Part shown: positions 1 through 64,000 of the stretch, in pieces
Position numbering within the stretch: position 1 is the stretch's first letter
How the letters are laid out: each line of letters opens with the position of its first letter
Assembly: GCA_035548175.1 (NCBI GenBank)
Contig: DASZTO010000052.1
Span: 24,128-88,127 of the forward strand
Source of the DNA: Phycisphaerae bacterium
GTDB lineage: Bacteria; Planctomycetota; Phycisphaerae; WQYP01
Length of the DNA stretch: 64,000 nt
Reading direction: 5' to 3'
Translations under genes and position numbers: made by a program
Notes under the pieces: generated by a model
What the model saw: the letters and a program-made list of their open reading frames with translations, nothing else
The model's database searches: none
What the model was told of the DNA's origin: nothing

Positions 1-552
1 TGGGGGCTTCTCGCCGAGTACGAAACCCCCGGCGACCTGCTCCATGCCGCCGAGCGGATCCGCGACGCCGGCTTCAAAAAATGGGACTGCCTCACGCCTT
101 TCCCGGTCCACGGCCTGGATAACGCCATGGGCATCCGCCGCACCAAGCTCCCGTGGGTCATTCTTTGCGTGGGTCTGACCGGTCTGTGCTTCGCGATCTT
201 CCTCCAGTGGTACGTCAACAGCCCCTACACCCAGTCCGCCAGTCTTTACGTGCTGTCCGGTTATCCGCTCACGATCTCGGGCAAACCCTACTGGTCGGTG
301 CCGCCCAACGTGCCGGTGATGTTCGAGTTCACCGTTCTGACCTCCTCCCTGACCGCGTTCTACGGGCTGTGGATGTTCCTGCGCCTGCCCCGCTATCACC
401 ATCCGCTCTTTTCGGTGGCCCGCTTCCGCCGCGTCACCGACGACAAGTTTTTCCTCGTGGTTGAAGCCACCGATGAAAAGTTCGACGCCGCCAATTCCCG
501 CGCCCTGCTCGAACAGACCCATCCCGCGGCTATTGAAGAAGTGAAGGACTGA
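1..552 (+). CDS. actD: Alternative complex III subunit D (DUF3341), 5'-truncated by window edge
   Basis: Frame 1 is open from base 1 (WGLLAEYETPGDLLHAAERIRDAGFKKWDCLTPFPVHGLDNAMG); two TM segments; PNVPVMFEFTVL and DDKFFLVVE motifs; directly upstream of ActE/ActF-like genes. Confidence 0.85.
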   Translation, partial: WGLLAEYETPGDLLHAAERIRDAGFKKWDCLTPFPVHGLDNAMGIRRTKLPWVILCVGLTGLCFAIFLQWYVNSPYTQSASLYVLSGYPLTISGKPYWSVPPNVPVMFEFTVLTSSLTAFYGLWMFLRLPRYHHPLFSVARFRRVTDDKFFLVVEATDEKFDAANSRALLEQTHPAAIEEVKD

Positions 553-1400
553 TGCCCATGTCCAAAATCACCATGGGATTGATTTGCGTGCTCATCGTGC
601 TGGCGATGCTGCCCTTCGCCCTGGTCGCACGCTCGCGCGCTTCCCATAGCCCCGCGCTGGCGCCCCATCTCGTGCTCGACATGGACAAGCAGCCCAAGTT
701 CAAGGCGCAGCGCCCCGCCGACATGTTCGCCGATGGCCGCTCGATGCGCCCCCAGGTCCCCAACACCCTCGCCCAGGAAGACATGGTCATCGCCCCGGAA
801 ATCCTCAATGATCCGACCGATCCCCACCTGCTCGACGGCGGCAAATCCGTGGTGCTGTCCGATCCCACCGTCTACGCCGCCGTCTGCCTCGGCCGCAACC
901 GTCCCGCCGGCATGACCGACGAGCAGTTCGCCGCCATCGTCCCCATCAGCGTGACCAACCCCAAGGCCACCGAGGCCGATATCGACAAGGACACCTTTTA
1001 CGTCCACACCATCCCGTCGCAGTTCCCCGTGACCAGGGAATTCATCCAGCGCGGCCAGGAACGCTTCAACATCTACTGCGCGCCCTGCCACGGTTACGAC
1101 GGCTACGGGGACGGCATGGTCGCCCAGCGGGCCGATGCCCTCAAAAACGGTCCCGATCCGCTGGCCGCTTCCGCCTGGGTCCCCCCGCAGAACCTCCAGG
1201 AACAGAAGATCAAGGACCATCCCGACGGCAGCATCTTCAACACCATCACCAACGGGGCGCGCACCATGCCGCCTTATGACAAGCAGATTTCCATCCCCGA
1301 CCGCTGGGCCATCGTCGCCTACGTCCGGGCGCTCGAACGGTCCCAGGCGGCTCCGGTTTCCGACCTGACGCCCGCGGAACAACAGAAGTTCGCTCACTGA
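552..1400 (+). CDS. actE: ACIII monoheme cytochrome c subunit E
   Basis: DMDKQPKFKAQ N-terminal motif; single CxxCH (RFNIYCAPCHG); distal Met (RTMPPY); DRWAIVAYVRAL; start overlaps actD stop. Confidence 0.85.
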   Translation: MPMSKITMGLICVLIVLAMLPFALVARSRASHSPALAPHLVLDMDKQPKFKAQRPADMFADGRSMRPQVPNTLAQEDMVIAPEILNDPTDPHLLDGGKSVVLSDPTVYAAVCLGRNRPAGMTDEQFAAIVPISVTNPKATEADIDKDTFYVHTIPSQFPVTREFIQRGQERFNIYCAPCHGYDGYGDGMVAQRADALKNGPDPLAASAWVPPQNLQEQKIKDHPDGSIFNTITNGARTMPPYDKQISIPDRWAIVAYVRALERSQAAPVSDLTPAEQQKFAH

Positions 1401-1419
1401 TCGCCGAATCTCCCCTGCG

Positions 1420-2784
1420 TTGGAGTGCAGACCCTTGGCACACGGACATGCAGTTACCCTTCAGCCCGCGAAGCTGATGCTCGGTTCCACCGGAATCCGC
1501 CTGGGCATCGGCGGCCTCTTCGTCGGCGTCGTCGCGCTGGGCGCCGCCGCCATCCTCGGCATGCAAAATCCCCAGGCCCGCCTCCACTTCTTCCATTCCT
1601 ACCTCTTCGCCTTCTGCTTCTTCTTCGCGGTGACCATGGGGGGCCTGGGCTATACGATGATCCACCACCTCACACGCGCCGGATGGTCGGTCGCCATCCG
1701 CCGCCTCTGTGAAGGCCTCGCCATGAACATCTTCCTCCTGGCGATCCTCGTGCTTCCCATGCTCGCGATGGTCCACGAGCTCTACCCCTGGTTCAACGAA
1801 GCACACCGCGCCGCCGACGAAGACCTCCTGGCCAAGTCCGGCTATCTCAATCCCACCTTCTTCTACATCCGCCTCGTCGCCTACTTCGTCCTCTGGGGCT
1901 TCCTGGCCTTCTTCTACTGGTCCATGTCCATCAAGCAGGACAAAACCGGCGATCCCAAAATCTCCGTCGCCATGGAACGCCTCTCCGCCCCCATGATGTA
2001 TCTTTACGGCTTCTCCCTCACCGGCTTCGTCTTCGACTGGATCATGTCCCTCAACCCCTACTGGTTCTCGACCATCTTCGGCGTCTACTTCTTCGCCGGA
2101 TGCATGCTCTCCATGTGGTCCACCATCGTGCTCTTGTCCCTTTATCTGAAAAAGCGCGGACTGATCGGCGATGCGATCAACCACGAGCACTACCACGATC
2201 TGGGCAAGTGGATGTTCGCCTTCACCTTCTTCTGGGGCTACATCGCTTTCGCTCAGTACATGCTCACCTGGTACGCGGACCTGCCCGAGGAAACCCAGTT
2301 CTTCATCCCGCGCCAGATTGGCGTCTGGGCGTCGCTCTCCCTCGTCCTGCTGCTGGTGCACCTCTTGATCCCCTTCCCCGGGTTGCTCTCGCGGCACGTG
2401 AAGCGGCGCAATGGCGTCATCGCCTTCTGGGCCGTCTGGTCGGTGTGCGCCTGCATCTTCGACGTGTGGTGGCTGATTATTCCCAACGAGTGGATCAACA
2501 AGATCCCCGCCGAGATCAATAACCCCCGCATGCCCATCACCCAGGCGCTCTCGCACTTGTCTATGGGCCCCACCGATCTGTATACCTTAAGCAGCCAGCA
2601 CGCCGGTTTTGCGGCGCAGATCAATTATCCCCTGCAACCGTTGAGCGTGCTGGTCACCGTCCTGTGCCTCGTGGGCATCGGAGGCCTGTATGTGTTTTCC
2701 ACCATGCTGGCGCTTCGCAAGCATTCGCTGATCCCCATGCGCGATCCCCGGCTGCCTGAAACGCTGGCTTTCGAGAATATGTAA
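1420..2784 (+). CDS. actF: ACIII membrane subunit F (quinol:cytochrome c oxidoreductase subunit 2)
   Basis: Polytopic membrane protein; AGWSVAIRR, DWIMSLNPYWFSTIFG, HYHDLGKWMFAF, QYMLTWYADLPEET motifs; start uncertain (TTG 1420 or ATG 1477). Confidence 0.85.
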   Translation: MECRPLAHGHAVTLQPAKLMLGSTGIRLGIGGLFVGVVALGAAAILGMQNPQARLHFFHSYLFAFCFFFAVTMGGLGYTMIHHLTRAGWSVAIRRLCEGLAMNIFLLAILVLPMLAMVHELYPWFNEAHRAADEDLLAKSGYLNPTFFYIRLVAYFVLWGFLAFFYWSMSIKQDKTGDPKISVAMERLSAPMMYLYGFSLTGFVFDWIMSLNPYWFSTIFGVYFFAGCMLSMWSTIVLLSLYLKKRGLIGDAINHEHYHDLGKWMFAFTFFWGYIAFAQYMLTWYADLPEETQFFIPRQIGVWASLSLVLLLVHLLIPFPGLLSRHVKRRNGVIAFWAVWSVCACIFDVWWLIIPNEWINKIPAEINNPRMPITQALSHLSMGPTDLYTLSSQHAGFAAQINYPLQPLSVLVTVLCLVGIGGLYVFSTMLALRKHSLIPMRDPRLPETLAFENM

Positions 2785-2852
2785 CCGCCCGTTGAAGGGC
2801 TCTTTACGACCTCCGCACCGCGGAACACTGTTCGTCACCTAAAGGCGCATCC

Positions 2853-3275
2853 ATGGAACACCGCCACCACGTCAAAACTGTCCCAGGCGAAGCCAAGGCG
2901 CCCGAGATCGTCCCCGACGCCGAACACCTCGAGCCCGGCGGCACCACGCAGGCCGAAGACATCAACATTCCCCTGGTCGCCACCGTCGTCGCCTTTTTCG
3001 CCGTCCTGCTGGCGGTTTCCATCGTCAGCCTCCAGGCATGGTTCTATAATGCCGACACCGCCGAACGGGCGCGAAAGCAGCTTGCCGAGTTCGATCCCAA
3101 CACCCCCCTCGGGGCTCTCGTAGCGGCCCAGGAAAAGGAACTCAACGACCCGGTCGGCTGGAACGACCGCGTCGGTCAGGCCGGCCAGGCCAACAAAATC
3201 GTCCGCGAGCCTATCGATCGCGCTATTGATGCCACCGCTAAGGAGTATGCCCAGGCACAAGCCTCCGCTAAATGA
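2853..3275 (+). CDS. Single-TM protein, ActG-like accessory subunit
   Basis: One hydrophobic helix, C-terminal PIDRAI motif, position between actF and SCO. Confidence 0.55.
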   Translation: MEHRHHVKTVPGEAKAPEIVPDAEHLEPGGTTQAEDINIPLVATVVAFFAVLLAVSIVSLQAWFYNADTAERARKQLAEFDPNTPLGALVAAQEKELNDPVGWNDRVGQAGQANKIVREPIDRAIDATAKEYAQAQASAK

Positions 3276-4267
3276 CCATCATGTTTGCTCTGTCCCACAA
3301 GTTCACCCGCTGGTCCGCAATGGCGATCGCCGTCGCGGCCCTTGCCCTGTTCGCCGTAACTCCCCGCGCCAATGCGCAGTACCGGGACGACCTCCCCTCG
3401 GATGCCGGACCCCCTGTCGCCGTGCCCAATCCCGGCATCACCGACAAGACCGGCACGCTGCTCCCGCTCGATGCCACCTTCACCGAATCCGACGGCAAAC
3501 CCGTCAAGCTCGGCGACCTGTTCAACCACGATCGACCGGTCATCGTTTCGCTGGTTTACCACTCCTGCCCCGCCCTCTGCGGCTTCAACCAGCAAGCCCT
3601 CTGCGACGCCATCCTCGCCGGCCCGCGCGACCTGAAATTCAACCGCGATTACGACATCATCATCGTCTCCTTCGATCCCGACGACACCCCCGCCATCGCC
3701 GCCTCCAAACGCGCCATCTACCAGGCCAAAATCGGTCGCGGCCCGACTGATCCCGGCTTCATCTATCTCACCGGCGACGCCAGCAACATCCAGCGCCTCG
3801 CCGATGCCGTCGGCTTCGGTTTCATGCGCAACCCCTATCCCAAAGGCGACAAGTTCCTCCACTCCACCGGCATCTTCGTGTGCACCCCCGAGGGACGCGT
3901 CTCCCAGACCATCCTCGGCATCCAGTATGAACCCGACCAGCTCCATTACGCCCTCGTCAACGCCTCTCATGGAAGGCTCGGCGGCGGGCTGCTCGCGGTC
4001 GCTCTCTGCTGCGGCGCCATGCACTTCGACGCCAAGACCGGCCGCTATGTCCAGAACCCCTGGTTTTATGCCGGCACCGCGGGAGCGCTACTGTCGATTG
4101 CCTTCGTCGCGGGCTTTCTGGGCCTGATGTGGCGCGGCGAAATCAAGGCCGCCCGTGCCGCCAGGACCGATGCCCCGGGCCCCGGCGCCGCCCCGAATTC
4201 CGACGCGGAGGGCGCCCTTCATTCCGCGCCTCCCTCCGATCCCAACGACCCCAACAGCTTGGCGTAG
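3272..4267 (+). CDS. SCO1/SenC family copper chaperone
   Basis: Signal peptide; CxxxC (SCPALCG); conserved His (FLHSTG); C-terminal TM; ATGA overlap with previous gene. Confidence 0.85.
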   Translation: MTIMFALSHKFTRWSAMAIAVAALALFAVTPRANAQYRDDLPSDAGPPVAVPNPGITDKTGTLLPLDATFTESDGKPVKLGDLFNHDRPVIVSLVYHSCPALCGFNQQALCDAILAGPRDLKFNRDYDIIIVSFDPDDTPAIAASKRAIYQAKIGRGPTDPGFIYLTGDASNIQRLADAVGFGFMRNPYPKGDKFLHSTGIFVCTPEGRVSQTILGIQYEPDQLHYALVNASHGRLGGGLLAVALCCGAMHFDAKTGRYVQNPWFYAGTAGALLSIAFVAGFLGLMWRGEIKAARAARTDAPGPGAAPNSDAEGALHSAPPSDPNDPNSLA

Positions 4268-4278
4268 TCAGGATACCC

Positions 4279-5463
4279 ATGATGAATCTTCTCGCGCAAA
4301 CTGAAACCTTCTTCCTTCCGCCTCAGGCGTCCAATCTCTCCTACAACGTCGATTGGGCCTGGAACACCATCCTGGGCATCACGGGCTTCTTCTTTTGCCT
4401 TGTCGTGGCCATCATGCTCATCTTCGTCATCAAGTACCGCCGCCGCACGCCCAACGACTCCACCCCTGAAATCACTCACAACACTCCCCTGGAAATCACC
4501 TGGACCGTCGTGCCTCTCATCATCGTCATCGGCATCTTCTTCGTCGCCTTCAAGGGCTTCCTCAATTACGACACGCCCCCCTCCAATGCCGTCGTCGTCG
4601 ATGTCGAAGCCAAAAAATGGAACTTCACCTTCACCTATCCCAACGGCGGCATCTCCGATACCCTCTATGTCCAGAAGGGCGTTCCCGTCGTCCTCAACCT
4701 CCACTCCGTGGATGTGCTCCACGCCCTCTACATCCCCGCGTTCCGCACCCAGCGGAACGCCATCCCCTACCGCACCACCAACATCTGGTTCATCCCCGAG
4801 GAACTCACCCCGCCCGACGGTTTCCCGGTCTTCTGCACGCAATACTGTGGCAAAGACCACTCCCACATGCACACCACCGTGCACGTGCTCGATGCCGCCG
4901 ACTTCCAGGCCGCCATGGCCCAGGTCGCCAACCCCTTCAAGGTCAAGGACGCCGACGGCCACGAGCACTGGGTCCCGTATGTCCAGCTCGGTGAAAAGTT
5001 CTACAACCAGATGGGTTGCGCGACGTGCCACAACGTCACCGGCGCCCCCGGCGGCACGGGCCCCACGTGGAAAGACCTGTGGAAATCCCACGTGACTTTC
5101 TCCGCCTCCAACGAGCCCGGGTTCGAGCTTCAGCCCACCGACTCCGACGACAAGTGGGAAAAATACATCACCGAATCCGCGCTTCACCCCAGCTACAAAA
5201 TCGTCGCCGGCTACCAGGACCAGATGCCTTCCTTCGAGGCCCAGTTCTCCGGCTCCTCCATGAAGGAAGAAAAAATCCGCGCCATCATCGCCTACATCCG
5301 CAGCATCGGACGGCTGCCCTACACCCCGCCCATCCCCGCAAACTCCGACCTCTACGACGCTCAGAAACACCCCGATCACCACCCCGAATGGCTACAATCG
5401 CACTGGCCCGCGGCCGCCGGCGGAACCACCGCCCCCGCCGCCGCTACCACCCAGGCGCAGTAA
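4279..5463 (+). CDS. coxB: Cytochrome c oxidase subunit II with fused cytochrome c (caa3 type)
   Basis: Two TMs with LEITWTVVP; CuA ligands DVLH and CTQYCGKDHSHM; C-terminal CATCH heme motif and distal Met (QMPSF). Confidence 0.93.
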   Translation: MMNLLAQTETFFLPPQASNLSYNVDWAWNTILGITGFFFCLVVAIMLIFVIKYRRRTPNDSTPEITHNTPLEITWTVVPLIIVIGIFFVAFKGFLNYDTPPSNAVVVDVEAKKWNFTFTYPNGGISDTLYVQKGVPVVLNLHSVDVLHALYIPAFRTQRNAIPYRTTNIWFIPEELTPPDGFPVFCTQYCGKDHSHMHTTVHVLDAADFQAAMAQVANPFKVKDADGHEHWVPYVQLGEKFYNQMGCATCHNVTGAPGGTGPTWKDLWKSHVTFSASNEPGFELQPTDSDDKWEKYITESALHPSYKIVAGYQDQMPSFEAQFSGSSMKEEKIRAIIAYIRSIGRLPYTPPIPANSDLYDAQKHPDHHPEWLQSHWPAAAGGTTAPAAATTQAQ

Positions 5464-5481
5464 TTTGGCAGGACGTATACC

Positions 5482-7218
<1,737 letters not shown>

Positions 7219-7295
7219 CGCCGCGCGGCGCACCGGCGCCGCCCCGCTCCATTGAACGCTTTTGTCCCTGATCACTGCTCCCCTACGAGAACCAC

Positions 7296-8213
7296 ATGAC
7301 CACCATCGCCGAAGGACACGACGAACAAGGGCACCACGAACATCCCAAGTTCCTCGCGCACCATTTCGACACGCCCCAGCAGCAGTTCGATTCCGGTAAG
7401 CTCGGCATCTGGCTCTTCCTGACCACCGAAATCCTCCTCTTCTCAGGCCTCTTCTGCGCTTACTCCGTTTACCGCTCCAACCACCCCGAAGTCTTCGAAT
7501 ACGCCCACCAGTATCTCAATAAAACCTACGGCGCCCTCAATACCCTCGTCCTGATCTTCTCCTCCTTCACCATGGCCTGGGGCGTCCGCGCCGCCCAGCT
7601 CGGTCAACGCAAACTCTGCGTCTCGCTCCTGGGCATCACCATCGCCTGCGGCGCCGTCTTCATGTGCATCAAGGGCGTCGAATACAACGCCAAGTTCAAG
7701 GAAGCCCTCTTCCCAGGTTACTACTACAACCCCACCGAACGTCCCGGCGAGGTCGGCAACATCGAGCACACCGGCGAATCCACCATCCCCCTCAAGCCCC
7801 TCGCCGCCGCAACCGCCCCCGACCAGGCCCCGCCCCTCGCCCACGACGCCAACGGCGTCGCTTTCGAAGAATCACGAGTCCCCCGCGCCGCCGTCGGACC
7901 CCAGGGCCTCAACCCCGAATGGGAGTCCACAGAAGCCGCACGCGACGCCGGCCAGGAAATCGTCACCGGACATGAGGTCGGCAACGAACCCAAAAACGTC
8001 CAGATCTTCTTCTCCATCTACTTCCTCATGACCGGCCTCCACGGCCTCCACGTCCTCGTCGGCATGTCCCTCATCTTCTGGGTGCTCCTCCGCGCCAGAA
8101 AAGGTGAATTCGGACCCGAATACTATTCCCCCGTCGATTTCGTCGGCCTCTATTGGCACGTCGTCGACCTCATCTGGATTTTTCTCTTCCCCCTGCTCTA
8201 CCTGATCTCCTGA
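7296..8213 (+). CDS. coxC: Cytochrome c oxidase subunit III with long loop insertion
   Basis: [53 protein letters not shown]. Confidence 0.92.
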
Positions 8214-8271
8214 CGGCCCGGCGCCCCGGCATCTCCGGCTCGCATCGACCATCGTCTAAGGAACCTCTCGC

Positions 8272-8793
8272 ATGACCGACATCCCCTCCAACGCCGCCAT
8301 GGGACACCCCGTCCCCCCGCCCACGCCCGGCGATTTCGCGCCCGCTACCCCGCCCCCGCACAGCAACGAGGAATTCGGCGGGCACCCCACCCACGGCGTC
8401 GGGCATATCGTCCCGCTTCGCGTCCTCGTCACCATCTTCGTCAGCCTCGTCTGCCTCACCATCATCACCTACCTCGCCTCCCTGGTGAACTTTGGCGAGA
8501 TGAACCTCGTCGTCGCGCTCGCCATCGCCGTCGTTAAGTCCTCTCTCGTCGTCCTCTATTTCATGCACCTCCGATGGGACAAGCCCTTCAACTCCATCGT
8601 CTTCGTCGGCTGCCTCATCTTCGTCGCCCTCTTCATCAGCCTCTCCATGCTCGACTCCCACCAGTACCACTCCACCGTCTGGAACCAGCAGGCCGAGAAG
8701 GTCAAACACCGCGTCCTGCTCACCGCCGAAAACGAACCCGGCGCGCAAACCCCAACCGCTGTGCCCCCGGCGAACCCCAACGTCACGCGCTGA
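8272..8793 (+). CDS. Cytochrome c oxidase subunit IV family protein
   Basis: Three TMs; IAVVKSSLVVLYFMHLRWD motif; operon position. Confidence 0.85.
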   Translation: MTDIPSNAAMGHPVPPPTPGDFAPATPPPHSNEEFGGHPTHGVGHIVPLRVLVTIFVSLVCLTIITYLASLVNFGEMNLVVALAIAVVKSSLVVLYFMHLRWDKPFNSIVFVGCLIFVALFISLSMLDSHQYHSTVWNQQAEKVKHRVLLTAENEPGAQTPTAVPPANPNVTR

Positions 8794-8834
8794 CCTGCTC
8801 GCTTACCGCCTCGCCCATCGCTCCGATTTCCACC

Positions 8835-8870
8835 AGGCCCGCCGGCAACTCCCCGCGGGCCTCTTTCTTT
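8835..8870 (+). terminator. Possible intrinsic terminator after subunit IV
   Basis: AGGCCCGC...GCGGGCCT stem followed by CTTTCTTT. Confidence 0.45.
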
Positions 8871-8902
8871 CTCCCGCTGGCCCCGCCCCGTTCCGGTGAC
8901 CC

Positions 8903-9529
8903 ATGACCCCTCCCGAAGACCTCGACAAGGACACCGTCCCCGAAAATTACGAACGCGCCACCGGAAAGGGCGACCTCCGCATCGGCGGCGCCGGAACCAT
9001 CGGCATCGCCGTCCTCCTGGTCTCCCTCACCGTCCTCTTCGCCACCTCCATCTTCGCCTTCCTCCTCGTCCGTTTCCGCGAACCCGTCTGGCCGCCGCCG
9101 GGTTTCCCGCCCATCCCCCGCACCCTCTGGCTTTCCACCATCGTCATCCTGGCCTCCTCCGTCACCATCCAGCGCGCCGCCAATGCCATCAAACGCGACA
9201 ACCAGCGCACGCTCCTTCGCATGCTCTGGGCCACCTTCGCCCTCGGCCTGCTCTTCCTCGCCCTCCAGACTCTCAACTGGATCGAATTCTACGACCGCCT
9301 CGCCCCCTCCACCCAGGTCCGCGGATCCTACCTCGGCATGTTCTACGTCCTCACCGGGCTCCACGCCGCCCACGTCATCGGCGGCCTGATCCCCCTCGCC
9401 GTCGTCATCCACGTCGCCCGCCGCGGCAAATACTCCCGCAACTATTTCCCCGGCGTCCGCTACTCCACCGCCTACTGGCACTTCCTCGACATCGTCTGGA
9501 TCATCCTCTTCTGCGTCCTGTACTTTTAG
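8903..9529 (+). CDS. Second heme-copper oxidase subunit III paralog
   Basis: STIVILASS, FYVLTGLHAAHVIGG, YWHFLDIVWIILF. Confidence 0.85.
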   Translation: MTPPEDLDKDTVPENYERATGKGDLRIGGAGTIGIAVLLVSLTVLFATSIFAFLLVRFREPVWPPPGFPPIPRTLWLSTIVILASSVTIQRAANAIKRDNQRTLLRMLWATFALGLLFLALQTLNWIEFYDRLAPSTQVRGSYLGMFYVLTGLHAAHVIGGLIPLAVVIHVARRGKYSRNYFPGVRYSTAYWHFLDIVWIILFCVLYF

Positions 9530-9533
9530 CCCC

Positions 9534-9792
9534 GTAAATGGCCACGAAAGCCACGAAAAACACGAAACGACGCGGAAAGTTTCCACAAATGCCCACAAAT
9601 CCGCACAAATCCCCGCCCCTTGCAGCGCGCACCCTTCGCGCACGAAGTATTTAAAAATCTCTATGTAATGCATGAAAAGCTCAGACCGGTATCGCCGTTC
9701 GACGCCCAACGCATTCGTGCCGATTTGTGCAAATTTGTGGACCCGTCCCCTCCCCCCGTTTCGTGCTTTTCGTGTCTTTCGTGGCCATTTAC
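9534..9792. repeat. 259-bp palindromic element with 35-bp terminal inverted repeats (CACGAAA family)
   Basis: 9534-9568 GTAAATGGCCACGAAAGCCACGAAAAACACGAAAC matches the reverse complement of 9758-9792 with 2 mismatches; inner CACAAAT decamer arms; lies between convergent genes. Confidence 0.85.
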
Positions 9793-9799
9793 GTGCGCC

Positions 9800-11230
9800 T
9801 CACGCCCCCGCCGCCTCCAGCCCGCCGCGCAGGTCCGTCAGCCGCTTCCGCGCGTCCAGATACTGGTAATCCCACCGCACGATCTGCGAATACACGTCCA
9901 CCGCCCCCTTGATCTTCCCCGATTCCTCCAGCGCCCGCGCATACCAATAGTGGATCGCCTTGCTCTTCGCGTCCCCCGCCATCGCATTCTCATACTCGTC
10001 GATCGTCTTCTTCAGCGTGTCCAGCGCCTCTGGAAGCATCTTCTGCGCCATGAACGCACGCCCCAGCAGGTACATCGCATCCACGCGGTACTTCGGATTG
10101 TTCTGCGCCTCCTGCAGCGCCCCGATCGCCTCGTCGTACATCGCCGCGTCATACAGCCGCCGGCCATACTCGTAGCGCACCACCATGTCGGTCGGGAACC
10201 GCTCCGAGCGCTCCCTGAATTCCTCAAGCTCAAACGCCAGCCGGTCCTTCTGCGCCTGCTCCAGCTCCTGCTTCAGGTGCTCATCGTCCGGGTGCTCGTT
10301 CACCGCCTCTTTGAGCACATTGTAATTCCGCCGGAGCTGCTTCATCCGGATGTCGCCGATGGTTGATTTGAACCGGTACACCTTGGTCGCCTCGAAGGCC
10401 TTCCGCAGCACCTCGATCGCCAGGTTTTCGCTGGCCTCGTCGTCCATGTCCGTCAGCGTCTTGACGTACTTGACGATCACCTGCATTTCCGTCGGGTTCT
10501 TCTCGTACGCTTCCTTCGCCTCCTCCACCGCCTTCCGCCGGTAATCGTCCGATTTCCCCAGGTTCTCCTCCTCCAGCAGCTTCTTGGTCAGCTCGCGATC
10601 TTTGATCGACTCCTTGAAATCCTTGCCCTGGTCGAACTTCCCGCGCACCATCGTCGCCTGAGCCGCATAATCCTTCACCAGTGCATCCAGCTTCCCGTCC
10701 TTCGGGTCCATCAGCCGCGCCAGTTCCGCGGCCTGGCTTGCCTTGTCGAAGTCGTTCACCTTCGCAAAAAGCTCCGCCAGCTCGATATACAAATCTTTCT
10801 TCGGCGACTTGCTCGTGCGGTTCGCTTCCTGCGCGATCGAGCCCATCCACCCCACCACCTCCCCCAGATTCGAAGCCGCCGCGTTCCGCACCATCTGCAT
10901 CATGTGCGTGATGTTCCCCACATCCTTCGCCAGCAGATATTCCGCATTCAACATCGCTTCCTTGGGCGCCTTGCCCTTGTAAGGCGTCTTGGCGCCGAAC
11001 AGCCCGCCCGCCGGCTTGCCCCCGTTCACCTTCCGGTGAAACGCCACCTCGCGCAATTGCTTATGCTGGTCCATGTTCAGCGGTTCGCGATACAACCCCT
11101 GCACATACAGGTCGATCGCGTAGTCGAAGTTCCCCGTCGCCGCCACCGTCGCCGCCCGGTCGAAGTACACCTTCCCCTTGCCAGGACCTTCCTCCGGATC
11201 GGTCACCACGTTGTCTGCATTATCGGTCAT
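9800..11230 (-). CDS. Tetratricopeptide repeat protein
   Basis: Helical A/L/E/K-rich protein with TPR-like patterns (YEYGRRLYDAAMYDEAIGALQ, MYLLGRAF, HYWYARALEESG). Confidence 0.8.
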   Translation of the reverse strand: MTDNADNVVTDPEEGPGKGKVYFDRAATVAATGNFDYAIDLYVQGLYREPLNMDQHKQLREVAFHRKVNGGKPAGGLFGAKTPYKGKAPKEAMLNAEYLLAKDVGNITHMMQMVRNAAASNLGEVVGWMGSIAQEANRTSKSPKKDLYIELAELFAKVNDFDKASQAAELARLMDPKDGKLDALVKDYAAQATMVRGKFDQGKDFKESIKDRELTKKLLEEENLGKSDDYRRKAVEEAKEAYEKNPTEMQVIVKYVKTLTDMDDEASENLAIEVLRKAFEATKVYRFKSTIGDIRMKQLRRNYNVLKEAVNEHPDDEHLKQELEQAQKDRLAFELEEFRERSERFPTDMVVRYEYGRRLYDAAMYDEAIGALQEAQNNPKYRVDAMYLLGRAFMAQKMLPEALDTLKKTIDEYENAMAGDAKSKAIHYWYARALEESGKIKGAVDVYSQIVRWDYQYLDARKRLTDLRGGLEAAGA

Positions 11231-11319
11231 AGCGTAATCTACTTCCGCCTGTTACACGGACGTCTCTGCCAAACGTTGCGGCAATCGTTGACCGTACCAC
11301 ACAACCGCCGTAAGTCAAG

Positions 11320-12594
11320 ATGCGAAAGGCCGCCATGCTCCCCGTTCACCTCGTTCTCCAGCTCATCCCGCAACGCGTCGAACCCCTCACGCCTCAACCG
11401 GTCGCCCTCAGCGACGCCCTCGGCTCCTTCCTGGCGGCCCCCGTCATTCTCGACCTCGATGCCCCTCCCTTCGACCGGGCCGTCCTCGATGGCTACGCCG
11501 TTCGTGCCGCTGACACGGACCGGCTCGAACCGCTGCTCATTATAGGCCATCAGGACGCCGGAGGCCCGCCCTTGGCAACGCCGCTCGGGCCGCGTCAGTG
11601 CATCCGTATCAACACCGGCGCTCCCATGCCCCCCGGCGCCGATGCGGTGCTCATGGTTGAGTTGTCCGAGCCGGTGCCCCTCGACCCGGTAGGGGGGGAG
11701 CCTGCCGCGGAAGCCGCCCATCCCCGCCAGGTTCGCGCCCTCCGCCCCGTTGCCCCCGGTGAGGCCGTCCAACGCCGCGGCCACGACGCCCATGCCGGCG
11801 ACACCCTTCTCCTCCCCGGGACGCGCCTCACCCCCGCGCATATCGCCGTCGCCGCCACCGCCGGGGCCGATCATCTCCTCGTGCGCCGCCCGACCGTCGC
11901 CGTCCTCACCACCGGCGACGAACTCGTCGAGATCTCCGCCCGCCCCGCTCCCGGCCAAATCCGCAACTCCAACCGCCCCATGCTCATCGCCCTCGTTTCC
12001 CAGTTCCTCACCCCCCGCGCCCTCCTCGACCTCGGCAACTGCCCCGACGACGCCCCCGAACTCCGCCGCCGCATCCTCCAAGCCCTCGACAATGCCGACC
12101 TCCTCCTCATCTCCGGCGGCATGTCCTTGGGCACCCGCGACCTCGCCCCCCAGCTCCTCGCCGACCTCGGCTTCGCCATGCACGTTCAAAAAGTCCGCAT
12201 GAAGCCCGGAAAACCATTTCTCTTCGGCTCCCTCTCCCACAACGGCCGCACTCGCTACGTCGCCGGTCTTCCCGGCAATCCCGTCTCGGCCTTCGTCACC
12301 TTTCACCGTTTCGTCCGCGAAATCCTCGCCCGCTTCTGCGGCGCCCCCGCCACACGCCTCCTGACCGCCCGCACCACCGTCGATCTGCCCCCCAATGCCG
12401 ACCGCGAGTTCTATCAGCCCTCCACCCTCACCCTCGAAGATGCCACGCTCCGCGCCATGCCCCTTGCCTGGAAAGGCAGCGCCGACCTCTTCACCCTCGC
12501 CCGCGCAAACGCCCTCCTCGTCCGCCCGCCCGAAGCCCCCGCCCTCCCCGCAGACGCCCCGGTTCCCATCCTCCCCTTCCACGACTTTCCATAA
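11320..12594 (+). CDS. moeA: Molybdopterin molybdotransferase
   Basis: PPFDRAVLDGYA, INTGAPMPPGADAV, TTGDEL, SGGMSLG, MKPGKP, GLPGNPVS. Confidence 0.93.
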   Translation: MRKAAMLPVHLVLQLIPQRVEPLTPQPVALSDALGSFLAAPVILDLDAPPFDRAVLDGYAVRAADTDRLEPLLIIGHQDAGGPPLATPLGPRQCIRINTGAPMPPGADAVLMVELSEPVPLDPVGGEPAAEAAHPRQVRALRPVAPGEAVQRRGHDAHAGDTLLLPGTRLTPAHIAVAATAGADHLLVRRPTVAVLTTGDELVEISARPAPGQIRNSNRPMLIALVSQFLTPRALLDLGNCPDDAPELRRRILQALDNADLLLISGGMSLGTRDLAPQLLADLGFAMHVQKVRMKPGKPFLFGSLSHNGRTRYVAGLPGNPVSAFVTFHRFVREILARFCGAPATRLLTARTTVDLPPNADREFYQPSTLTLEDATLRAMPLAWKGSADLFTLARANALLVRPPEAPALPADAPVPILPFHDFP

Positions 12595-12647
12595 AAAGTG
12601 CCCGCCCCCCTTTACTCTTTTATCCCTTTCCGCTTTTATGCTTTCCC

Positions 12648-13436
12648 ATGCCTCCCCGCAAACGCACCGAATGGCTCCAGATCGGCTCCGGCAAAACCTA
12701 CGCCCACCGCACCCATTGGCCCCTCCAGTCCCTCATCTTCATCCTCCCCCTCCTGCTTTTCTACCAGATCGCCACCGCCATCCATCCCTGGGCCCCCGCG
12801 CCTGACCAGACCCCTCCCCAACTCGTCGCCTTCGTCCTGCTCCTCAAATTCTTCGCCCTCTTCGGCGCCGCAGGCAACATCCTCCCGCCCCTCGCCGTCA
12901 TCGCCATCCTCCTGGGCTGGCATCTCGCACGCAAGGACAAATGGGAATTCGATCCACGCCTCTACCTCGGAATGGCCGGCGAATCCCTCCTCTGGGCCAT
13001 CCCCATCTTCGTCATCGGCCTCGCACTCGTCCGCCACACCTCCATGCAGGCCGTCGCGCCTCCCGCCACTCCCCCCTCCGCCGCCCTCCCCTGGCAAACC
13101 GACATCGTCCTCTCCGTTGGCGCCGGTATCTACGAAGAACTCCTCTTCCGCCTCATCGCCATCACACTCCTCAACATCCTTTTCATCGATATCTTCGAAA
13201 TGAAAACTTCCCACGCCATCCCCCTCATTCTCATCCTCTCCGCCGTCCTTTTCGCCGGCTACCACTACCTCGGCTCGGAATCCTTCGCCACCGGCGGCTT
13301 CGCCACCTTCCTCTTCCGCACCGCCATGGGCATCTATCTCGCCGGCATCTTCATCTACCGCGGCTTCGGCATCGCCGCCGGCGCCCACGCCGCCTATGAC
13401 CTCATCGTCGTCGCCGCCTCCCACCTCCACCATTGA
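12648..13436 (+). CDS. CPBP (Abi/CAAX) family intramembrane glutamic protease
   Basis: YEELLFR, FAGYH and H-AAYD motifs in a multi-TM protein. Confidence 0.85.
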   Translation: MPPRKRTEWLQIGSGKTYAHRTHWPLQSLIFILPLLLFYQIATAIHPWAPAPDQTPPQLVAFVLLLKFFALFGAAGNILPPLAVIAILLGWHLARKDKWEFDPRLYLGMAGESLLWAIPIFVIGLALVRHTSMQAVAPPATPPSAALPWQTDIVLSVGAGIYEELLFRLIAITLLNILFIDIFEMKTSHAIPLILILSAVLFAGYHYLGSESFATGGFATFLFRTAMGIYLAGIFIYRGFGIAAGAHAAYDLIVVAASHLHH

Positions 13437-13470
13437 CCCCTCCCCCGCCCCATCAGGTTACAATGCACGA

Positions 13471-14034
13471 ATGCTCGCCCTCCGCCGCCCCATCTTCCCG
13501 TCCCTTACCGTCCGCGCCGCACTTGTCACCCTCGCCGCCACCGCCATCGCCCTCCCCGCGCTCCTCTTCCTGACGTTCGCGGCGCTGGTCGAGATCACCG
13601 ACTTCTCCACGCTGCCGCCGCATACCTACTTCCTCGCCGCCGCCCTCCTCGCCGCTTCACTGCTCCTTCTCATCCTCGCCTGCCCGCGCCGCCGCTTCAT
13701 CCTCGCGGCCGCCGCCTGTTTCACCCTCTACGCCGCCTCCCTCACCGCCCTCGCCCTCGTCCCCTGGGGTCCGGGAAAAACCTTCGTCTCCCGGCTCAAC
13801 CACATCCAACCCGGAATGACCGTCCCCGAAGTCGACCGCATCATGGCTGGCTACCCCCGAGGCCAGGGCTCCGAATCCGGCCCCATCTCCTGGGGCCCCG
13901 GGACCGCCGCCTCGCCCACGCCCCAAGTCATCCTCTTCCGCCACGACATCACCGACGCCCGCTACGACGCCGACATCGGCGAAGTACACCTCCACAACGG
14001 CCGCGTCACCTCGACCGATTTCCTCCCCGATTGA
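13471..14034 (+). CDS. Hypothetical membrane protein with SmpA/BamE-like C-terminal patch
   Basis: Three TMs then IQPGMTVPEVDRIMAG; host-like codon use. Confidence 0.6.
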   Translation: MLALRRPIFPSLTVRAALVTLAATAIALPALLFLTFAALVEITDFSTLPPHTYFLAAALLAASLLLLILACPRRRFILAAAACFTLYAASLTALALVPWGPGKTFVSRLNHIQPGMTVPEVDRIMAGYPRGQGSESGPISWGPGTAASPTPQVILFRHDITDARYDADIGEVHLHNGRVTSTDFLPD

Positions 14035-14095
14035 CGCCCCCCTCCCCGCCCGTCAATCATCACCTCGCAAGTCCCACGGTTCGGAACACCCCATT

Positions 14096-14437
14096 ATGCC
14101 TACGCCCTTGCCCCCTCCGCCCCTCAACTACCAACCCCCCACCCCACCCTCCTCCGACACCAAAAACCGCTGGTGGAAAGTCCTCCTCCGCATCTCCGCC
14201 GGCGGAATCCTCGGCGCCGCCGCCATCCTCTTCGGCATCTATCTCTACTCCCTCACCTCCCAGCCCATCCTCGGATTCCTCCCCGTCCTCATCCTCTTCG
14301 CCCTCGCCCTCTTCATCACCATCAAATTCCACCGCTTCGGCTACACCGCCGGCGTCATCCTCGCCCCCTTCTTCCTCGCCGCCGCCACCGCACTCCTCCT
14401 CCTCATCATCTGCGGCGGCTACGCCCTCACCAAATAA
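14096..14437 (+). CDS. Hypothetical membrane protein
   Basis: Pro-rich N-terminus with LNYQ followed by three TMs. Confidence 0.65.
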   Translation: MPTPLPPPPLNYQPPTPPSSDTKNRWWKVLLRISAGGILGAAAILFGIYLYSLTSQPILGFLPVLILFALALFITIKFHRFGYTAGVILAPFFLAAATALLLLIICGGYALTK

Positions 14438-14448
14438 TTAAAAAAATC

Positions 14449-14586
14449 ATCGGCGTCCATCCGCGTCCATCGGCGCCCACTCCCCTTTCCATTCAATTCC
14501 ACCACCATTCGTGCAAATTCGTGTGCATTCGTGGACAATTCCCGTCGTCGCCTTTCGTGCGTTTCGTGCCTTTCGTGGCCATTTAC
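14449..14586. repeat. Cluster of short repeats: ATC(G/C)GCGTCC x3, ATTCGTG x3, TTTCGTG x3 ending GGCCATTTAC
   Basis: Right-arm copy of the 9534-9792 element plus a decamer triplet, between convergent genes. Confidence 0.8.
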
Positions 14587-14590
14587 CTCG

Positions 14591-16660
14591 TCACGCGCGC
14601 AGCACCGCCCCAAACCGCTCCTCCAGCACCCCCATCGCCCGCTTCACCTCCCCATCCACCTCCTCGCTCGTCAACGTCCGCCCCGCCTCTCGAAACTCCA
14701 GCGTCAACGTCAGCGACTTCTTCCCCGCCTCCACCCCCTTCCCCCGAAACGTCGTCACAAACTCCACCTTCGCCAGCGATTTCAGCTTCGCCTCCTCAAT
14801 CGCCTGCTCCACCTCCGCCCACCGCACACCCTCCGCCACCACCACGCTCAAATCCCGCTTCACCCCCGGAAACCGCGGCACCGCCTTCGCCCGCCGCACC
14901 GGCTCATACGCCCCCACCAGCGCCTCCCACGAAACCTCCACCCCCGCCACCCCCCCCCCGGTCCCCCCGCGCAAATCAAACCGCTTCACCACCTCCGGCG
15001 CAAACACTCCCACCCACCCGATCGCCTCCCTCTTCCCCCCAACCTCCAGCCACACCCGCCCCGCCGCCCCCTTCACAAAGCATCCTCTATCCGCCGGCTC
15101 CACCCACACCCGCGCCTCCGGATTCATCGCCTCCACCACCACCCGCAGCATCCCCGTCAACGCCTCCACATCCCCCGCCACCGCCGCCAGCATCGCCCGC
15201 TGCGTCGGCGCCTCCTTCATCACATCCCCCCGCTGCACGAAAATCTCCGCCGTCTCAAACACCCGCGCATCACCGATCCCCACATTCTGATTCGTCCGCC
15301 TCACCGCCAGCAGACTCGGCAACAAACTCGGCCGCAACACATCCGCCTTCCACCCCTCATGCTGCGGGTGAATCAGCTCATCCCCCGCCTCCACAAACAG
15401 CTTCCCCTCCGCCTCCGGCACGAACGTCACCGTCACCGCCTCGCTGAACCCCGCCTCCACCAGCGCCCGCCGTACCGCCCGTGATGCCTTCTCCCGCGCC
15501 GGCTCCGGCGCCACAGGATGCGTCACCCGATCCAGCGTCGGCACATGCCCATACCCCTCCACCCGCGCAATCTCTTCAATCAAATCAATCTCCCGATCCA
15601 CATCCAGCCGATGCGTCGGCACGCGCGTGTACAGCAAATCCCGACCGCCCTCCTCCTCATCCACACCCGCCGAAAAGCCCAGCGCGCACAAAATCGCCAG
15701 ACCGCGGTCCGTCGACATCCGATACCCCATGATCTGCTCAAACCGCTTCATCCGCATCCGCACCGTGATCGCCCGCGCCCCGTGCGCCGCTTCCGCCCCC
15801 TCCACCGCCACCCCCGGCACAATCGTCCCGCCGGCCACCTGCACGATCATCTGCGCCGCACGCCGGCTCGCCACCTCCGCCATCGCCGGATCGATCCCCC
15901 GCTCAAACCGATACGACGAATCGCTCTTCAATCCCAACGCCCGCGACGTCGTCCGCACAGAAAGCGGATCAAACCGCGCACTCTCCAGCAAAATGTTCAC
16001 CGTCCCATCCCCCACCTCTGTCGCCTTCCCCCCCATCACCCCCGCAATCGCCACCGGCCTCGTCCCATCCCCGATCACCAGCATCGATGGCGAAAGCTCA
16101 TACGTCTTCCCATCGATCGCCTCCATCTTCTCCCCCGCATGCGCCAGCCGCACCACGATGCGCTGATCCGCCAGCTTGTCGTAATCAAACGCATGCAGCG
16201 GCTGCCCCAATTCCATCAGCACATAATTCGTCACATCCACCACGTTGTTCACCGGCCGCAACCCAATCGACATGAGCCGCTTCTGCAGCCACTCCGGCGA
16301 CGCCCCCACCTTCACCCCACGAATCACCCGCGCCGAATAATACGGACACCCCGCACCCGTCTGCACCCGCACGCTCACCGGCGGCGCCGCCCCCGTATCC
16401 GCCTGAAATACCGGTACCGCCGGCGGTCGAAAATTCCCCCCCGTCAACGCCGCCAGCTCCCGCGCCAACCCCACATGACAAAAACAATCCGTCCGATTGC
16501 TCGTCACTTCCACATCCAGCACCTTCGTCGGCCCCTTCGCCCCCTCCGCCTCCTCCACGCTCTCCACCGGCAACCCCGCATTCATCAACGCCTCCCCCGC
16601 CACCTCCGCCGACGGCCCCGGCGACACATACTCCCCAATCCAATCCATCGCAATCTTCAT
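14591..16660 (-). CDS. pheT: Phenylalanine--tRNA ligase beta subunit (short form lacking the OB/B2 domain)
   Basis: DVEVTSNRTDC, NNVVDVTNY, GQPLHAFD, SYRFERG, DLIEEIARVEGY, RDLS and KKSL in the anticodon-binding domain. Confidence 0.95.
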   Translation of the reverse strand: MKIAMDWIGEYVSPGPSAEVAGEALMNAGLPVESVEEAEGAKGPTKVLDVEVTSNRTDCFCHVGLARELAALTGGNFRPPAVPVFQADTGAAPPVSVRVQTGAGCPYYSARVIRGVKVGASPEWLQKRLMSIGLRPVNNVVDVTNYVLMELGQPLHAFDYDKLADQRIVVRLAHAGEKMEAIDGKTYELSPSMLVIGDGTRPVAIAGVMGGKATEVGDGTVNILLESARFDPLSVRTTSRALGLKSDSSYRFERGIDPAMAEVASRRAAQMIVQVAGGTIVPGVAVEGAEAAHGARAITVRMRMKRFEQIMGYRMSTDRGLAILCALGFSAGVDEEEGGRDLLYTRVPTHRLDVDREIDLIEEIARVEGYGHVPTLDRVTHPVAPEPAREKASRAVRRALVEAGFSEAVTVTFVPEAEGKLFVEAGDELIHPQHEGWKADVLRPSLLPSLLAVRRTNQNVGIGDARVFETAEIFVQRGDVMKEAPTQRAMLAAVAGDVEALTGMLRVVVEAMNPEARVWVEPADRGCFVKGAAGRVWLEVGGKREAIGWVGVFAPEVVKRFDLRGGTGGGVAGVEVSWEALVGAYEPVRRAKAVPRFPGVKRDLSVVVAEGVRWAEVEQAIEEAKLKSLAKVEFVTTFRGKGVEAGKKSLTLTLEFREAGRTLTSEEVDGEVKRAMGVLEERFGAVLRA

Positions 16661-16763
16661 CACCATTCCCTGCAAAAATCACACGCCAACGGCCATCGCG
16701 CCGAACCGCAAACTTTACCAAAACCCCCGCCCAATACCAGATTCCTCAACCCCTGATGGCTCG

Positions 16764-17207
16764 CTACGACTCCCCCTCCCGCGCCCGCCTCCCCACAATC
16801 TGGAACCGATGATACAGCATCGTGAAACCATGTCTCCGCGCGATCTCCTGCGCCACCGCCGTGATCGCGCCGCTCTCGATGGGAATGATCTTCCCGGTCT
16901 CCAGATCCACCAGATGATCGTGCGCCGTCGCCGACCCCTCCCCGCCCACAAAGTCATAATGCGCCTGCTTCCCCCCGCCGAAATGCGTCTGCCGGATCAA
17001 TCCCGCTTCCAGCAGATGTTTCAGCGTCCGATAGATCGTCGCCTTCGAAATCCGATACTCCGACTCCCGCAGCGACAGCAGCAACTCCTCCGCCTCGAAC
17101 GGCCGCCCGAACTTCTGCACCGCCTTGAGCACCGCCAGCCGCTCCGTCGTGTACTTCAGCTTCCGCTGCCGTAAAAAATCCCGGAACTCATGCTCTGGCG
17201 TTTCCAT
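16764..17207 (-). CDS. fur: Fur family transcriptional regulator
   Basis: YTTERLAVL, ISKATIYRTLKHL, AHDHLVDLETGKII. Confidence 0.85.
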   Translation of the reverse strand: METPEHEFRDFLRQRKLKYTTERLAVLKAVQKFGRPFEAEELLLSLRESEYRISKATIYRTLKHLLEAGLIRQTHFGGGKQAHYDFVGGEGSATAHDHLVDLETGKIIPIESGAITAVAQEIARRHGFTMLYHRFQIVGRRAREGES

Positions 17208-17305
17208 CCGGCCATCATCGAGACCGCCGCAATTCCCGTCAATCTCGCCCCCCGCCGCCCGCGCGGCTACACTCACCCATTCACGTCCCTTCGCAGGAGC
17301 CCGCC

Positions 17306-18433
17306 ATGCGCGATTCCCGTCTCGATCAGCTCGCCGCCGTCCTTGTCAATTACTCCACCGCCGTCAAAAAAGGCGACCTCGTCCGCATCGGCGGCAACGC
17401 CGTCTCGCTTCCGCTCATGGAAGCCCTCCACGTCAAAGTTCTCCAGGCCGGCGGTTTCCCCTACTTCGACATCGCCACCGACACCCTGACCGAAGACCGC
17501 TTCCGCTTCTCCTCCGACGAGCAGCTCTCCTTCGTCAACCCGCTCACCATGTTCGCCGTCGAAAAAATGGATGTCTACTTCGGCATCGGCGGCGACGGCA
17601 ACACCAGGGCTCTCACCAACGTCCCTCCCGCCAAGCAGGCCCTCGCTTCGCAAGCCCGCAAGCCCTTCCTCCACCGCCTGCTCGAACGCGCCGCCAAGGG
17701 CGAGCTGCGCTGGACCGCCACGCAGTTCCCCTCCGCCGCCGCCGCCCAGGATGCCGAGATGTCCCAGCACGAATACGCCGACTTCGTCTTCCGCGCCGGC
17801 CTGCTGCACCTGCCCGATCCCGTCGCCGCCTGGCGCGCCCTCTCCGAAAAACAGCAGCGCCTCGTCGATCTGCTCAACAAAGCCAAGGAAATACGCGTCC
17901 TCGGCCAAGGCACCGACCTCCGCCTCGCCGTCGAAGGACGCACCTGGATCAACTGCGACGGCCACGAAAATTTCCCCGATGGCGAAGTCTTCACCGGCCC
18001 CATCGAAGACGCCACCGAAGGCTCCATCCGCTACTCCTTCCCCGCCGTCTACCACGGCCGCGAATGCCAGGACATCACCCTCACCTTCAAAGCCGGCAAA
18101 GTCGTCGACGCCCGCGCTTCCAAAGGCCAAGAATTCCTCCATCACATGATCGACCAGGACGCCGGCGGCCGCATCCTCGGCGAGTTCGCCATCGGCACCA
18201 ACTTCGGCATCACCCGCTACACCAAAAATACCCTCTTCGACGAAAAAATCGGCGGCACCTGCCACGCCGCACTCGGCGCCGCCTACCCCGAAACCGGCGG
18301 CAAAAATCAGTCCGGCCTCCACTGGGACATGGTCTGCGACCTCCGCGCCCCCGGCCGCAAAATCCTCGTCGACGGAAAACCCCTCCTCGAAAATGGCCGC
18401 TTCCTCAACCCCGATTTTCCCAACGCCTCGTAA
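17306..18433 (+). CDS. M29 (thermophilic metalloprotease) aminopeptidase
   Basis: NFPDGEVFTGP, LGEFAIGTN, LFDEKIGGTCHAALG, SGLHWDMV. Confidence 0.93.
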   Translation: MRDSRLDQLAAVLVNYSTAVKKGDLVRIGGNAVSLPLMEALHVKVLQAGGFPYFDIATDTLTEDRFRFSSDEQLSFVNPLTMFAVEKMDVYFGIGGDGNTRALTNVPPAKQALASQARKPFLHRLLERAAKGELRWTATQFPSAAAAQDAEMSQHEYADFVFRAGLLHLPDPVAAWRALSEKQQRLVDLLNKAKEIRVLGQGTDLRLAVEGRTWINCDGHENFPDGEVFTGPIEDATEGSIRYSFPAVYHGRECQDITLTFKAGKVVDARASKGQEFLHHMIDQDAGGRILGEFAIGTNFGITRYTKNTLFDEKIGGTCHAALGAAYPETGGKNQSGLHWDMVCDLRAPGRKILVDGKPLLENGRFLNPDFPNAS

Positions 18434-18571
18434 GTGCCGCGCCCGGCGGCGAGGGCGTCAAGCAGAAGACCCGAAGAACGAAGATTTCAGCGCGATGGTC
18501 GGGTGTCCATTGGCGTTATGGAGTGGATCAGCACACGACCACTCGCATCACATCTCTCCACGGGCCGCACG

Positions 18572-19174
18572 TTATCGCTGCGTCGCCGCGGCCGGCTTCT
18601 CCGCCAGCAGCGCTTCGACCTTCTTCTCAAACTGCCCGCCCAGGTCGGAGCTGCTCACGATCCCATTGCGATCAATGAGGAAAAAGGTCGGAATAGTCCA
18701 CACTCCGAGTTTCGTCGCCACGGGGTTCCATCGCGTTTTCTCATCCTTCTGCGATTCCTCCCGCAACTGCGGCCAGGGCATCTCATGGTCTTTGATGAAG
18801 CTGTTCAACTTCGCCTCGTCCGGATCGCAGCTCACCCCGATTACCTCCAGCCCCCGATCGTGGTACTTCGCATACGCCTTCTGCACCTCCGGCAGCGTTA
18901 TCTGACACGGCGGGCACCAGGTCGCCCAGAAATCCACCAGGATCACCTTCCCCTTGTACGCCGAGCTGGAAAATTCCCCTCCTGTGCTCGTCCGCCCCTC
19001 GATCACCAGCGGCTTACCCACGAGGGCCGCCCGGCGCGCGTCCATCTCCCGCTCCCACTGCTCCATTTTCGTCGCGTCCGGCGCATCCGCGCCGCGCAAC
19101 ACCGGCCCCAGCGCCGTCGCCGCCACCACGATCAACAGCCAATACTTCGCACGCATCGCCGATCTCCCAGACAA
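18572..19174 (-). CDS. TlpA/ResA-like thiol-disulfide oxidoreductase
   Basis: Signal peptide; VDFWATWCPPC; IPTFFLIDRNG. Confidence 0.9.
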   Translation of the reverse strand: MSGRSAMRAKYWLLIVVAATALGPVLRGADAPDATKMEQWEREMDARRAALVGKPLVIEGRTSTGGEFSSSAYKGKVILVDFWATWCPPCQITLPEVQKAYAKYHDRGLEVIGVSCDPDEAKLNSFIKDHEMPWPQLREESQKDEKTRWNPVATKLGVWTIPTFFLIDRNGIVSSSDLGGQFEKKVEALLAEKPAAATQR

Positions 19175-19202
19175 TACCTTGTCGCCTGCCGACTTCGTCC
19201 CA

Positions 19203-19664
19203 TTACTCCCGCCAGCTCCGCCCCTTCTTCTTCTCCGAGTTCTTCCGCTTCGCCTCCACCCGCCGCGCCTTCGCCGCCGCCGAGACCTTCCGCCTCTTGC
19301 GCACCTTCGGCTCCACGCGCGCCTTCTCTATCAGCTCCCGCAGCTTCGTCATGCACGCCCGCCGGTTCGATTCCTGCGTCCGCTCCGAGTCCGCCGTCAA
19401 CAGCAGATCTCCCTCCGGCGTCACCTTTCGTCCCGCCAGCGTCCGCAGCCGCTCCAGCGCCCGATCGCTCAACCCGTGAATCGCCGACACCGCTATCCGC
19501 AGCTCCGTCTTCGTGTTCACCTTGTTGACGTTCTGGCCCCCAGGACCGGACGAGCGCGAAAAACCAAACCGCAACTGCTCGCGATCCGTCCACACGCCGG
19601 GAGCAAGCTGAACCCCCGGCAGAAACGGAGCCGGGGCGGAAGATGTCGTCGCCGAGCTGGCCAT
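19203..19664 (-). CDS. arfB: Alternative ribosome rescue peptidyl-tRNA hydrolase ArfB
   Basis: FSRSSGPGGQNVNK, RTQESNR, basic C-terminal tail. Confidence 0.92.
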   Translation of the reverse strand: MASSATTSSAPAPFLPGVQLAPGVWTDREQLRFGFSRSSGPGGQNVNKVNTKTELRIAVSAIHGLSDRALERLRTLAGRKVTPEGDLLLTADSERTQESNRRACMTKLRELIEKARVEPKVRKRRKVSAAAKARRVEAKRKNSEKKKGRSWRE

Positions 19665-19907
19665 GTCGCCATTGTACGCGGTTGAGCCATTGTCGGGGAG
19701 GGGCGCCTTCGTTTATTGTGTAAGCGGCGATTGAGGTAACGATTTCACCTGGACGTTTCCCCCGGCAGCCGTTTTACGCGGTTTCCGGAACCTTCGTTGA
19801 TGCGCCTTCAGGAGATCGTCTTGACCCAGTCGCCGCCAAAACCCGCCGATTCTCGCAGCCGATCCGCCCCGTTGCTTCATCTGGGCCACCCCGACGCACA
19901 CGTGCCC

Positions 19908-21542
19908 ATGTTCGAGGCTCCCGAATCCGCCTCCGCCCCCGTCACCCCCGTGCGCCTGGCCATCTTCATTGGATGCGCCGTTTTCGCCGCTTTTCTCGGC
20001 CTCTACTTCGAGGGCGTCGGGGATGCCGCGGTCACGCCGCAGGTCGCCCTGCCCTGGGTCCTGCCCTTCGTGCTGCTGCTGGGCTGCATCGCCACCATGC
20101 CCTTCGTCGCCAAGCATTTCTGGGAAAAGCATTACCACCACGTCGCCCTCGCCCTCGCCTGCCTGATCACCGGCTATTACCTCCTGGGACTCCACGCCGG
20201 CGGCTCCATGGCGAAAAGCTTCGGCGAATACATCTCCTTCATCTTCCTCCTCGGTTCCCTCTTCACCGTCTCCGGCGGAATCCTCATCCGCGTCCGCCGA
20301 AAGGCCACCCCAAAGGTCAACGTCGCACTCCTCCTCGCCGGGGCCCTCATCGCCAATGTCTTCGGCACCACCGGCGCCGCCATGCTCCTCATCCGCCCCT
20401 ACCTCCGCATCAACAAAGCCCACCTCCGGCCCTACCACATCATCTTTTTCATCTTCCTCGTCGCCAACGTCGGAGGCTCCCTTACCCCCATCGGCGATCC
20501 TCCGCTCTTCCTGGGATACCTCAAGGGCGTCCCCTTCTGGTGGGTCCTCTACCACTGCTGGCCCATGTGGATCGTCGCCGTCGGCGTCCTGCTGATCACC
20601 TTTTTCATCATCGACACCCGCGCCCACGCCGCGGAACCTCGCGAAGACCACGATCCCCACGACGCCGGCCCCGCCATCTCCATCTTCGGCGTCTCCAACC
20701 TCCTGCTGGTCTTCGCCATCCTCGCGGGCATCCTCCTGCACGATCAACTCGTCCACATCATCCACATCCCCTGGCGCGAACTCATCATGACCGTCGCCGT
20801 CGCCATCTCCCTGGCCACCACGCCCCAGCGCATCCACCTCGAAAATGTCTTCAATTTCGCCCCCATCCGCGAGGTCGCCTTCCTCTTCATCGGCATCTTC
20901 GCCACCATGGTCCCAGCCCTCAATTTCCTCTCCAACCACGCCAACGACACCGCCCTGCGCGAATACCTGCAAACCCCCGGACAGTTCTATTACAAGTCCG
21001 GCGCCCTCTCCTCCGTCCTCGATAATGCTCCCACCTACCTCACTTTTCTGGAGACCGAAACCGGCAAGCTCGACAAAAATCTGCAAACCGTCGCGATGCA
21101 GGTCGTTGCCGACAAAACCAGGAGCGCCCCCGATGATGCCGACTACGCCCGCCTCAAAGCCATGAACCCCGAAAAATACGCCGACCCCGCCGCCTTCGAC
21201 GCCGACAAGGCGGCTCTTCGCCAGGCGCTCCTCGCGCTCGAGGAGTATCACGGCGACGCCGTCACCACCGGCGCCCTCACGCCCGATCAGGTGAAGCTCG
21301 GCTTCCTGCTCGGCGAGGAAAAACTCAACTGGTACATCGTCGCCATCTCCCTGGGTTCGGTCTTCTTCGGCGCCATGACTTACATCGGCAACGGGCCTAA
21401 CTTCATGGTCAAGTCGATCGCCGACCACGCCGGCGCGCCCACGCCGTCGTTCTTCGAATACATTTACCGCTATTCCGCGCCCATCCTTCTGCCCATCCTC
21501 ATCCTCGTCTGGGCGCTCTTCCTGCTCCACCGCGGCGGCTGA
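19908..21542 (+). CDS. Putative Na+/H+ antiporter (IT superfamily)
   Basis: Multi-TM; GTTGAAMLLIRP, ANVGGSLTPIGDPPLFLG, SSVLDNAPTY, MTYIGNGPNFMVK; start could extend to 19797. Confidence 0.8.
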   Translation: MFEAPESASAPVTPVRLAIFIGCAVFAAFLGLYFEGVGDAAVTPQVALPWVLPFVLLLGCIATMPFVAKHFWEKHYHHVALALACLITGYYLLGLHAGGSMAKSFGEYISFIFLLGSLFTVSGGILIRVRRKATPKVNVALLLAGALIANVFGTTGAAMLLIRPYLRINKAHLRPYHIIFFIFLVANVGGSLTPIGDPPLFLGYLKGVPFWWVLYHCWPMWIVAVGVLLITFFIIDTRAHAAEPREDHDPHDAGPAISIFGVSNLLLVFAILAGILLHDQLVHIIHIPWRELIMTVAVAISLATTPQRIHLENVFNFAPIREVAFLFIGIFATMVPALNFLSNHANDTALREYLQTPGQFYYKSGALSSVLDNAPTYLTFLETETGKLDKNLQTVAMQVVADKTRSAPDDADYARLKAMNPEKYADPAAFDADKAALRQALLALEEYHGDAVTTGALTPDQVKLGFLLGEEKLNWYIVAISLGSVFFGAMTYIGNGPNFMVKSIADHAGAPTPSFFEYIYRYSAPILLPILILVWALFLLHRGG

Positions 21543-21576
21543 AATCCCCGGTAATGTCCCTTCTGGGCTGCCCGCT

Positions 21577-22527
21577 CTACTGCTCCAGGCCCTCGTACAT
21601 CGGCGTCGAGATGTACCGTTCGCCGGTCGAGCACATCACCGTCACGATCGTCTTGCCCTTGTACTCCGGCCGCTGGGCCACCTGAAGCGCCGCCCACATG
21701 TTGGCGCCGGAGCTGATGCCCGCGAGTATCCCCTCTTCGCTCGCCAGACGCCGGGCCATCGCGAACGCATCCTCGTTCGTGCAGGTGATCACTTCGTCCA
21801 CGATGTCCGTGTCCAGGTTCTTGGGAATGAAGCCCGCCCCCGTCCCCTGAATCTTGTGCGGCCCGGGCTTGAGCGGTTCGCCCTTCTTGAATTGCGTGAT
21901 CACCGGCGACGTCACCGGTTCGACCGCGATGGCCTTGAAATTCGGGTTGCGCTTCTTGATCACGTGCGCCACGCCCGTGATCGTCCCGCCGGTGCCCACC
22001 GCCGACACGATCGCGTCCACCTTCCCGCCGGTGTCGCGCCAGATTTCCTCGGCCGTCGTCGTTTCGTGAATCGACGGGTTCGCCGGGTTATCAAACTGCG
22101 AGGCGATCACCGAGTTGGGATTCTGCTGGTGAAGTTCCTGGCAGCGGCGCATGGCGCCGGGCATGCCTTCCGAGCCGGGCGTCAGGACCAGGTTTGCGCC
22201 GAGAATGCGGAGCAGGCGCCGGCGTTCGATGGACATGGTCTCGGGCATTGTCAGGGTCAGCTTGTACCCTTTGGCCGCGCACACGAATGCCAGCGCGATG
22301 CCCGTGTTCCCGGAGGTCGCCTCGAGGACGTGCGTGTCCTTGTTGATTTTTCCGGCCTTTTCGCCGGCCTCGATCATCGCCACGCCGATGCGGTCCTTCA
22401 CCGAGCCCAGCGGATTGAAGTATTCACACTTGGCCAGCACCGTCGCGCCGCCGGGGGGAACGATGCGGTTGATGCGCACCAGCGGGGTGTTTCCCATGGT
22501 TTTGGTGATGTCGGAAAAGACCGGCAT
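21577..22527 (-). CDS. cysK: Cysteine synthase A
   Basis: [10 protein letters not shown] (PLP Lys), [19 protein letters not shown]. Confidence 0.96.
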
Positions 22528-22661
22528 GGCAGGCTCCTCACCAGAAGAAGGGTAAAGAGGCGATGCTAAAACGGTGCGCGGGACACGTCAATCGATAATC
22601 CGCGCGTCGGCGGTGCGAACCTGCTACAATACAGCAGCTTCCACTTGCTTGTGAGTGCCTC

Positions 22662-23264
22662 ATGAAACCCATGACCGAGCCCCAAAGCACCCCCCGGGTG
22701 CTGGTTGATCCTTTTGATGCCTTTCTCGCGCGCCTGAGCCGGAAGTCTTTGGCTTCCGTGCAGGCCCATCTCGAGGCCACGGAGGGGCACGAGGAACTCG
22801 GGCACGGGCGGCAATGGAAGCGGCTGGCGGCGATGCTGGCCAAGCTTGCCGGCCACGCGATCGAAGCGTCGGGCCAGCACGTGCTGCGGTTCTACATCGC
22901 CGACGGCAAGTACCGCCAGCAGGTGTTCACGCTCGAGGACATGCGCAAGGGGATGATTCATGTCTTTCTGCCCGATGTGCTGGATGCCGCGGTCGCCCGG
23001 AAGATTCTGATCGCGCCGCATGAGGAGGACCACACGTTCGCCCTTGGCGCGGCGCCGGGCACGCGGATCGAGGTGGAGCGCATTTCCTCGGAGTCGAAGG
23101 AAGTGCCGGAATTCTGCAAGCCGATGCTTGGCTGGGGCCGGCGTGCGTTGCGGATGTCGATTTCGGCGACGGGGGACGACACGGTGCAGCAGGTGATATG
23201 GGAGCTGGGACAGCTCGCCGCCGAAGGCTGGCCCAAACCCACCGAAGCCGCTCCTGCCACCTGA
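22662..23264 (+). CDS. Hypothetical protein
   Basis: 200-aa ORF of balanced composition filling the gap between cysK and the PAP2-like gene; no motif recognised. Confidence 0.7.
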   Translation: MKPMTEPQSTPRVLVDPFDAFLARLSRKSLASVQAHLEATEGHEELGHGRQWKRLAAMLAKLAGHAIEASGQHVLRFYIADGKYRQQVFTLEDMRKGMIHVFLPDVLDAAVARKILIAPHEEDHTFALGAAPGTRIEVERISSESKEVPEFCKPMLGWGRRALRMSISATGDDTVQQVIWELGQLAAEGWPKPTEAAPAT

Positions 23265-23272
23265 TCGTGCGT

Positions 23273-23929
23273 CTATCGCACGGTTTTGCCGGGAGCGATA
23301 CGCGACAGCATCCGATCGATGGGCCGGGCGACATCGTCGGCAATGATCGCCACGAGCAAAGCAGTGACGGCTCCGGCATACACATCCATCGTCCAATGCG
23401 CCCGCAAGGACAGGACGGCCACGATCTCGAAGATCGCCACGACTGTTGCGGCCGGCCAAAGCCACCGTCGCGTGCGGACCAATTCGCTTGCGCCGAAGAT
23501 GGCGAGGGCGGTGTGGCCGGAGAAGAAGAGATCGTTGCCGACGCCATAGGTGACAAAGAGGGAGGGGAAACCGGGGCCTTCCTTGGGCCAGATCATGTCG
23601 GGGGGCGTGGGGAGGACGCAGAGGGCCTGGCAGATCTGGCGAAGTGCGAAGAGCATGAGCAAGCCGAGGAAGGGGCGGAGGGTTTTTCCGAAGAGGGCTT
23701 TGGCGAAGAGGAAGAGGGTGAGGGCGTCGATGAGGGCGGAGGAGGAGATGAGGAGGGCGTTGCGTGCGGCGGCGTGGGCGAGGAGGTAGCGGTTGAGGGG
23801 GGCGAGGAGGTCGAGGAGACCGTCGCCGATGGCGCCGGTGTAGGGGCGTGCGCCGATGAGGTGCTGTGTGGCGAACCAGGCGGCGAGGCCGAGGAGGATG
23901 AGGAGGAGTCGGAGGAGGAGTCGGGGCAT
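23273..23929 (-). CDS. PAP2-related / sphingomyelin-synthase-like membrane protein
   Basis: TMs; LRQICQ, DLFFSGHT, RAHWTMDV motifs. Confidence 0.8.
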   Translation of the reverse strand: MPRLLLRLLLILLGLAAWFATQHLIGARPYTGAIGDGLLDLLAPLNRYLLAHAAARNALLISSSALIDALTLFLFAKALFGKTLRPFLGLLMLFALRQICQALCVLPTPPDMIWPKEGPGFPSLFVTYGVGNDLFFSGHTALAIFGASELVRTRRWLWPAATVVAIFEIVAVLSLRAHWTMDVYAGAVTALLVAIIADDVARPIDRMLSRIAPGKTVR

Positions 23930-24383
23930 GGTGGGGCATGGTAACGGGAGGTGGCGTCGGGGTCTCGGTTGGGGATTTTTGGGGAGAGGATGTGGGGTTT
24001 TCTTCGATGTGTAGGGGGTGTTTTGCAAAAAAGGGTGGGTTTTTGCCGTTGTGTATTTTGCGGATTGAGGTTTTTGTGCTTGTGTATGAGGTTTTTTGGG
24101 AAATTGGACACAGCTTTCCCTCGCCCGGCCCAGACGACGGAAACAGGAAGACACGAAGGGATGAAGCCCCCCCCGACCACGAAGGCTTTTTGGGGTGGTT
24201 TGGGTCATGGCGCAGTGCTCCTCTTTGTCTATAGAGGGGAGTCGCGCCCAGTTTGTGCGCACAGAGACGGGGGGCGGATTGGGGTAAGGGGTTGGGGTTG
24301 TGGGGGTTGCGGAGGAAATTTTTTGCGGGGAAGGTGCGCGGGGGTTGCCAAGTTGTGCGCGCGGGGGGGATGAGGGGTTGCGG

Positions 24384-24983
24384 CTAGAGGCAGGGAGGGC
24401 CGGGGAGGAAGCGATCGAGGGTGGTTTCGAGGTCGGGGTAGCGCGGGATCCACTGGAGGAGGGCGCTCAGGTCGGTGAGGAAGGCCAGATAAGCGAGGGC
24501 GAGGAGGGCCGGTATCAGGTAGAGGGCGTACCAGAGGGAGGTATGGGCAAGCCAGGGGCCGGTCGACACGACAGCGAAGAAGCACAGAAGGAGGAAGGAG
24601 AGGAGTTGGAGGAGGCTGGTGAGCAGGATGGCGAGGTAACATGCGAGTTTGCGGGCGCGAAAGACGACGGGCGCCAGGAAGGGGCAGAGAAGTGCGCCGG
24701 CGAGGAAGATGGTCAGGGGAAGGAGGATCAGCAGGTTGTTGGAGAGCCAGGGTTTGAGGGTTGAGAGGGCGACAGGCGCGCCGCGGGGGAACTGGCCGGC
24801 GAGGAAAGCCAGGGAAGCGGCGGCGGCGAGTGCGTTGATGACGGCGGCGATGCGGAGCCAGCGTGCGGCGGTCCAGCGGACGGCGGTGGGCGTGTCGCCG
24901 CGGTAGTGGAGGATGCGGGTGGAGGGAGGCGGGGGCATAGCGGGGGGTCCAAGGCGAGGTGCGGATCGAGCATCGAATTTCAT
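24384..24983 (-). CDS. Hypothetical membrane protein
   Basis: Four TMs after LHY motif; ATGA overlap with the PEP-CTERM gene stop; start could be slightly downstream. Confidence 0.55.
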   Translation of the reverse strand: MKFDARSAPRLGPPAMPPPPSTRILHYRGDTPTAVRWTAARWLRIAAVINALAAAASLAFLAGQFPRGAPVALSTLKPWLSNNLLILLPLTIFLAGALLCPFLAPVVFRARKLACYLAILLTSLLQLLSFLLLCFFAVVSTGPWLAHTSLWYALYLIPALLALAYLAFLTDLSALLQWIPRYPDLETTLDRFLPGPPCL

Positions 24984-26926
24984 GGTAAGGGGCGACGGCG
25001 GGGGCGCAGGAGCACGCATGGCGCGCCGACGGCGAGGATGCCGAGTGAGGCGGGTTCGGGGACCTCGTCGACCACGGTGAAGGTGGGCGAGAGGCCGGCA
25101 TCGGCGGGATTGAGCGGCGGCGCAATGACGAGCGTTCCGTAGACATCGATAGTGCCGGCGAAAGCGGTGTCGGAGGGCAAAGTGAGGGTAATGCCAGGAT
25201 CGACGATGATCAGGCCATCGGTGGCGGCATCGCCGTGACCGATCGAGGGACCACCAAGGGAGGAAAAATCGTAATCGGCGGCAAACTCGAGGATCCCGTC
25301 AGGATGGATATAAAACAGCCCAGTGGTTTCGGGTTTCTGTGGGGCGGCCAAGTCGAGCGTTGTGCTGGGTCCGATGCCCACAGTGCCGGCATTCTCAAAA
25401 GTGAGGTTCGGCCCGAACAATCCCCCTGCGAAGATGAACCCGTGATTGATAAGCGTTCCTGCTGTGATGGACGCCAAATCGGCCATTCCGTCTTGCACGA
25501 AAATCGTGCCGCTGGCGGAATTGAAACCAGGCGAAGCTCCCGCAAAGGTCCCTCCGCTGACGATCAGGAGCCCATTGTTGTGAAAGACGGTGGTACCCGA
25601 GAAGCCGTTGGGGCCGCTGACCGCGAGGGTGCCGTTGTTTGTAATATGCCCGACTGGTTTTGCCAGAGACCCCTCATGGCCCTCAAAGAGAAGCCCGTGG
25701 AGCAGGAGCACCCCATTGTTGACGATCGCGCAGTCGGAGGTGACGTCTAGCTGAGAGGAACTGGCGCTGAGCGTCAGGGAACCCGCCGTTCCGATGGTGA
25801 TGTTGGTCGCGAGTGGAAACTCTCTGGAGTTTGGGAGGAGTATTGTCGCCGTACCGTTTATGCAGGTCTGCGATGGCAGAATCGTCTGATTGACGATGCC
25901 GCTGCCATTGAGAACAAGTTCTGAGAAGCCCATCTGGCTATCCACGATGTCGACGGCGCCGTTGATGGTGAGAGAGCCGGCGCCGGCCACGCTGGCCTCG
26001 GTAATGGTCGCGGCGTTTGTCACAGCATGGGAGTTGAACTCGACGGAATTCTCGTGGATGACCGTGCTGTAGACGTTGTATTGTCCGCCGATGGAAATGG
26101 TAGGAGGCGGAGAATAGGACGCGAACTCGCCGTTTGAGATCACAACGGTCCCGCTGCCGGTGATCGAGCTTGCCGCCGCGAAGGAAAGTTGGCTATTGAG
26201 CTGGAGCGTCGCGCCGGCGTCGACGGTGAAGGTACCGCTCGTGCTTCCGCCGTCGGCAGCATTCATGTCAAAGGTGCCCGACCTGACTTCCACGTTGCCG
26301 GAATTGAAAAAGAGGGGCGTCGGATCGTATGCCGTGTCTGTGATCTTGGAAGAGGAAACTTGGCATACGCCCTTCGCGCCCGCATCCACAATGATCGTGC
26401 CGGTGTTGGCAAAGGTCGGTTTCTGGGAGCCCGCGTTCTTGCCGACACCAAACGTTACGCCGCCCACGGTCATCGTGCCCGCGTTCACGGCGGCGCCGCT
26501 CCCCACATCGCTGGTCATCGAAAGCTGCCCCTCGTTGTCAAGTTCCCCGCCCACGTAAACACCGGATAATGCCAGGGTGCCGGTCGAGGCATTGTGGAGA
26601 AAGAGATTTACTGAGTTGCCGGAAATGGAACTAGCACCCGTCAGGGTGAGTGTGCCGTCCGACAACTTGGCTTCGGCCATGGTCAAGGTGTCAACGGTGA
26701 TGTTGGCATTCACAAGATCGATCGTTCCACCGTTGATCGTGACAGCATAGGTGCTGCCGGGAGGATTGTCCGCATTGGGGTATTCCCCGGTGGGGAGGGA
26801 CCAGTGGGTGGAGTCGGTCCAGTTGCCGGTGGAGCCGTCCCAGGTGACGGCGGTGTCGGCGGCGCGGGCGAAGGTCGCCAGGGCGAGGAGCGTGGGGAGG
26901 GGGAGGATGAGATGACGGCGTTTCAT
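24980..26926 (-). CDS. PEP-CTERM sorting domain protein, G/T/N/S-rich beta-repeat passenger
   Basis: Signal peptide; WDGSTGNW..W start; C-terminal VPEPASL-hydrophobic-RPRRR. Confidence 0.9.
   Translation of the reverse strand: MKRRHLILPLPTLLALATFARAADTAVTWDGSTGNWTDSTHWSLPTGEYPNADNPPGSTYAVTINGGTIDLVNANITVDTLTMAEAKLSDGTLTLTGASSISGNSVNLFLHNASTGTLALSGVYVGGELDNEGQLSMTSDVGSGAAVNAGTMTVGGVTFGVGKNAGSQKPTFANTGTIIVDAGAKGVCQVSSSKITDTAYDPTPLFFNSGNVEVRSGTFDMNAADGGSTSGTFTVDAGATLQLNSQLSFAAASSITGSGTVVISNGEFASYSPPPTISIGGQYNVYSTVIHENSVEFNSHAVTNAATITEASVAGAGSLTINGAVDIVDSQMGFSELVLNGSGIVNQTILPSQTCINGTATILLPNSREFPLATNITIGTAGSLTLSASSSQLDVTSDCAIVNNGVLLLHGLLFEGHEGSLAKPVGHITNNGTLAVSGPNGFSGTTVFHNNGLLIVSGGTFAGASPGFNSASGTIFVQDGMADLASITAGTLINHGFIFAGGLFGPNLTFENAGTVGIGPSTTLDLAAPQKPETTGLFYIHPDGILEFAADYDFSSLGGPSIGHGDAATDGLIIVDPGITLTLPSDTAFAGTIDVYGTLVIAPPLNPADAGLSPTFTVVDEVPEPASLGILAVGAPCVLLRPRRRPLP
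25050..25189. repeat. 140-bp direct repeat copy 1 (PEP-CTERM 3' end)
   Basis: Identical to 27022-27161 except one base. Confidence 0.9.
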
Positions 26927-26951
26927 GGGTCCTTCTCCTGTAAGACGAGGA

Positions 26952-27371
26952 CTAATTTACCATGAGAGGGCGGCGGCGGCGAAGGGAAAAGGGGATTACC
27001 AGGGCGAGGAGGGTGAGGGATGCGGGTTCGGGGACCTCGTCGACCACGGTGAAGGTGGGCGAGAGGCCGGCATCGGCGGGATTGAGCGGCGGCGCAATGA
27101 CGAGCGTTCCGTAGACATCGATGGTGCCGGCGAAAGCGGTGTCGGAGGGCAAAGTGAGGGTGATGCCGGGGTCGACGATGGTGAGGCCGTCGGGGCCAGT
27201 GCGGGTCGGGCCGCCGGGAGAAGAAAAATCGCAACTTGCGGCAAATTCGAGAGTCGAGCCGGAATCCATGGCAAATTCGCCCGTGGTTGCCGCCTGTTGT
27301 TGTTGATCCATTGATGATTGTATCGGATGCGAGAACAGAACCGGGAAGATTGGGAAGATAGCCGTTGCCAT
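26952..27371 (-). CDS. Short PEP-CTERM protein or remnant duplicating the C-terminus of the downstream gene
   Basis: Shares LEFAA.DFSS.GGP...DGL.IVDPGITLTLPSDTAFAGTIDVYG...VPEPASL with 24980-26926; ends RRRR. Confidence 0.65.
   Translation of the reverse strand: MATAIFPIFPVLFSHPIQSSMDQQQQAATTGEFAMDSGSTLEFAASCDFSSPGGPTRTGPDGLTIVDPGITLTLPSDTAFAGTIDVYGTLVIAPPLNPADAGLSPTFTVVDEVPEPASLTLLALVIPFSLRRRRPLMVN
27022..27161. repeat. 140-bp direct repeat copy 2
   Basis: See 25050-25189. Confidence 0.9.
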
Positions 27372-27703
27372 CAGCCGACGCCGATGAAGGGGCGGGGTTC
27401 TCGGGAGGGTTTGATGGTGAGAGGGGAGGCGGGAGGCGATGCGGGGGTTGCGGGGAAGCGGAGGGGGAGTTGGAGTTTTTGGCCACGGGCGTAGGCGAGG
27501 ATCGCGTCGGCGAGGAGGCGGGCCTGAGGACCGCTGCGGATGAGGATGCCGGCGGTGTTGGGGTTGTCGAAGGCGACGGCGTGGCCAAGGCGGGGTTTAA
27601 TGGTGGCGATGTCCCGATGGGGTTGCTCGTCGGCGGACAAGAGGACGGAGAAGGTTGTTTTGGATTTGGGAAGCCGGCGGATGGAGAGGAGTGTGAGTTG
27701 CAT
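27371..27703 (-). CDS. Hypothetical protein (110 aa)
   Basis: MQLTLLSIRRLPK...; TGATG overlap with the next gene; only non-degenerate part of ORF 27371-28102. Confidence 0.5.
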   Translation of the reverse strand: MQLTLLSIRRLPKSKTTFSVLLSADEQPHRDIATIKPRLGHAVAFDNPNTAGILIRSGPQARLLADAILAYARGQKLQLPLRFPATPASPPASPLTIKPSREPRPFIGVG

Positions 27704-27755
27704 GGGACGGATTCCTTTTGGGGCGATTATACCGCGCTGGGCGTTCGCGTGATCA

Positions 27756-28307
27756 TCATTTTGGGGAAGATTGGCGCCGCGCGCGGTGACGGGGAGCGGA
27801 GCGGAAGATCGCGATGCCGGTGAAACGGGCATTGAAGTGATCGCGCTGCATGGAATAGGCGGTGGCGCGGTGGGGATCGAAGATGAGGAGGTCGTCGGCG
27901 GTGGCGGCCTGGACGATGACGGCGTGGAGGTCAGTGACAATACCGGAGGGGTTGGAGAGAGTGAGGAAAGCGAGCCAAGGGGTAAGACGATCAAGGCGGC
28001 GAAAGGAATCGTTTTGGGCGAAGAGGGTGAAGGTCCAGTTGCTGGCGGGATCAAGTTGGAGGAGAGTTGGGAGGACACTGTCGATGAACGCGGGGGAGCC
28101 ATGGAGGTAGCGCTGGGCGAGCTCTTCCTGGGTTAGTTGGTTGGCGTTGGAAGCGAGGAGCATTTGGAGGCAGGCGGCAGTGCAGCTTGTGGGGTTGGAT
28201 TGCTGGATGACGCGGGGGTCGCGGTGTTCTGCGGCGCGGAGCCAGTCATAGGGGAAGGGCCCGCGTTCTACGATTCGGAGAGTGCGTGGGGCGCGTTTTT
28301 TGGGCAT
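27756..28307 (-). CDS. C39-like papain-fold cysteine peptidase
   Basis: QQSNPTSCTAACLQM (Q/C), LHAVIV (H), LIFDP (D). Confidence 0.7.
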   Translation of the reverse strand: MPKKRAPRTLRIVERGPFPYDWLRAAEHRDPRVIQQSNPTSCTAACLQMLLASNANQLTQEELAQRYLHGSPAFIDSVLPTLLQLDPASNWTFTLFAQNDSFRRLDRLTPWLAFLTLSNPSGIVTDLHAVIVQAATADDLLIFDPHRATAYSMQRDHFNARFTGIAIFRSAPRHRARRQSSPK

Positions 28308-28415
28308 GGATTATCCGGGGAAAGTCTGGCACCGGAGGGGGAGCGGGGTTGAACCTAATCGTCCTGATGTAAACACGCGAATGGCTCGTCGATCGAGAGT
28401 TTGTTTTGTTGAGGG

Positions 28416-30392
28416 TCAATGGAGGGTGATGGCGGCGGCGCTGAGGGGGGGGAGGGTGAGGGTGAGGGAGTGGGGTTGGAGGGTGATGGGGGCGCTTTTG
28501 GGGGAGATGGCGGTGGGGTTCTGGAGGGTGTTGCGGGCGGAGGGGGAGCCGGGGGCGAGGAGTTGCATGGTGGCGGAGGTGGGGGTGAAGGGGCCGGCGA
28601 GGGTGGTGGTGAGGTTGATGGGGGAATCGGAGGGGTTGACGAGTTTGAGGTAGATGGTTTTTTTGTCGTCGGATTCGGAGGCGACGGCGCTGAGGGGGGA
28701 GTTGTCGGGGGTGTCGAGTGGGAGGAGGTTGGGGGCGTAGTGGTCGCGCCAGAGTTTCATGACGACGTAGTTGGGTGCGGGGAACCAGGAGGATTGGTTG
28801 AAGTTGATGAGGGCATTGTCCCAGGATTTGGCGGAGGTGGAGCGAAGGAAGAGGGCGGGGCAGGAGATTTCGACGAGGTCGGCGTTGCGTTCGAAGACGT
28901 TGAGGATGCCGGCGGCATAGAGGCCTGTGCGCCAGTCGGTGGATTGGGCGTTCCATTCGGAGATGTAGAGTTTGATGTTGGGGTTGGCGGATTTTTTGAT
29001 GAGGGCGCCGATGTCGAGGAGGTGTTTTTCGAAGTCGCGCGGGTTGTCGGCGTAGTCGAGTTTGTCGAGCAGGCCGTTGTAATAGTGGGGGGAGAGGATG
29101 TCGAAATCCCTGGCGGCGTTGTCGAGCAAGGCGGCGTCCCAGTGGGCGTTGGCGGGGATGCCTTCGCCGGGGCCGGTGTCGAAGGCGTAACCGCCGGCGA
29201 CGGAGAGGTGGAGGTGGGGGTATTTGGCGCGGATGGCGGCGGAGAAGCGGTGGACGATGTCGAGGTAGCGGGGCTGGTCCATGAGGAGCCAGGGTTCGTT
29301 GTCGATTTCGATGACGTCGAGGGGATAGGGTGCGGGGTGGCCATTCTGGGCGCGCTGGTGGCCGAAGTGGGTGGAGTTGTCGCCGAGGCAGTATTCGAGC
29401 CAGTCGAGGTTGGGTTGGAGACCGCGGCGGGTGTTGAGGACGAGGAGGGGCTGTGCGTGGAGTTGGTCGCAGAGGCGCATGAATTCGTCGGTGCCGAACT
29501 GGTTGGGGTCGCGGTCGCTCCAGGCTTCGACGGGGGAGGTGCGGCGGTCGTCGGCGGGGCCGACGCCGTATTCCCAGAGGTAGGAGTTGGCGAAGGAGCC
29601 ACCGGGCCAGCGGATGGTGGCGGGGTGGAGGTCGTCGATGGCATTGAGGAGGTCGGGTCGGAAGCCGCCGGTGTCGAGGGCGGATTTGGAGAAGAGGGAG
29701 AACTGGTCGAGGGAGAGATCGCCGTTGCCGGTGAGGGTGATGGAGAGGGTGGCTTCGGGGGTGGTGGCGGTGGGGGTGAAGGTGAAGGTGAATTTTTTCC
29801 AGTCGGGGGAGAGGTTCTGGAGTGGGGCGGAGAAGAGGGGTTGGTCGTCGGGGGTGGTGAGGGAAAGGGTGGCGGTGGCGGTGATGGCAGAGCGGGCGAA
29901 GAGGGTGAGGGTGTAGGATTCGTTTTGTTGGATGTAGATATGATGCTGGCGGATTCCGGAGGGGTCGGGGTTTGGGGCGGCATTTGGGGCGGGGCGCGGG
30001 GGGGTGCCGGTGAAGCCCTGGGTGATGTGGAGGGAGAGGGTGGAGTTCTGGGGGTTGAGGGGGTCGTTGGTGAAGGCGGCTGGGCCGAAGGTTTCCCAGT
30101 CGAAGGGGTCGGTGAAGGCGGGTGCGGGTTGGGCGGTGCGAGCGGGGCGAGGGGGGAGGATTTCGAGGGAGGGGTTGAGGATTTGGTCGCCCCAGATTCC
30201 GCCGTGGACGGAGTGAAAGATGTGTTCGAGGAATTGGGAGTAGATGCGGGGGTCGATTTTGTGGAGGGGGGCGTTGGTGTGGATAGTGAGGGTGGTTTGT
30301 TGAGGGGCGGGGGCGGAGGCGGGGGGGGTGGCGGGGGCGGTTTGGGCGAGGGTGGCGGCGAGGAGGAGTGGGGGGAGGAGGAGGCGGGTCAT
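28416..30392 (-). CDS. Alpha-L-arabinofuranosidase, GH51
   Basis: Signal peptide; YSQFLEH, IRWPGG, FGTDEF, EIDNEPW (acid/base), ISEWN (nucleophile). Confidence 0.88.
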   Translation of the reverse strand: MTRLLLPPLLLAATLAQTAPATPPASAPAPQQTTLTIHTNAPLHKIDPRIYSQFLEHIFHSVHGGIWGDQILNPSLEILPPRPARTAQPAPAFTDPFDWETFGPAAFTNDPLNPQNSTLSLHITQGFTGTPPRPAPNAAPNPDPSGIRQHHIYIQQNESYTLTLFARSAITATATLSLTTPDDQPLFSAPLQNLSPDWKKFTFTFTPTATTPEATLSITLTGNGDLSLDQFSLFSKSALDTGGFRPDLLNAIDDLHPATIRWPGGSFANSYLWEYGVGPADDRRTSPVEAWSDRDPNQFGTDEFMRLCDQLHAQPLLVLNTRRGLQPNLDWLEYCLGDNSTHFGHQRAQNGHPAPYPLDVIEIDNEPWLLMDQPRYLDIVHRFSAAIRAKYPHLHLSVAGGYAFDTGPGEGIPANAHWDAALLDNAARDFDILSPHYYNGLLDKLDYADNPRDFEKHLLDIGALIKKSANPNIKLYISEWNAQSTDWRTGLYAAGILNVFERNADLVEISCPALFLRSTSAKSWDNALINFNQSSWFPAPNYVVMKLWRDHYAPNLLPLDTPDNSPLSAVASESDDKKTIYLKLVNPSDSPINLTTTLAGPFTPTSATMQLLAPGSPSARNTLQNPTAISPKSAPITLQPHSLTLTLPPLSAAAITLH

Positions 30393-30548
30393 GGGGAGTC
30401 TCCCGGGGTTGAGGATGGGGCATGGTAATGGAGGGCGGGGGCGTTGGGTATGGGGGGATGTGATGCAGGCGACGGAAAGGGGGTGGGGCGGCGAGGGCCG
30501 AAACCAAACGGGAGGCGGTGTGCGTGGGGGAGCGTACCGGGGATCTCG

Positions 30549-30657
30549 AACGCGGAGGGCGCTGAGAACGCGGAGGGCGCGGAGGGACGACGATGGACCA
30601 CCGCACCCCCACGATAACGACGCAAAATGGCCACGAAAGGCACGAAAAACACGAAAG
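30549..30657. repeat. 9-mer repeat clusters: (AA/GG)CGC(G/T)GAG x4 and a CACGAAA-family arm
   Basis: 30549-30584 AACGCGGAG GGCGCTGAG AACGCGGAG GGCGCGGAG; 30625-30657 AAATGGCCACGAAAGGCACGAAAAACACGAAAG. Confidence 0.8.
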
Positions 30658-30853
30658 TTGTGAAGTCAGATTGTTGTTACGGTGCGAAGCCTGGGCGTGG
30701 TAGTCGTGCGGAAGGTACAGAGGGTGTATCGAGGCTGGCGATGGCGGTGGGGGTGACTGCGAGCGAAGGTAGACGAGCGCTTTTTATTCAGGTGCTGGGG
30801 TCGCGGATGCGTGCGGGAGTCGGGCCAGGGAGGAGGAACTGGTGAAGCGTCGC

Positions 30854-30940
30854 TTAGCACATGGCGGCGAAGGTGAGGAGGACGAGCATGGCGATTTTGA
30901 GTTTTTTGGGGGTGACGAAGGTGGTCATCATCAGGGCCAT
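30854..30940 (-). CDS. Possible 28-aa peptide MALMMTTFVTPKKLKIAMLVLLTFAAMC
   Basis: GGAG 7 nt upstream of ATG; host-like C-ending codons. Confidence 0.35.
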   Translation of the reverse strand: MALMMTTFVTPKKLKIAMLVLLTFAAMC

Positions 30941-31188
30941 GGGGTGTCTCCGACAAACAGCAGGGGGGTCTGCGGGAGGATTAAGCAAAGGGCGTGCGGG
31001 GTTTGGGGGGACTTGAGGGAAACTGGCGTGATTTGCGTAAGTGATGGTGTGGATGAAGGTTGTGGGATGAGTCGTGGAGGGGTGTCGGGAGGGATTGCGG
31101 CGCGATGTGGTGAAAAGGCAACGTGCGGTGGGGGGCGATGTGGAGAATACGTAGGCGTGTGGCGTGGACACTACAGGGAGGAGGTTGG

Positions 31189-32769
31189 CTATCGGACGGT
31201 GGTGGGCTGGGAGGCGGTGGGGGGGGTGAGGGGCGGGAGGGAGATGGCGATATCGTCGGGCGGCGGGGTTTGTTTGCTGGAGGCGCGGTCGCGGCCGGCG
31301 TCATCTTTGAGGTTGGGGCCGATGCTGTAGACCACGTACGTGTCGGCCGTGGCGTGATATTGGAGGGGTGCGTCGGCGAAGCGGTCGTTGGGGATTGTGG
31401 GGAGGTAGGCGAAGAGGAGGGGTTGGAGGGAGTCGGGGTAGGCGTGGTGGTCGGCGTGATAGGCGGCGAGGGCGAAGGCGAGTTGTGCGATGTCGGTGCG
31501 CTGGAGGGCGGCGCGTTCGCGTTCGAGGGCGCGGTTGACGGAGGGGAAGAGCCAGATGGAGAAGACGTCGCCGGTGGTGAAGCGGGTGAGGATGTTGCGT
31601 TGGGCGAGGGCGTTGATGTGGTTGTTGAGTGCGGATTGAAGGGCGACGGAGTCGGAGAATTTTGGAGCGCTGGCGGCGGCGGTGAGCTGGTCGTAGAAGG
31701 CGTTGATGCTGCGGAGGGCGTGGTTGTAGGCGATGGGGATGAAGACGCAGTACCACTTGGAGCCTGGCGGGAAGGAGTTGTCGGTGATGGCTTGCATGTA
31801 GCGCATGGCCCAGGGGGTTCCGCGGGCGGCGGCGGTGCAGGTGAAGTTGAGGAGGGAGTAGCGTTCGGTGGTGTTGAGGGTGCGGGCCATGGGGGAGAGT
31901 GGGGTGAGGGCGCGGAGGTCGGCGATACAGCGGCGGGCCTGGTCGGGGGTGAGGTCGGGGGATTGTGCGAGTGCGACGTCGGCGGTGGCGGCGGAGGTTT
32001 CGAGGGCGGCGGCGACGAGTTGTTCGATGAGGGTGGCGCTGCCGTTGGAGAGGAGGCGCGATATGCGGTGAACGGCGAGGAGGTCCTGCCAGGCGCCATC
32101 GAGGTCGTGGGAAGCGATGCGGCGGGTAGCGCGGATGAGGGCGGCGTTGGCGAGGCCGCGGATGGGGGCGGTGTTGGGGATGTGGGTTTCGATGAGGATG
32201 TGGTCGGGGTTGGTGACGATGAGGGGGATGTAGTAGCGTGTGCGGCGGGTGAGTTGGTCGAAGGCGTCGATGGCGGGGTTGGCGTCATGGAGCCAGGCGG
32301 CGGCGTCGGGGTGATCGGCGGGTTGCCAGGGGTGAAAGGTGATGTTGGTGGCGGGATTGTCGAGGTCGGGGAATTGGTCGTGGGCATCGGGGTGGTGCTG
32401 TTCGTACCAGCGCTCGAAGATGATGAAGGGATGGGGGGATTCGACGGGCGGGGGAAGTTGGAGGGCTGCGCAGGTGTCGTTGGCGACGGCGGGGTCGGCG
32501 AAAAGTTGCGGTCCGAGGAGGGTGATGAGGGGGATGGCGGCGTTGTTGTCGGGGGTGACGCCGGCGGAGAGTTGGGCGTTGATGGCGGTGAGGTAGTCGG
32601 GTGTGCCGTTAGGGAGGAGGGGGGTGGTGATGTGGGTGGTGTCTGGGGCGAGGGTGATGTGGCGGAGGAGGCGAGCGATGAGGAGGTCGAGTGCGGTGAG
32701 GATGATGAGGGTGGAGAGGAGGTAGAGGTAGATGCGGTAGCGGCGGGTTTTGGGGAGGCGGAGGTGCAT
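31189..32769 (-). CDS. Hypothetical membrane-anchored protein, planctomycete type with GspG-like C-terminus
   Basis: N-terminal TM; LPNGTPDYLTAIN; C-terminal LAAYHADHHAYPDSL...VYSIGPNLKDDAG. Confidence 0.75.
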   Translation of the reverse strand: MHLRLPKTRRYRIYLYLLSTLIILTALDLLIARLLRHITLAPDTTHITTPLLPNGTPDYLTAINAQLSAGVTPDNNAAIPLITLLGPQLFADPAVANDTCAALQLPPPVESPHPFIIFERWYEQHHPDAHDQFPDLDNPATNITFHPWQPADHPDAAAWLHDANPAIDAFDQLTRRTRYYIPLIVTNPDHILIETHIPNTAPIRGLANAALIRATRRIASHDLDGAWQDLLAVHRISRLLSNGSATLIEQLVAAALETSAATADVALAQSPDLTPDQARRCIADLRALTPLSPMARTLNTTERYSLLNFTCTAAARGTPWAMRYMQAITDNSFPPGSKWYCVFIPIAYNHALRSINAFYDQLTAAASAPKFSDSVALQSALNNHINALAQRNILTRFTTGDVFSIWLFPSVNRALERERAALQRTDIAQLAFALAAYHADHHAYPDSLQPLLFAYLPTIPNDRFADAPLQYHATADTYVVYSIGPNLKDDAGRDRASSKQTPPPDDIAISLPPLTPPTASQPTTVR

Positions 32770-32784
32770 GGTTCCTCGACGACG

Positions 32785-32819
32785 GTAAATGGCCACGAAA
32801 GACACGGAAGGCACGAAAG
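32785..32819. repeat. CACGAAA-family arm
   Basis: GTAAATGGCCACGAAAGACACGGAAGGCACGAAAG. Confidence 0.8.
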
Positions 32820-32833
32820 CGGATGATGGGAGA

Positions 32834-33157
32834 TCAGGGGGAAGTCACAGGACCGTTGAAAGAGTCGAGGCGGGCGAGGGTGCGGGTGGGGGGGATGAAG
32901 GCGCGGAGGTCGGGGTTGGCGGGGAGGGCGGCGGTGGCGGCGGGTTGTGGGGAGGCGAGGTCGAGGGTGAGGAGGGTGATGGCGAGGCAGGCGGCGGCGG
33001 CGGCGAGGGAGAGGGTGGCGAGGAGGCAGCGGTCGCTGCGGGAGAGCGAGCGGCGGTCGAGGGCGGCGGCGAGGCGGGCTTCGAGGGCGGGGGAGGGGGC
33101 GGCGGGGGTGAGGTCGCGGAGGTGGTCTTCGAGCGGATCGTCGAGCGGGTCATTCAT
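32834..33157 (-). CDS. Probable anti-sigma factor (single TM)
   Basis: Overlaps the ECF sigma stop; LEDHLRDLTP..P then one TM. Confidence 0.55.
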   Translation of the reverse strand: MNDPLDDPLEDHLRDLTPAAPSPALEARLAAALDRRSLSRSDRCLLATLSLAAAAACLAITLLTLDLASPQPAATAALPANPDLRAFIPPTRTLARLDSFNGPVTSP

Positions 33158-33656
33158 GGGGCACCTGTGGGGAGAGCAGGGTGTGGAGGTGATCGAGGGC
33201 GTAACGGTAGCGTGAGGCGGCGGTGTTGAGGGGGATCGCGAGGGCGGCGGCGATCTGGGCGAAGGTGAGGCTGGACCAGATTTTCAGGAGGAGGACTTCG
33301 CGCTGCTCGGGCGGAAGGTGGGCGAGGGCGTGGTGGAGGGATTCGTGGGGATCGTCGGGCGGCAGGAGGAAGAGCGGCGGGGGCGGGAGGGCGGATTCGT
33401 GACGGCGGCGGGTGCGGGCGCTGCGTCGGAGGGCGAGTGCGGCGTTGCGGACGCAGGTGAAGAGGTAGGCGGCGGGATCAGCAGCGCGGCGGCGGGATTG
33501 CCAGAAATGGATGAAGCCTTGTTGCACGGCATCCTCGGCGAGGTGGGGGTCAGATAGGTGATGGCGCGCGAGAAGGAAGAGTGCGCGGGCGTGGCGGGTG
33601 TACCAGACGCGCCAGTCGTCGGTAAGGGCGGAGGGGTGGGCGTGCGGGGTGGGCAA
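33150..33656 (-). CDS. ECF sigma-70 family RNA polymerase sigma factor
   Basis: AEDAVQQGF, AYLFTCVRN, LPPEQREVLLLKIW, FAQIA, TAASRYRYA. Confidence 0.9.
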   Translation of the reverse strand: MPTPHAHPSALTDDWRVWYTRHARALFLLARHHLSDPHLAEDAVQQGFIHFWQSRRRAADPAAYLFTCVRNAALALRRSARTRRRHESALPPPPLFLLPPDDPHESLHHALAHLPPEQREVLLLKIWSSLTFAQIAAALAIPLNTAASRYRYALDHLHTLLSPQVPHE

Positions 33657-33738
33657 GGCGCGATCTCCATGGGAGTAGATGCGCCGGCGGGGCGAAATTG
33701 TCTGGCGGGGTGAAGATTTTTTTGACGGGTGGCGCGGG

Positions 33739-34869
33739 TTAGCGTTTGTTGGCGAGGTCGCGCTGGCGTTGGCGTTCGGTGGCTTTTTTGAGGGTTCGTT
33801 TTTCCCAGAAGCTCAGGGAGTGCAGGCCGGAGGTGTGGACTTTTTCGAGGATGGCGTCGATTTTGGCTTGTTCGAGCTGTTCGGCCTTGCGGCGTTTCTG
33901 GGCGGCGTGGAGGGCGCCTTTGCGGGTTTTTTTGCGTCGGGGGCTGTCGCCGGGATCGCCGCCTCCCATGTAATTGTAGGTGACGTCGTCTTCGGTCATG
34001 ACGCCTGGACCGGCGGCGGCGAGTGCGCGGCGGCGGTTGAAGTTGTCGGAGAAGATGAGGGCCCAGAGGATGAGGCCGAAGAGATCGGTGGCGAAGAGGG
34101 AGAGCAGGAAGAAGGGGACGGCGAGGACCATGCCGGCGATAGCGGTGATGACGGAGGCTTTCCATGCGCCGAACCTGGGGGTGAGGATGGATTGCCAGAG
34201 CAGGCCGCCGTCGAACCAGTAGCAGGGGAAGAGGTTGATGACGACGATGGCGGCATTGATGGTGGCGAAGTAGGCGAGGCACATGGCGAGGATGGTGAGG
34301 GGGGCGGAGCCTGGGACAGCGGCGTCGACGAGCAGGGGGCTGAAGGGGGAGAGCATGGGAAGGATGGCGACGGTGGCGTGTGGGAGGAGGTAGAGGGCTG
34401 CCATGGTGAGGCCGAAGAGGGGGAGAGAAAAGGCGATACCGCCGATGTTGGCGATGAAGGTGGGAAGTGGCGCGCGAGAGACGTGCGGGGGGATCATGCC
34501 GCCGAGGGGCCAGACGAGCCATTCCCAGTGATCTCCGCCGACGGTGCGGGAGAGGGCGCGGTGTCCGAGTTCGTGAAGGAGGACGGCGAGGAGCATCAAG
34601 GCGATGTGGATGGCGATGAAGTAGGGAGGAATTCCGCCACGGAGGACGTTGACGGCGTCGAAGAGGGCGAAGAGGAGGAACCAGAAGTGGAGGCGGATGT
34701 AGGTGGGCCTGCCCTGATAGATGGGGAGGGAGAATTGGAGGAGGGAGGCGGGGTTGGAGAAGTAGGCGTTGATTTCCTCGCCGCCGGAGTTGTAACTGCG
34801 ATCGCGCCAGCTCATAGAGAACTCAAGGGGGGTAACGGCCGCCACGGGAGGGGCGGCCGAAGGGGTCAC
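33739..34869 (-). CDS. Site-2 protease (M50) with basic C-terminal tail
   Basis: HELGH, WPLGG, NLFPCYWFDGG; IDAILEKVHTSGLHSL tail. Confidence 0.85.
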   Translation of the reverse strand: MTPSAAPPVAAVTPLEFSMSWRDRSYNSGGEEINAYFSNPASLLQFSLPIYQGRPTYIRLHFWFLLFALFDAVNVLRGGIPPYFIAIHIALMLLAVLLHELGHRALSRTVGGDHWEWLVWPLGGMIPPHVSRAPLPTFIANIGGIAFSLPLFGLTMAALYLLPHATVAILPMLSPFSPLLVDAAVPGSAPLTILAMCLAYFATINAAIVVINLFPCYWFDGGLLWQSILTPRFGAWKASVITAIAGMVLAVPFFLLSLFATDLFGLILWALIFSDNFNRRRALAAAGPGVMTEDDVTYNYMGGGDPGDSPRRKKTRKGALHAAQKRRKAEQLEQAKIDAILEKVHTSGLHSLSFWEKRTLKKATERQRQRDLANKR

Positions 34870-35471
34870 AAACCTGCGAGGTATTTTAGCAGGGCGGCGA
34901 GAGACTTGGCGTCGACGATTTTATTTTCGTGGATGAGGGAGCGGATGTGGTCTGGGGTGAAGGGTTGGGTGGCGATTTGTTCATTGTCTTCGAGGTGCTG
35001 GGGGCCTGGGGTAAGGCCGGTGGCGAGGAAGGCGTACATTTTTTCGGTGAGGATTCCGGGGGAGGTGTAGAACCAGCCGAAGGGGGTGATGTTTTTTGCC
35101 GCATAGCCGGTTTCTTCGGTGAGTTCGCGTGCGGCGGCGGCTGCGGGGTCTTCGTGGGAGACGCCCATGGGAGTGGCGGGAGGGCGTTCGAGGGTTCCGG
35201 CGGGGAGCTCGAGGAGGGATTCGTGGACGGTGTGGCGGCGGTTGTGGATGAGGAGGATGCGGCCGTCGGGGAGGATGGGGAGGATGATGACGGCGCCGGG
35301 GTGGATGGCGACTTCGCGGGAGATGGTTTTGCCGGAGTTGGTGATGACGGGGCGGAGGACGAGTTCGACGCGTTCGCCGGCGTGGATGAGGCGGTCGGAG
35401 GGCTGGCGGGCGAGGGGGTGGAGGGGGATCGCCGATTGCGGGTTGCCGATTGCGGAGGGGGAGGTACTCAT
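34866..35471 (-). CDS. Nudix hydrolase (ADP-ribose pyrophosphatase-like)
   Basis: HPGAVIILP, LELPAG...E-x7-RELTEETGY, YTSPG. Confidence 0.88.
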   Translation of the reverse strand: MSTSPSAIGNPQSAIPLHPLARQPSDRLIHAGERVELVLRPVITNSGKTISREVAIHPGAVIILPILPDGRILLIHNRRHTVHESLLELPAGTLERPPATPMGVSHEDPAAAAARELTEETGYAAKNITPFGWFYTSPGILTEKMYAFLATGLTPGPQHLEDNEQIATQPFTPDHIRSLIHENKIVDAKSLAALLKYLAGL

Positions 35472-35570
35472 GTGGGGGATCATAGGGGAACAATTGGGGG
35501 TGATAAAGTGAGTGGGGGAGTGGTCCGATAGCTTTCGTGCACGGGTTTTCGAGGAAGCACGGAGGTTGCC

Positions 35571-36002
35571 ATGGCAGTGATGGAACGCGAGACGAGCAAG
35601 AAGACGGGGACGGGCGTGGGGACGGTGGCGGATGCGATCGAGCAGACGCTGGAGTGGCTGGACAAACAGGGTTGCGGGGAGGTGGGGCAGGAGCGGCGCG
35701 GGATACGGCGGAGCCGGTATCGGGTGGGGGCGAAGGTGACGTATGTGGCGGCGGGTTTGGGGCAGGCGGTGACGAGCGAGGTGATGACGCGGAACCTGTC
35801 GCGGTCGGGGTTGAGCTTTTTGCATCCGACGCTGATATACCCGGGGCAGCGGGTGAACGTGCGGCTGCCATTACCGGACCGCAGCGTGCGGCACATCGGG
35901 GGCAAGGTGGTGCGGGTGCGTCCGGCGGTGCAGGGCGGCGGGCGGGGGATGTATGAGATTGGGGTGGAGTTTACGGAGATGGAGGTGGCGGTGGGGGAGT
36001 GA
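35571..36002 (+). CDS. PilZ domain protein
   Basis: ERRGIRRSR and TRNLSRSGLSF motifs; IGVEF. Confidence 0.8.
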   Translation: MAVMERETSKKTGTGVGTVADAIEQTLEWLDKQGCGEVGQERRGIRRSRYRVGAKVTYVAAGLGQAVTSEVMTRNLSRSGLSFLHPTLIYPGQRVNVRLPLPDRSVRHIGGKVVRVRPAVQGGGRGMYEIGVEFTEMEVAVGE

Positions 36003-36164
36003 TTTGGAAAAAGTGGGGGATTGGTTCAATGGGTGCAATTGGTGCAATTGGGATTGGGGGGCACCTGGGCGGGAGATGATGATGTTAAGTGGGGGCGGGG
36101 ATGGGGCGATAATGATGAAGGATGAAGCGCGAATCACGATGGCGATCTAACGGGTGAAGCGCGA

Positions 36165-36710
36165 ATGACGAATGCTTCGTGCAAATTGAGGCAAGTTCGG
36201 CGGGCGTGCGGGGGAGGGTTCACGGCATTTGAGGCGTTGATAGCGGCGGCGATATTGGCGTTTCTGACGGCGACGGTGAGCACGGCGCTGATGGCGGGGC
36301 GTGCGCAGAGCCGGGTGGCGCGGGACACGGTGGGGGCGTCGATGCTGGGGCAGGCGTTGATGGAGGAGGTGATGCGGCTGCCGGTGACGGATCCGCAGGG
36401 GTACAAGACGATGGGGCCGGACCCGGGGGAGACGCGTGCGACGTTCAACGCGGTGGATGATTACGACGGCTATACGGATGGTCCCGGGACGGTGGCGGAC
36501 GGGCACGGGAATTACACGTTGATCACGGATCTTGCGGGGAATGCGTATCCGACGGCGTACCAGGGATTCATTCGGAAGGTGTCGGTGCAGGGGGTGAGCT
36601 ACACGCCGACGGGGTGGACGCGGACGATCAGCGGGATGCTGGTGACGGTGACGGTGTCGAGCGCGGATGGGCGGACGCTGATAACGCTGCAGAGGGTGGC
36701 ATGCAATTGA
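36165..36710 (+). CDS. Prepilin-type N-terminal cleavage/methylation protein
   Basis: GFTAFEALIAAAIL followed by a hydrophobic helix; VDDYDGY. Confidence 0.8.
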   Translation: MTNASCKLRQVRRACGGGFTAFEALIAAAILAFLTATVSTALMAGRAQSRVARDTVGASMLGQALMEEVMRLPVTDPQGYKTMGPDPGETRATFNAVDDYDGYTDGPGTVADGHGNYTLITDLAGNAYPTAYQGFIRKVSVQGVSYTPTGWTRTISGMLVTVTVSSADGRTLITLQRVACN

Positions 36711-37252
36711 GGGCGAAGAGTCGGCGGTCGGTGGGCGATGGGGGAGAAGGAGGTGTCGCTGCGCGGCGCCGGGGATTCACGCTGTTTGAGCTGGTGCTGG
36801 TGGTGCTGGTGGTGGGGATTTGCGCGGCGACGCTGTTGCCGGCGGTGGGGAACCTGCGGTCGACGAGCCTGCGGCAGGCGGCGAACATGGTGGCGGCGGA
36901 TGCGGATTTCTGCATGAGCGAATGCGTGAACCGTCCGACGGCGCCGCGGAAGCTGGTGTTCAACGTGGGTGGGAATTCGTATCAGATGGTGGATGCGACG
37001 ACGAACGCGGTGATTGCGCATCCGGCGGACGGTCTGCCGTACATCAACGATTTTTCGACGGGGCGGAACGTGCAGCTGAGCGGGGTGCGGCTGGTGAGCG
37101 TGCTGGTGGGGGGGATCAGCGCGACGGCGCTGACGTACACGGCGTATGGGAAGCCGGTGCTGACGTCGGACATGGTGATCACGCTGAGCTATGAGGGGCA
37201 GACGATGGCGGTGACGGTGAAGGCTGGGACGGGGGATGTGGGGATTCAGTAG
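36701..37252 (+). CDS. Prepilin-type protein (GspH/FimT-like)
   Basis: RRGFTLFELVLVVLVVGI; overlaps the previous gene. Confidence 0.8.
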   Translation: MQLRAKSRRSVGDGGEGGVAARRRGFTLFELVLVVLVVGICAATLLPAVGNLRSTSLRQAANMVAADADFCMSECVNRPTAPRKLVFNVGGNSYQMVDATTNAVIAHPADGLPYINDFSTGRNVQLSGVRLVSVLVGGISATALTYTAYGKPVLTSDMVITLSYEGQTMAVTVKAGTGDVGIQ

Positions 37253-37262
37253 GGGGGGGAGT

Positions 37263-37364
37263 AGTCAGTAGTCAGAAGTCAGAAGTCAGAAGTCAGAAGT
37301 CAGAAGTCAGAAGGGGCGGCGGGCGCGGCGTCTGCTGACTACTGGCTACCGTCTTCTGGCTACT
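37263..37364. repeat. Heptamer tandem array (AGTCAGA x6 plus AGTCAGT) with inverted degenerate arm
   Basis: 37263-37311 tandem copies; 37331-37364 reverse complement reads AGCCAGA AGACGGT AGCCAGT AGTCAGC. Confidence 0.9.
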
Positions 37365-37367
37365 CGC

Positions 37368-37520
37368 AAAAAAAATGGGCTCGCCAGGGGAGGCAATCCT
37401 GACGAGCCCCGATCCAGGGCAGATCGGTGTGCCGGAGACGCTGGAGAGAGAGATGCCTCGCGTGTCCGGCGTAGTTTTGTAGTTGCCGACCGCGTAAGTG
37501 ATCGGCGAAGGACAGTTCAG
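37368..37520 (-). ncRNA. Candidate small RNA: four consecutive hairpins ending in an intrinsic terminator
   Basis: Stems 37485-37506, 37431-37470, 37409-37427, 37377-37409; 8-U tail on the - strand; no - strand gene upstream that could use the terminator. Confidence 0.5.
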
Positions 37521-37690
37521 ATGTACGATTGAGGGGAGGCGCGGGCAAAAAGATTTGTAAAGATTTTTACGGGGTGGGAGGATTGGCGCTGCAAATGGAA
37601 AAAGAATGCGTAAGATGATGCCTTTTACGAGACGTTGCGGCGCGCGGCGCCGGACGCGATCGGGGTCCGTGGCATGGGTGCAGATCGACG

Positions 37691-39622
37691 ATGGACTTGA
37701 TCAAGGCGTTAAAGTCGTGGGGAATCCAGGATTCGGCGGAAGTGTACAACATCCGCAACTGGGGCAAGGGGTACTTCGGGATCAATGCGGAAGGGAACGT
37801 GTGCGTGCATCCGGACCGACAGGAGGGGCGGTCGATCGATTTGAAGCGGCTGGTGGATGAACTGATTCTGCGGGGCATCAACCTGCCGGTGCTGGTGCGG
37901 TTCACGGACATTCTGAAGCACCGGGTGGCGGAGCTGCACGAGGCGTTCAGGAACGCGATCGCGGAGAACGGCTATGGCGGCACGTATGCGTGCGTGTATC
38001 CGATCAAGGTGAACCAGCAGCGGCACGTGGTGGAGGAGATCGTGGAGTTCGGGAAGCCGTATGGATTCGGCTTGGAGGCGGGGAGCAAGCCGGAATTGCT
38101 GGCGGTGCTGGCGCTGGCGAACAACGGCGATGCGCCGATCATCTGCAACGGCTTCAAGGATGATGAGTTCATTGAGACGGTGATCCTGGCGCAGAAGCTG
38201 GGCAAGAAGGTGATTCCGGTGGTGGAGAAATTCACCGAGCTGGAGCTGATCGTGAAGTATGCGGAGAAGCATGGGGTGCGGCCGCTGATCGGGGTGCGGG
38301 TGAAGCTGGCGACCAAGGGGAGCGGGCGGTGGGAGAGTTCGGGTGGCGCGCGGAGCAAGTTCGGGCTGTTCGTGGCGGAGGTGCTCAAGGCGCTGGAATA
38401 TCTCAAGGCGCGGAACATGCAGGACTGCCTGAAGCTGATGCATTTTCACCTGGGCAGCCAGATCACGAACATTCGCACGGTGAAGACGGCGCTCAATGAA
38501 GCGGCGCGGATTTACGCGGAGCTGGCGCGGGCGGGGGCGGGGATGGAGTATCTGGATGTCGGCGGCGGGCTGGGGGTGGATTACGACGGCTCGCAGACGA
38601 ATTTCGATTCGAGCATCAATTATTCGCTGCAGGAATACGCCAGCGACGTGGTGTTCCGCATCAAGAGCGTGTGCGATGAGGCGGGGGTGAAGCATCCGCA
38701 CATCATCAGCGAGAGCGGACGCGCGATGGTGGCGTATCACAGCGTGCTGGTGTTCAACGTGCTGGGGGTGAGCGGGTTTGATCTGTTCGACATTCCGGCG
38801 GGGCTGCCGGAGGGCGAGGAGTTGCCGCAGCCGGTGCGGGACCTGTTCGACAGTTACCGGGAGATCACGAAGAAGAATTTCCAGGAGGTGTATCACGATG
38901 CGATCCAGCAGCGGGACGAATCGCTGAATCTGTTCAATCTCGGGTACCTGAGTCTGGAATTGCGCAGCCTGACGGAGAAACTGTTCTGGGGCGTGTGCGG
39001 GAAGATTCTGAAGATTCTCAAGGACAGCGATTACGTGGGGGACGATTTTGAGAATCTGGAGGCGCAGCTGTCGGACACGTATTTCTGCAATTTTTCGCTG
39101 TTCCAGAGCATGCCGGACGCGTGGGCGATCAAGCAGCTTTTCCCGGTGATGCCGATCCACCGGTTGAAGGAGGAGCCGACGCGGCGGGGGGTTCTGGCGG
39201 ACATCACGTGCGATTCGGATGGGAAGATCGACGCGTTCATCGACCTGCGCGATGTGAAGAAGACGCTGGAGCTGCACGAGTTTGACGGGCGGGAGTATTA
39301 CATCGGGGCGTTTCTGGTGGGGGCGTACCAGGAAATTCTGGGCGACCTGCACAACCTGCTGGGGGACACGAATGCGGTGCATGTGACGATGCAGCCGGAT
39401 GGCAGCCCGAGCATCGATGAGGTCGTGCGCGGGGACACGGTGCGCGAGGTGCTCAGCTATGTGCAGTTCAGCAGCGATGCGCTGGAAGGGAAATTGCGGA
39501 AGCAGATCGAGGGGGCGGTGCGCGAGAAGCGGATCACGCTGGAGGAGGGGGCGCAGTTGATGCGGTATTACGAGGATGGGATGCGGGGGTATACGTATCT
39601 GGAGGAGCCCAGCGCGTATTGA
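37691..39622 (+). CDS. speA: Biosynthetic arginine decarboxylase
   Basis: YPIKVNQQR, GLEAGSKPEL, HFHLGSQI, DVGGGLGVDYDGS, TCDSDG, GAYQEILGDLHNL. Confidence 0.97.
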   Translation: MDLIKALKSWGIQDSAEVYNIRNWGKGYFGINAEGNVCVHPDRQEGRSIDLKRLVDELILRGINLPVLVRFTDILKHRVAELHEAFRNAIAENGYGGTYACVYPIKVNQQRHVVEEIVEFGKPYGFGLEAGSKPELLAVLALANNGDAPIICNGFKDDEFIETVILAQKLGKKVIPVVEKFTELELIVKYAEKHGVRPLIGVRVKLATKGSGRWESSGGARSKFGLFVAEVLKALEYLKARNMQDCLKLMHFHLGSQITNIRTVKTALNEAARIYAELARAGAGMEYLDVGGGLGVDYDGSQTNFDSSINYSLQEYASDVVFRIKSVCDEAGVKHPHIISESGRAMVAYHSVLVFNVLGVSGFDLFDIPAGLPEGEELPQPVRDLFDSYREITKKNFQEVYHDAIQQRDESLNLFNLGYLSLELRSLTEKLFWGVCGKILKILKDSDYVGDDFENLEAQLSDTYFCNFSLFQSMPDAWAIKQLFPVMPIHRLKEEPTRRGVLADITCDSDGKIDAFIDLRDVKKTLELHEFDGREYYIGAFLVGAYQEILGDLHNLLGDTNAVHVTMQPDGSPSIDEVVRGDTVREVLSYVQFSSDALEGKLRKQIEGAVREKRITLEEGAQLMRYYEDGMRGYTYLEEPSAY

Positions 39623-39722
39623 TGGAGGGGGCGCGAGGTGGGGCGCCGGGGAAGTTCTCGCCTGCGGTGCGGGGGGGGGGTAGGATGTGGGCGGGCAGTC
39701 AGGCGGGAGCGAGGAAGTCGCG

Positions 39723-42700
39723 ATGGAACAGGTGGTGGCGGGATTTATCTGCTTTGGCGTGTTTCTGTGCCTGGCGGCGCTGGCGTTTTCGATTGCGGCG
39801 CTGACGTGGCTGGACCGGCTGAAGAAGGAACTGCGGGGAGCGCGCAAGCAGACGGCATTGCTGGAATCGCAGGTTGCGTGGCTGGTGGAGCAGTTCAAGG
39901 CGCAGGCGAAGTCGGGAGCGCGGGAATCGCCGACGGGGCGGGCTGTGGAAAGCCCCGCAGTCGCCGAGGAGCCGGCGACGGCCGCGCCAGCGCCCGCACC
40001 GCCGCCGCCGGTCCAGCCGCGCTCCGATGGGAAGGACGAGGCGTTTGCGCGGCTCACGAAGCGACTGCCCGAGCTGGCGCCCGGCCCGGAGCCCGAGTTG
40101 CCGCCGCTGGAGCCGGAACCGTCGGTCACGATGGCGGGCGCATTGCCGATGGGGGAACCGGCAGCACCGGCGCAAGCCAAAGCCGCTCGGGCGCCGCAGC
40201 CTCGCGTTCCGCTCGAACAGCGCCTGATCCAGGCGGCGGTCGCGATCGGGGGCGTGGCGCTGGCGCTGGCGGGAATTTTCCTTGTGAAGGTGGCGTTCGA
40301 TCGCAATTACCTCAATCCGTTCGTGCGCGTGGTGCTGGGGACGGCGTTCGGTCTGGCGCTGCTGGGGGCGGGCGTGTGGCGGCGCAAAAAGGAGGAGGGC
40401 ATCGCGCAGGCGCTCTCGGCGGCGGGCGTGGCGGATCTGTTTGCCTGCTTTCTGGCGGCGACGAACCTCTATCACCTGGTTTCGCCGGTCACCGGGTTCG
40501 TGCTGCTGGCGGCGGCGACGGCGCTGGCGGTGGTGCTGTCGCTGGCGCAGGGGCCATTTGTGGCGCTATTGGGATTGGTGGGCGGATTTCTCACGCCGGC
40601 GCTGATTCGCACGGATCATCCCTCGGCGTTGTCGCTGTTTGGCTATCTGTTTCTGCTGGAGGTGGGGCTCGTGCTGGTGACGCGGGCGCGCCGCTGGGCG
40701 TGGCTGGCGGCGCTGACGGTGCTGGCGTCGCAGGCGTGGGTCGTGCTGTGGCTGGCGACGCAGCCTTGGAATCCCGCCGACGGCCAGGTGCTGGGGGTTT
40801 TCGTGCTGGGTTCGGCGATGACGATGCTGGCGGCGTCACTGGCGGATGAGGCCTGGGACCAGGACGCGGCGTGGTCGCAGGCGCTTTGCTACCTGGCGCT
40901 GGTGATGGGCCTGGCGCTTTCGGGGGCGCTGCTGGCGCGTTCCGATTTCTCCAACATGGAGTGGGTGTTCCTGGGCCTGCTGTCAGCGGCATGCGTGGCG
41001 CTGGCGGCGCTGCGATCGGCGTATGAGCCGCTGCCCTGGGCGGCCGCGGCGTTGGTGTGGGCGATGCTCGCCTGGAGCGGGCGGCCCTGGGAAGGGGCGG
41101 CGCCGGCCGACCTTTGGCGCGTTGCGGTGATCCTCGCGCTCTTCGGGATCGGGTTTGCGGGCGCGGCTTATGGGCTGGCGTGGCGCAGCAAGACGCCGGA
41201 GCGCTCGGCCTGCCTCTCGGCGTGCTGCGCGGTGGGCTACACGCTGCTCGCGTATTGGGTGCTTGGGCGCTCTCCGCGCAGCGACGTATGGGCGTGGCTG
41301 CCGGTGGCCGTGGCGGCGGCCTATGCGGGGCTGGGCGTCCCCGTGTATCTGCGGCGGCAGCGAGCCGGCTGGGACGATTTTCTGGAAACGATGGTTGTGT
41401 GCATCCTGACGCTGCCGCTGGCGGCGCCGCCGATGGCGTTCGGGCGCGCGACGCTGACGGCGATGTGGTCGGTGCTGGTGCCGGTGAGCGTGCTGGCGGG
41501 GCGTCTGCTTCGCCTGCGGTTGCCATGGATCATGGGCGCCCTGGTGACCACGCTGGTCGGCATGCGCCTGGTGATCAACCCGATGGTGCTGGAATATGGC
41601 ACGGGGCCGAGCTTGTGGTGGAACCCGCTGATTTGGGGATACGTGCCTGCGGCGATCGCGCTGGCGGTCGCGGTCTGGCTGACCGAGCTTCTGCGGCCGC
41701 AGTCGAAGGAACCCGATCCCGGCGACATTTCCGGTTATTTCGAGCTAGTGGCCGGGCTTGTCGTGCTGTCCTTCGCCACGCTCTTCACGCATCGCGTGTT
41801 CAACCCGGCGGCGCTGGATACCGCGGAGATAGACGTCGGCGAACGCGCCGCGCTGGGCAACGTGTGGGTGTTCCTGGGGATCGCGCTGACGCTGCTGGGG
41901 GTGTGGTTGCGGCCTCTTCGGGGAAGCACGACGGCCACGCTGGGGAAGGCGGCGCTCGTCGCGGCGATGTCGTTTGTCGTCGTCATCGAAGCGCTGTGGC
42001 TCAACCCGCTGATCACCACCGACTACCTGGGCCGCGGATGGGCGAACCTGCTGTGGCCGCTCTTCGGCTTGCCGGCGGCGGGGCTGGGCGGCATGGCGCT
42101 GTGGCTGCGCAAGCGCGGAACCGAAGCGCCGGCGCTGATGACTCTTTGCGGCACCGCATCGCTGGTGTTGCTCTTCGTGCTGACGAACCTGCTGATCCGT
42201 CACGCCTTTCAGGGACCGGTGCTGGACATCACCGGCGGACATGGCGCCGAGGCGCGGATCGCGGAACGTTCGACGTATCCGCTCGCGGGGATGCTGCTTG
42301 GGATGGCGCTGCTGTTGTGCGGCCGAGCATGGCGCGTGCTGGGATTGTCGATGGCGGGGCAGCTTTTCGCGCTGGCGGGCACGGCGTGCGTGGTGTTGGT
42401 GGCGGTGCTGACGTTCAATCCGCTGTTCAACAGCGAGCCGGTTGGGGCGGGCCGCCTGATGAACTGGCTGCTTTACGCTTACGGGGCGCCGGCGCTGGTG
42501 GCGGGGGCGCTGGGCGTGTGGCTCTATCACTCCGCGGAGGGAGGCGAAGCGGGGCATCCGGATCGAGTGCTTGGCCGGGTGCATGGCATCGCCGCGCTGC
42601 TGTTTCTGTTCGTGCTGGTGTCGCTGGAGGTGCGGCATGGCTTCCAGGGGCCGGTGCTGAGCGGCCCCGGGCCGAGCTCCGCGGAAATGTACGCCTATTC

Positions 42701-42998
42701 GGCGGCCTGGGCGATCTTCGGAACGCTCCTGCTGCTGGGCGGAATCCTGACGCACAGCGCGGTTCTGCGCTGGGCCTCCCTGGCGGCGATGCTGCTGACG
42801 ATGCTGAAGGTGTTCCTCCTGGATGTGGCCAGCCTGTCAGACCTGTTGAGGGTGCTTTCGCTGCTGGGCCTGGGCGTTTCGCTGATTCTGCTGGCGCTGC
42901 TGTATCACTACTTCGTCTTTCGCCGGGGTGCGGAGGCGGCGCGGAAGGACGCCGGCGGTGTTCCGGGGCCGGCGGCCTCGGAAGCAACCGCTCTATAG
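39723..42998 (+). CDS. DUF2339 family large membrane protein
   Basis: N-terminal TM, coiled coil and Pro-rich linker; IGGVALALAGIFLVK; many TMs; YSAAW and KVFLLDV near the C-terminus. Confidence 0.85.
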   Translation: MEQVVAGFICFGVFLCLAALAFSIAALTWLDRLKKELRGARKQTALLESQVAWLVEQFKAQAKSGARESPTGRAVESPAVAEEPATAAPAPAPPPPVQPRSDGKDEAFARLTKRLPELAPGPEPELPPLEPEPSVTMAGALPMGEPAAPAQAKAARAPQPRVPLEQRLIQAAVAIGGVALALAGIFLVKVAFDRNYLNPFVRVVLGTAFGLALLGAGVWRRKKEEGIAQALSAAGVADLFACFLAATNLYHLVSPVTGFVLLAAATALAVVLSLAQGPFVALLGLVGGFLTPALIRTDHPSALSLFGYLFLLEVGLVLVTRARRWAWLAALTVLASQAWVVLWLATQPWNPADGQVLGVFVLGSAMTMLAASLADEAWDQDAAWSQALCYLALVMGLALSGALLARSDFSNMEWVFLGLLSAACVALAALRSAYEPLPWAAAALVWAMLAWSGRPWEGAAPADLWRVAVILALFGIGFAGAAYGLAWRSKTPERSACLSACCAVGYTLLAYWVLGRSPRSDVWAWLPVAVAAAYAGLGVPVYLRRQRAGWDDFLETMVVCILTLPLAAPPMAFGRATLTAMWSVLVPVSVLAGRLLRLRLPWIMGALVTTLVGMRLVINPMVLEYGTGPSLWWNPLIWGYVPAAIALAVAVWLTELLRPQSKEPDPGDISGYFELVAGLVVLSFATLFTHRVFNPAALDTAEIDVGERAALGNVWVFLGIALTLLGVWLRPLRGSTTATLGKAALVAAMSFVVVIEALWLNPLITTDYLGRGWANLLWPLFGLPAAGLGGMALWLRKRGTEAPALMTLCGTASLVLLFVLTNLLIRHAFQGPVLDITGGHGAEARIAERSTYPLAGMLLGMALLLCGRAWRVLGLSMAGQLFALAGTACVVLVAVLTFNPLFNSEPVGAGRLMNWLLYAYGAPALVAGALGVWLYHSAEGGEAGHPDRVLGRVHGIAALLFLFVLVSLEVRHGFQGPVLSGPGPSSAEMYAYSAAWAIFGTLLLLGGILTHSAVLRWASLAAMLLTMLKVFLLDVASLSDLLRVLSLLGLGVSLILLALLYHYFVFRRGAEAARKDAGGVPGPAASEATAL

Positions 42999-43052
42999 AA
43001 AGAAGGATGGAGCAGGGCGCTCCATCCTTTATCAAGAGGTGCGATCTATCAA

Positions 43053-43961
43053 TCAGCGTTCGTTGGCGGTGCGGTTGTTGTTGTGATTGCCGCTGTTGGG
43101 AGCGGAGTTCTTCGCCTGACCCTTGTTGTTCAGGTGCTCGATGTTGACATCGTAGAGCGCGGCGACGACGCAGCATGTCGCGTTGCGATACGCGGCCTTG
43201 ACGTCGCTGGGCCAGTTGTCCTTGTGATCGCTCAAGTAGGACAGGTTGGCCAGCAGGGTGTCGTGAAGCTGCTGCCGCGTCACGTTGTTGGGGATATCGA
43301 ATTTCCAGCCGCCGGCCTCATGGATCAGGGAGGTGGTCAGCGCGGGAAGTTGACCGTGGCCCGGAAGCACGGCGACGGCGACGTCGCGGCCCTTGCCAAG
43401 GTTGACATCTCCCCCGAACGCATGGTGGGTGGCGTCGTTGACATCCGCCGCAGTCGCCTGTCCGCCGGAGCCGCGGTGGTTGGGCGTAATGGCCACGGGC
43501 CAGTTGCCGATGAGCGCCTGTGGGTTATCGATTTCGCCGGTGGTGAATGTGAGGTAATTGTCGTAGACCTTTTCATTTTTGATATCGAACTGCTGGTGAT
43601 ACTTCTGCTGCCATTCGGACTTGACCTCGCCGATCTTCTGGGTGAGCGGATCGCCGGGTTTGGACGGTTCGCCGGCGGCTTCGTGCTGAAGGCGCGTGCG
43701 GTCCTGGTCGACGAGGTTGTCGATGACGTCGGGGAAGCCCTTGGAATTGAAGGCCGACTCGGTCGCGGATTCGAAGGCGTTCTGGATCGAATTCTTCTCC
43801 GACATCGCCTTGGGCTTCACGCCGTTGGGCAGCGTGGGCTCGACGGCGCCGTTCTGTGCGGCGGCTGGAGCGTTGGTGGTGTAGTCATCGGCCATGGCCG
43901 GGGCGAGGGTGAAGCACGTCGCGGCCACGCAGGCGGCTGCCAGCAAGCAACTGTAACGCAT
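43053..43961 (-). CDS. Secreted protein of unknown function, paralog A
   Basis: Signal peptide; VDQDRTR, GNWPV, FGGDVNLGKGR, SLIHE, VVAALYD; paralog at 44192-45160. Confidence 0.8.
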   Translation of the reverse strand: MRYSCLLAAACVAATCFTLAPAMADDYTTNAPAAAQNGAVEPTLPNGVKPKAMSEKNSIQNAFESATESAFNSKGFPDVIDNLVDQDRTRLQHEAAGEPSKPGDPLTQKIGEVKSEWQQKYHQQFDIKNEKVYDNYLTFTTGEIDNPQALIGNWPVAITPNHRGSGGQATAADVNDATHHAFGGDVNLGKGRDVAVAVLPGHGQLPALTTSLIHEAGGWKFDIPNNVTRQQLHDTLLANLSYLSDHKDNWPSDVKAAYRNATCCVVAALYDVNIEHLNNKGQAKNSAPNSGNHNNNRTANER

Positions 43962-44113
43962 AAGAATACCTCCAAGTAGGGGGGAAAAAGACAAAGGACG
44001 GAGCGGCAAAGGGGATGCCTTGAGGAGCTCGCATGGTTCATAAAATAAGAAATTTGCAAGCTTTTTCCTTCGCTTCCCGCGCCCCGGCGTCGTGCAAACT
44101 TCGCCTCCCCGAC

Positions 44114-44147
44114 AAAAAAAAAGGCCCGCTCATTTTTTGAGCGGGCC
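44114..44147 (-). terminator. Intrinsic terminator between the two paralogs
   Basis: Perfect 10-bp stem GGCCCGCTCA/TGAGCGGGCC with a 9-U tail on the - strand. Confidence 0.85.
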
Positions 44148-44191
44148 GCGTGGATTTGTTCAGCCAGATTGCAGGCGTGAATGGTTGAGTG

Positions 44192-45160
44192 TTAACGCTC
44201 GCCGGCGGTCCGGTTCGCGTTGCCTTGATTCAGCCGATTGGCGTTGGCGTTGCCATGATTCATATCGTTCATCCTGTCCGTGGCGTTGCGCGCCTCGGGA
44301 TTGTTGTTGATGGCATTCTGCATGTTGATGTCATACAGCGAGGCGACCACCGTGTTGGTCAACGCCCGGGTGGCGTCTGTCGGGTCGCTGGGCCACTGGG
44401 CCTGCATGCCATAGAAGCTCGTCAGGTTCGCGAGCAGATTCTGGTACAGCTTTTCGCGGGTGAGGGTATTGGGCACGTCAAAACGCCACGAATCGGGCAA
44501 CTCGTGGATCAGCGAAGCCGTCACCGCCGGACAGTTCTTGTAACCGGCGAGATGCACGACCGCGACGTTGCGCCCCTTGTTGAGGTTGACGTCTCCGCCG
44601 AACGTCTTGTGGGCTTTCTGGGCGTCGGCGGAGGTCATATCTCCGCCAACATTCGCGACCGCGTCGCTCGCCGGCACCGGCCAGTTGCCGACGAGTTGAT
44701 CCGGGTTCGAGACTTCGCCGATTCCCGCATGGAAGTAGGTGTCGGTGTACACCTTGGTTTCATCGATTTTCAGATCCTGGTGATACTTGTCGTGCCAGGC
44801 ATTGTCGATCTGTTTGATGACGGCGCTCAGCGCATCGTTGCCGTTTTTCGCATTGTCGTTGTTTTTGTTCTGGTCGAGGCGATCGCGGTCCTGATCGACG
44901 CAGCGGTCGATGATGTCGTTGAGGGGATCGCGCCCGAGCGCGCTTTCCGCGACACTTTGGAAGGCGTTTTTGACATCCTTGAGCTCTTTGATCGGCTTGG
45001 CGTCGATGCCGGCGGGCAGCTTGACGACGTAGCCGGGCTCCTCGAACTTGAGGTTGCCCGTGGGATTCGGGGGAGAGTCGGCGGCGGCCGCGGGGGCAAT
45101 CGCGAGGGCGAGGGATGCGCAGAGGCACGCACTGCTGAGTAAGACTGCATAGGGACGCAT
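44192..45160 (-). CDS. Secreted protein of unknown function, paralog B
   Basis: Signal peptide; VDQDRDR, GNWPV, FGGDVNLNKGR, SLIHE, VVASLYD. Confidence 0.8.
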   Translation of the reverse strand: MRPYAVLLSSACLCASLALAIAPAAAADSPPNPTGNLKFEEPGYVVKLPAGIDAKPIKELKDVKNAFQSVAESALGRDPLNDIIDRCVDQDRDRLDQNKNNDNAKNGNDALSAVIKQIDNAWHDKYHQDLKIDETKVYTDTYFHAGIGEVSNPDQLVGNWPVPASDAVANVGGDMTSADAQKAHKTFGGDVNLNKGRNVAVVHLAGYKNCPAVTASLIHELPDSWRFDVPNTLTREKLYQNLLANLTSFYGMQAQWPSDPTDATRALTNTVVASLYDINMQNAINNNPEARNATDRMNDMNHGNANANRLNQGNANRTAGER

Positions 45161-45308
45161 GGGAGTCTCCTTGGAAGACGAGAAGTATCTCTTCCATGGA
45201 GCTATGCAAAGCGGGAGCCAGCGGCTCGGCCATTTTGCCTGATTGTGCCGGAATTTAAGGTCGCGGAGAGCTGCCGCGCCGCCTCTTGAACGTGCCGATA
45301 AGGCGTTG

Positions 45309-47168
45309 TTATTCCGCGGCGGCCAGCGCGGCGGCGGAGCGCTCGTGGCGCTTGCGATCCGTTTCGCGCAGGTAGCGCTTCCGCAGCCGGATCGTCTTGG
45401 GCGTGATCTCGACCAGCTCATCGTCCTCGATGTACTCGAGCGCGATTTCCAGCGACATATCGCGGGGCGGCTTGAGGATGATGTTTTCGTCGCTGCCGGT
45501 GGTGCGCATGTTGGAGAGTTTCTTTTCGCGGCAGACGTTGACGGTGATGTCGGTGTCCTTGTTGTATTCGCCGACGACCATGCCTTCATACACTTCGTCG
45601 CCGGGCTTGATAAACATCATGCCGCGGTCGGCGAGCTTGTCGAGCGCGTAGGCGTTGGCGGTGCCTGCTTCCATGGAGATCAGGACGCCGTTCTGGCGGC
45701 CGGGGAGCGCTCCGCGCAGGAGCTCATAGTCGTGGAAGGTGTGGTGCATGATGGCTTCGCCCTGGGTGGCGTTGAGCAGGCGCGTGCGCAGGCCGATCAA
45801 TCCGCGCGCCGGGATGGTGAACTCCATGTGCGTGAAGTTGCCCTTGGTGTCCATCTTGGCCAGTTCACCCCGGCGGTTGCCGATGGATTGCATGACCGCC
45901 CCTTCGAAAGCTTTGGGCACGTCGATGACCAGCAATTCGATGGGCTCGCACTTATGGCCGTTGAGTTCCTTGAAGATCACCTTGGGCTTGGAGACCTGAA
46001 GCTCGAAACCTTCGCGGCGCATGTTTTCCAGCAGCACTCCCAGGTGCAGCAGGCCGCGGCCCGACACGCGCAGCGAATCGGCCGACTGCGTGTCCTCCAC
46101 CCGCAGCGCCACGTTGGATTGGAGCTCCCGGTAAAGCCGCTCGCGCAGGTTCCGGCTGGTCACAAACTTGCCGTCCTGGCCGGCGAAGGGCGAATCGTTG
46201 ACCGAAAAAATCATGGAGAGCGTGGGCTCATCGACATCGATCAGGGGCAGCGCTTCGGGATGCTCCGGATGGGCGATGGTGTCGCCGATATCCACATCCT
46301 CGATTCCCACCACCGCGCAGATGTCGCCGGCTTCGGCGTGCGGCGTTTTGGTTCGGCCGAGGCCTTCAAACAGGTAGAGATCGACGATCTTATGCTTTTC
46401 GACCTTGCCGTTGCGCTTCAGCAGGGCGATCTGCTGATCTTTGTTGATGACGCCGTTGAACACGCGTCCGATGCCGATGCGGCCGACGTATTCGTTGTAA
46501 TCGATGTTGGTGATCTGCATCTGAAGGGGTTTTTCGAGATCGGCGACGGGGCCGCGGATCTTGGTGACGATGGTTTCGAGCAGGGGGCGCATGTCGGTGT
46601 TGGCATCCGCCGGATCCAGCCGTGCATAACCCGCGCGACCCGAGGCGTAAATCACCGGAAAGTCGAGGGCGTCTTCATCCGCTTCGAGCTCGACGAAGAG
46701 GTCGAAGACTTCGTTGAGGACCTCGTTGGGCCGGGCATCGTTGCGGTCGATCTTGTTGATGACCACGATGGGCTTGAGGTGGTACTGAAAGGCCTTTTTG
46801 AGCACGAAGCGCGTCTGGGGCATGGGGCCTTCGAAGGCGTCGACCAGGAGGAGCACGCCATCGGCCATCTTGAGGACGCGCTCGACTTCGCCGCCGAAAT
46901 CGGCGTGGCCGGGGGTGTCGATGATGTTGATTTTGCGGGTGACGCCTTTGGCATCCTCGTAGGTCATGGCGACGTTTTTGGCGAGGATGGTGATGCCGCG
47001 CTCGCGTTCGAGGGCGTTGTTATCGAGGATCAGTTCATTGCCAAGCTGGGATTGGCGGAACATGCCCGACTGGCGCAGCATGGCGTCGACCAGGGTGGTT
47101 TTACCGTGGTCGACGTGGGCGATGATGGCGATATTGCGAAGTTCGTCGCGGCGTTTCTGATTGGGCAT
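45309..47168 (-). CDS. typA: Translational GTPase TypA/BipA
   Basis: [52 protein letters not shown]. Confidence 0.97.
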
Positions 47169-47292
47169 GAGGCACTCGGTGCGGGTGTGAACGTCCGGTT
47201 AAGAGGGCGGATCGCCGCCCTTTGGGGAATTCGGCATTGTAGCACACCGGCGGAACAAATGCATGAGCCGCACGCGATTTTGCGATGAGGGA

Positions 47293-47667
47293 TTACTTGC
47301 CCTGCTGAATTTGCTGGAGGGCGTCTTCCATCACGTCCCTGGCGGGGCGGCGGTGGCCGTCGGGGTACTGGACGTAGTAGGTGACTTCCCCGTGAGACCC
47401 GCCGATGGATTCGAGGTTGATGAAGTCCTGGACGTTGTTGACCTTGGAGTCGTTCTGGCGCCACTTGAAGCGCATGTAGTGGACCGCGGTGGAGGCGCCG
47501 TAAATTTTGTCGAGGCGGACGAACTTCAGATTGCTGTGGGAAATTCGGTCGAGCAGGGTGTTGATGGTGGCTTTGTCGGCCTTGGAAAGCGAGCTCTTGG
47601 CCAGGGCGGGCGCGGCGAGCGCGAGGACCAGCAGGAGCGCAAGGGGTCGAGCGACGTGTCGGATCAT
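47293..47667 (-). CDS. Secreted protein, DUF5329/YfeK-like
   Basis: Signal peptide; KFVR, A.HYMRFKW, VQDFI, YYVQYPDG pattern. Confidence 0.65.
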   Translation of the reverse strand: MIRHVARPLALLLVLALAAPALAKSSLSKADKATINTLLDRISHSNLKFVRLDKIYGASTAVHYMRFKWRQNDSKVNNVQDFINLESIGGSHGEVTYYVQYPDGHRRPARDVMEDALQQIQQGK

Positions 47668-47791
47668 GATGCACCTCCGGAGTGCAAGGAAGCAAGCGGC
47701 GCTCCAGAAATGGCGGTTGGCGGTGGAGAATTGTCGATGTTTGGTTAAAATTCGGTGTCGAAACTTTTGCCCGAACGCAGGAGCGGCGCCC

Positions 47792-50290
47792 ATGATCACG
47801 AGGCCCGGTGCGAGGGAATTGGAAACCGCGGCGCGCGCGGGTACAACGCGGGACATGACCGTTCCTCCGCCATCGCCGCCCGCGGCAACTCTGTACGCAA
47901 CGGTAGCCGTGGATCAACCGCTGGACGCGACGTACACGTATGTGGTGCCCGCCGCGCTGCGGCGCGAGGTGCGCGCGGGCAGCCGGGTGGTGGCGCCGCT
48001 GGGGCGGGGGAATCGGCTGACGCAGGCGACGGTGCTGTCGTTGTCGAGCGAAGCGCCGGATTTCGCGCGTGCGCCGGCGGCGGAGCAGGGGGCCGAGGAG
48101 CTGCTTTTCTCGGCGTCCGGGGAGGTTACGGGGCCGGTGAAGGCGCTGGCGGAGGTGCTGCGCGATGTGCCTGCGGTGCCGGGCGATCTGCTGGAGCTGG
48201 CGAAGTGGATCAGCGTGTATTACTGCGCGCCGATCGGCATGACGCTCTCGACGATGGTGCCGGCGGCGGTGAAGAAGGCGGCGCGGCTGCCGATGAAAGT
48301 GACGGTGTCGCTGGCGGCGGTGGAGAAAACGGTCGAGGAGGCGCTTGAAGGGCTGAAAGTTTCCGCGAAGAGCAAAGCAGCGTTTGGGGCGCTGCACGGG
48401 TACCTGCGGGAGGGGCCGCGCGCCGAGCTGGATGCGATGGCGCACGCGGAGGTCGGGCGGCCGATGTTGAAGCGGTTGATGGCGCTGGGGCTGATCAAGG
48501 CGGAGCGGGAGGTGAAGTTGCCGGAGGCGGCGGTGGTGGGCGCGGATATCGGGGGAAGCGCGGCGGTGCTGGAGCTGAGCGCGGATCAGCAGCGGGCGAT
48601 GAAGGAGATCGACGGGCTGCTGGACGCCGGCGGGTTCGCGGTGCGGCTGATTCACGGCGTGACCGGATCGGGCAAGACGGAGCTGTACATCCGGGCGATC
48701 GAGCGGGTGGTGGCGGCGGGGAAGCGGGCGATCGTGCTGGTGCCGGAGATCTCGCTGACGCCGCAGACGGTGCGGCGGTTCACGGCGCGCTTCGAGCGCG
48801 TGGCGGTGCTGCATTCGGGGATGAAAGACGCGGAGCGGCATCAGCACTGGCATGCGATCGCGGGGGGCTGGGCGCAGGTGGTGGTGGGGGCGCGCTCGGC
48901 GATTTTTGCGCCGGCGGCGGACATCGGACTGATCGTGGTGGATGAGGAGCATGATGGTTCTTACAAGCAGGATAATCTGCCCAAGTATCACGGGCGGGAC
49001 GTGGCGATCCGCCGGGCGCAGATGCTCAAGGTGCCGATCCTGCTGGGGTCGGCGACGCCGGCGCTGGAGAGCTGGCACAATGCGCACTCGCATGAGAAGT
49101 GGGGGCTGATTTCGTTGCGGACGCGGCCGCTGGGCACGCGCATGCCGCGGGTGATCGTGGTGGATATGAAGGCGCAGCACAAGGAGCGGCGCGGGCTGCA
49201 CATCCTTTCGACGGTGCTGGAGCATCATCTGAAGCAGACACTGGCGCAGAAGAAGCAGGCGATTTTTCTGCTGAACCGCCGCGGGTATGCGCATTACGTG
49301 ATGTGCCCGCGCTGCGAGTGGGTGCTGATGTGCGAGAATTGTGATGCGACGATGGTGGTGCATCGGGAAAAGCCGAAAGACGAAAGGGCAAAGACGAAAG
49401 AGGAAAGGGGCAGGATCAGGGGAACGGTGCAGTGTCATTATTGTCTGACGTCGATGGTGCTGCCGGAGCGGTGTCCGTTGTGCCAGGCGCTGCTGACGCA
49501 TCTGGGGCAGGGCACGCAGCGGGCGGAGGATGAGCTGTTGCGGAAGTTTCCGGAGCTTGGGGGCGGGCGGCTGAAGCGGATGGATTCGGATTCGATGCAT
49601 CATGCGGGGCAGTATCAGGAAGCGCTGGATGCGTTCGGTCGTGGGGAGATCGATCTGTTGATCGGGACGCAGATGATCGCGAAGGGGCTGGACTTTCCGA
49701 ACGTGCAGCTCGTGGGGGTGCTGAACGCGGATTTGGCGATGACGATTCCGGATTTTCGGGCGGCGGAGCGGACGTTTCAGTTGGTGTGCCAGGTCGCGGG
49801 GCGGAGCGGGCGGGCGATGGGGGGCGGCGGCGGGGTGGAGCGGGGGAACGTGGTGGTGCAGACGTTTCAGCCGCAGGAGCCGGCGATCGCGGCGGCATGT
49901 GCGCACGATTACCTGGGCTTCGTGGAGACGGAGTTGCCGCACCGGCTGGAGTGGGGCTATCCGCCGTATGGCCGGCTGGTGCGGATGGTGCTGGCGCACA
50001 AGAATTATGCGGCGGTGCGCGAGGCTGGGGAGGGGCTGGCGCGGCTGATGACGGCGTTGACGGCGGGGTCCGCGGATAAGGCTGGGTTGCCGGTGCGGGT
50101 GCAGGGGCCGTTGCCGCCGCCGATGGAACGGCTGGTGGAACTGTACCGTGTGGAGCTGCTGCTGTTCGCCAAGACGGCGGGTCCATTGCAGCGGCTGCTC
50201 GGGGCGCTGCGGGCGCGCGGCGCGCTGTCGGCGGCGGCGTGGGGCGGCGTGAGCGTGAGCGTGGATGTGGATCCGGTTCATATGATGTGA
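47792..50290 (+). CDS. priA: Primosomal protein N' (replication restart helicase)
   Basis: HGVTGSGKTE, LVPEISLT, DEEHDGSYKQ, SATP, CxxC Zn motifs, GTQMIAKGLDF, QVAGRSGR; start could be 47855. Confidence 0.95.
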   Translation: MITRPGARELETAARAGTTRDMTVPPPSPPAATLYATVAVDQPLDATYTYVVPAALRREVRAGSRVVAPLGRGNRLTQATVLSLSSEAPDFARAPAAEQGAEELLFSASGEVTGPVKALAEVLRDVPAVPGDLLELAKWISVYYCAPIGMTLSTMVPAAVKKAARLPMKVTVSLAAVEKTVEEALEGLKVSAKSKAAFGALHGYLREGPRAELDAMAHAEVGRPMLKRLMALGLIKAEREVKLPEAAVVGADIGGSAAVLELSADQQRAMKEIDGLLDAGGFAVRLIHGVTGSGKTELYIRAIERVVAAGKRAIVLVPEISLTPQTVRRFTARFERVAVLHSGMKDAERHQHWHAIAGGWAQVVVGARSAIFAPAADIGLIVVDEEHDGSYKQDNLPKYHGRDVAIRRAQMLKVPILLGSATPALESWHNAHSHEKWGLISLRTRPLGTRMPRVIVVDMKAQHKERRGLHILSTVLEHHLKQTLAQKKQAIFLLNRRGYAHYVMCPRCEWVLMCENCDATMVVHREKPKDERAKTKEERGRIRGTVQCHYCLTSMVLPERCPLCQALLTHLGQGTQRAEDELLRKFPELGGGRLKRMDSDSMHHAGQYQEALDAFGRGEIDLLIGTQMIAKGLDFPNVQLVGVLNADLAMTIPDFRAAERTFQLVCQVAGRSGRAMGGGGGVERGNVVVQTFQPQEPAIAAACAHDYLGFVETELPHRLEWGYPPYGRLVRMVLAHKNYAAVREAGEGLARLMTALTAGSADKAGLPVRVQGPLPPPMERLVELYRVELLLFAKTAGPLQRLLGALRARGALSAAAWGGVSVSVDVDPVHMM
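49367..49408 (+). repeat. Six heptamers (NNAAAGR) in frame inside priA
   Basis: gaaaagc cgaaaga cgaaagg gcaaaga cgaaaga ggaaagg = 42 bp, about 14 charged residues. Confidence 0.75.
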
Positions 50291-50344
50291 AAAGAACAAA
50301 GAGGAAAGACGGAAGACCAAAGGCGAAAGGCGAAGGACGAAAGG
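50289..50344. repeat. About eight degenerate NNAAAGR heptamers after priA
   Basis: acaaaga ggaaaga cggaaga ccaaagg cgaaagg cgaagga cgaaagg. Confidence 0.8.
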
Positions 50345-50424
50345 GGGTATCGCGGGGGTTACAGTTGGGCACGGGTGGGTATAATGCCCGGCGGGCCGTC
50401 CTCTTCTTTTGACAAGGCGGGCAC

Positions 50425-50832
50425 ATGAGCAGGATTTTGTTGGCCGTGTCCGATCGCTGGGTGCCGGATTCGCGTGTGGATGCGATCGCGGCATTTGCGC
50501 AAACGCTGGGGCGGCCGATCCTGGCGGTGCATGTGGCCTATGGGACCGAGGGCGGGGGGGAAACGACGCCGGGTGAGCGGGTGCTGGAAAAGGTGGTCAA
50601 CCAGCTTCGGGGCAAGGGGGCCAAGGTCGATTCGCTGCTGCTGTTTGGCGACGATCTGGGGACGGCGATTTTGAAGACGGCGGAGGAACATCGGGCGTCG
50701 ATGATCATGCTGGGGCTGTCGAGCAAGGGGATGCTGACGCGGCTGATCGAGGGGAACGTGGCGCAGCAGATCGTTCGGGCGACGCGGGTGCCGGTGCTGA
50801 TGTTGCCGCCGGATTGGGTGGGGGCGATTTAG
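50425..50832 (+). CDS. Universal stress protein
   Basis: ILLAV, ASMIMLG, GNVAQQIVRATRVPVLML; perfect TATAAT at 50380-50385 upstream. Confidence 0.85.
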   Translation: MSRILLAVSDRWVPDSRVDAIAAFAQTLGRPILAVHVAYGTEGGGETTPGERVLEKVVNQLRGKGAKVDSLLLFGDDLGTAILKTAEEHRASMIMLGLSSKGMLTRLIEGNVAQQIVRATRVPVLMLPPDWVGAI

Positions 50833-50838
50833 GGGAGA

Positions 50839-50866
50839 AGTCAGTAGTCAGTAGACGGAAATCAGA
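50839..50866. repeat. AGTCAGT heptamer cluster between convergent genes
   Basis: agtcagt agtcagt agacgga aatcaga. Confidence 0.7.
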
Positions 50867-50868
50867 CA

Positions 50869-51231
50869 TTACTTGCCGGTGATGGGGTCGATCGTTTGAT
50901 TGATGGTGGGGTGCTGTTGTTGTTCCTGGATGGTGGGCTGGATGGCGGTGGTAGTGGGGGTGGGGGGGGTGCGGCCGAGGAGGGGGTCGAGGATGGTAGT
51001 GACCTGTGGGGTGTCGTTTTTGCTGTTGGGGAATCCGACGGCGACGAGGGGCACGGTTTGCGGGGTTCCGAGGAATTCGGCTTCGGCGCTGTTGCGATCG
51101 ACGGGCGGGGTGACGGCGCGGGACGGGCGGGCGTTGGTGGTGACGAAATCGGATTGGCAGGCGGCGAGGAGGAGCGCGCCGGCGGCAGCGGCGATGGTGG
51201 GGAAGGAGCGACGGATATGGTTCGTGTTCAT
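50869..51231 (-). CDS. Hypothetical lipoprotein
   Basis: Lipobox LLAAC; P/T/Q-rich mature part. Confidence 0.6.
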   Translation of the reverse strand: MNTNHIRRSFPTIAAAAGALLLAACQSDFVTTNARPSRAVTPPVDRNSAEAEFLGTPQTVPLVAVGFPNSKNDTPQVTTILDPLLGRTPPTPTTTAIQPTIQEQQQHPTINQTIDPITGK

Positions 51232-51301
51232 GGCGTAACCCTTTACGCAGGACACCACTGGTTGTTGATCAAAGCGCGTGCCGCGGCGCGGGAGCGTGCG
51301 G

Positions 51302-52564
51302 TCATTTTCCGATGAGCCTGGCGACTTCCATGCAATCTTTGTCGCCGCGGCCGGAGAGGTTGATGACGAGGACCTGGTCTTTGTTCATGGTGGCGGCGAG
51401 TTTCATGGCGTGGGCGACGGCGTGGGCGGATTCGAGGGCGGGGATGATGCCTTCGCGCTGGGCGGCGAGCTGGAAGGCGTCGAGGGCTTCCTGGTCGGAG
51501 ATGATTTCGTAGGAGACGCGGCCGGCGTCTTTCCAGTAGGCGTGCTCGGGGCCGACGCCGGGGTAATCGAGGCCTGCGGAGACGGAGTGGACGTCGGCGG
51601 TCTGGCCGTCGGAGTTTTGGAGGACGTAGGTGAGGGTTCCGTGGAGGACGCCGGGCTGTCCGAAGCCGAGTGAGGCGGCGTGCTGACCGAGCGCGGAGCC
51701 TTTGCCGCCTGGTTCGACGCCGAAGAGTTTGACGGAGGTGTCTTCGATGAAGGGGTAGAAGATGCCGGCGGCGTTGGAGCCGCCGCCGACGCAGGCGACG
51801 ATGGCGTCGGGGAGGCGTCCGAACTGGTCGAGGGATTGGGCGCGGGTTTCCTGGCCGATGACGGACTGGAAATCGCGAACGATCTGGGGAAAGGGGTGTG
51901 GCCCGGCGACGGTGCCGATGATGTAGTGGGTGCTTTCGACGGAGCCCATCCAGTCGCGGAGGGCTTCGTTGAGGGCGTCTTTGAGGGTTTTGAGGCCGGA
52001 CTCGACGGGGATGACGCGTGCGCCCATGAGCTTCATGCGGAAGACGTTGAGGTTCTGGCGGCGGATGTCTTCGGAGCCCATGTAGACGTCGCAGGAGAGT
52101 CCGAAGACGGCGGCGGCGGTGGCGGTGCCGACGCCATGTTGTCCGGCGCCGGTTTCGGCGATGACGCGTTTTTTGCCCATGCGGAGTGTGAGGAGGGCCT
52201 GGCCGATGGTGTTGTTGATTTTGTGGGCGCCGGTGTGGGCGAGGTCTTCGCGCTTGAGGAAGATGCGTGCGCCGCCGGCGAGTTTGGTGAGGCGCTCGGC
52301 GAAGTAAAGCGGGGTGGGGCGTCCGACGAATTGTTTGAGGTAATAGCGGAACTGCTGTTGGAAGTCGGGGTCTTTTTTGGCGCGTTCGTATTCGTCGGCG
52401 AGCTGGCGGACGGCGACCATGAGGGTTTCGGGGACGTAGGAGCCGCCGTAGGGGCCGAAGCGGCCGTGGGCGTCGGGGACGTCGGCGGAGGCGCGCGGGG
52501 CTTGGCGGGCGTGGGCCTGGACGTCTTCGGAGGAGAGGCGGTCGTTGGCGGCGGGCATAGTCAT
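51302..52564 (-). CDS. trpB: Tryptophan synthase beta chain
   Basis: [20 protein letters not shown] (PLP Lys), [36 protein letters not shown]. Confidence 0.97.
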
Positions 52565-52641
52565 GGCACCATCATAGGGGGGCGCGGGGGCGGGCGCAAA
52601 GCGACCGGGAGCGAAGCGCATGGGGCGCGTCGGAGGGCGAC

Positions 52642-52669
52642 TTGTCTGGCCGGGGGCCTCTGCTAAGAT
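52642..52669 (+). promoter_or_regulatory. Sigma70-type promoter for tRNA-Ala
   Basis: TTGTCT-16-TAAGAT with extended -10 TGn. Confidence 0.55.
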
Positions 52670-52697
52670 GGGCGACGGTGGTGGGGAAGGGCGACGC

Positions 52698-52770
52698 GGG
52701 GACGTAGCTCAATTGGGAGAGCACTAGCTTTGCAAGCTAGGGGTTGCCGGTTCGATCCCGGTCGTCTCCA
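52698..52770 (+). tRNA. tRNA-Ala (TGC)
   Basis: Cloverleaf GGGGACG/CGTCTCC with G3:U70; anticodon arm CTAGC-TTTGCAA-GCTAG; TTCGA T-loop; CCA not encoded. Confidence 0.96.
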
Positions 52771-52834
52771 GTGGGGAGGGAAATGGGGAGCGGGCCACGC
52801 GGGTGAGGCGAGGCCCGTACCCGAGGACGAAGGA

Positions 52835-52951
52835 TCAGCGGCCGAGCATTTTGGCGATGATGAAGATGAGGACGGCCCCGCCGAAGCCGCCGCCGAGGAG
52901 GAGGTAGAGGAGGGAGTAACCGATTGCGCCAACTGCTTGAATGGTATCCAT
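52835..52951 (-). CDS. 38-aa Gly-rich membrane protein MDTIQAVGAIGYSLLYLLLGGGFGGAVLIFIIAKMLGR
   Basis: GGAG upstream of ATG; host codon style; below the ORF-track cutoff. Confidence 0.7.
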   Translation of the reverse strand: MDTIQAVGAIGYSLLYLLLGGGFGGAVLIFIIAKMLGR

Positions 52952-53120
52952 AAAGGACTCCTTGTGTTCGACGGGAGGGGATAAAGCATGCGGAGTGCCA
53001 GCGCGGAAAAATCCGCGGTTGTGCCGGTTGACGGCGTGCGGGGGCGGTTGGGTAGAGGGTGCGAGGAGCGTGGGGATGGGAGGAGGAGCGGTGGGATCGG
53101 TGGGACGGGGGGAGGGGGAA

Positions 53121-53149
53121 TTGCCTTTGGAGTAGGGAAACGGTATGGT
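53121..53149 (+). promoter_or_regulatory. Sigma70-type promoter for tRNA-Val
   Basis: TTGCCT-17-TATGGT. Confidence 0.55.
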
Positions 53150-53168
53150 GATTGGCCGTTCGTTTGTC

Positions 53169-53242
53169 GGGCGATTAGCTCAGTTGGTTAGAGCGCATGC
53201 ATGACACGCATGAGGTCACAGGTTCGAATCCTGTATCGCCCA
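53169..53242 (+). tRNA. tRNA-Val (GAC)
   Basis: GGGCGAT/ATCGCCC acceptor stem; anticodon arm CATGC-ATGACAC-GCATG; TTCGAAT T-loop; CCA not encoded. Confidence 0.94.
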
Positions 53243-53360
53243 ATAGGATATAAGTTGAGCTGAACGCATGCTTTATGCGTACCCGCCTCGCGGCGGTGCG
53301 GCTCCTGAAGGCTCGAAAATACCCTGTATTACTACAGGGTTGCCGAAAGGAGTGCCCGCC

Positions 53361-54671
53361 ATGGCCCGCAAAGCCAAGTCACTGCGCGTCCCAAACTACT
53401 GCCTTCACAAGCCCTCAGGCCAAGCCTACGTCTGCCTGTCGGGTAGGTTTTTCTACCTAGGCAAGTACAAACTGAGGCCGGACGGGAAACCCGACTGCCC
53501 CCGCTACCATGAACTCATCGCCGAGTGGATTGCGGGGCGCACGACCCCAGTGGCGGAGGCCGCCCCCGACGCATCCCCTGACGCGCCGGCGGCGAGGGAG
53601 CTGACGGTGGAGGAGGTGGTGGCGCGCTTTTGGGAACACGCGAAGGGCTACTACAAACTCGCGGACGGAAGCCAGAGCAGCGAAACGGAGTCTTTCCGTC
53701 AGGCGCTCCGCCCCCTGCGCCGCCTCTTCGGGGGCACGCCAGCAAAGGACTTCGGACCCAAGCGGTTCAAGGCGGTCCGCGATGAAATGGTGCGGATGGG
53801 GTGGTGTCGGACCAACGTGAACCGGCAGGCGGCGCGGGTGCGGCAAGTGTTCAAGTGGGCGACGGAGGAGGAGCTGGTTCCGGGCGTCGTGCTACACGCT
53901 TTGAAGGCGGTGCGGGGACTGCGCCCGCATACCGACAACGTGAAAGAATCCGCGCCTGTCAAGCCGGTGACAGAGCACGCCGTCGATGCGGTGCGGCCGC
54001 TGGTATCGCGCCAAGTGGCGGCGCTCATTGATCTGCAACTTCATACCGGGATGCGCCCGGGCGAGGCGGTCATTATGCGGGCGGCGGACCTGGCGGACCT
54101 GGACAAGAAGGTCTGGCTCTACCGCCCGCCCCGCCACAAAACCGCCCACCATGGCAAAGCCCGCGAAATTCTCATCGGTCCGAAGGCACAGGAGGTCTTA
54201 CGCCCGTTTTTCACAACTAACCCAAAGGCGTATCTTTTCTCCCCACGGGACGCCGACGCGGAGGCGGGGGTGAAGGGCGGCAATCCGGGGGACCGCTACA
54301 CGGTGGCTTCCTACCGCCGCGCCATTGCCCGCGCGTGCGATGAGGCATTCCCCCTGACGCCGGACCTGGCTCACATGGCGCGCCGCGCAAGGCAGTGGCG
54401 GGCAGCGTACGCGAAGGTCAACGGCAAGCGCCTCCCGCTGAAAAAGTGCCCCCCCCGGATTCTGAAAATGTGGGAGGCGGTGAACGACTTCCTCGCCGCC
54501 AACCGCTGGCATCCCCACCAGCTCCGCCACACCTTCGCAACGGCGATCCGCGCGACGCACGGATTGGAAGTCGCACAGATATTGCTCGGCCACGCCGATA
54601 CAAAAACGACCCTGCAATACGCCGAACAGGACACGCGCCGCGCGATGGAAGTAATGCGGGAGGTGGGGTGA
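53361..54671 (+). CDS. Tyrosine recombinase/integrase
   Basis: GMRPGE (R), HKT (K), HQLRH, LLGH, TLQY (Y); YCLHKPSGQAYV arm-binding start. Confidence 0.93.
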   Translation: MARKAKSLRVPNYCLHKPSGQAYVCLSGRFFYLGKYKLRPDGKPDCPRYHELIAEWIAGRTTPVAEAAPDASPDAPAARELTVEEVVARFWEHAKGYYKLADGSQSSETESFRQALRPLRRLFGGTPAKDFGPKRFKAVRDEMVRMGWCRTNVNRQAARVRQVFKWATEEELVPGVVLHALKAVRGLRPHTDNVKESAPVKPVTEHAVDAVRPLVSRQVAALIDLQLHTGMRPGEAVIMRAADLADLDKKVWLYRPPRHKTAHHGKAREILIGPKAQEVLRPFFTTNPKAYLFSPRDADAEAGVKGGNPGDRYTVASYRRAIARACDEAFPLTPDLAHMARRARQWRAAYAKVNGKRLPLKKCPPRILKMWEAVNDFLAANRWHPHQLRHTFATAIRATHGLEVAQILLGHADTKTTLQYAEQDTRRAMEVMREVG

Positions 54672-54694
54672 TGGCAACGACGCCCCACCGCAAA

Positions 54695-54946
54695 CTACTC
54701 ATCGGTGAAGCGGATGCCCAGCACGTCATTCATGCGCATCATGTTTTCCGCGGAGATGCCGGTGATGCCGCGCAGATAATCGTAGACGAGCGACCGGCTC
54801 ATATGCTTTTCAAGCTGCACGTGGAGCCACGCGATGTTCCGCTTCCGGCGCTTGAGCGCCTCCCGCACCGCCACCCGATGGTCCCGCCATTTCGCCATGG
54901 TCCCAGACATCCGATCCGCAACAACCGCGATCATGTTACACCCCAT
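54695..54946 (-). CDS. XRE-like HTH repressor
   Basis: SRSLVYDYLRG..ISAENMMRMNDVLGI; divergent from the rightward operon; start uncertain. Confidence 0.6.
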   Translation of the reverse strand: MGCNMIAVVADRMSGTMAKWRDHRVAVREALKRRKRNIAWLHVQLEKHMSRSLVYDYLRGITGISAENMMRMNDVLGIRFTDE

Positions 54947-54968
54947 TCATGCAGGCTAAAAGTACAAC

Positions 54969-54996
54969 TTGACTGTACACAGTGAGGCTGTATTAT
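54969..54996 (+). promoter_or_regulatory. Rightward promoter overlapped by a palindromic operator
   Basis: TTGACT-16-TATTAT; ACTGT-AC-ACAGT palindrome at 54972-54983; AAGGAG RBS at 55021. Confidence 0.55.
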
Positions 54997-55033
54997 AGTC
55001 CCGAATCCCGTTCACTTTCAAAGGAGAAATGCC

Positions 55034-55381
55034 GTGGCCGTGAAAACCCCCAAGAAACCCGCTGAGGCGACTGCGCCGATCCCCAGAGGTGTCACCCCCT
55101 TGGACCCTCGACACGCCCTCAACCTGCTGGAGGAGGTCATGCAACGGGTGCGCATGGCGCAGGTTCCCGATGTCGATCCCGACGATGGCGACGCGGACCG
55201 GCTCTGGTGTCAGTTCGAAGGCGTCGCAAGCCCGAACATGATGCACATGGGCGATGGCGATCTGCGGGACTTCCGCGATGGGTTGGAGAACGCGGTGGAC
55301 ATTGTGGCGAACCTGACCAGCGCGATGATGAGGGCGGCGGTGTGGCGGCGCGTGAGGGGGGAAGTCGGGGGTGGCGCATGA
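55034..55381 (+). CDS. Hypothetical protein
   Basis: GTG start after AAGGAG; ATGA-coupled to the next ORF. Confidence 0.6.
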   Translation: MAVKTPKKPAEATAPIPRGVTPLDPRHALNLLEEVMQRVRMAQVPDVDPDDGDADRLWCQFEGVASPNMMHMGDGDLRDFRDGLENAVDIVANLTSAMMRAAVWRRVRGEVGGGA

Positions 55382-55680
55382 GGGGCACGCCGAAAGAGCG
55401 GCGCATCACGCGCAAGCTCATGGAAATCGAGGCGGCCATCCGCGCGATGCCCGACGCCGAAAATATCGCCGACGATGTTTTGGCGGCGCTCCGCCACGTC
55501 GCGCGGCGAGAAGAACTCGCAAAGGAGTACACGGCGGAAGTTCACCGCCGGATCATGCGGATGCCCGATCCGGTGGGCGCGTGCAAAGCCATCCTCGCCG
55601 AACTCCCGGCGCAGGCCGGCTCATCGATATCGAACCCATCCGACTTCACCTTGCGGCTGGCGGACGGAGGTGCGGCATGA
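55378..55680 (+). CDS. Hypothetical protein
   Basis: MRGTPKERR...; ATGA overlaps at both ends. Confidence 0.6.
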   Translation: MRGTPKERRITRKLMEIEAAIRAMPDAENIADDVLAALRHVARREELAKEYTAEVHRRIMRMPDPVGACKAILAELPAQAGSSISNPSDFTLRLADGGAA

Positions 55681-55907
55681 GGAAAACCAAACCAGTGGAA
55701 AACGGTGCAGTCCTGGCTGACATCGAACCGCTGTTAACCCCGGAAGGTGTCCGGCTGGCCCGCCGGATACTGTGGCGGCTGATTATGCGAGAGCCCGCGT
55801 ATTTCCTGAGAAAACCACCCGCGCTCGCAGTGGTTTTGAAGGAACGGGACACGCGACGAACGGCTTCCGGGAATTTCCGCTTTCCGGTTGGCGGAGGTGA
55901 CGCATGA
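55677..55907 (+). CDS. Hypothetical protein
   Basis: MRKTKPVENG...; ATGA overlaps at both ends. Confidence 0.55.
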   Translation: MRKTKPVENGAVLADIEPLLTPEGVRLARRILWRLIMREPAYFLRKPPALAVVLKERDTRRTASGNFRFPVGGGDA

Positions 55908-56200
55908 CGAGCAATGACCTTACGCGGGTGCCGGAGCAAACGACGGCGTTTCCCATCGGGCGCGTGTCGGACGAGTTGCAGTCATTCCTCTTCTACCGCG
56001 CGGCGAAGATGCCGGCGGCGGAGCTGGCGGCGCTGCTGCGGGAGTTTCACGCGCAGAGCGGATGCGGAGGCGACGCCGACGCGTTTGTGGGTGCCGTGCT
56101 GGCGCACAACGCTGGCTGGCGGCTCGCGGTGGAGCGGACGCGGCGGGAGCAAGCGGCAGCGGAAGCCGGTGCGAGGCGACTGGCCGCGAGCGTGCAGTGA
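55904..56200 (+). CDS. Hypothetical protein
   Basis: MTSNDLTRVPEQ...; ATGA overlap; GGAGG upstream. Confidence 0.6.
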   Translation: MTSNDLTRVPEQTTAFPIGRVSDELQSFLFYRAAKMPAAELAALLREFHAQSGCGGDADAFVGAVLAHNAGWRLAVERTRREQAAAEAGARRLAASVQ

Positions 56201-56329
56201 GGCGGCATCATGGGGCATCCGCGCGGCAGGCGGCGCGGGTGTCCCCGGCGTCGCCGATCTTTAAGTTTTGAGAAAAACCGATGGTTCCTTAGCTTGCTAA
56301 GTCGGGGACCGAAAAGGCGAAAACTTCAA

Positions 56330-57691
56330 ATGTTCAAGCGTGACGATTGGACCTTGTTCCGGGCAATGGACACCCTCATATCACAGGCGGGGGTGCCACC
56401 CGACCGGCTGCGGAGGCTTGTGGTTAAAGAGCTTGCGGACAACGCCTTGGACGCGGCCGGGGGCGCTGCGGTGGTGGAGCTGGACGATGGCTCATACGTT
56501 GTGCAGGATGTCGGCCCCGGCATCCCCGGCACGGATGAGGAAATCGCCGCGTTGTTCTCGATCCGCCGCCCGCTGACATCATCCAAGCTGGTGAGACTCC
56601 CAACGCGGGGCGCGATGGGCAACGGTCTACGGGTTGTGGCGGGAGCGGTCATGGCGTCCGGCGGCAGGCTGGTGGTGACAACGGGGGGCAGGACGTTGAC
56701 CCTTTGCCCCCAAGATGACGGCGGCACCGCCATTGTGAATTGCTCGCCAAGCCCGAACCGTTCCCCGGGCACGCGGATCGAGGTGTCGCTGGGAGATACC
56801 GTTCCAGCAGACCCCGACCCGCTGATCTGGGCGGAGGTGGCCATTGCGTTCGCGGACGGGGGGACACGGTACAAGGGTAAGACGTCCGGATGGTGGTATG
56901 ACGCCGACACGTTTTTTGAATTGTGCAGCGCCGCCGGCGAGCGGACGGTGAGGGAGGTGGTGGAAGGGATGGATGGATGCACCGGCGCGAAGGCTGGGGA
57001 GGTTGCGGCCGGTTTTGCCGGGCGGCGAGCGGCGGACATTTCCCGTGATGAGGCGTCGCGGCTCCTGGGGGAAATTCGGGCGCGATCAAGAGAGGTGAAA
57101 CCGTCGCGGCTGGGTTACATCGGGGACATCGATGGGTACGTGCGAGGAAAGGTGGAGGGCGTTCGGGGCCGGGACGGTGGACGCGGGGGGCCGGCGGCAA
57201 GGGTGCCCTTTGTGGTGGAGGCGTTTGCGAAGGTGCAGGACGCGGATTCTGTGATGGTGCTGGTGAACCGCTCGCCGATCACGGGCGAGGTGAGCGTTTG
57301 GCGGGGCGATGGTGACACGGCGAAAATTATTCTGGCGGGGTGCGGACTCAATCACAACATCAAGGTGGGGAGGCGGAAGCTGGGGCTGGTGGTGAACGTC
57401 ACGACCCCCTACATGCCGGTGGTGAGCGGCGGCAAAGCGCCGGACCTCAGCGAGTTTGTTGAAGCCATCGCAAGCGCGGTCATTACGGCGGCGCGGCGAG
57501 CGAAGGCGCTAGCGGGCAAGGGTGCGGGGAAACTCACAACTAAAGACATCATTGTGCGCAATCTCCCTCTTGCGGTGGCGAAGGCCAGCGGGGACGGGCA
57601 ATATCGTTACAGCATCCGCCAGTTGTTCTACGCGAGGCAGCCCGCTGGCGCAGGCGGAGGGAGTGACGATCAATTACCCGTGGTTTTGTGA
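56330..57691 (+). CDS. Type IIB topoisomerase (Topo VIII-like), N-terminal part: GHKL ATPase, transducer and catalytic-Tyr helix
   Basis: ELADNALDA, DVGPGI, RGAMGNG, GTRIEV (Bergerat fold); VNRSP and SGGK (transducer); SIRQLFY; homology leaves this frame near 57641. Confidence 0.8.
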   Translation: MFKRDDWTLFRAMDTLISQAGVPPDRLRRLVVKELADNALDAAGGAAVVELDDGSYVVQDVGPGIPGTDEEIAALFSIRRPLTSSKLVRLPTRGAMGNGLRVVAGAVMASGGRLVVTTGGRTLTLCPQDDGGTAIVNCSPSPNRSPGTRIEVSLGDTVPADPDPLIWAEVAIAFADGGTRYKGKTSGWWYDADTFFELCSAAGERTVREVVEGMDGCTGAKAGEVAAGFAGRRAADISRDEASRLLGEIRARSREVKPSRLGYIGDIDGYVRGKVEGVRGRDGGRGGPAARVPFVVEAFAKVQDADSVMVLVNRSPITGEVSVWRGDGDTAKIILAGCGLNHNIKVGRRKLGLVVNVTTPYMPVVSGGKAPDLSEFVEAIASAVITAARRAKALAGKGAGKLTTKDIIVRNLPLAVAKASGDGQYRYSIRQLFYARQPAGAGGGSDDQLPVVL

Positions 57692-58583
57692 CGTGGTGGG
57701 GACCCACGAGGCGGCGACGGGGGCGGACGTTCCGGGCATCTATCGGGATGCGAGAGGCATTTTGTATCACCCGCACGAGGGGCGGGATATTCCGTTGGGG
57801 ACGATGGCGGTGGAGCGGTACGAGCGCCCGGCGTGGACGTTCAACAAGGTGCTGTATTCTGAAAAGGAAGGCATTTTTGAGATATTGAAGCAAGAGCGGT
57901 GGCCGGAGAAAAACGACTGCGCGCTGCTGACCAGCAAGGGCTTTGCATCGCGGGCGGCGCGTGACGTGCTCGATCTCATGGGAGAGACTTCCGAAGATAT
58001 CCTGTTTTTTTTGATTCACGATGCCGACGCCTACGGCACGAGCATTTACCAATCTCTGCAAGAAGCAGCCAAAGCCCGGGCGGGGCGGACGGTGCGCGTG
58101 GTGAATCTGGGTTTGGAACCCGATGAGGCGATGGCGATGGGGTTGGAACCGGAAAAGGTGGAATCGAAGCGCAAGGCACACGCTGTTGCGGACTACGTTA
58201 CCGATCCGAAGTGGCGGAAGTGGCTGCAAACGCATCGTATCGAACTCAACGCCATGCCGACGCCAACGCTGCTGCGGTGGCTCGACACGAAGATGGAACG
58301 GTGGCACAACGGCAAGGTGATACCGCCGGCGGCGGTGCTGACCGCTGAACTGGCGGATCGGGTACGGAAGGCGGCGCGGGAGCAGATTACCGAGCGGTTG
58401 CTGCGGGAGGCGAAGGTAGATGACCTGGTGACGGTGGCGGTGGACGCGTTGGCCGAGACGATTCACGCCGCCGAGAGGGATTTGGATATAACGGTGATGC
58501 GTGGACTGTTCACCGCGACGGAAAAGTTATGGACCGCACCCATGCAAGAGTTGGCCGAGAAGATTGTGAACAAGGAGGAATAG
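57642..58583 (+). pseudogene. Type IIB topoisomerase C-terminal part (WHD remainder plus TOPRIM) in the +1 frame
   Basis: YRDARGILYHPH, YSEKEG, KGFASRAAR, HDADAYG (DxD), RIELNAM; no convincing own start, so pseudogene, sequencing error or recoding. Confidence 0.65.
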
Positions 58584-58585
58584 AA

Positions 58586-58744
58586 GTGGACAAGCGCCGC
58601 AAACCCCGCCGCATCGCGGGCAAGCCCACCCCGGTCCCCGCCGACGTGCAAGAGCGCATCGACGCGCTCATCGGGGAGGTGGGATTGGACGTGGCGGAGG
58701 TGATGGGGCTGACGGTGGCGACGGAGCGCCGGCGGAGCAGATAA
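58586..58744 (+). CDS. Small hypothetical protein (52 aa)
   Basis: GTG start with AAGGAGG upstream. Confidence 0.4.
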   Translation: MDKRRKPRRIAGKPTPVPADVQERIDALIGEVGLDVAEVMGLTVATERRRSR

Positions 58745-58851
58745 TTTCAACGGGCAAGCGGCTGATCCCCGCTTGAACGGTTCGGGGCGGGGCGCGTTCA
58801 CCTCATGGCGCGTCCCGTCCCGGCCGGCCCGGTTACATGAGGTATGGGCCG

Positions 58852-59157
58852 ATGGCCGACAAGTTTGATTTTTCCAGCCCCCAGGTTCAGCAGGTACTGC
58901 GGGAGGTTTTTTTTGATGTGCTTGGTGGGGCGGAGGTGTTCGGTGATGTGGCCGACTATTTTGAGGGAAGGAAAACCCTTGGCGAGATTGCGCGGGAATA
59001 CGACATTTCGGTAAGCGCCGCGAGGAAGCGGGCGGAGCGCGTCCGCTCCGTGCTGAAGCGCTATGGGATTTTCCCTGCGAAGTGGGAGGCGGCGAGAACG
59101 AAGGCGCGAGAGAGATACGCGCGCAAAGGGATGAAGCGGGAGGATTGCGCACCATAA
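58852..59157 (+). CDS. HTH protein, sigma70 region 4-like
   Basis: KTLGEIAREYDISVSAARKRAERV; start could be 58837. Confidence 0.55.
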   Translation: MADKFDFSSPQVQQVLREVFFDVLGGAEVFGDVADYFEGRKTLGEIAREYDISVSAARKRAERVRSVLKRYGIFPAKWEAARTKARERYARKGMKREDCAP

Positions 59158-59341
59158 AGTGCGCACGCCACCGCTTTATACGGGGGGCGTCCGGTCGGGG
59201 ACGATGTTGCGCACCGTTCGGGGCGCAGTAGATGCCTTCATACAAGGGCACAATCGGGGACTGCGCACCAGATGGTGCGCAGACGCGCCAGTAAATATAG
59301 GGCGAGCGCGGGCAGGGGCGGGAAACTGATTTTCGGAACCG

Positions 59342-59370
59342 AAGGCCGCGCGTTGCGGCCTTTTTTTATT
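59342..59370 (+). terminator. Intrinsic terminator
   Basis: AAGGCCGC-GCGTT-GCGGCCTT followed by TTTTTATT. Confidence 0.85.
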
Positions 59371-59411
59371 GGCTCGTAACTGTCGATTATCGACCAACTT
59401 AGGAGAACCCG

Positions 59412-59651
59412 ATGGAAACTTTCATCGGCGCAGGCGAGGCTGCGCGCAAGGCGGGGGCGAAGAAGCCCCGGAACGTCTCGGACCTTTTCGCGGAAGGGAA
59501 GCTCGACGCAGAAAAATGTCCGATCGTCGCGGGCTGCCGGATGATCCCTGAGAGCATGTTGCCGGAAATTCAGCGGCAGCTTCACAAAAAGGGATGGCTG
59601 ACCTTGGCGGCGGAGGCGGAGATGCGAGGGGAGGCGGCGCATGCAAGCTGA
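59412..59651 (+). CDS. HTH DNA-binding protein (MerR/excisionase-like)
   Basis: AGGAG RBS; IGAGEAARKAG...VSDLF..GKL..CPIVAGCRMIP. Confidence 0.6.
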   Translation: METFIGAGEAARKAGAKKPRNVSDLFAEGKLDAEKCPIVAGCRMIPESMLPEIQRQLHKKGWLTLAAEAEMRGEAAHAS

Positions 59652-59862
59652 ACCAACAAACTTTGACGCGAGGGGCGCGGCGGATTTTCTCGGCGTTAGC
59701 GTCGGGCTGATCCGACAGGACATCGTTACCCGCCGCCATAGGTTTCCTTTCGTGCGCGTTGGGCGGCGAGTCGTCTACCCCCGCGACCTCCTGACCCGCT
59801 GGCGAAACGCGCATACCGAAAATCTCCCCCCCGAAAACGGCAACTCCCCACAAAAACATTGA
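59641..59862 (+). CDS. Excisionase/AlpA-like HTH protein
   Basis: DARGAADFLGVS, PFVRVGRRVVYPRDLLTRW. Confidence 0.75.
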   Translation: MQAEPTNFDARGAADFLGVSVGLIRQDIVTRRHRFPFVRVGRRVVYPRDLLTRWRNAHTENLPPENGNSPQKH

Positions 59863-59943
59863 TCGAGCTATGAGGCTTTCAGAGCGCAACGCGAACCGCC
59901 CGCTTTTCGACGGGCTGGGCGGGTCGCTAATTACGAGGAATAC

Positions 59944-60351
59944 ATGGATACTATTCGATATACCCCCCCATCGTCAATCCCCCGCGCCGCATTCCTAATG
60001 ACCCGTCTGCCCGCCGGCGGCTTTCGCGTCGATGTGCGCGGCTTCGGCGCGGCGACATTCGCCCCCGCCGATCTGACCGACCCCGCCGCCCGGGAAAGTT
60101 TCGTCCGCGCGATCGGCGAGCGGTTCCCCGACCTGGCTTTCGACGGCGCGCCCGACGCCCTCGCCCGCTGTATCCGCGAACTGGCCAGCGGACAGCCGGC
60201 GGCGGGCGATGCCGTCGATGCGATCCGCGCTTCCGTCCGCTGCCTCGCCGAGCAGTTGGCGGCGGAGCCAGAGCCAAAGCGAAAGAAAAACCCATCGAAA
60301 GCCGAGCGAATCCGGCGCATGAATCTTCAGTTAAGCGAGGTGCCGGCATGA
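59944..60351 (+). CDS. Hypothetical protein upstream of the helicase
   Basis: GAGG RBS; ATGA-coupled to the D5 helicase gene. Confidence 0.55.
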   Translation: MDTIRYTPPSSIPRAAFLMTRLPAGGFRVDVRGFGAATFAPADLTDPAARESFVRAIGERFPDLAFDGAPDALARCIRELASGQPAAGDAVDAIRASVRCLAEQLAAEPEPKRKKNPSKAERIRRMNLQLSEVPA

Positions 60352-61718
60352 AGCTCACCACCGTCAAATATAAACTTTCGGACATAGGTAATTCCGAGCG
60401 ATTCGCCGGTCACTGGCAAGGAAAACTCATATACGTCGCCGGCATGGGCTGGTTTATCTGGGACGAGAAACGCTGGCGGCTGGCGACGAAGGGGGAGTAC
60501 ATCGAATGCGCGAAGAAAACCGTCCGCGCTATGTACGCCGAAGCCTCCCGTTGCGAGGAGGAGGGTTACCGCGCCGCGCTCGCCGACTGGGCGGCATCAT
60601 GCGAATCCGAAAAGCGCCTCATGTCGATGCTCCGGCTGGCGCAGAGCGACCCCCGCCTCGCCGTCAACGCTGACCAGCTCGACGCCGACCAGATGATTCT
60701 GAACGTTGAAAACGGAACTATCGACCTGCGAACGCTAAAGCTTCGTCCGCATGATCCCGCGCAACTATGCACCAAACTTGCGCCCGTCACCTATGACGCG
60801 GCGGCGAAGTGCGCTACATGGCTTGCCTTTCTCGACCGCATTTTCGCGCAGGACGCCGACCTAATCGGATACGTGCAACGCATCTTCGGCAACGCCATCA
60901 CCGGCGACGCTACCGCACAGATTCTCCCGATCCTTTGGGGTGAGGGCGCGAACGGAAAATCTACGCTCGTCGGGGCGATCATGGCGATTCTCGGAGACTA
61001 TGCGGGAACCGCCGCCGATACGCTTTTAATGGCGGGGAGGAATGAACATCCGTGCGAAAGAGCAGATTTACAGGGGAAGCGATTCGTTGCGGCGAGTGAA
61101 ACATCATCGACAGCAAAATTCAATATGGCCATCGTAAAGCAGCTGACTGGCGAGCCGAGGATTAAGGCTCGAAAGATGCACGGAAATTATTATGAGTTTC
61201 TGCGGACCCACAAGCTGTTCTTGCAAACGAACAACAAGCCCCGCGTTTCCGAAGATTCTGAGGCGGTGTGGCGGAGGCTTCGGCTCATCCCCTTCAACGT
61301 CATTATTCCTGAAGCGGAAAGAGACCGTCGCTTGCTCGAAAAGCTCGTCGCTGAAGGGTCCGGAACTCTGAACTGGTTGCTGATCGGGTGCCGGGAATGG
61401 CAAGAGCAGGGATTCGGGATGTCCGACGCCGTGGCGGACGCGACCCGAGCCTATCGAGCCGAATCGGACCCCATCGCGGGATTCATCGAAGATTGTTGCG
61501 TCTTGGGCGCGGACGTAACGGCGAGCAGTGGGGCGCTCCGCTCTGCCTATGAAACATGGTGTAAAACGCAAGGCGCGCACCCCATCAGCGGCAAAGCGTT
61601 CGCTGCCCGACTGACCAAAATGCAATGCGAGCCAGACCGCAACTTTTCGGGGCGATTCTGGCGCGGCGTCGGCATCGTTTCCAACGCCCATGCCGAGGTA
61701 TCCGACCATGGCGCATGA
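60348..61718 (+). CDS. Phage/plasmid P4-family D5 protein (D5_N plus SF3 helicase)
   Basis: SDIGNSERF, WDEKRW, CTKLAPVTYD, Walker A GEGANGKST, KRFVAASE, KQLTG, TNNKP, AVWRRLRLIPF. Confidence 0.92.
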   Translation: MKLTTVKYKLSDIGNSERFAGHWQGKLIYVAGMGWFIWDEKRWRLATKGEYIECAKKTVRAMYAEASRCEEEGYRAALADWAASCESEKRLMSMLRLAQSDPRLAVNADQLDADQMILNVENGTIDLRTLKLRPHDPAQLCTKLAPVTYDAAAKCATWLAFLDRIFAQDADLIGYVQRIFGNAITGDATAQILPILWGEGANGKSTLVGAIMAILGDYAGTAADTLLMAGRNEHPCERADLQGKRFVAASETSSTAKFNMAIVKQLTGEPRIKARKMHGNYYEFLRTHKLFLQTNNKPRVSEDSEAVWRRLRLIPFNVIIPEAERDRRLLEKLVAEGSGTLNWLLIGCREWQEQGFGMSDAVADATRAYRAESDPIAGFIEDCCVLGADVTASSGALRSAYETWCKTQGAHPISGKAFAARLTKMQCEPDRNFSGRFWRGVGIVSNAHAEVSDHGA

Positions 61719-61800
61719 CGCATATGACAGCAGGTTTGATAAATCGGCCCCGCGGGAGAATCTGGGGGAATTTACGGAAGTTGCCGTCATATCCGACATG
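61714..61800. repeat. 19-bp imperfect inverted repeat directly after the helicase (ori candidate)
   Basis: CATGACGCATATGACAGCA (61714-61732) versus reverse complement of 61782-61800, CATGTCGGATATGACGGCA: 16/19 match. Confidence 0.7.
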
Positions 61801-62105
61801 CGCCATGGAAAACCGCGTTCTTACTATCAAAAACAGGGGCGCGACGCTGGACCCGACATGCGGCTTATCGCCCGCGACACCGCAAATACCCCCCTGTCGC
61901 ATCCATCCGCGTCGATATGTAAGCCTTCCGTGACGCCGCCGCTCACCCCTGACCAACGCGATGTCCTGCATCGCCTCGCCACCAGCGGCACCGGCGCATT
62001 GCCACCCACGAACAACCCCGCGCAACGCCGCTGGCGTTCAATCGTCCAACGCATCCGCGCCCAACGCCGCACCGCATTGAACACCCCGACCGGCGAGGTG
62101 ACGGC

Positions 62106-62417
62106 ATGAGTGACACCGCCGCTCGGAATGCCCCGCAAGGCGCGGCAATCCCCAATTCTCCCACGACAGGAGGATTGGTGACTGACGCCGCCGCTCAGAA
62201 TCGTCAGGAAGCCACCGTCCCGCCCGTTTCCCGCGTCGATACGCCCAAGGTGGAGGTGTGGAGCATTGTACTCGTGGCAACGCCTGGAAACGTCCCGGCG
62301 ACGTGCAGAATCAAAAAGCTCCTCAAGTGCGCCGCCTGGTACGGGTTGCGATGCACTGCGGCGATTGAAGTGAAGCCGGACGCCGACACGAACGCTTCGC
62401 CGAGCGGGAGGTACTGA
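62106..62417 (+). CDS. Hypothetical phage-type protein
   Basis: P...RIKKLLKCAAWYGLRC motif; ATGA overlap with an upstream ORF (61690-62109, itself doubtful). Confidence 0.55.
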   Translation: MSDTAARNAPQGAAIPNSPTTGGLVTDAAAQNRQEATVPPVSRVDTPKVEVWSIVLVATPGNVPATCRIKKLLKCAAWYGLRCTAAIEVKPDADTNASPSGRY

Positions 62418-62555
62418 CGTGAGCACCGCCACCAGCGCGGACATTTTGGCGGCGTGTGTATGGAGATTCTGCCCGGTCATGCACCGCGCATGCTCGCGCT
62501 CCTTTTCCAAGGACCCGAAAGACTTCCCCCACAGTGGTTTACAAAAAAAGGCTGC

Positions 62556-62606
62556 GGGTCCTTCCAAAGCCATACCCCTTATGCGGGTGATCGCGGGCCA
62601 ATCGCT
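62556..62606 (+). promoter_or_regulatory. Lambda cosQ/cosN-like packaging site candidate
   Basis: GGGTCCT(TCC) at 62556, then TCGCGGG-CCAA-TCGCT; about 110 bp before terS. Confidence 0.45.
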
Positions 62607-62665
62607 CTACACGGACAACTTGTCGTTTATAACTTTCGCTACCAGAGAGTTTTAGGAGTGAAGCT

Positions 62666-63160
62666 ATGTCAAAATGTCCAGAGTTAAAGCTAGGGCGCGA
62701 TGCGGCGAAGGCGCTGGGTCTGACCGCGCGCACGCTGCAAAGTTACGTTCGGCGCGGCTGTCCGCATACGCCGTCGCCAGCGGGCGCGATGTTCGACCCG
62801 GCCGACGTGCGCGCCTGGATGGAGCAGAGCAAGCTGACGGGCAATCCTGGCAGACCAGCGAGGGAGGAATCGTCCGAACTGGCGGCGGCGCGGCTTCGGA
62901 AGGAAAACGCACTGGCGGCGAAATACGAGCTGGCTGTCGCGGTCGAGCGCGGCGAGCTGGCGCGGATCGACGATGTCAAACAAGATTGGTTGGCGCGAAT
63001 CACAACTACCAAGCACCGGCTGCTCGGACTGCCGGCGGCGATGGCACCGACCCTCGAAGGGCTGAGCGCCGAAGCGATGGCGGCGATGCTCCGGGAGCGA
63101 ATCACGGAGGCGCTGTCGCCGTTGGATCCCGGCGACGATGCGTGCGGGGGCGGAAAATGA
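62666..63160 (+). CDS. Terminase small subunit, lambda Nu1-like
   Basis: AGGAG RBS; winged HTH (AKALGLTARTL...GCP...FDPADVRAW); coiled coil ending RGELARIDDV. Confidence 0.75.
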   Translation: MSKCPELKLGRDAAKALGLTARTLQSYVRRGCPHTPSPAGAMFDPADVRAWMEQSKLTGNPGRPAREESSELAAARLRKENALAAKYELAVAVERGELARIDDVKQDWLARITTTKHRLLGLPAAMAPTLEGLSAEAMAAMLRERITEALSPLDPGDDACGGGK

Positions 63161-63426
63161 AGCCCACCGTGAAACTTTCCCTCGAATCCTGCGCCATCGG
63201 CATTTTTCTGGATTGTCCCGAACTATCGAAAGAACAAATCGCCGCGCTGCTGCGTGTGCATCCGTCGTCCGTCGCGCGTTTACCGACGTTCAGCCGGATA
63301 TTTGCAGCGCACCGGGAATGCAACCGTGGGGCGATTCTGCGGGGTCGCGCGACTCGCGGCGGTGGCTTCGACGTGGAATACGATGACCCGCACTTCGACC
63401 TTGTGGACGAAAAATTGTCGGAATAA
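63157..63426 (+). CDS. Small HTH-like protein
   Basis: ATGA overlap with terS; LSKEQIAALLRVHPSSVAR. Confidence 0.55.
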   Translation: MKPTVKLSLESCAIGIFLDCPELSKEQIAALLRVHPSSVARLPTFSRIFAAHRECNRGAILRGRATRGGGFDVEYDDPHFDLVDEKLSE

Positions 63427-63460
63427 CGCAATCGGCCGCCCTATGTACAGAGGAGCACGT

Positions 63461-63646
63461 ATGACCGTGAAACCCGAGATTGTCCAGAAGCTCAAAGACA
63501 ACCCTGCCGCGCTGTTTGCGGAGGCGGAATTGAGCGCCCGCCGCGAGGACTGGCCGAACATGGCGGCGGCGTTGCACGCGCTTTCACGGCAGGGAATAAA
63601 AGTGACGTTCACGGTCCCCGCTCGCCCCGTGGTGGTGAAGGTTTGA
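63461..63646 (+). CDS. Hypothetical protein (61 aa)
   Basis: GAGGAG RBS; MTVKPEIVQKLK. Confidence 0.55.
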   Translation: MTVKPEIVQKLKDNPAALFAEAELSARREDWPNMAAALHALSRQGIKVTFTVPARPVVVKV

Positions 63647-63668
63647 AACGCTCGAAAGGAATCCGCCG

Positions 63669-64000
63669 ATGACCCCTGACAAACTCCCCAGCGCCCTGCA
63701 TGGTTTTCTTCGCAACTGCGGTTTGTGTGTTTCTCGCGGCGACAATGGCGCGATGAATCTGGCCGCGCCGGATATGGACCCGGACGTTGTGAACTCCACG
63801 CTGGACCGCACCGTGCGGGACCTCTTGCAGCAGCACAAAGCGGACATCCTCGCCCTCGCCGATGCCGAGCCGCAAATTGACGGCACCGATGGTAACAACG
63901 GCGACGATACCCTTGCGGCGCTGGCCCGGTCGGAAGACAGCCCCGGCTGGCGGGACGCCATGCGGTCGGTTGTGCAGCGCATTGCCCTGAAGAAATGGAC
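63669..64000 (+). CDS. Hypothetical protein, 3'-truncated; TubC-N-like start
   Basis: AAGGA upstream; open to the window end (MTPDKLPSALHGFLRNCG...LAAP...LLQQHKADILALA). Confidence 0.5.
   Translation, partial: MTPDKLPSALHGFLRNCGLCVSRGDNGAMNLAAPDMDPDVVNSTLDRTVRDLLQQHKADILALADAEPQIDGTDGNNGDDTLAALARSEDSPGWRDAMRSVVQRIALKKW

Follow-up and report, generated by a model that had tools for sequence, protein, structure and literature searches.

A candidate autonomous small RNA gene, often divergent from speA, in a narrow lineage of uncultured Phycisphaerae

Introduction

Among described small RNAs (sRNAs), the closest parallels to the RNA reported here are found in Firmicutes. RsaE, RNAIII and further Rsa RNAs use unpaired C-rich motifs to bind Shine-Dalgarno (SD) sequences, thereby blocking translation initiation (PMC2790875). 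RsaE and RoxS, both C-rich-motif sRNAs whose C-rich stretches pair with SD or G-rich regions (PMC2790875, PMC6158497), share with the present RNA a 5' hairpin, a classical terminator and a length of 100-200 nt, and they likewise combine conserved unpaired C-rich loops with variable helices, which in our case are taken from predicted folds. However, there is no sequence or Rfam relationship between them, the host here belongs to the Planctomycetota, and the likeness lies in the proposed mechanism only. A further difference is that one of the conserved C-rich elements of our RNA is the terminator loop itself.

Two other groups of sRNAs invite comparison. The Hfq-dependent enterobacterial sRNAs SgrS and RyhB resemble the present RNA in being free-standing genes with a GC-rich terminator, a U tail (U6-8 here) and an A/C-rich stretch upstream, and U tails of at least seven residues are typical of Hfq-binding sRNAs (PMC5558911). 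In RNAs such as SgrS and RyhB, the seed is usually 5'-proximal, whereas the most conserved part of our RNA is 3'-proximal. Terminator loops can themselves act in regulation, as described for SdsR, RseX and ArrS, whose terminator loops regulate fepA (PMC11979758). The terminator loop of the present RNA is invariant, which suggests that it does more than terminate transcription; the mechanism of SdsR, RseX and ArrS, in contrast, needs both Hfq and RNase E, and base-pairing is reported to be probably not part of it.

Protein-sequestering RNAs of the CsrB, RsmY and RsmZ type have GGA motifs at hairpin tops and a Rho-independent terminator, as does our RNA (CAGGAU and CUGGAU), but here there are only two or three such motifs, partly paired, and no family match. 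The repeat of CsrB is CAGGA(U/A/C)G. Terminator-type riboswitches and leaders share with our element the succession of a promoter (here, promoter-like signals), a structured RNA and a strong terminator; at half of our loci, the biosynthetic gene thrC comes next in the same orientation. They differ from it in that the downstream gene here is not constant, thrC has a promoter signal of its own, and no aptamer-like core is conserved.

Regulatory RNAs known from Planctomycetota are very few: a survey from 2022 counted 8 annotated sRNAs for the whole PVC group versus 345 for Proteobacteria (PMC9029176), and the searchable literature contained no sRNA described from uncultured Phycisphaerae. Here, we analyzed an element that lies upstream of speA in a Phycisphaerae contig and compared it with related loci. 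Our reading of the whole, which we hold with somewhat more confidence than doubt, is that it constitutes an autonomous sRNA gene of ~150 nt (150-210 nt in relatives), with its own promoter and a Rho-independent terminator, whose product would act by pairing through C-rich loops.

Results

Anatomy and predicted fold of the element

The sequence analyzed, referred to as the window, is a stretch of 64 kb, and the positions below count from its first nucleotide. Relatives of its speA, together with matches to sequencing runs, show the source to be an uncultured member of the Phycisphaerales known from soil metagenomes. The element lies on the − strand and comprises the following features.

37368..37516, − strand: predicted transcript of ~149 nt, with the 5' end placed from the -10 position only and the 3' end within the U-run
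37485..37506, − strand: hairpin 1, GCCGAUC/GGUCGGC, in the variable 5' domain, present in the minimum free energy (MFE) fold
37471..37484, − strand: A/C-rich single-stranded linker AACUACAAAACUAC, unpaired in the centroid fold
37431..37470, − strand: hairpin 2, a GC-rich stem with one unpaired C and a CU-rich apex in the MFE fold
37459..37455, − strand: GAGGC box, read from the sequence and enclosed by hairpin 2
37453..37443, − strand: pyrimidine-rich partner of the GAGGC box, read from the sequence
37410..37426, − strand: hairpin 3, CGAUCU/GGAUCG with loop GCCCU in the MFE fold
37385..37422, − strand: invariant block of 38 nt, CUGCCCUGGAUCGGGGCUCGUCAGGAUUGCCUCCCCUG, running into the terminator and identical in 8/8 copies
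37368..37409, − strand: intrinsic terminator, a 12-bp stem with the 9-nt loop AUUGCCUCC, then A and U8, from the fold and a terminator scan (stem-loop 37409..37377; eight U at 37375..37368)

The MFE fold of the − strand element (ViennaRNA) has a predicted energy of -66 kcal/mol and recovers all four hairpins. The folding z-score was -4.65 on the − strand, where none of 200 dinucleotide shuffles folded as well, and -2.47 on the opposite strand. The terminator scan called a site on the − strand. Every feature listed by the first-pass annotation, namely the four hairpins, the linker and the terminator with its U8, was found at the positions given there; the loop of hairpin 3 is GCCCU in the MFE fold and UGCCCUG on the stem drawn in that annotation. 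It had also pointed out that no − strand coding sequence lies upstream to explain the terminator, and we likewise saw no credible one, speA being on the + strand.

Coding capacity and family membership

All-frame translations revealed no open reading frame (ORF) or reading frame common to the copies, as stops and frame changes differ between them. The indels between the window and locus L001 measure 6, 2 and 5 nt and are not multiples of three. Two overlapping − strand ORFs of 62 aa (37360..37548) and 114 aa have no Pfam match and are not conserved. Judged by these frames, the RNA is non-coding.

When the whole window was scanned against Rfam 15 at gathering thresholds, only two tRNAs passed. 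A permissive local scan gave CrfA as the best match (19.3 bits, where the threshold is 38; E = 0.38), covering the terminator only, and scans of the homologous loci L001, L081, L086 and L087 returned nothing at E ≤ 1. The earlier remark that no Rfam family could be recognized thus agrees with the scans of the window and of four homologous loci. On present sequence comparisons, the RNA is best described as a new family of conventional sRNA build that is not in Rfam. It is conventional in its build, and the surprise for a specialist is moderate; its clear comparative signature, consisting of a promoter footprint, a 38-nt core and replaceable 5' domains, means that an alignment to seed a new RNA family is already at hand.

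Homologs and their distribution

Seven homologs were found in related contigs of uncultured Phycisphaerae (L001, L081/L082, L086, L087, L089, L092 and L093), giving eight copies together with the window; the alignment A2 holds seven of these, omitting L093. The description of the element as an orphan therefore no longer holds. Among 80 speA loci from species-representative genomes, the element was present in L001 only, whose speA is 93% identical, and other genes lie upstream of speA in L002-L011. The loci L081/L082, L086, L087, L089 and L092 were obtained via closer speA proteins from a large protein collection. The search for homologs upstream of speA in Phycisphaerae, as first suggested, thus yielded six speA-linked copies, and a search starting from thrC added L093. 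In L093, there is no speA in the vicinity, and the RNA is flanked by thrC and a gene for the E2 component (acyltransferase) of a 2-oxoacid dehydrogenase. The element had been introduced as divergent from speA, and this is its position in the window, but L093 shows that the arrangement is not obligatory. The sample that yielded L093 is also the source of L083, a speA locus without the RNA.

The RNA is absent beside speA in L002, L083, L085 and L090, though the speA identity of these loci is similar. In the speA tree, carriers and non-carriers are mixed within one clade, which indicates that the ancestor of the clade already had the RNA and that some lines lost or moved it. A profile of the copies matched the window exactly once and found only syntenic copies in ~750 kb of related loci. 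A scan of metagenome contigs with the pattern CCTGGATCGGGG-N8-GGATTGCCTCC gave one match, by chance, inside an acyl-CoA dehydrogenase gene. The single copy in the window, the syntenic copies and the lone chance match indicate that the element is not a dispersed repeat. In the sequences searched, the RNA family does not extend beyond a narrow lineage of uncultured Phycisphaerae from soil, peat and wetland.

Promoter-like signals

Upstream of the predicted 5' end, two hexamer-like signals face the terminator.

37543..37548, − strand: -35-like hexamer TTGCCC, with an A/T-rich stretch before it; all seven A2 copies have TTGCC, and L093 has TTGCAC
37520..37530, − strand: -10-like element AATCGTACATC (TACATC = 37525..37520); ATCGTA(C/A)ATC is invariant in all copies

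The arrangement in the window is TTGCCC-N17-TACATC (37548..37520, − strand), and all eight copies share the promoter-like pattern TTGC(C/A)-N18-TA(C/A)ATC, with a 17-nt spacer whose sequence is unrelated between copies. TTGCC-N18-TANATC occurs once in the 64-kb window against 0.07 occurrences expected. The hexamers keep a fixed spacing and orientation to the terminator in 8/8 copies, and their distance to speA varies from ~130 to 375 nt. Kept hexamers with a scrambled spacer look like a classic promoter footprint, pointing at the terminator. The window tRNA genes are preceded by TTGCCT-N17-TATGGT (tRNA-Val) and TTGTCT-N16-TAAGAT, in line with the resemblance between TTGCCC and the tRNA-Val promoter noted at the outset. 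The -10 element had been judged weak, and we concur: TACATC is non-canonical, without the canonical final T, and a sigma-70 consensus scan called no promoter at TTGCCC/TACATC.

A conserved 3' module beneath a replaceable 5' domain

Conservation along the RNA is strongly uneven. The 38 nt of CUGCCCUGGAUCGGGGCUCGUCAGGAUUGCCUCCCCUG are unchanged in all eight copies, and the speA proteins beside the six speA-linked homologs are 88-93% identical to that of the window. The copies fall into a short form of ~150-165 nt (window, L001 and L089) and a long form of ~190-210 nt (the other five). The 5' domain consists of one hairpin in the three short copies and of two different hairpins in the five long ones; the sequence of hairpin 1 is not conserved, and the homologs have one or two different 5' hairpins in its place. 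An unpaired A/C-rich linker, loosely GAAnYCAnC, occupies the same place in every homolog.

Hairpin 2 is always a GC-rich helix around GAGG(C/U), with GAGGC in the seven A2 copies and GAGGU in L093. The G-run of the box pairs with a nearby pyrimidine-rich stretch, and when the segment is folded alone, each copy forms a local hairpin around the box despite having different arm sequences, as follows.

Hairpin-2 arms, window: GCCGGACACGC / GCGUCUCCGGC
Hairpin-2 arms, L089: GCGGCGCGUUCGG / CCGAACGCGCCGC
Hairpin-2 arms, L087: GCCGCCGCCGG / CCGGCGCCGGC
Hairpin-2 arms, L081: UGCCGG / CCGGCA; in the other long copies CGCCGG / CCGGCG

Because MAFFT does not align these arms, column-wise covariation could not be counted for hairpin 2, and an arm-swap test was used instead. 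Native pairs gave -14.4 versus -10.6 kcal/mol for chimeras, a weak and modest preference, and the native arms ranked 1, 4, 1, 4, 2, 1, 8 and 2 out of 8. At the apex of this hairpin, the CU-rich loop is CAUCUCUCU in the window; L001 has a C-run there and L089 has CCCUUU, and in some long copies the loop does not exist as such. The first-pass annotation had made this loop, AUCUCUCUCUCCA, the key element of the RNA. Its sequence is not conserved, and in every copy it serves as the pyrimidine partner of a GGAGG-like box and is partly paired.

Hairpin 3 has an invariant loop and 3' arm, whereas its 5' arm is lost in L001 and weakened in L092; that the loop and 3' arm stay fixed despite the loss of the 5' arm suggests that they are read as sequence and not only as a helix. 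With 5' domains that differ and a third hairpin that is lost in one copy and weakened in another, a conserved four-hairpin architecture can no longer be maintained. The terminator is present in all copies, with a 12-bp GC-rich stem and a U-run of 6-8. Only two positions of its stem vary, with A or G opposite U, which gives U-A and U-G pairs on the − strand and C-A mismatches on the + strand. Covariation as a whole is thin, with eight sequences, invariant best-conserved helices and a hairpin 3 that is broken in L001, and the arm-swap test of hairpin 2 gives weak support.

Two loops, GCCCU of hairpin 3 and AUUGCCUCC of the terminator, are invariant and are unpaired in the predicted folds of 7/8 copies. 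The exception is L092, where the invariant block is paired differently in the MFE fold of the whole transcript. Every copy shows complementarity of 6-11 nt between the GGGGAGGC(AAU) box and the terminator loop AUUGCCUCCCC, and the two sequences, both invariant, may engage in an alternative or tertiary pairing.

Presence in environmental RNA and strand of transcription

Among the metatranscriptome runs listed, 24 contain words of the invariant block; they come from a wide range of studies, on soil, peat, wetland, moss and decaying wood. Contigs carrying the block were confirmed in 8/8 of the runs examined. These RNA contigs match the window at 37366..37431 only, which is the invariant module, and then continue into unrelated flanks, indicating that they come from relatives. 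They are products of unstranded assemblies with a depth of 2-36, in which DNA carry-over is possible. Two contigs from different studies and with different flanks, X29 and X27, end 143-144 nt upstream of the block, at approximately the predicted 5' end of the long variant. At the other side, most RNA contigs continue 34-135 nt past the U-run, so that termination may be leaky or the other strand may be transcribed. In one RNA contig, a read-1 adapter abuts 37376. We also compared the depth of speA with that of the RNA block, and the comparison was uninformative because speA, at 80% likeness, draws homologs from many unrelated bacteria.

Taken together, the region is very probably transcribed in nature. 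We infer the − strand from the direction in which the promoter-like signals point, from the U-run, from the U-A/U-G variation of the terminator stem and from the sense-strand z-scores, which are slightly more negative in 6/7 copies; when the same helices were evaluated on both strands, the energies gave no clear distinction between the two. Both transcript ends are likewise inferred positions. As regards the − strand transcript of ~150 nt that had been anticipated, the block is indeed found in metatranscriptomes, but in contigs that are unstranded and often cross the U-run.

Another explanation would be that there is no functional RNA at all and that the element is an insulator or terminator combined with conserved DNA sites, such as speA operators, with the RNA signal arising from read-through or DNA carry-over. 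Unstranded contigs that in many cases cross the terminator, a non-canonical -10 and a location that is usually in the speA upstream region would all fit such an arrangement. It would leave unexplained, however, why 38 nt including the terminator loop are identical, far beyond the needs of termination, why the promoter-terminator unit is fixed in 8/8 copies as its distance to speA shifts, and why it persists in L093, where there is no speA. We regard this explanation as unlikely, and we consider it fairly probable, if well short of certain, that the element encodes a functional and independently transcribed small RNA. Its detectability in environmental RNA of many studies offers a practical entry to RNA-based regulation in this lineage.

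Neighboring genes and autonomy of the unit

The element is flanked in the window by the following features.

37691..39622, + strand: speA, biosynthetic arginine decarboxylase, the divergent neighbor (Pfam Orn_Arg_deC_N, Arg_decarb_HB and Arg_decarbox_C)
37608..37616, + strand: speA -10-like element GCGTAAGAT, kept with small variations in relatives
36614..37252, + strand: convergent gene with a prepilin-type N-terminal methylation motif, on the other flank of the RNA

The speA signal GCGTAAGAT lies between the RNA promoter and the speA start codon, and relatives that lack the RNA have a similar signal. The interval between the RNA terminator and the convergent gene contains a tandem array of heptamers, (AGTCAGA)x7.3. 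Two further observations concern the speA leader. The repeat GATCGGGG in this leader was considered as a pairing site for the RNA and rejected, being of the same sense rather than complementary and not conserved in L001, and when the RNA was paired with this leader in an unconstrained duplex prediction, the only results were full-length duplexes of no meaning.

The gene downstream of the RNA is not constant. It is convergent in four of the eight copies (window, L001, L087 and L089) and co-oriented in L081, L086, L092 and L093. In L086, L092 and L093, this gene is thrC, directly downstream and in the same orientation, and in L081 a gene for a 254-aa protein of no known function intervenes before thrC. 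A -10-like element of leaderless type, GCTACAAT, lies 6-9 nt before the ATG of thrC, and it is also present in L094, a locus without the RNA, and in L081 despite the intervening gene. With a -10 of its own whether or not the RNA lies upstream, thrC does not depend on read-through from the RNA promoter. Variable neighbors, a copy without speA and the separate thrC signal together argue for an autonomous small RNA gene rather than a leader. In the ancestral order, the RNA probably stood between speA and thrC, directed away from the former and in the same orientation as the latter.

Alternatively, the element could be a cis-acting, riboswitch-like leader or attenuator of thrC, with the terminator as its expression platform, the GGGGAGGC box pairing alternatively with the terminator loop, and the window copy a relic left after thrC had moved away. 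The co-oriented thrC genes, including the one behind an inserted gene, would suit this explanation, as would the complementarity between box and loop in every copy and the frequent extension of RNA contigs past the U-run. Yet the 3' module is identical in the four copies whose next gene is convergent, and the conserved -10 of thrC is kept with and without the RNA. Moreover, the alternative pairing overlaps the 3' arm of the terminator by only 2 nt, such that the terminator would still form. A conserved multi-helix core of the aptamer type is missing, the 5' domain being replaceable, and no riboswitch or leader family of Rfam matched. A thrC leader is, in our assessment, improbable.

Discussion

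The first-pass annotation had proposed a free-standing − strand sRNA. Its promoter-like signals, terminator, lack of coding capacity and single copy support this, as does the occurrence of words of its invariant block in metatranscriptomes, but the claims about its loop and its architecture had to be corrected. In the resulting model, transcription would proceed on the − strand, probably from the promoter of the RNA itself, and would be ended by a strong Rho-independent terminator. The functional core would be the 3' module, comprising the hairpin-3 loop, the flanking GGAUCGGGG, the terminator hairpin with its loop AUUGCCUCC and the U tail, and would also take in the GAGGC box of hairpin 2 and the A/C-rich single-stranded linker. 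The 5' hairpins, which are replaceable, would probably serve stability in a protective role.

The conserved unpaired C-rich elements, together with the precedents of the RsaE type, favor a trans-acting regulator that works by base-pairing. G-rich or SD-like regions of mRNAs would be the partners of its exposed C-rich loops, and possibly of the linker, and the pairing would block translation initiation or alter mRNA stability. The idea is the same as that of the first-pass annotation; we favor moving it to different nucleotides, namely the loops of hairpin 3 and of the terminator. That the RNA acts through pairing of these C-rich loops with ribosome-binding regions is a tentative proposal, and we would put it clearly below the existence of the RNA itself. 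Genes for Hfq and CsrA were sought in the available sequence, which comprises the 64-kb window and the related loci only, and none was found; within this scope, the result is uninformative.

The same conserved sequences might instead be bound by a protein. The element would then be a protein-sequestering RNA of the CsrB/RsmY type, or the ligand of another RNA-binding protein, and its 3' module a protein site rather than a seed. CUGGAUC and CAGGAUUG resemble GGA motifs of the CsrA type, two GGA motifs are placed at stem-loop boundaries of the invariant module, and CUGCCCUGGAUCGGGG stays unchanged even in L001 and L092, where the 5' arm of hairpin 3 is gone or weakened, as though it were read as sequence. 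Known sponges, however, carry many such motifs in loops, whereas this RNA has two or three, partly paired, and there is no match to the CsrB/Rsm families of Rfam. We give the protein ligand little credence, and retain the autonomous, base-pairing sRNA as our preferred reading.

A more far-reaching reading, in which the RNA would be no ordinary mRNA-pairing sRNA, combines its two complementary elements. In this scheme, GGGGAGGC in hairpin 2 would mimic an SD sequence and the CCUCC-containing terminator loop AUUGCCUCCCC an anti-SD sequence, the two forming a toggle between two conformations in a lineage-specific global regulator of translation. If true, such an RNA would target the translation machinery or many SD-bearing mRNAs simultaneously, and would be active in soils, peat and wetlands alike; we consider it a long shot, less probable than any of the explanations weighed so far.

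The weakest explanation, that of a dispersed repeat, a mobile-element fragment or a small-protein gene, draws on the 62-aa ORF (37360..37548, − strand) that spans the element and on the heptamer array just downstream, but it is largely refuted and barely worth entertaining, given that this ORF is interrupted by stops or frame-shifted in the homologs, that the metagenome pattern scan yielded its chance match only, and that, against the many dispersed copies first named as a sign of a repeat, the profile finds a single copy in the window and syntenic copies alone in the ~750 kb of related loci.

Promoter-like elements upstream of speA and thrC

A -10-like element, (G)CGTAAGAT, is conserved ~75-90 nt ahead of the start codon of speA, the arginine decarboxylase gene divergent from the RNA, and a conserved GCTGCA lies ~16 nt upstream of it. 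Equivalent sites are present in the six speA-linked loci with an RNA homologue (L001, L081, L086, L087, L089 and L092) and in L090, where the RNA is absent next to speA; a similar element also precedes speA in relatives without the RNA. The element is probably the speA promoter, arranged back-to-back with the putative promoter of the RNA.

Features around speA
37608-37616 (+): (G)CGTAAGAT, -10-like element
37658-37670 (+): GAUCGGGGUCCGU in the speA leader
39687-42998 (+): predicted membrane protein of 1103 aa with three DUF2339 stretches, directly downstream of speA

The leader sequence GAUCGGGGUCCGU is a near-repeat of GAUCGGGGCUCGU in the RNA (37402-37414; inverted repeat I7). The segments have the same sense and are not complementary as RNA, and L001 does not share the likeness, which is therefore probably due to chance.

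In these Phycisphaerae, the threonine synthase gene thrC has a conserved -10-like GCTACAAT only 6-9 nt ahead of its ATG, a spacing that implies a leaderless or near-leaderless thrC mRNA.

thrC upstream regions with GCTACAAT
L081: 1629-1660
L086: 166-195
L092: 1932-1960
L093 (RNA next to thrC, without speA): 3470-3500
L094 (no RNA upstream of thrC): 3470-3500

Contigs matching the RNA

Illumina adapter sequence was assembled into Logan RNA contigs from metatranscriptome runs X32 and X37, where it abuts the 38-nt block identical in all RNA copies. The junctions, at window positions 37376 and 37426 (+21), mark short-fragment ends at the terminator base and ~21 nt upstream of the invariant block, and could help to locate the RNA ends at read level.

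A scan of metagenome contigs with the 23-base pattern returned a single match (L088, 1874-1904). The ORF in which it sits resembles acyl-CoA dehydrogenase (protein motif ...LDRGRIGIASQAVG...). The match is due to chance, and shows that even 23 specified bases do not keep a pattern free of chance hits.

Short tandem arrays

Directly downstream of the RNA terminator lies a tandem heptamer array with a partial inverted copy, which together could form a long hairpin. RNA contigs of relatives carry different heptamer repeats, TGGCTAC and CCACTGA, in this position. The AGTCAGA array reaches very high depth in metatranscriptomes, drawn from many unrelated contigs, and thus behaves as a common simple repeat. 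Further short arrays occur in the window, and the recurrence of some units at distant sites points to a class of short intergenic repeats specific to this genome.

Tandem arrays in the window
37263-37313 and 37332-37349: (AGTCAGA)x7.3 and its partial inverted copy
49369-49407: AAAGACG x5.6
50298-50343: AAAGACG x6.6
50839-50854: AGTCAGT x2.3
30632-30657 and 32794-32819: CACGAAAGA x2.9, two arrays
9759-9783 and 14545-14577: TTTCGTGCC or its rotation, two arrays

Follow-up and report, generated by a model that had tools for sequence, protein, structure and literature searches.

What is the cluster of genes that follows the tRNA-Val(GAC) gene in this 64,000-nucleotide stretch of DNA (the window)? 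We read it, from its genes, as an integrated mobile island, complete at about 15.7 kb, that is built of satellite-type parts and likely packaged by a helper phage, and give this reading a probability of about 65%. The following features define its left end:

53169–53242, plus strand: tRNA-Val(GAC) (ARAGORN)
53238–53259, unstranded: left arm of a 22-nt terminal inverted repeat abutting the att core (repeat search, 91% complementary)
53361–54671, plus strand: tyrosine integrase (PF00589, 1.5e-15; phrog_1, 4.6e-38)

The island is integrated in the 3' half of the tRNA gene between exact 44-nt direct repeats. The left copy, attL, is the last 44 nt of the tRNA (53199–53242), from the anticodon loop to the 3' end. 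Our view of the right side comes from a public contig, L001, which shares 10,788 identical bases with the window, continues beyond the window end and ends in attR. The first 30 nt of L001 are the last 30 nt of the 44-nt tRNA stretch and its last 30 nt are the first 30 of that stretch; in a k=31 assembly, such overlapping ends indicate an exact 44-nt repeat at both ends of the element. Extension of the contig thus recovered the second copy of the tRNA-Val 3' end, attR, about 5 kb past base 64000. The sequence-only reading had placed the element at 53243–64000; it is the same element, but it starts within the tRNA at 53199 and ends beyond the window, at window-equivalent position ~68,972. The right partner of the terminal inverted repeat lies just inside attR (L001 15697–15718), and the two arms are candidate core-binding sites for the integrase. 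In four of four soil metagenome runs the depth of the island equals that of the chromosome (one copy per chromosome). Because the 44-nt repeat exceeds the assembler's word length, excision junction forms are not readable from contigs. A relative from a different study, L019, is 15.6 kb long and bounded in the same manner, by a 45-nt repeat derived from another tRNA. Where the source names one, relatives come from Phycisphaerae/Planctomycetota MAGs, and the host is presumably a planctomycete, judging only by the taxonomy of relatives of the island's genes.

The left part of the island encodes regulators, small proteins and one large cargo gene:

54695–54946, minus strand: small Cro/CI-type HTH gene (HTH_3, E 1.4e-3, below the Pfam curated cut-off)
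54969–55021, unstranded: overlapping divergent sigma-70-like promoter matches between the HTH gene and the rightward operon (consensus matches only)
55034–56200, plus strand: four small ORFs of 115, 100, 76 and 98 aa (called on L001)
56210–58583, plus strand: Topoisomerase VIII gene, frame-broken (HATPase_c, 5.6e-7; TOP6A-Spo11_Toprim, 1.5e-12; Top6B/Top6A NCBIfam)
58852–59157, plus strand: small HTH protein of sigma-70 region-4 type (weak Pfam matches, HTH_28 1.1e-3, Sigma70_r4 5e-3)
59146–59281, unstranded: three 20-nt palindromes, TGCGCACC-N4-GKGCGCA (repeat search)
59341–59363, plus strand: intrinsic-terminator-like hairpin with a T-run (10 pairs, then TTTTTATT)
59412–59862, plus strand: 79-aa ORF and HTH_17 (AlpA/excisionase-type) gene (HTH_17, 3.3e-5; phrog_66, 6.7e-5)

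The integrase is 436 aa as called on L001, with the longest ORF beginning at 53268, and lies beside the tRNA as had been noted. A divergent repressor had also been claimed: the opposite-strand HTH gene is present and has a homologue in L019 (40% identity, phmmer 1.3e-7), but with a sub-threshold HTH match its product is a candidate repressor. The element's two best promoter matches (11/12 and 10/12) both fall within 54969–55021, making this region a candidate genetic switch. Two of the four small ORFs that follow were scanned and had no Pfam or PADLOC match. Further right, the sigma-type HTH protein is a candidate regulator, and the palindromes, spaced 62 and 54 nt apart, make up a candidate operator array ahead of the replication operon. 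The hairpin is the best terminator match in the element and lies as a divider between the early and the replication operon. The excisionase-like HTH of the sequence-only reading is the 73-aa HTH_17 protein (59641–59862), a candidate Xis on sub-threshold HTH matches; it and the 79-aa ORF form a pair conserved in L019 (62% and 44% identity, respectively).

The Topoisomerase VIII gene encodes the type IIB layout GHKL-transducer-5Y-CAP-Toprim in a single chain, with GHKL boxes ELADNALDA, DVGPGI and GAMGNG (GxxGxG type), the catalytic-tyrosine motif RQLFY followed by A-R-Q-P, the Toprim Glu and DAD, and the RIELNAM signature. The RxxFY and RIELNAM motifs agree with those given for Topoisomerase VIII in PMC7671362. 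Relatives of about 770 aa number in the hundreds, and among the matches listed most are single chains of 740–810 aa that align to residues 41–478 of the first ORF. In all four runs, a +1 frame change near 57645–57660 breaks the island gene into ORFs 56210–57691 and 57663–58583. In published two-gene variants the split falls within the transducer domain, whereas the island copy changes frame just after the catalytic tyrosine, suggesting that its product is probably inactive and the gene decayed cargo, probably a pseudogene. The broken gene, a sign of some decay, and the single-copy depth in all four runs are points against a satellite.

Replication functions follow:

59944–60351, plus strand: 135-aa ORF overlapping the helicase start (ORF call)
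60348–61718, plus strand: D5/P4-type superfamily-3 replicative helicase, 'primase C-terminal' module (D5_N, 5.5e-34; DUF5906; Pox_D5)
61706–61808, unstranded: inverted repeat, candidate replication origin (repeat search; fold z = -4.5)

The D5 helicase that had been recognized from the letters scores 297 bits against TIGR01613 ('phage/plasmid primase, P4 family'; cut-off 108.7), and the D5 helicase of L019 is 56% identical to it. Many relatives are 720–790 aa long with an extra Prim-Pol or Toprim N-terminus; the island helicase has no primase domain, and none was found elsewhere in the island by family scans. The 135-aa ORF has no family match in Pfam, PHROGs or NCBIfam scans, and its slot is occupied in L019 by an AEP primase. 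The ori-like inverted repeat begins at the helicase stop codon and consists of 39-nt arms (61706–61744 and 61770–61808) around a 25-nt spacer, with CATGACG-like iterons; none of 200 shuffles was equally stable. Four related elements (L019, L021, L002 and L003) have equivalent inverted repeats of other sequence, starting within ~40 nt of the helicase stop codon. That the arms match within each element though their sequence differs between elements indicates selection.

The features around terS come next:

62106–62417, plus strand: 103-aa ORF between the helicase gene and terS (tblastn/phmmer)
62554–62602, plus strand: candidate packaging (cos / terS-binding) site (motif recurrence)
62666–63160, plus strand: terS, small terminase subunit, lambda Nu1 position (phrog_57, 5.3e-24)
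63157–64000, plus strand: start of the right-hand module, with ORFs of 89 and 61 aa and the first part of a 144-aa ORF (L001 gene calls)

The 103-aa ORF is conserved in four related elements (L018, L021, L019 and L020). An annotated phage terS resembles the island protein along its full length, and the phrog_57 match covers residues 11–152. Homologues at 42–43% identity (~90% of length) stand directly upstream of GpA-type terL; in phage loci L014 and L015, the homologue is followed by a GpA_ATPase/GpA_nuclease terL and a Phage_portal_2 match (truncated in L014). By this synteny, the island protein is a genuine small terminase in the lambda Nu1 position, as previously proposed, which supports a cos-type helper. 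The same family occurs without terL in small islands L016 (AAA_25 helicase) and L018 (tRNA-Ala, integrase, HTH); IMG/VR contains no close relative of the island terS. The candidate packaging site comprises GCGGGTCCTT and two further GCGGGY copies, 112 nt upstream of terS. Its 10-mer GCGGGTCCYT, at 62554, recurs in L014, where it precedes terS by 93 nt, and in L018, where it precedes a terS-like ORF by 109 nt, with just one further occurrence in 352 kb on both strands. The cos-like site claimed earlier thus gains a motif found upstream of terS or a terS-like ORF in three loci, but it stays a candidate. Among the contigs of the four runs, no other carried the region upstream of terS and no helper phage was found.

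An unlikely alternative is a plasmid that has integrated, or an integrative mobilisable element, in either case unconnected with phages, replicated by D5 and either moved by conjugative helpers or immobile. Under this alternative 'terS' would be a MerR/Xis-type regulator, and indeed Pfam alone assigns it only HTH_17/MerR, while the modeled N-terminal winged helix, which resembles terS DNA-binding domains and gpNu1 (not significantly), is a fold also common to MerR regulators and excisionases. Published Topoisomerase VIII genes are confined to mobile elements, among them plasmids both free and integrated (PMC7671362, PMC4117785), and D5/P4-type helicases are common on integrated plasmids. However, the match of terS to proteins that precede GpA terL is full-length and not confined to the HTH, and no ORF matched a relaxase, coupling protein or partition gene. 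Relatives, moreover, keep the int-HTH-D5-origin-terS order but have unrelated, bona fide small-terminase families in the terS position: Terminase_4 in L019 (phrog_83, 1e-28), int-D5-HNH-Terminase_4 and then a non-terL ORF in L024, and int-D5-DUF5681 in L025. Two relatives (L019 and L021) carry a terS or terS-like gene with a bona fide tape measure protein. The integrase, regulator, replication, origin and terS layout noted before is therefore recurrent, and its recurrence with swapped terS families is expected of satellites.

Past the window, L001 encodes ORFs of 310, 195 (HExxH), 91, 92 and 580 aa (coiled coil) and a 148-aa minus-strand ORF before attR. This right-hand module of ~5.5 kb holds nine ORFs downstream of terS without a detectable family, with nothing above noise in Pfam, PHROGs, NCBIfam or PADLOC. 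Among the called ORFs downstream of terS, these scans found no gene for terL, portal, capsid, tail or lysis functions, either before the window end, as the sequence-only reading had it, or up to attR; tblastn with terL, portal and capsid of the phage loci detected no similarity in the island. With attR 5 kb downstream and none of these genes before it, the island is not an ordinary prophage. No capsid-size-redirection or interference gene is recognizable in it, and no homology was detected between the 580-aa ORF and tape measure proteins.

A decayed prophage remnant, immobile and with intact-looking ends by chance after loss of its structural genes, is somewhat less probable still than a plasmid. 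It would account for the frame-broken large gene, the 5.5 kb without homologues, and the single chromosomal copy with no sign of activity in depth. Yet the two direct repeats agree in all 44 nt and have matching inverted repeats beside them, the integrase, helicase and terS genes are all full-length, and the origin arms indicate selection; random decay is also an unlikely source given L019, an independent relative of near-equal size, gene order and bounding. A small autonomous temperate virus with particle proteins too divergent to recognize (the 310- and 580-aa proteins being candidates) is very improbable, despite the nine family-less ORFs and a 15.4-kb D5 relative with a Peptidase_S78 prohead-protease gene and large neighboring ORFs, because terS packaging needs a terL ATPase/nuclease and a portal, both among the most conserved of phage proteins and neither found by HMM or tblastn, and because the proteins without a family are mostly small and the two large ones alanine-, glutamine- and glutamate-rich, helix-type and unlike capsid or portal.

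We conclude that the island is probably a PICI-like satellite, strict PICI membership not being established; the earlier proposal of a satellite of a cos-type helper is supported by the attR, the missing virion genes and the terL neighbors of terS homologues. PICIs (SaPIs of Staphylococcus and EcCICFT073-type of E. coli) are of like size, about 15 kb, and of like layout: a site-specific integrase gene occupies one end, the small regulators are divergent, an AlpA/Xis-type HTH is present, the origin directly follows the replication gene, and terS belongs to the right half. They too lack terL, capsid, tail and lysis genes (PMC10085698). The island differs in having no recognizable cpm, ppi or rpp (capsid morphogenesis/redirection), a helicase without primase, a terS of lambda Nu1-position type and Topoisomerase VIII cargo, and shows no sequence relationship to PICIs beyond shared domain families. 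Proteobacteria and Firmicutes account for more than 99.9% of detected PICIs, whereas the island's host is probably a member of Planctomycetota. To our knowledge, the cos-dependent PICIs characterized so far work through Rpp or a copy of the cos site, not through a Nu1-like terS of their own.

Satellite P4 of E. coli and its relatives share the C-terminal helicase module (TIGR01613), small size, tRNA integration and dependence on a cos-type helper, the last of which we infer for the island; the P4 core genes psu, delta, sid, epsilon and ash-type regulators were not detected in it. P4 is not known to carry a terS and depends on having the same cos site as its helper. VEIMEs/tycheposons likewise have a tyrosine integrase, primase/helicase, AlpA and tRNA targeting, and a minority carry terS homologues closest to those of co-occurring phages (PMC9618062); they are known from marine particles and hosts with encapsidation observed directly, whereas the island is from soil and known from genes alone. 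EPIPs of Mycolicibacterium (preprint, PMC12822802) combine terS and a tape measure protein, as do L019 and L021, and the island's 580-aa coiled-coil ORF sits in the tape-measure slot; EPIPs differ in their serine integrase, major capsid protein, scaffold and head-tail adaptors, none of which is in the island.

As a satellite, the island would respond to a helper phage, newly infecting or induced, whose terminase is of the GpA (cos) type, and the divergent HTH switch would be released. Integrase and the AlpA/Xis-like protein would excise it via the tRNA-derived repeats, and the helicase would open the inverted-repeat origin for replication of the circle, with primer synthesis by host or helper since the island lacks a primase domain. 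Island TerS may then bind a site in the ~250-bp stretch upstream of its own gene and recruit helper TerL, so that island DNA would be cut, packed into helper-made particles, delivered to new cells and integrated into tRNA-Val. The right-hand module, including the coiled-coil protein, may serve helper interference, particle remodeling or cargo. Redirection of packaging by satellite-encoded small terminases is established for SaPIs/PICIs, and terS also occurs in marine satellites (PMC10085698, PMC9618062). If the island is a satellite, it would place one in a bacterial lineage in which none has been described.

The island in the tRNA-Val(GAC) gene is bounded by the same repeat at both ends. An exact look-up with its small terminase (terS) protein retrieved L001, a 15,746-bp soil-metagenome contig that is identical to the window across 10,788 shared bases. 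L001 opens on the final 30 nt of tRNA-Val and closes on gcatgacacgcatgaggtcacaggttcgaa, which corresponds to window 53199-53228, with an overlap of 16 nt between its two ends. For an assembly at k=31, this arithmetic (30 + 30 - 16) gives an exact 44-nt direct repeat at the island ends, extending from the anticodon loop through the 3' end of the tRNA. It follows from this geometry that the island is about 15.73 kb as a circle, with attR at approximately window-equivalent 68,929-68,972. The attR that the sequence-only reading proposed to find by contig extension is thus located on L001, and sets the element at about 15.7 kb. A repeat search also returned a 22-nt inverted repeat adjoining the att core on either side. 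The features referred to below are as follows.

Features of the island and its left flank (window positions)
52698-52770, tRNA-Ala(TGC), ARAGORN
53169-53242, tRNA-Val(GAC), ARAGORN
53199-53242, 44-nt repeat forming the left end of the island
56210-58583, topoisomerase VIII gene (GxxGxG type, RQLFY, RIELNAM)
59146-59165, 59208-59227 and 59262-59281, three 20-nt palindromes, TGCGCACC-N4-GKGCGCA, spaced by 62 and 54 nt
59341-59363, strong terminator preceding the replication operon
61706-61744 and 61770-61808, arms of an inverted repeat at the helicase stop codon (39-nt arms, 25-nt spacer)
62554, motif GCGGGTCCYT, 112 nt upstream of terS

The chromosome upstream of both tRNAs encodes TrpB-like and PriA-like ORFs (translations read by eye), TypA, PheT, SpeA and CtaD. 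These are universal genes only, with no planctomycete-specific domain in the flank. From the taxonomy of relatives of the island genes we infer that the host phylum is Planctomycetota. Inside the TypA gene (46601-47201), contig depth is 275-400x against 8-25x around it, probably as a conserved stretch of many community members collapses in the assembly graph. Just inside attL (53320-53340), run X4 holds a second contig with five differences within 20 nt and at a depth higher than that of the island's own pieces, which points to a co-occurring strain with either a variant island or a different element at that tRNA.

The integrase, opposite-strand HTH, excisionase-type HTH, D5 helicase and terS genes named in the sequence-only reading are all present from 53268 onward. 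We compared this content with the five core and the forbidden components of PICIs as used in SatelliteFinder (PMC10085698). A tyrosine integrase (PF00589, 1.5e-15; phrog_1, 4.6e-38) adjoins tRNA-Val and, with exact repeats at both ends, provides the integrase and specific attachment site of a PICI. The candidates for the regulation component (alpA/merR/stl) are an 83-aa opposite-strand HTH_3 gene (E 1.4e-3) and an HTH_17 gene of the AlpA/excisionase type (E 3.3e-5; phrog_66, 6.7e-5), both under the curated cut-off in Pfam; genes of both types are kept in L019, an element with a related helicase. The helicase (456 aa; D5_N, DUF5906 and Pox_D5) reaches 297 bits with TIGR01613 ("phage/plasmid primase, P4 family"), whose cut-off is 108.7. 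It supplies the primase-replicase component with an adjacent candidate origin, though as the helicase half only, lacking a primase domain. The space between the HTH gene and the rightward operon holds the two highest-scoring sigma-70-like promoter matches in the island, which face each other. The three palindromes sit in the intergenic region ahead of the replication operon and have the appearance of an operator array; no counterpart turned up in L019.

Two overlapping ORFs between the regulators and the replication genes encode a GHKL ATPase and a Topo VI-A/Spo11 Toprim domain. The first has the N, G1 and G2 boxes (GxxGxG type) and, near its C-terminal end, RQLFY followed by A-R-Q-P; the second has the Toprim Glu, DAD and RIELNAM. 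These motifs are the marks of topoisomerase VIII (PMC7671362), and the full set of GHKL, transducer, 5Y-CAP tyrosine, Toprim and RVELNAM box is present. The 150 best relatives are mostly single chains of 740-810 aa, matching residues 41-478 of the first ORF, which identifies the island gene as a topoisomerase VIII with a frame change. The change (+1) lies just after the catalytic tyrosine, near 57645-57660, whereas published two-gene forms are split in the transducer domain instead (PMC7671362). No indel variant was found at this gene in four runs, which all agree on the sequence, and it is probably an inactivated cargo gene. With 1623 cluster representatives at E<=1e-3 in a library of 1.84 billion proteins, the family is far larger than the set of 82 sequences published in 2019. 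Defence-system cargo was not matched by PADLOC in any ORF tested.

The inverted repeat at the helicase stop codon is the obvious candidate for an origin recognised by the helicase. SaPIs and P4 have origins recognised by their own replication protein. Folded as single-stranded DNA, the island repeat is more stable than its shuffles by 4.5 standard deviations. Each of the four related elements having sequence downstream of the helicase (L019, L021, L002 and L003) has an inverted repeat with arms of 19-42 nt that begins within approximately 40 nt of the helicase stop codon, and each contains two or three CATGACG / GTGACGC-like units in its arms. The arms match inside one element and diverge between elements; a fixed position combined with arms that co-vary is good support for the site being functional.

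The terS gene (164 aa) matches phrog_57, "terminase small subunit", over its full length (5.3e-24). Its relatives are few: only seven in a collection of 5.8 billion proteins, no close one in IMG/VR, and three loci only in a terS profile scan of metagenome contigs. Those in phage context (L014 and L015) share 42-43% identity with it. In L015, terS is followed by a GpA_ATPase/GpA_nuclease terL, a small ORF, Phage_portal_2 and a capsid gene, the Nu1-A-W-B order of lambda; in L014 the order is terS, GpA terL, small ORF and a shortened portal. Two further loci are of the island type. L016 has an AAA_25 replicative helicase and then terS, with no terL after it, and L018, a stretch of approximately 10 kb adjoining tRNA-Ala, has an integrase, an HTH_26 gene, a homologue of the island's 103-aa ORF and a terS-like gene, again with no terL. 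One terS family therefore occurs both in cos-type phages beside terL and in integrase-bearing islands lacking terL, a dual distribution of the kind that PICIs and their helpers are known to show. The island thus carries the terS homologue of a PICI, one whose homologues are syntenic with GpA terL. An AlphaFold model of terS (pLDDT 77) combines a winged helix at the N-terminus with long helices. The closest structures in PDB are DNA-binding domains of small terminases, lambda gpNu1 and PICI Rpp, along with MerR and Xis, but these matches span the 55-residue winged helix only (E 0.08-0.3); the predicted fold is compatible with a small terminase and does not discriminate it from MerR/Xis. In L014 (10001-17089), the GpA terL and a portal cut to 118 aa are followed by an integrase with 31% identity to that of the island, small ORFs and an AAA_25 helicase, and this locus may be an island inserted in the portal gene of a prophage.

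The 250 bp upstream of terS are poorly coding and hold the motif GCGGGTCCYT. The same motif lies 93 nt upstream of terS in the phage-type L014 and 109 nt before the start of the terS-like ORF in the island L018, with one further occurrence only in 352 kb, both strands. A second pattern, GGGGGTGGCGGGG..AGCGGGTAA, is common to L014 and L016, approximately 70 nt upstream of terS. The motif upstream of terS is a candidate cos or terS-binding element. Of the cos-like site in the sequence-only reading, a recurrent motif at this position stands; that it is cos is at the level of a candidate. No other contig in the four soil runs shares the region upstream of terS as a helper would.

Downstream of terS, nine ORFs extend to attR: eight on the plus strand (89, 61, 144, 310, 195, 91, 92 and 580 aa) and one on the minus strand (148 aa). 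None has a meaningful match in Pfam, PHROGs, NCBIfam or PADLOC, or tblastn similarity to the terL, portal and capsid genes of the phage loci. Apart from six small ORFs (71-133 aa), scanned in part at most, all ORFs called on L001 were run through the family libraries, and no large terminase, portal, major capsid, tail or lysis gene was found in the 15.7-kb att-bounded unit. The sequence-only reading would have given way to an ordinary temperate prophage had terL, portal, capsid and tail genes lain just downstream, and the sequence extended to attR without them rules that prophage out. The forbidden genes of a PICI (tail, holin, portal, head-tail connector) were likewise not detected in the island, nor were the capsid, portal, prohead protease and head-tail connectors of a cfPICI. 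The nine ORFs include no match to cpmA/B, ppi or rpp in the four libraries, genes so poorly conserved that their absence weighs little.

The 580-aa ORF has one partial homologue only among 5.8 billion proteins and no sequence match in PDB. It reads as a coiled coil and occupies the slot of the tape measure gene in related elements. Against those tape measure proteins, phmmer, blastp and hhalign gave no similarity beyond shuffled controls. The 310-aa ORF has no match in PDB or the family libraries. Past the window end, the 195-aa protein (L001 11846-12433) has an N-terminal HEAGH metalloprotease-type motif and no significant family match. The 148-aa protein (L001 15015-15461), on the opposite strand and adjoining attR, has two CxxC pairs and a hydrophobic C-terminal tail, also without a significant family match.

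Helicase relatives number in the hundreds, and the approximately 100 best share 40-74% identity. Within that set the organism-named sources (40-49% identity) are all Phycisphaerales, Phycisphaerae, Phycisphaeraceae or Planctomycetota MAGs, with a few Bacillota names further down the match list; the two best GTDB matches are Phycisphaerae MAGs, and an IMG/VR search gave one distant match. In L002, a tRNA-Gly is followed by an integrase and the element. Four other relatives show the layout in more depth.

Elements with a related D5 helicase (identity to the island helicase; positions within each locus)
L019, 56%: 15,628-bp contig with ends overlapping in a 45-nt, tRNA-like repeat; integrase, HTH_3 homologue, 79-aa/HTH_17 pair (62% identity), AEP primase, helicase, 103-aa ORF homologue; Terminase_4 terS (phrog_83, 1e-28); tape measure protein at 10939-13143 (734 aa; phrog_9483, 4.5e-34)
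L021, 54%: helicase, 103-aa ORF homologue, HTH_17, 426-aa ORF, tRNA fragment; tape measure protein at 896-2776 (626 aa; phrog_28, 1e-11); weak MerR-type ORF in the slot matching L019 terS
L024, 49%: integrase-helicase-HNH-Terminase_4, then an ORF that is not terL; adjoins planctomycete-typical PSCyt2/PSD1 genes
L025, 48%: integrase-DUF1580-helicase-DUF5681

A single backbone with swappable, unrelated terS families is what would be expected if each island were tuned to a different helper. Despite their tape measure proteins, L019 and L021 lack capsid, portal and terL, and no other structural gene was matched in L019. A tail gene in a satellite-like element is almost without precedent. Mycobacterial EPIP satellites and PLE11, the latter from a preprint cited there (PMC12822802), are the only tape-measure precedents found for such elements. 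On a JGI contig of 15,397 bp with the helicase relative P0018, DUF1580, CsrA and the D5 helicase are followed by a Peptidase_S78 prohead protease with neighbours of 591 and 301 aa; this contig may represent a capsid-forming version of the backbone.

In the soils sampled (four metagenome runs of one study, k=31 contigs), the depth of the island equals that of the flanking chromosome: 12.5 against 10.9-12.4, 22.9 against 20.4-24.2, and 9.85 against 8-10.4. No copy-number excess over the chromosome was seen in the four runs, and the equal depth indicates one copy, integrated and quiescent. The alternatives to a satellite are an integrated plasmid, a dead remnant and a cryptic mini-virus, which together hold about one third of the probability, with specific evidence against each. 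The island departs from P4 in having its alpha-type helicase module only, and no PHROGs match to psu, delta, sid, epsilon or ash-type regulators was found in it. Of the marks of an integrative conjugative or mobilisable element, no relaxase or T4SS Pfam family was found in any ORF.

The boundaries, gene content, terS synteny, conserved origin position and family of relatives support the PICI-like satellite of the sequence-only reading as far as sequence analysis reaches, and the island would depend on a helper phage, possibly a tandem prophage beyond attR. We conclude that the island would work like a PICI, yet we do not file it as a member of the PICI family, because its helicase lacks a primase domain, a search for capsid-redirection genes found none, and the defining behaviour, induction and packaging by a helper, is a prediction. 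Under the no-tail rule for PICIs, the relatives L019 and L021 would fail, each carrying a tape measure gene.

A wider reading, to which we give a probability of roughly 0.3, is that Planctomycetota (Phycisphaerae) harbour widespread, unrecognised tRNA-integrated satellites. These would share an int/AlpA/D5/origin backbone, swap at least three unrelated terS families according to helper, and in many cases carry their own tape measure or tape-measure-like coiled coil, re-programming the tail or DNA delivery of the helper as well as its packaging specificity. Such a strategy is so far reported only for mycobacterial EPIPs.

Phage satellites shape phage-host dynamics and gene flow, and the known ones are almost all from Proteobacteria and Firmicutes; our literature search returned no paper linking them to Planctomycetota. 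To our knowledge, few phages of this phylum have been described. An island with a Nu1-type terS predicts that these soil bacteria are hosts to lambda-like cos phages, which are themselves parasitised. It also offers concrete, testable parts in the terS, the candidate cos region, the origin, the att sites and the integrase. The relatives suggest that terS families are exchanged as modules and that satellites carry tape measure proteins, which would add to the known ways of exploiting a helper.
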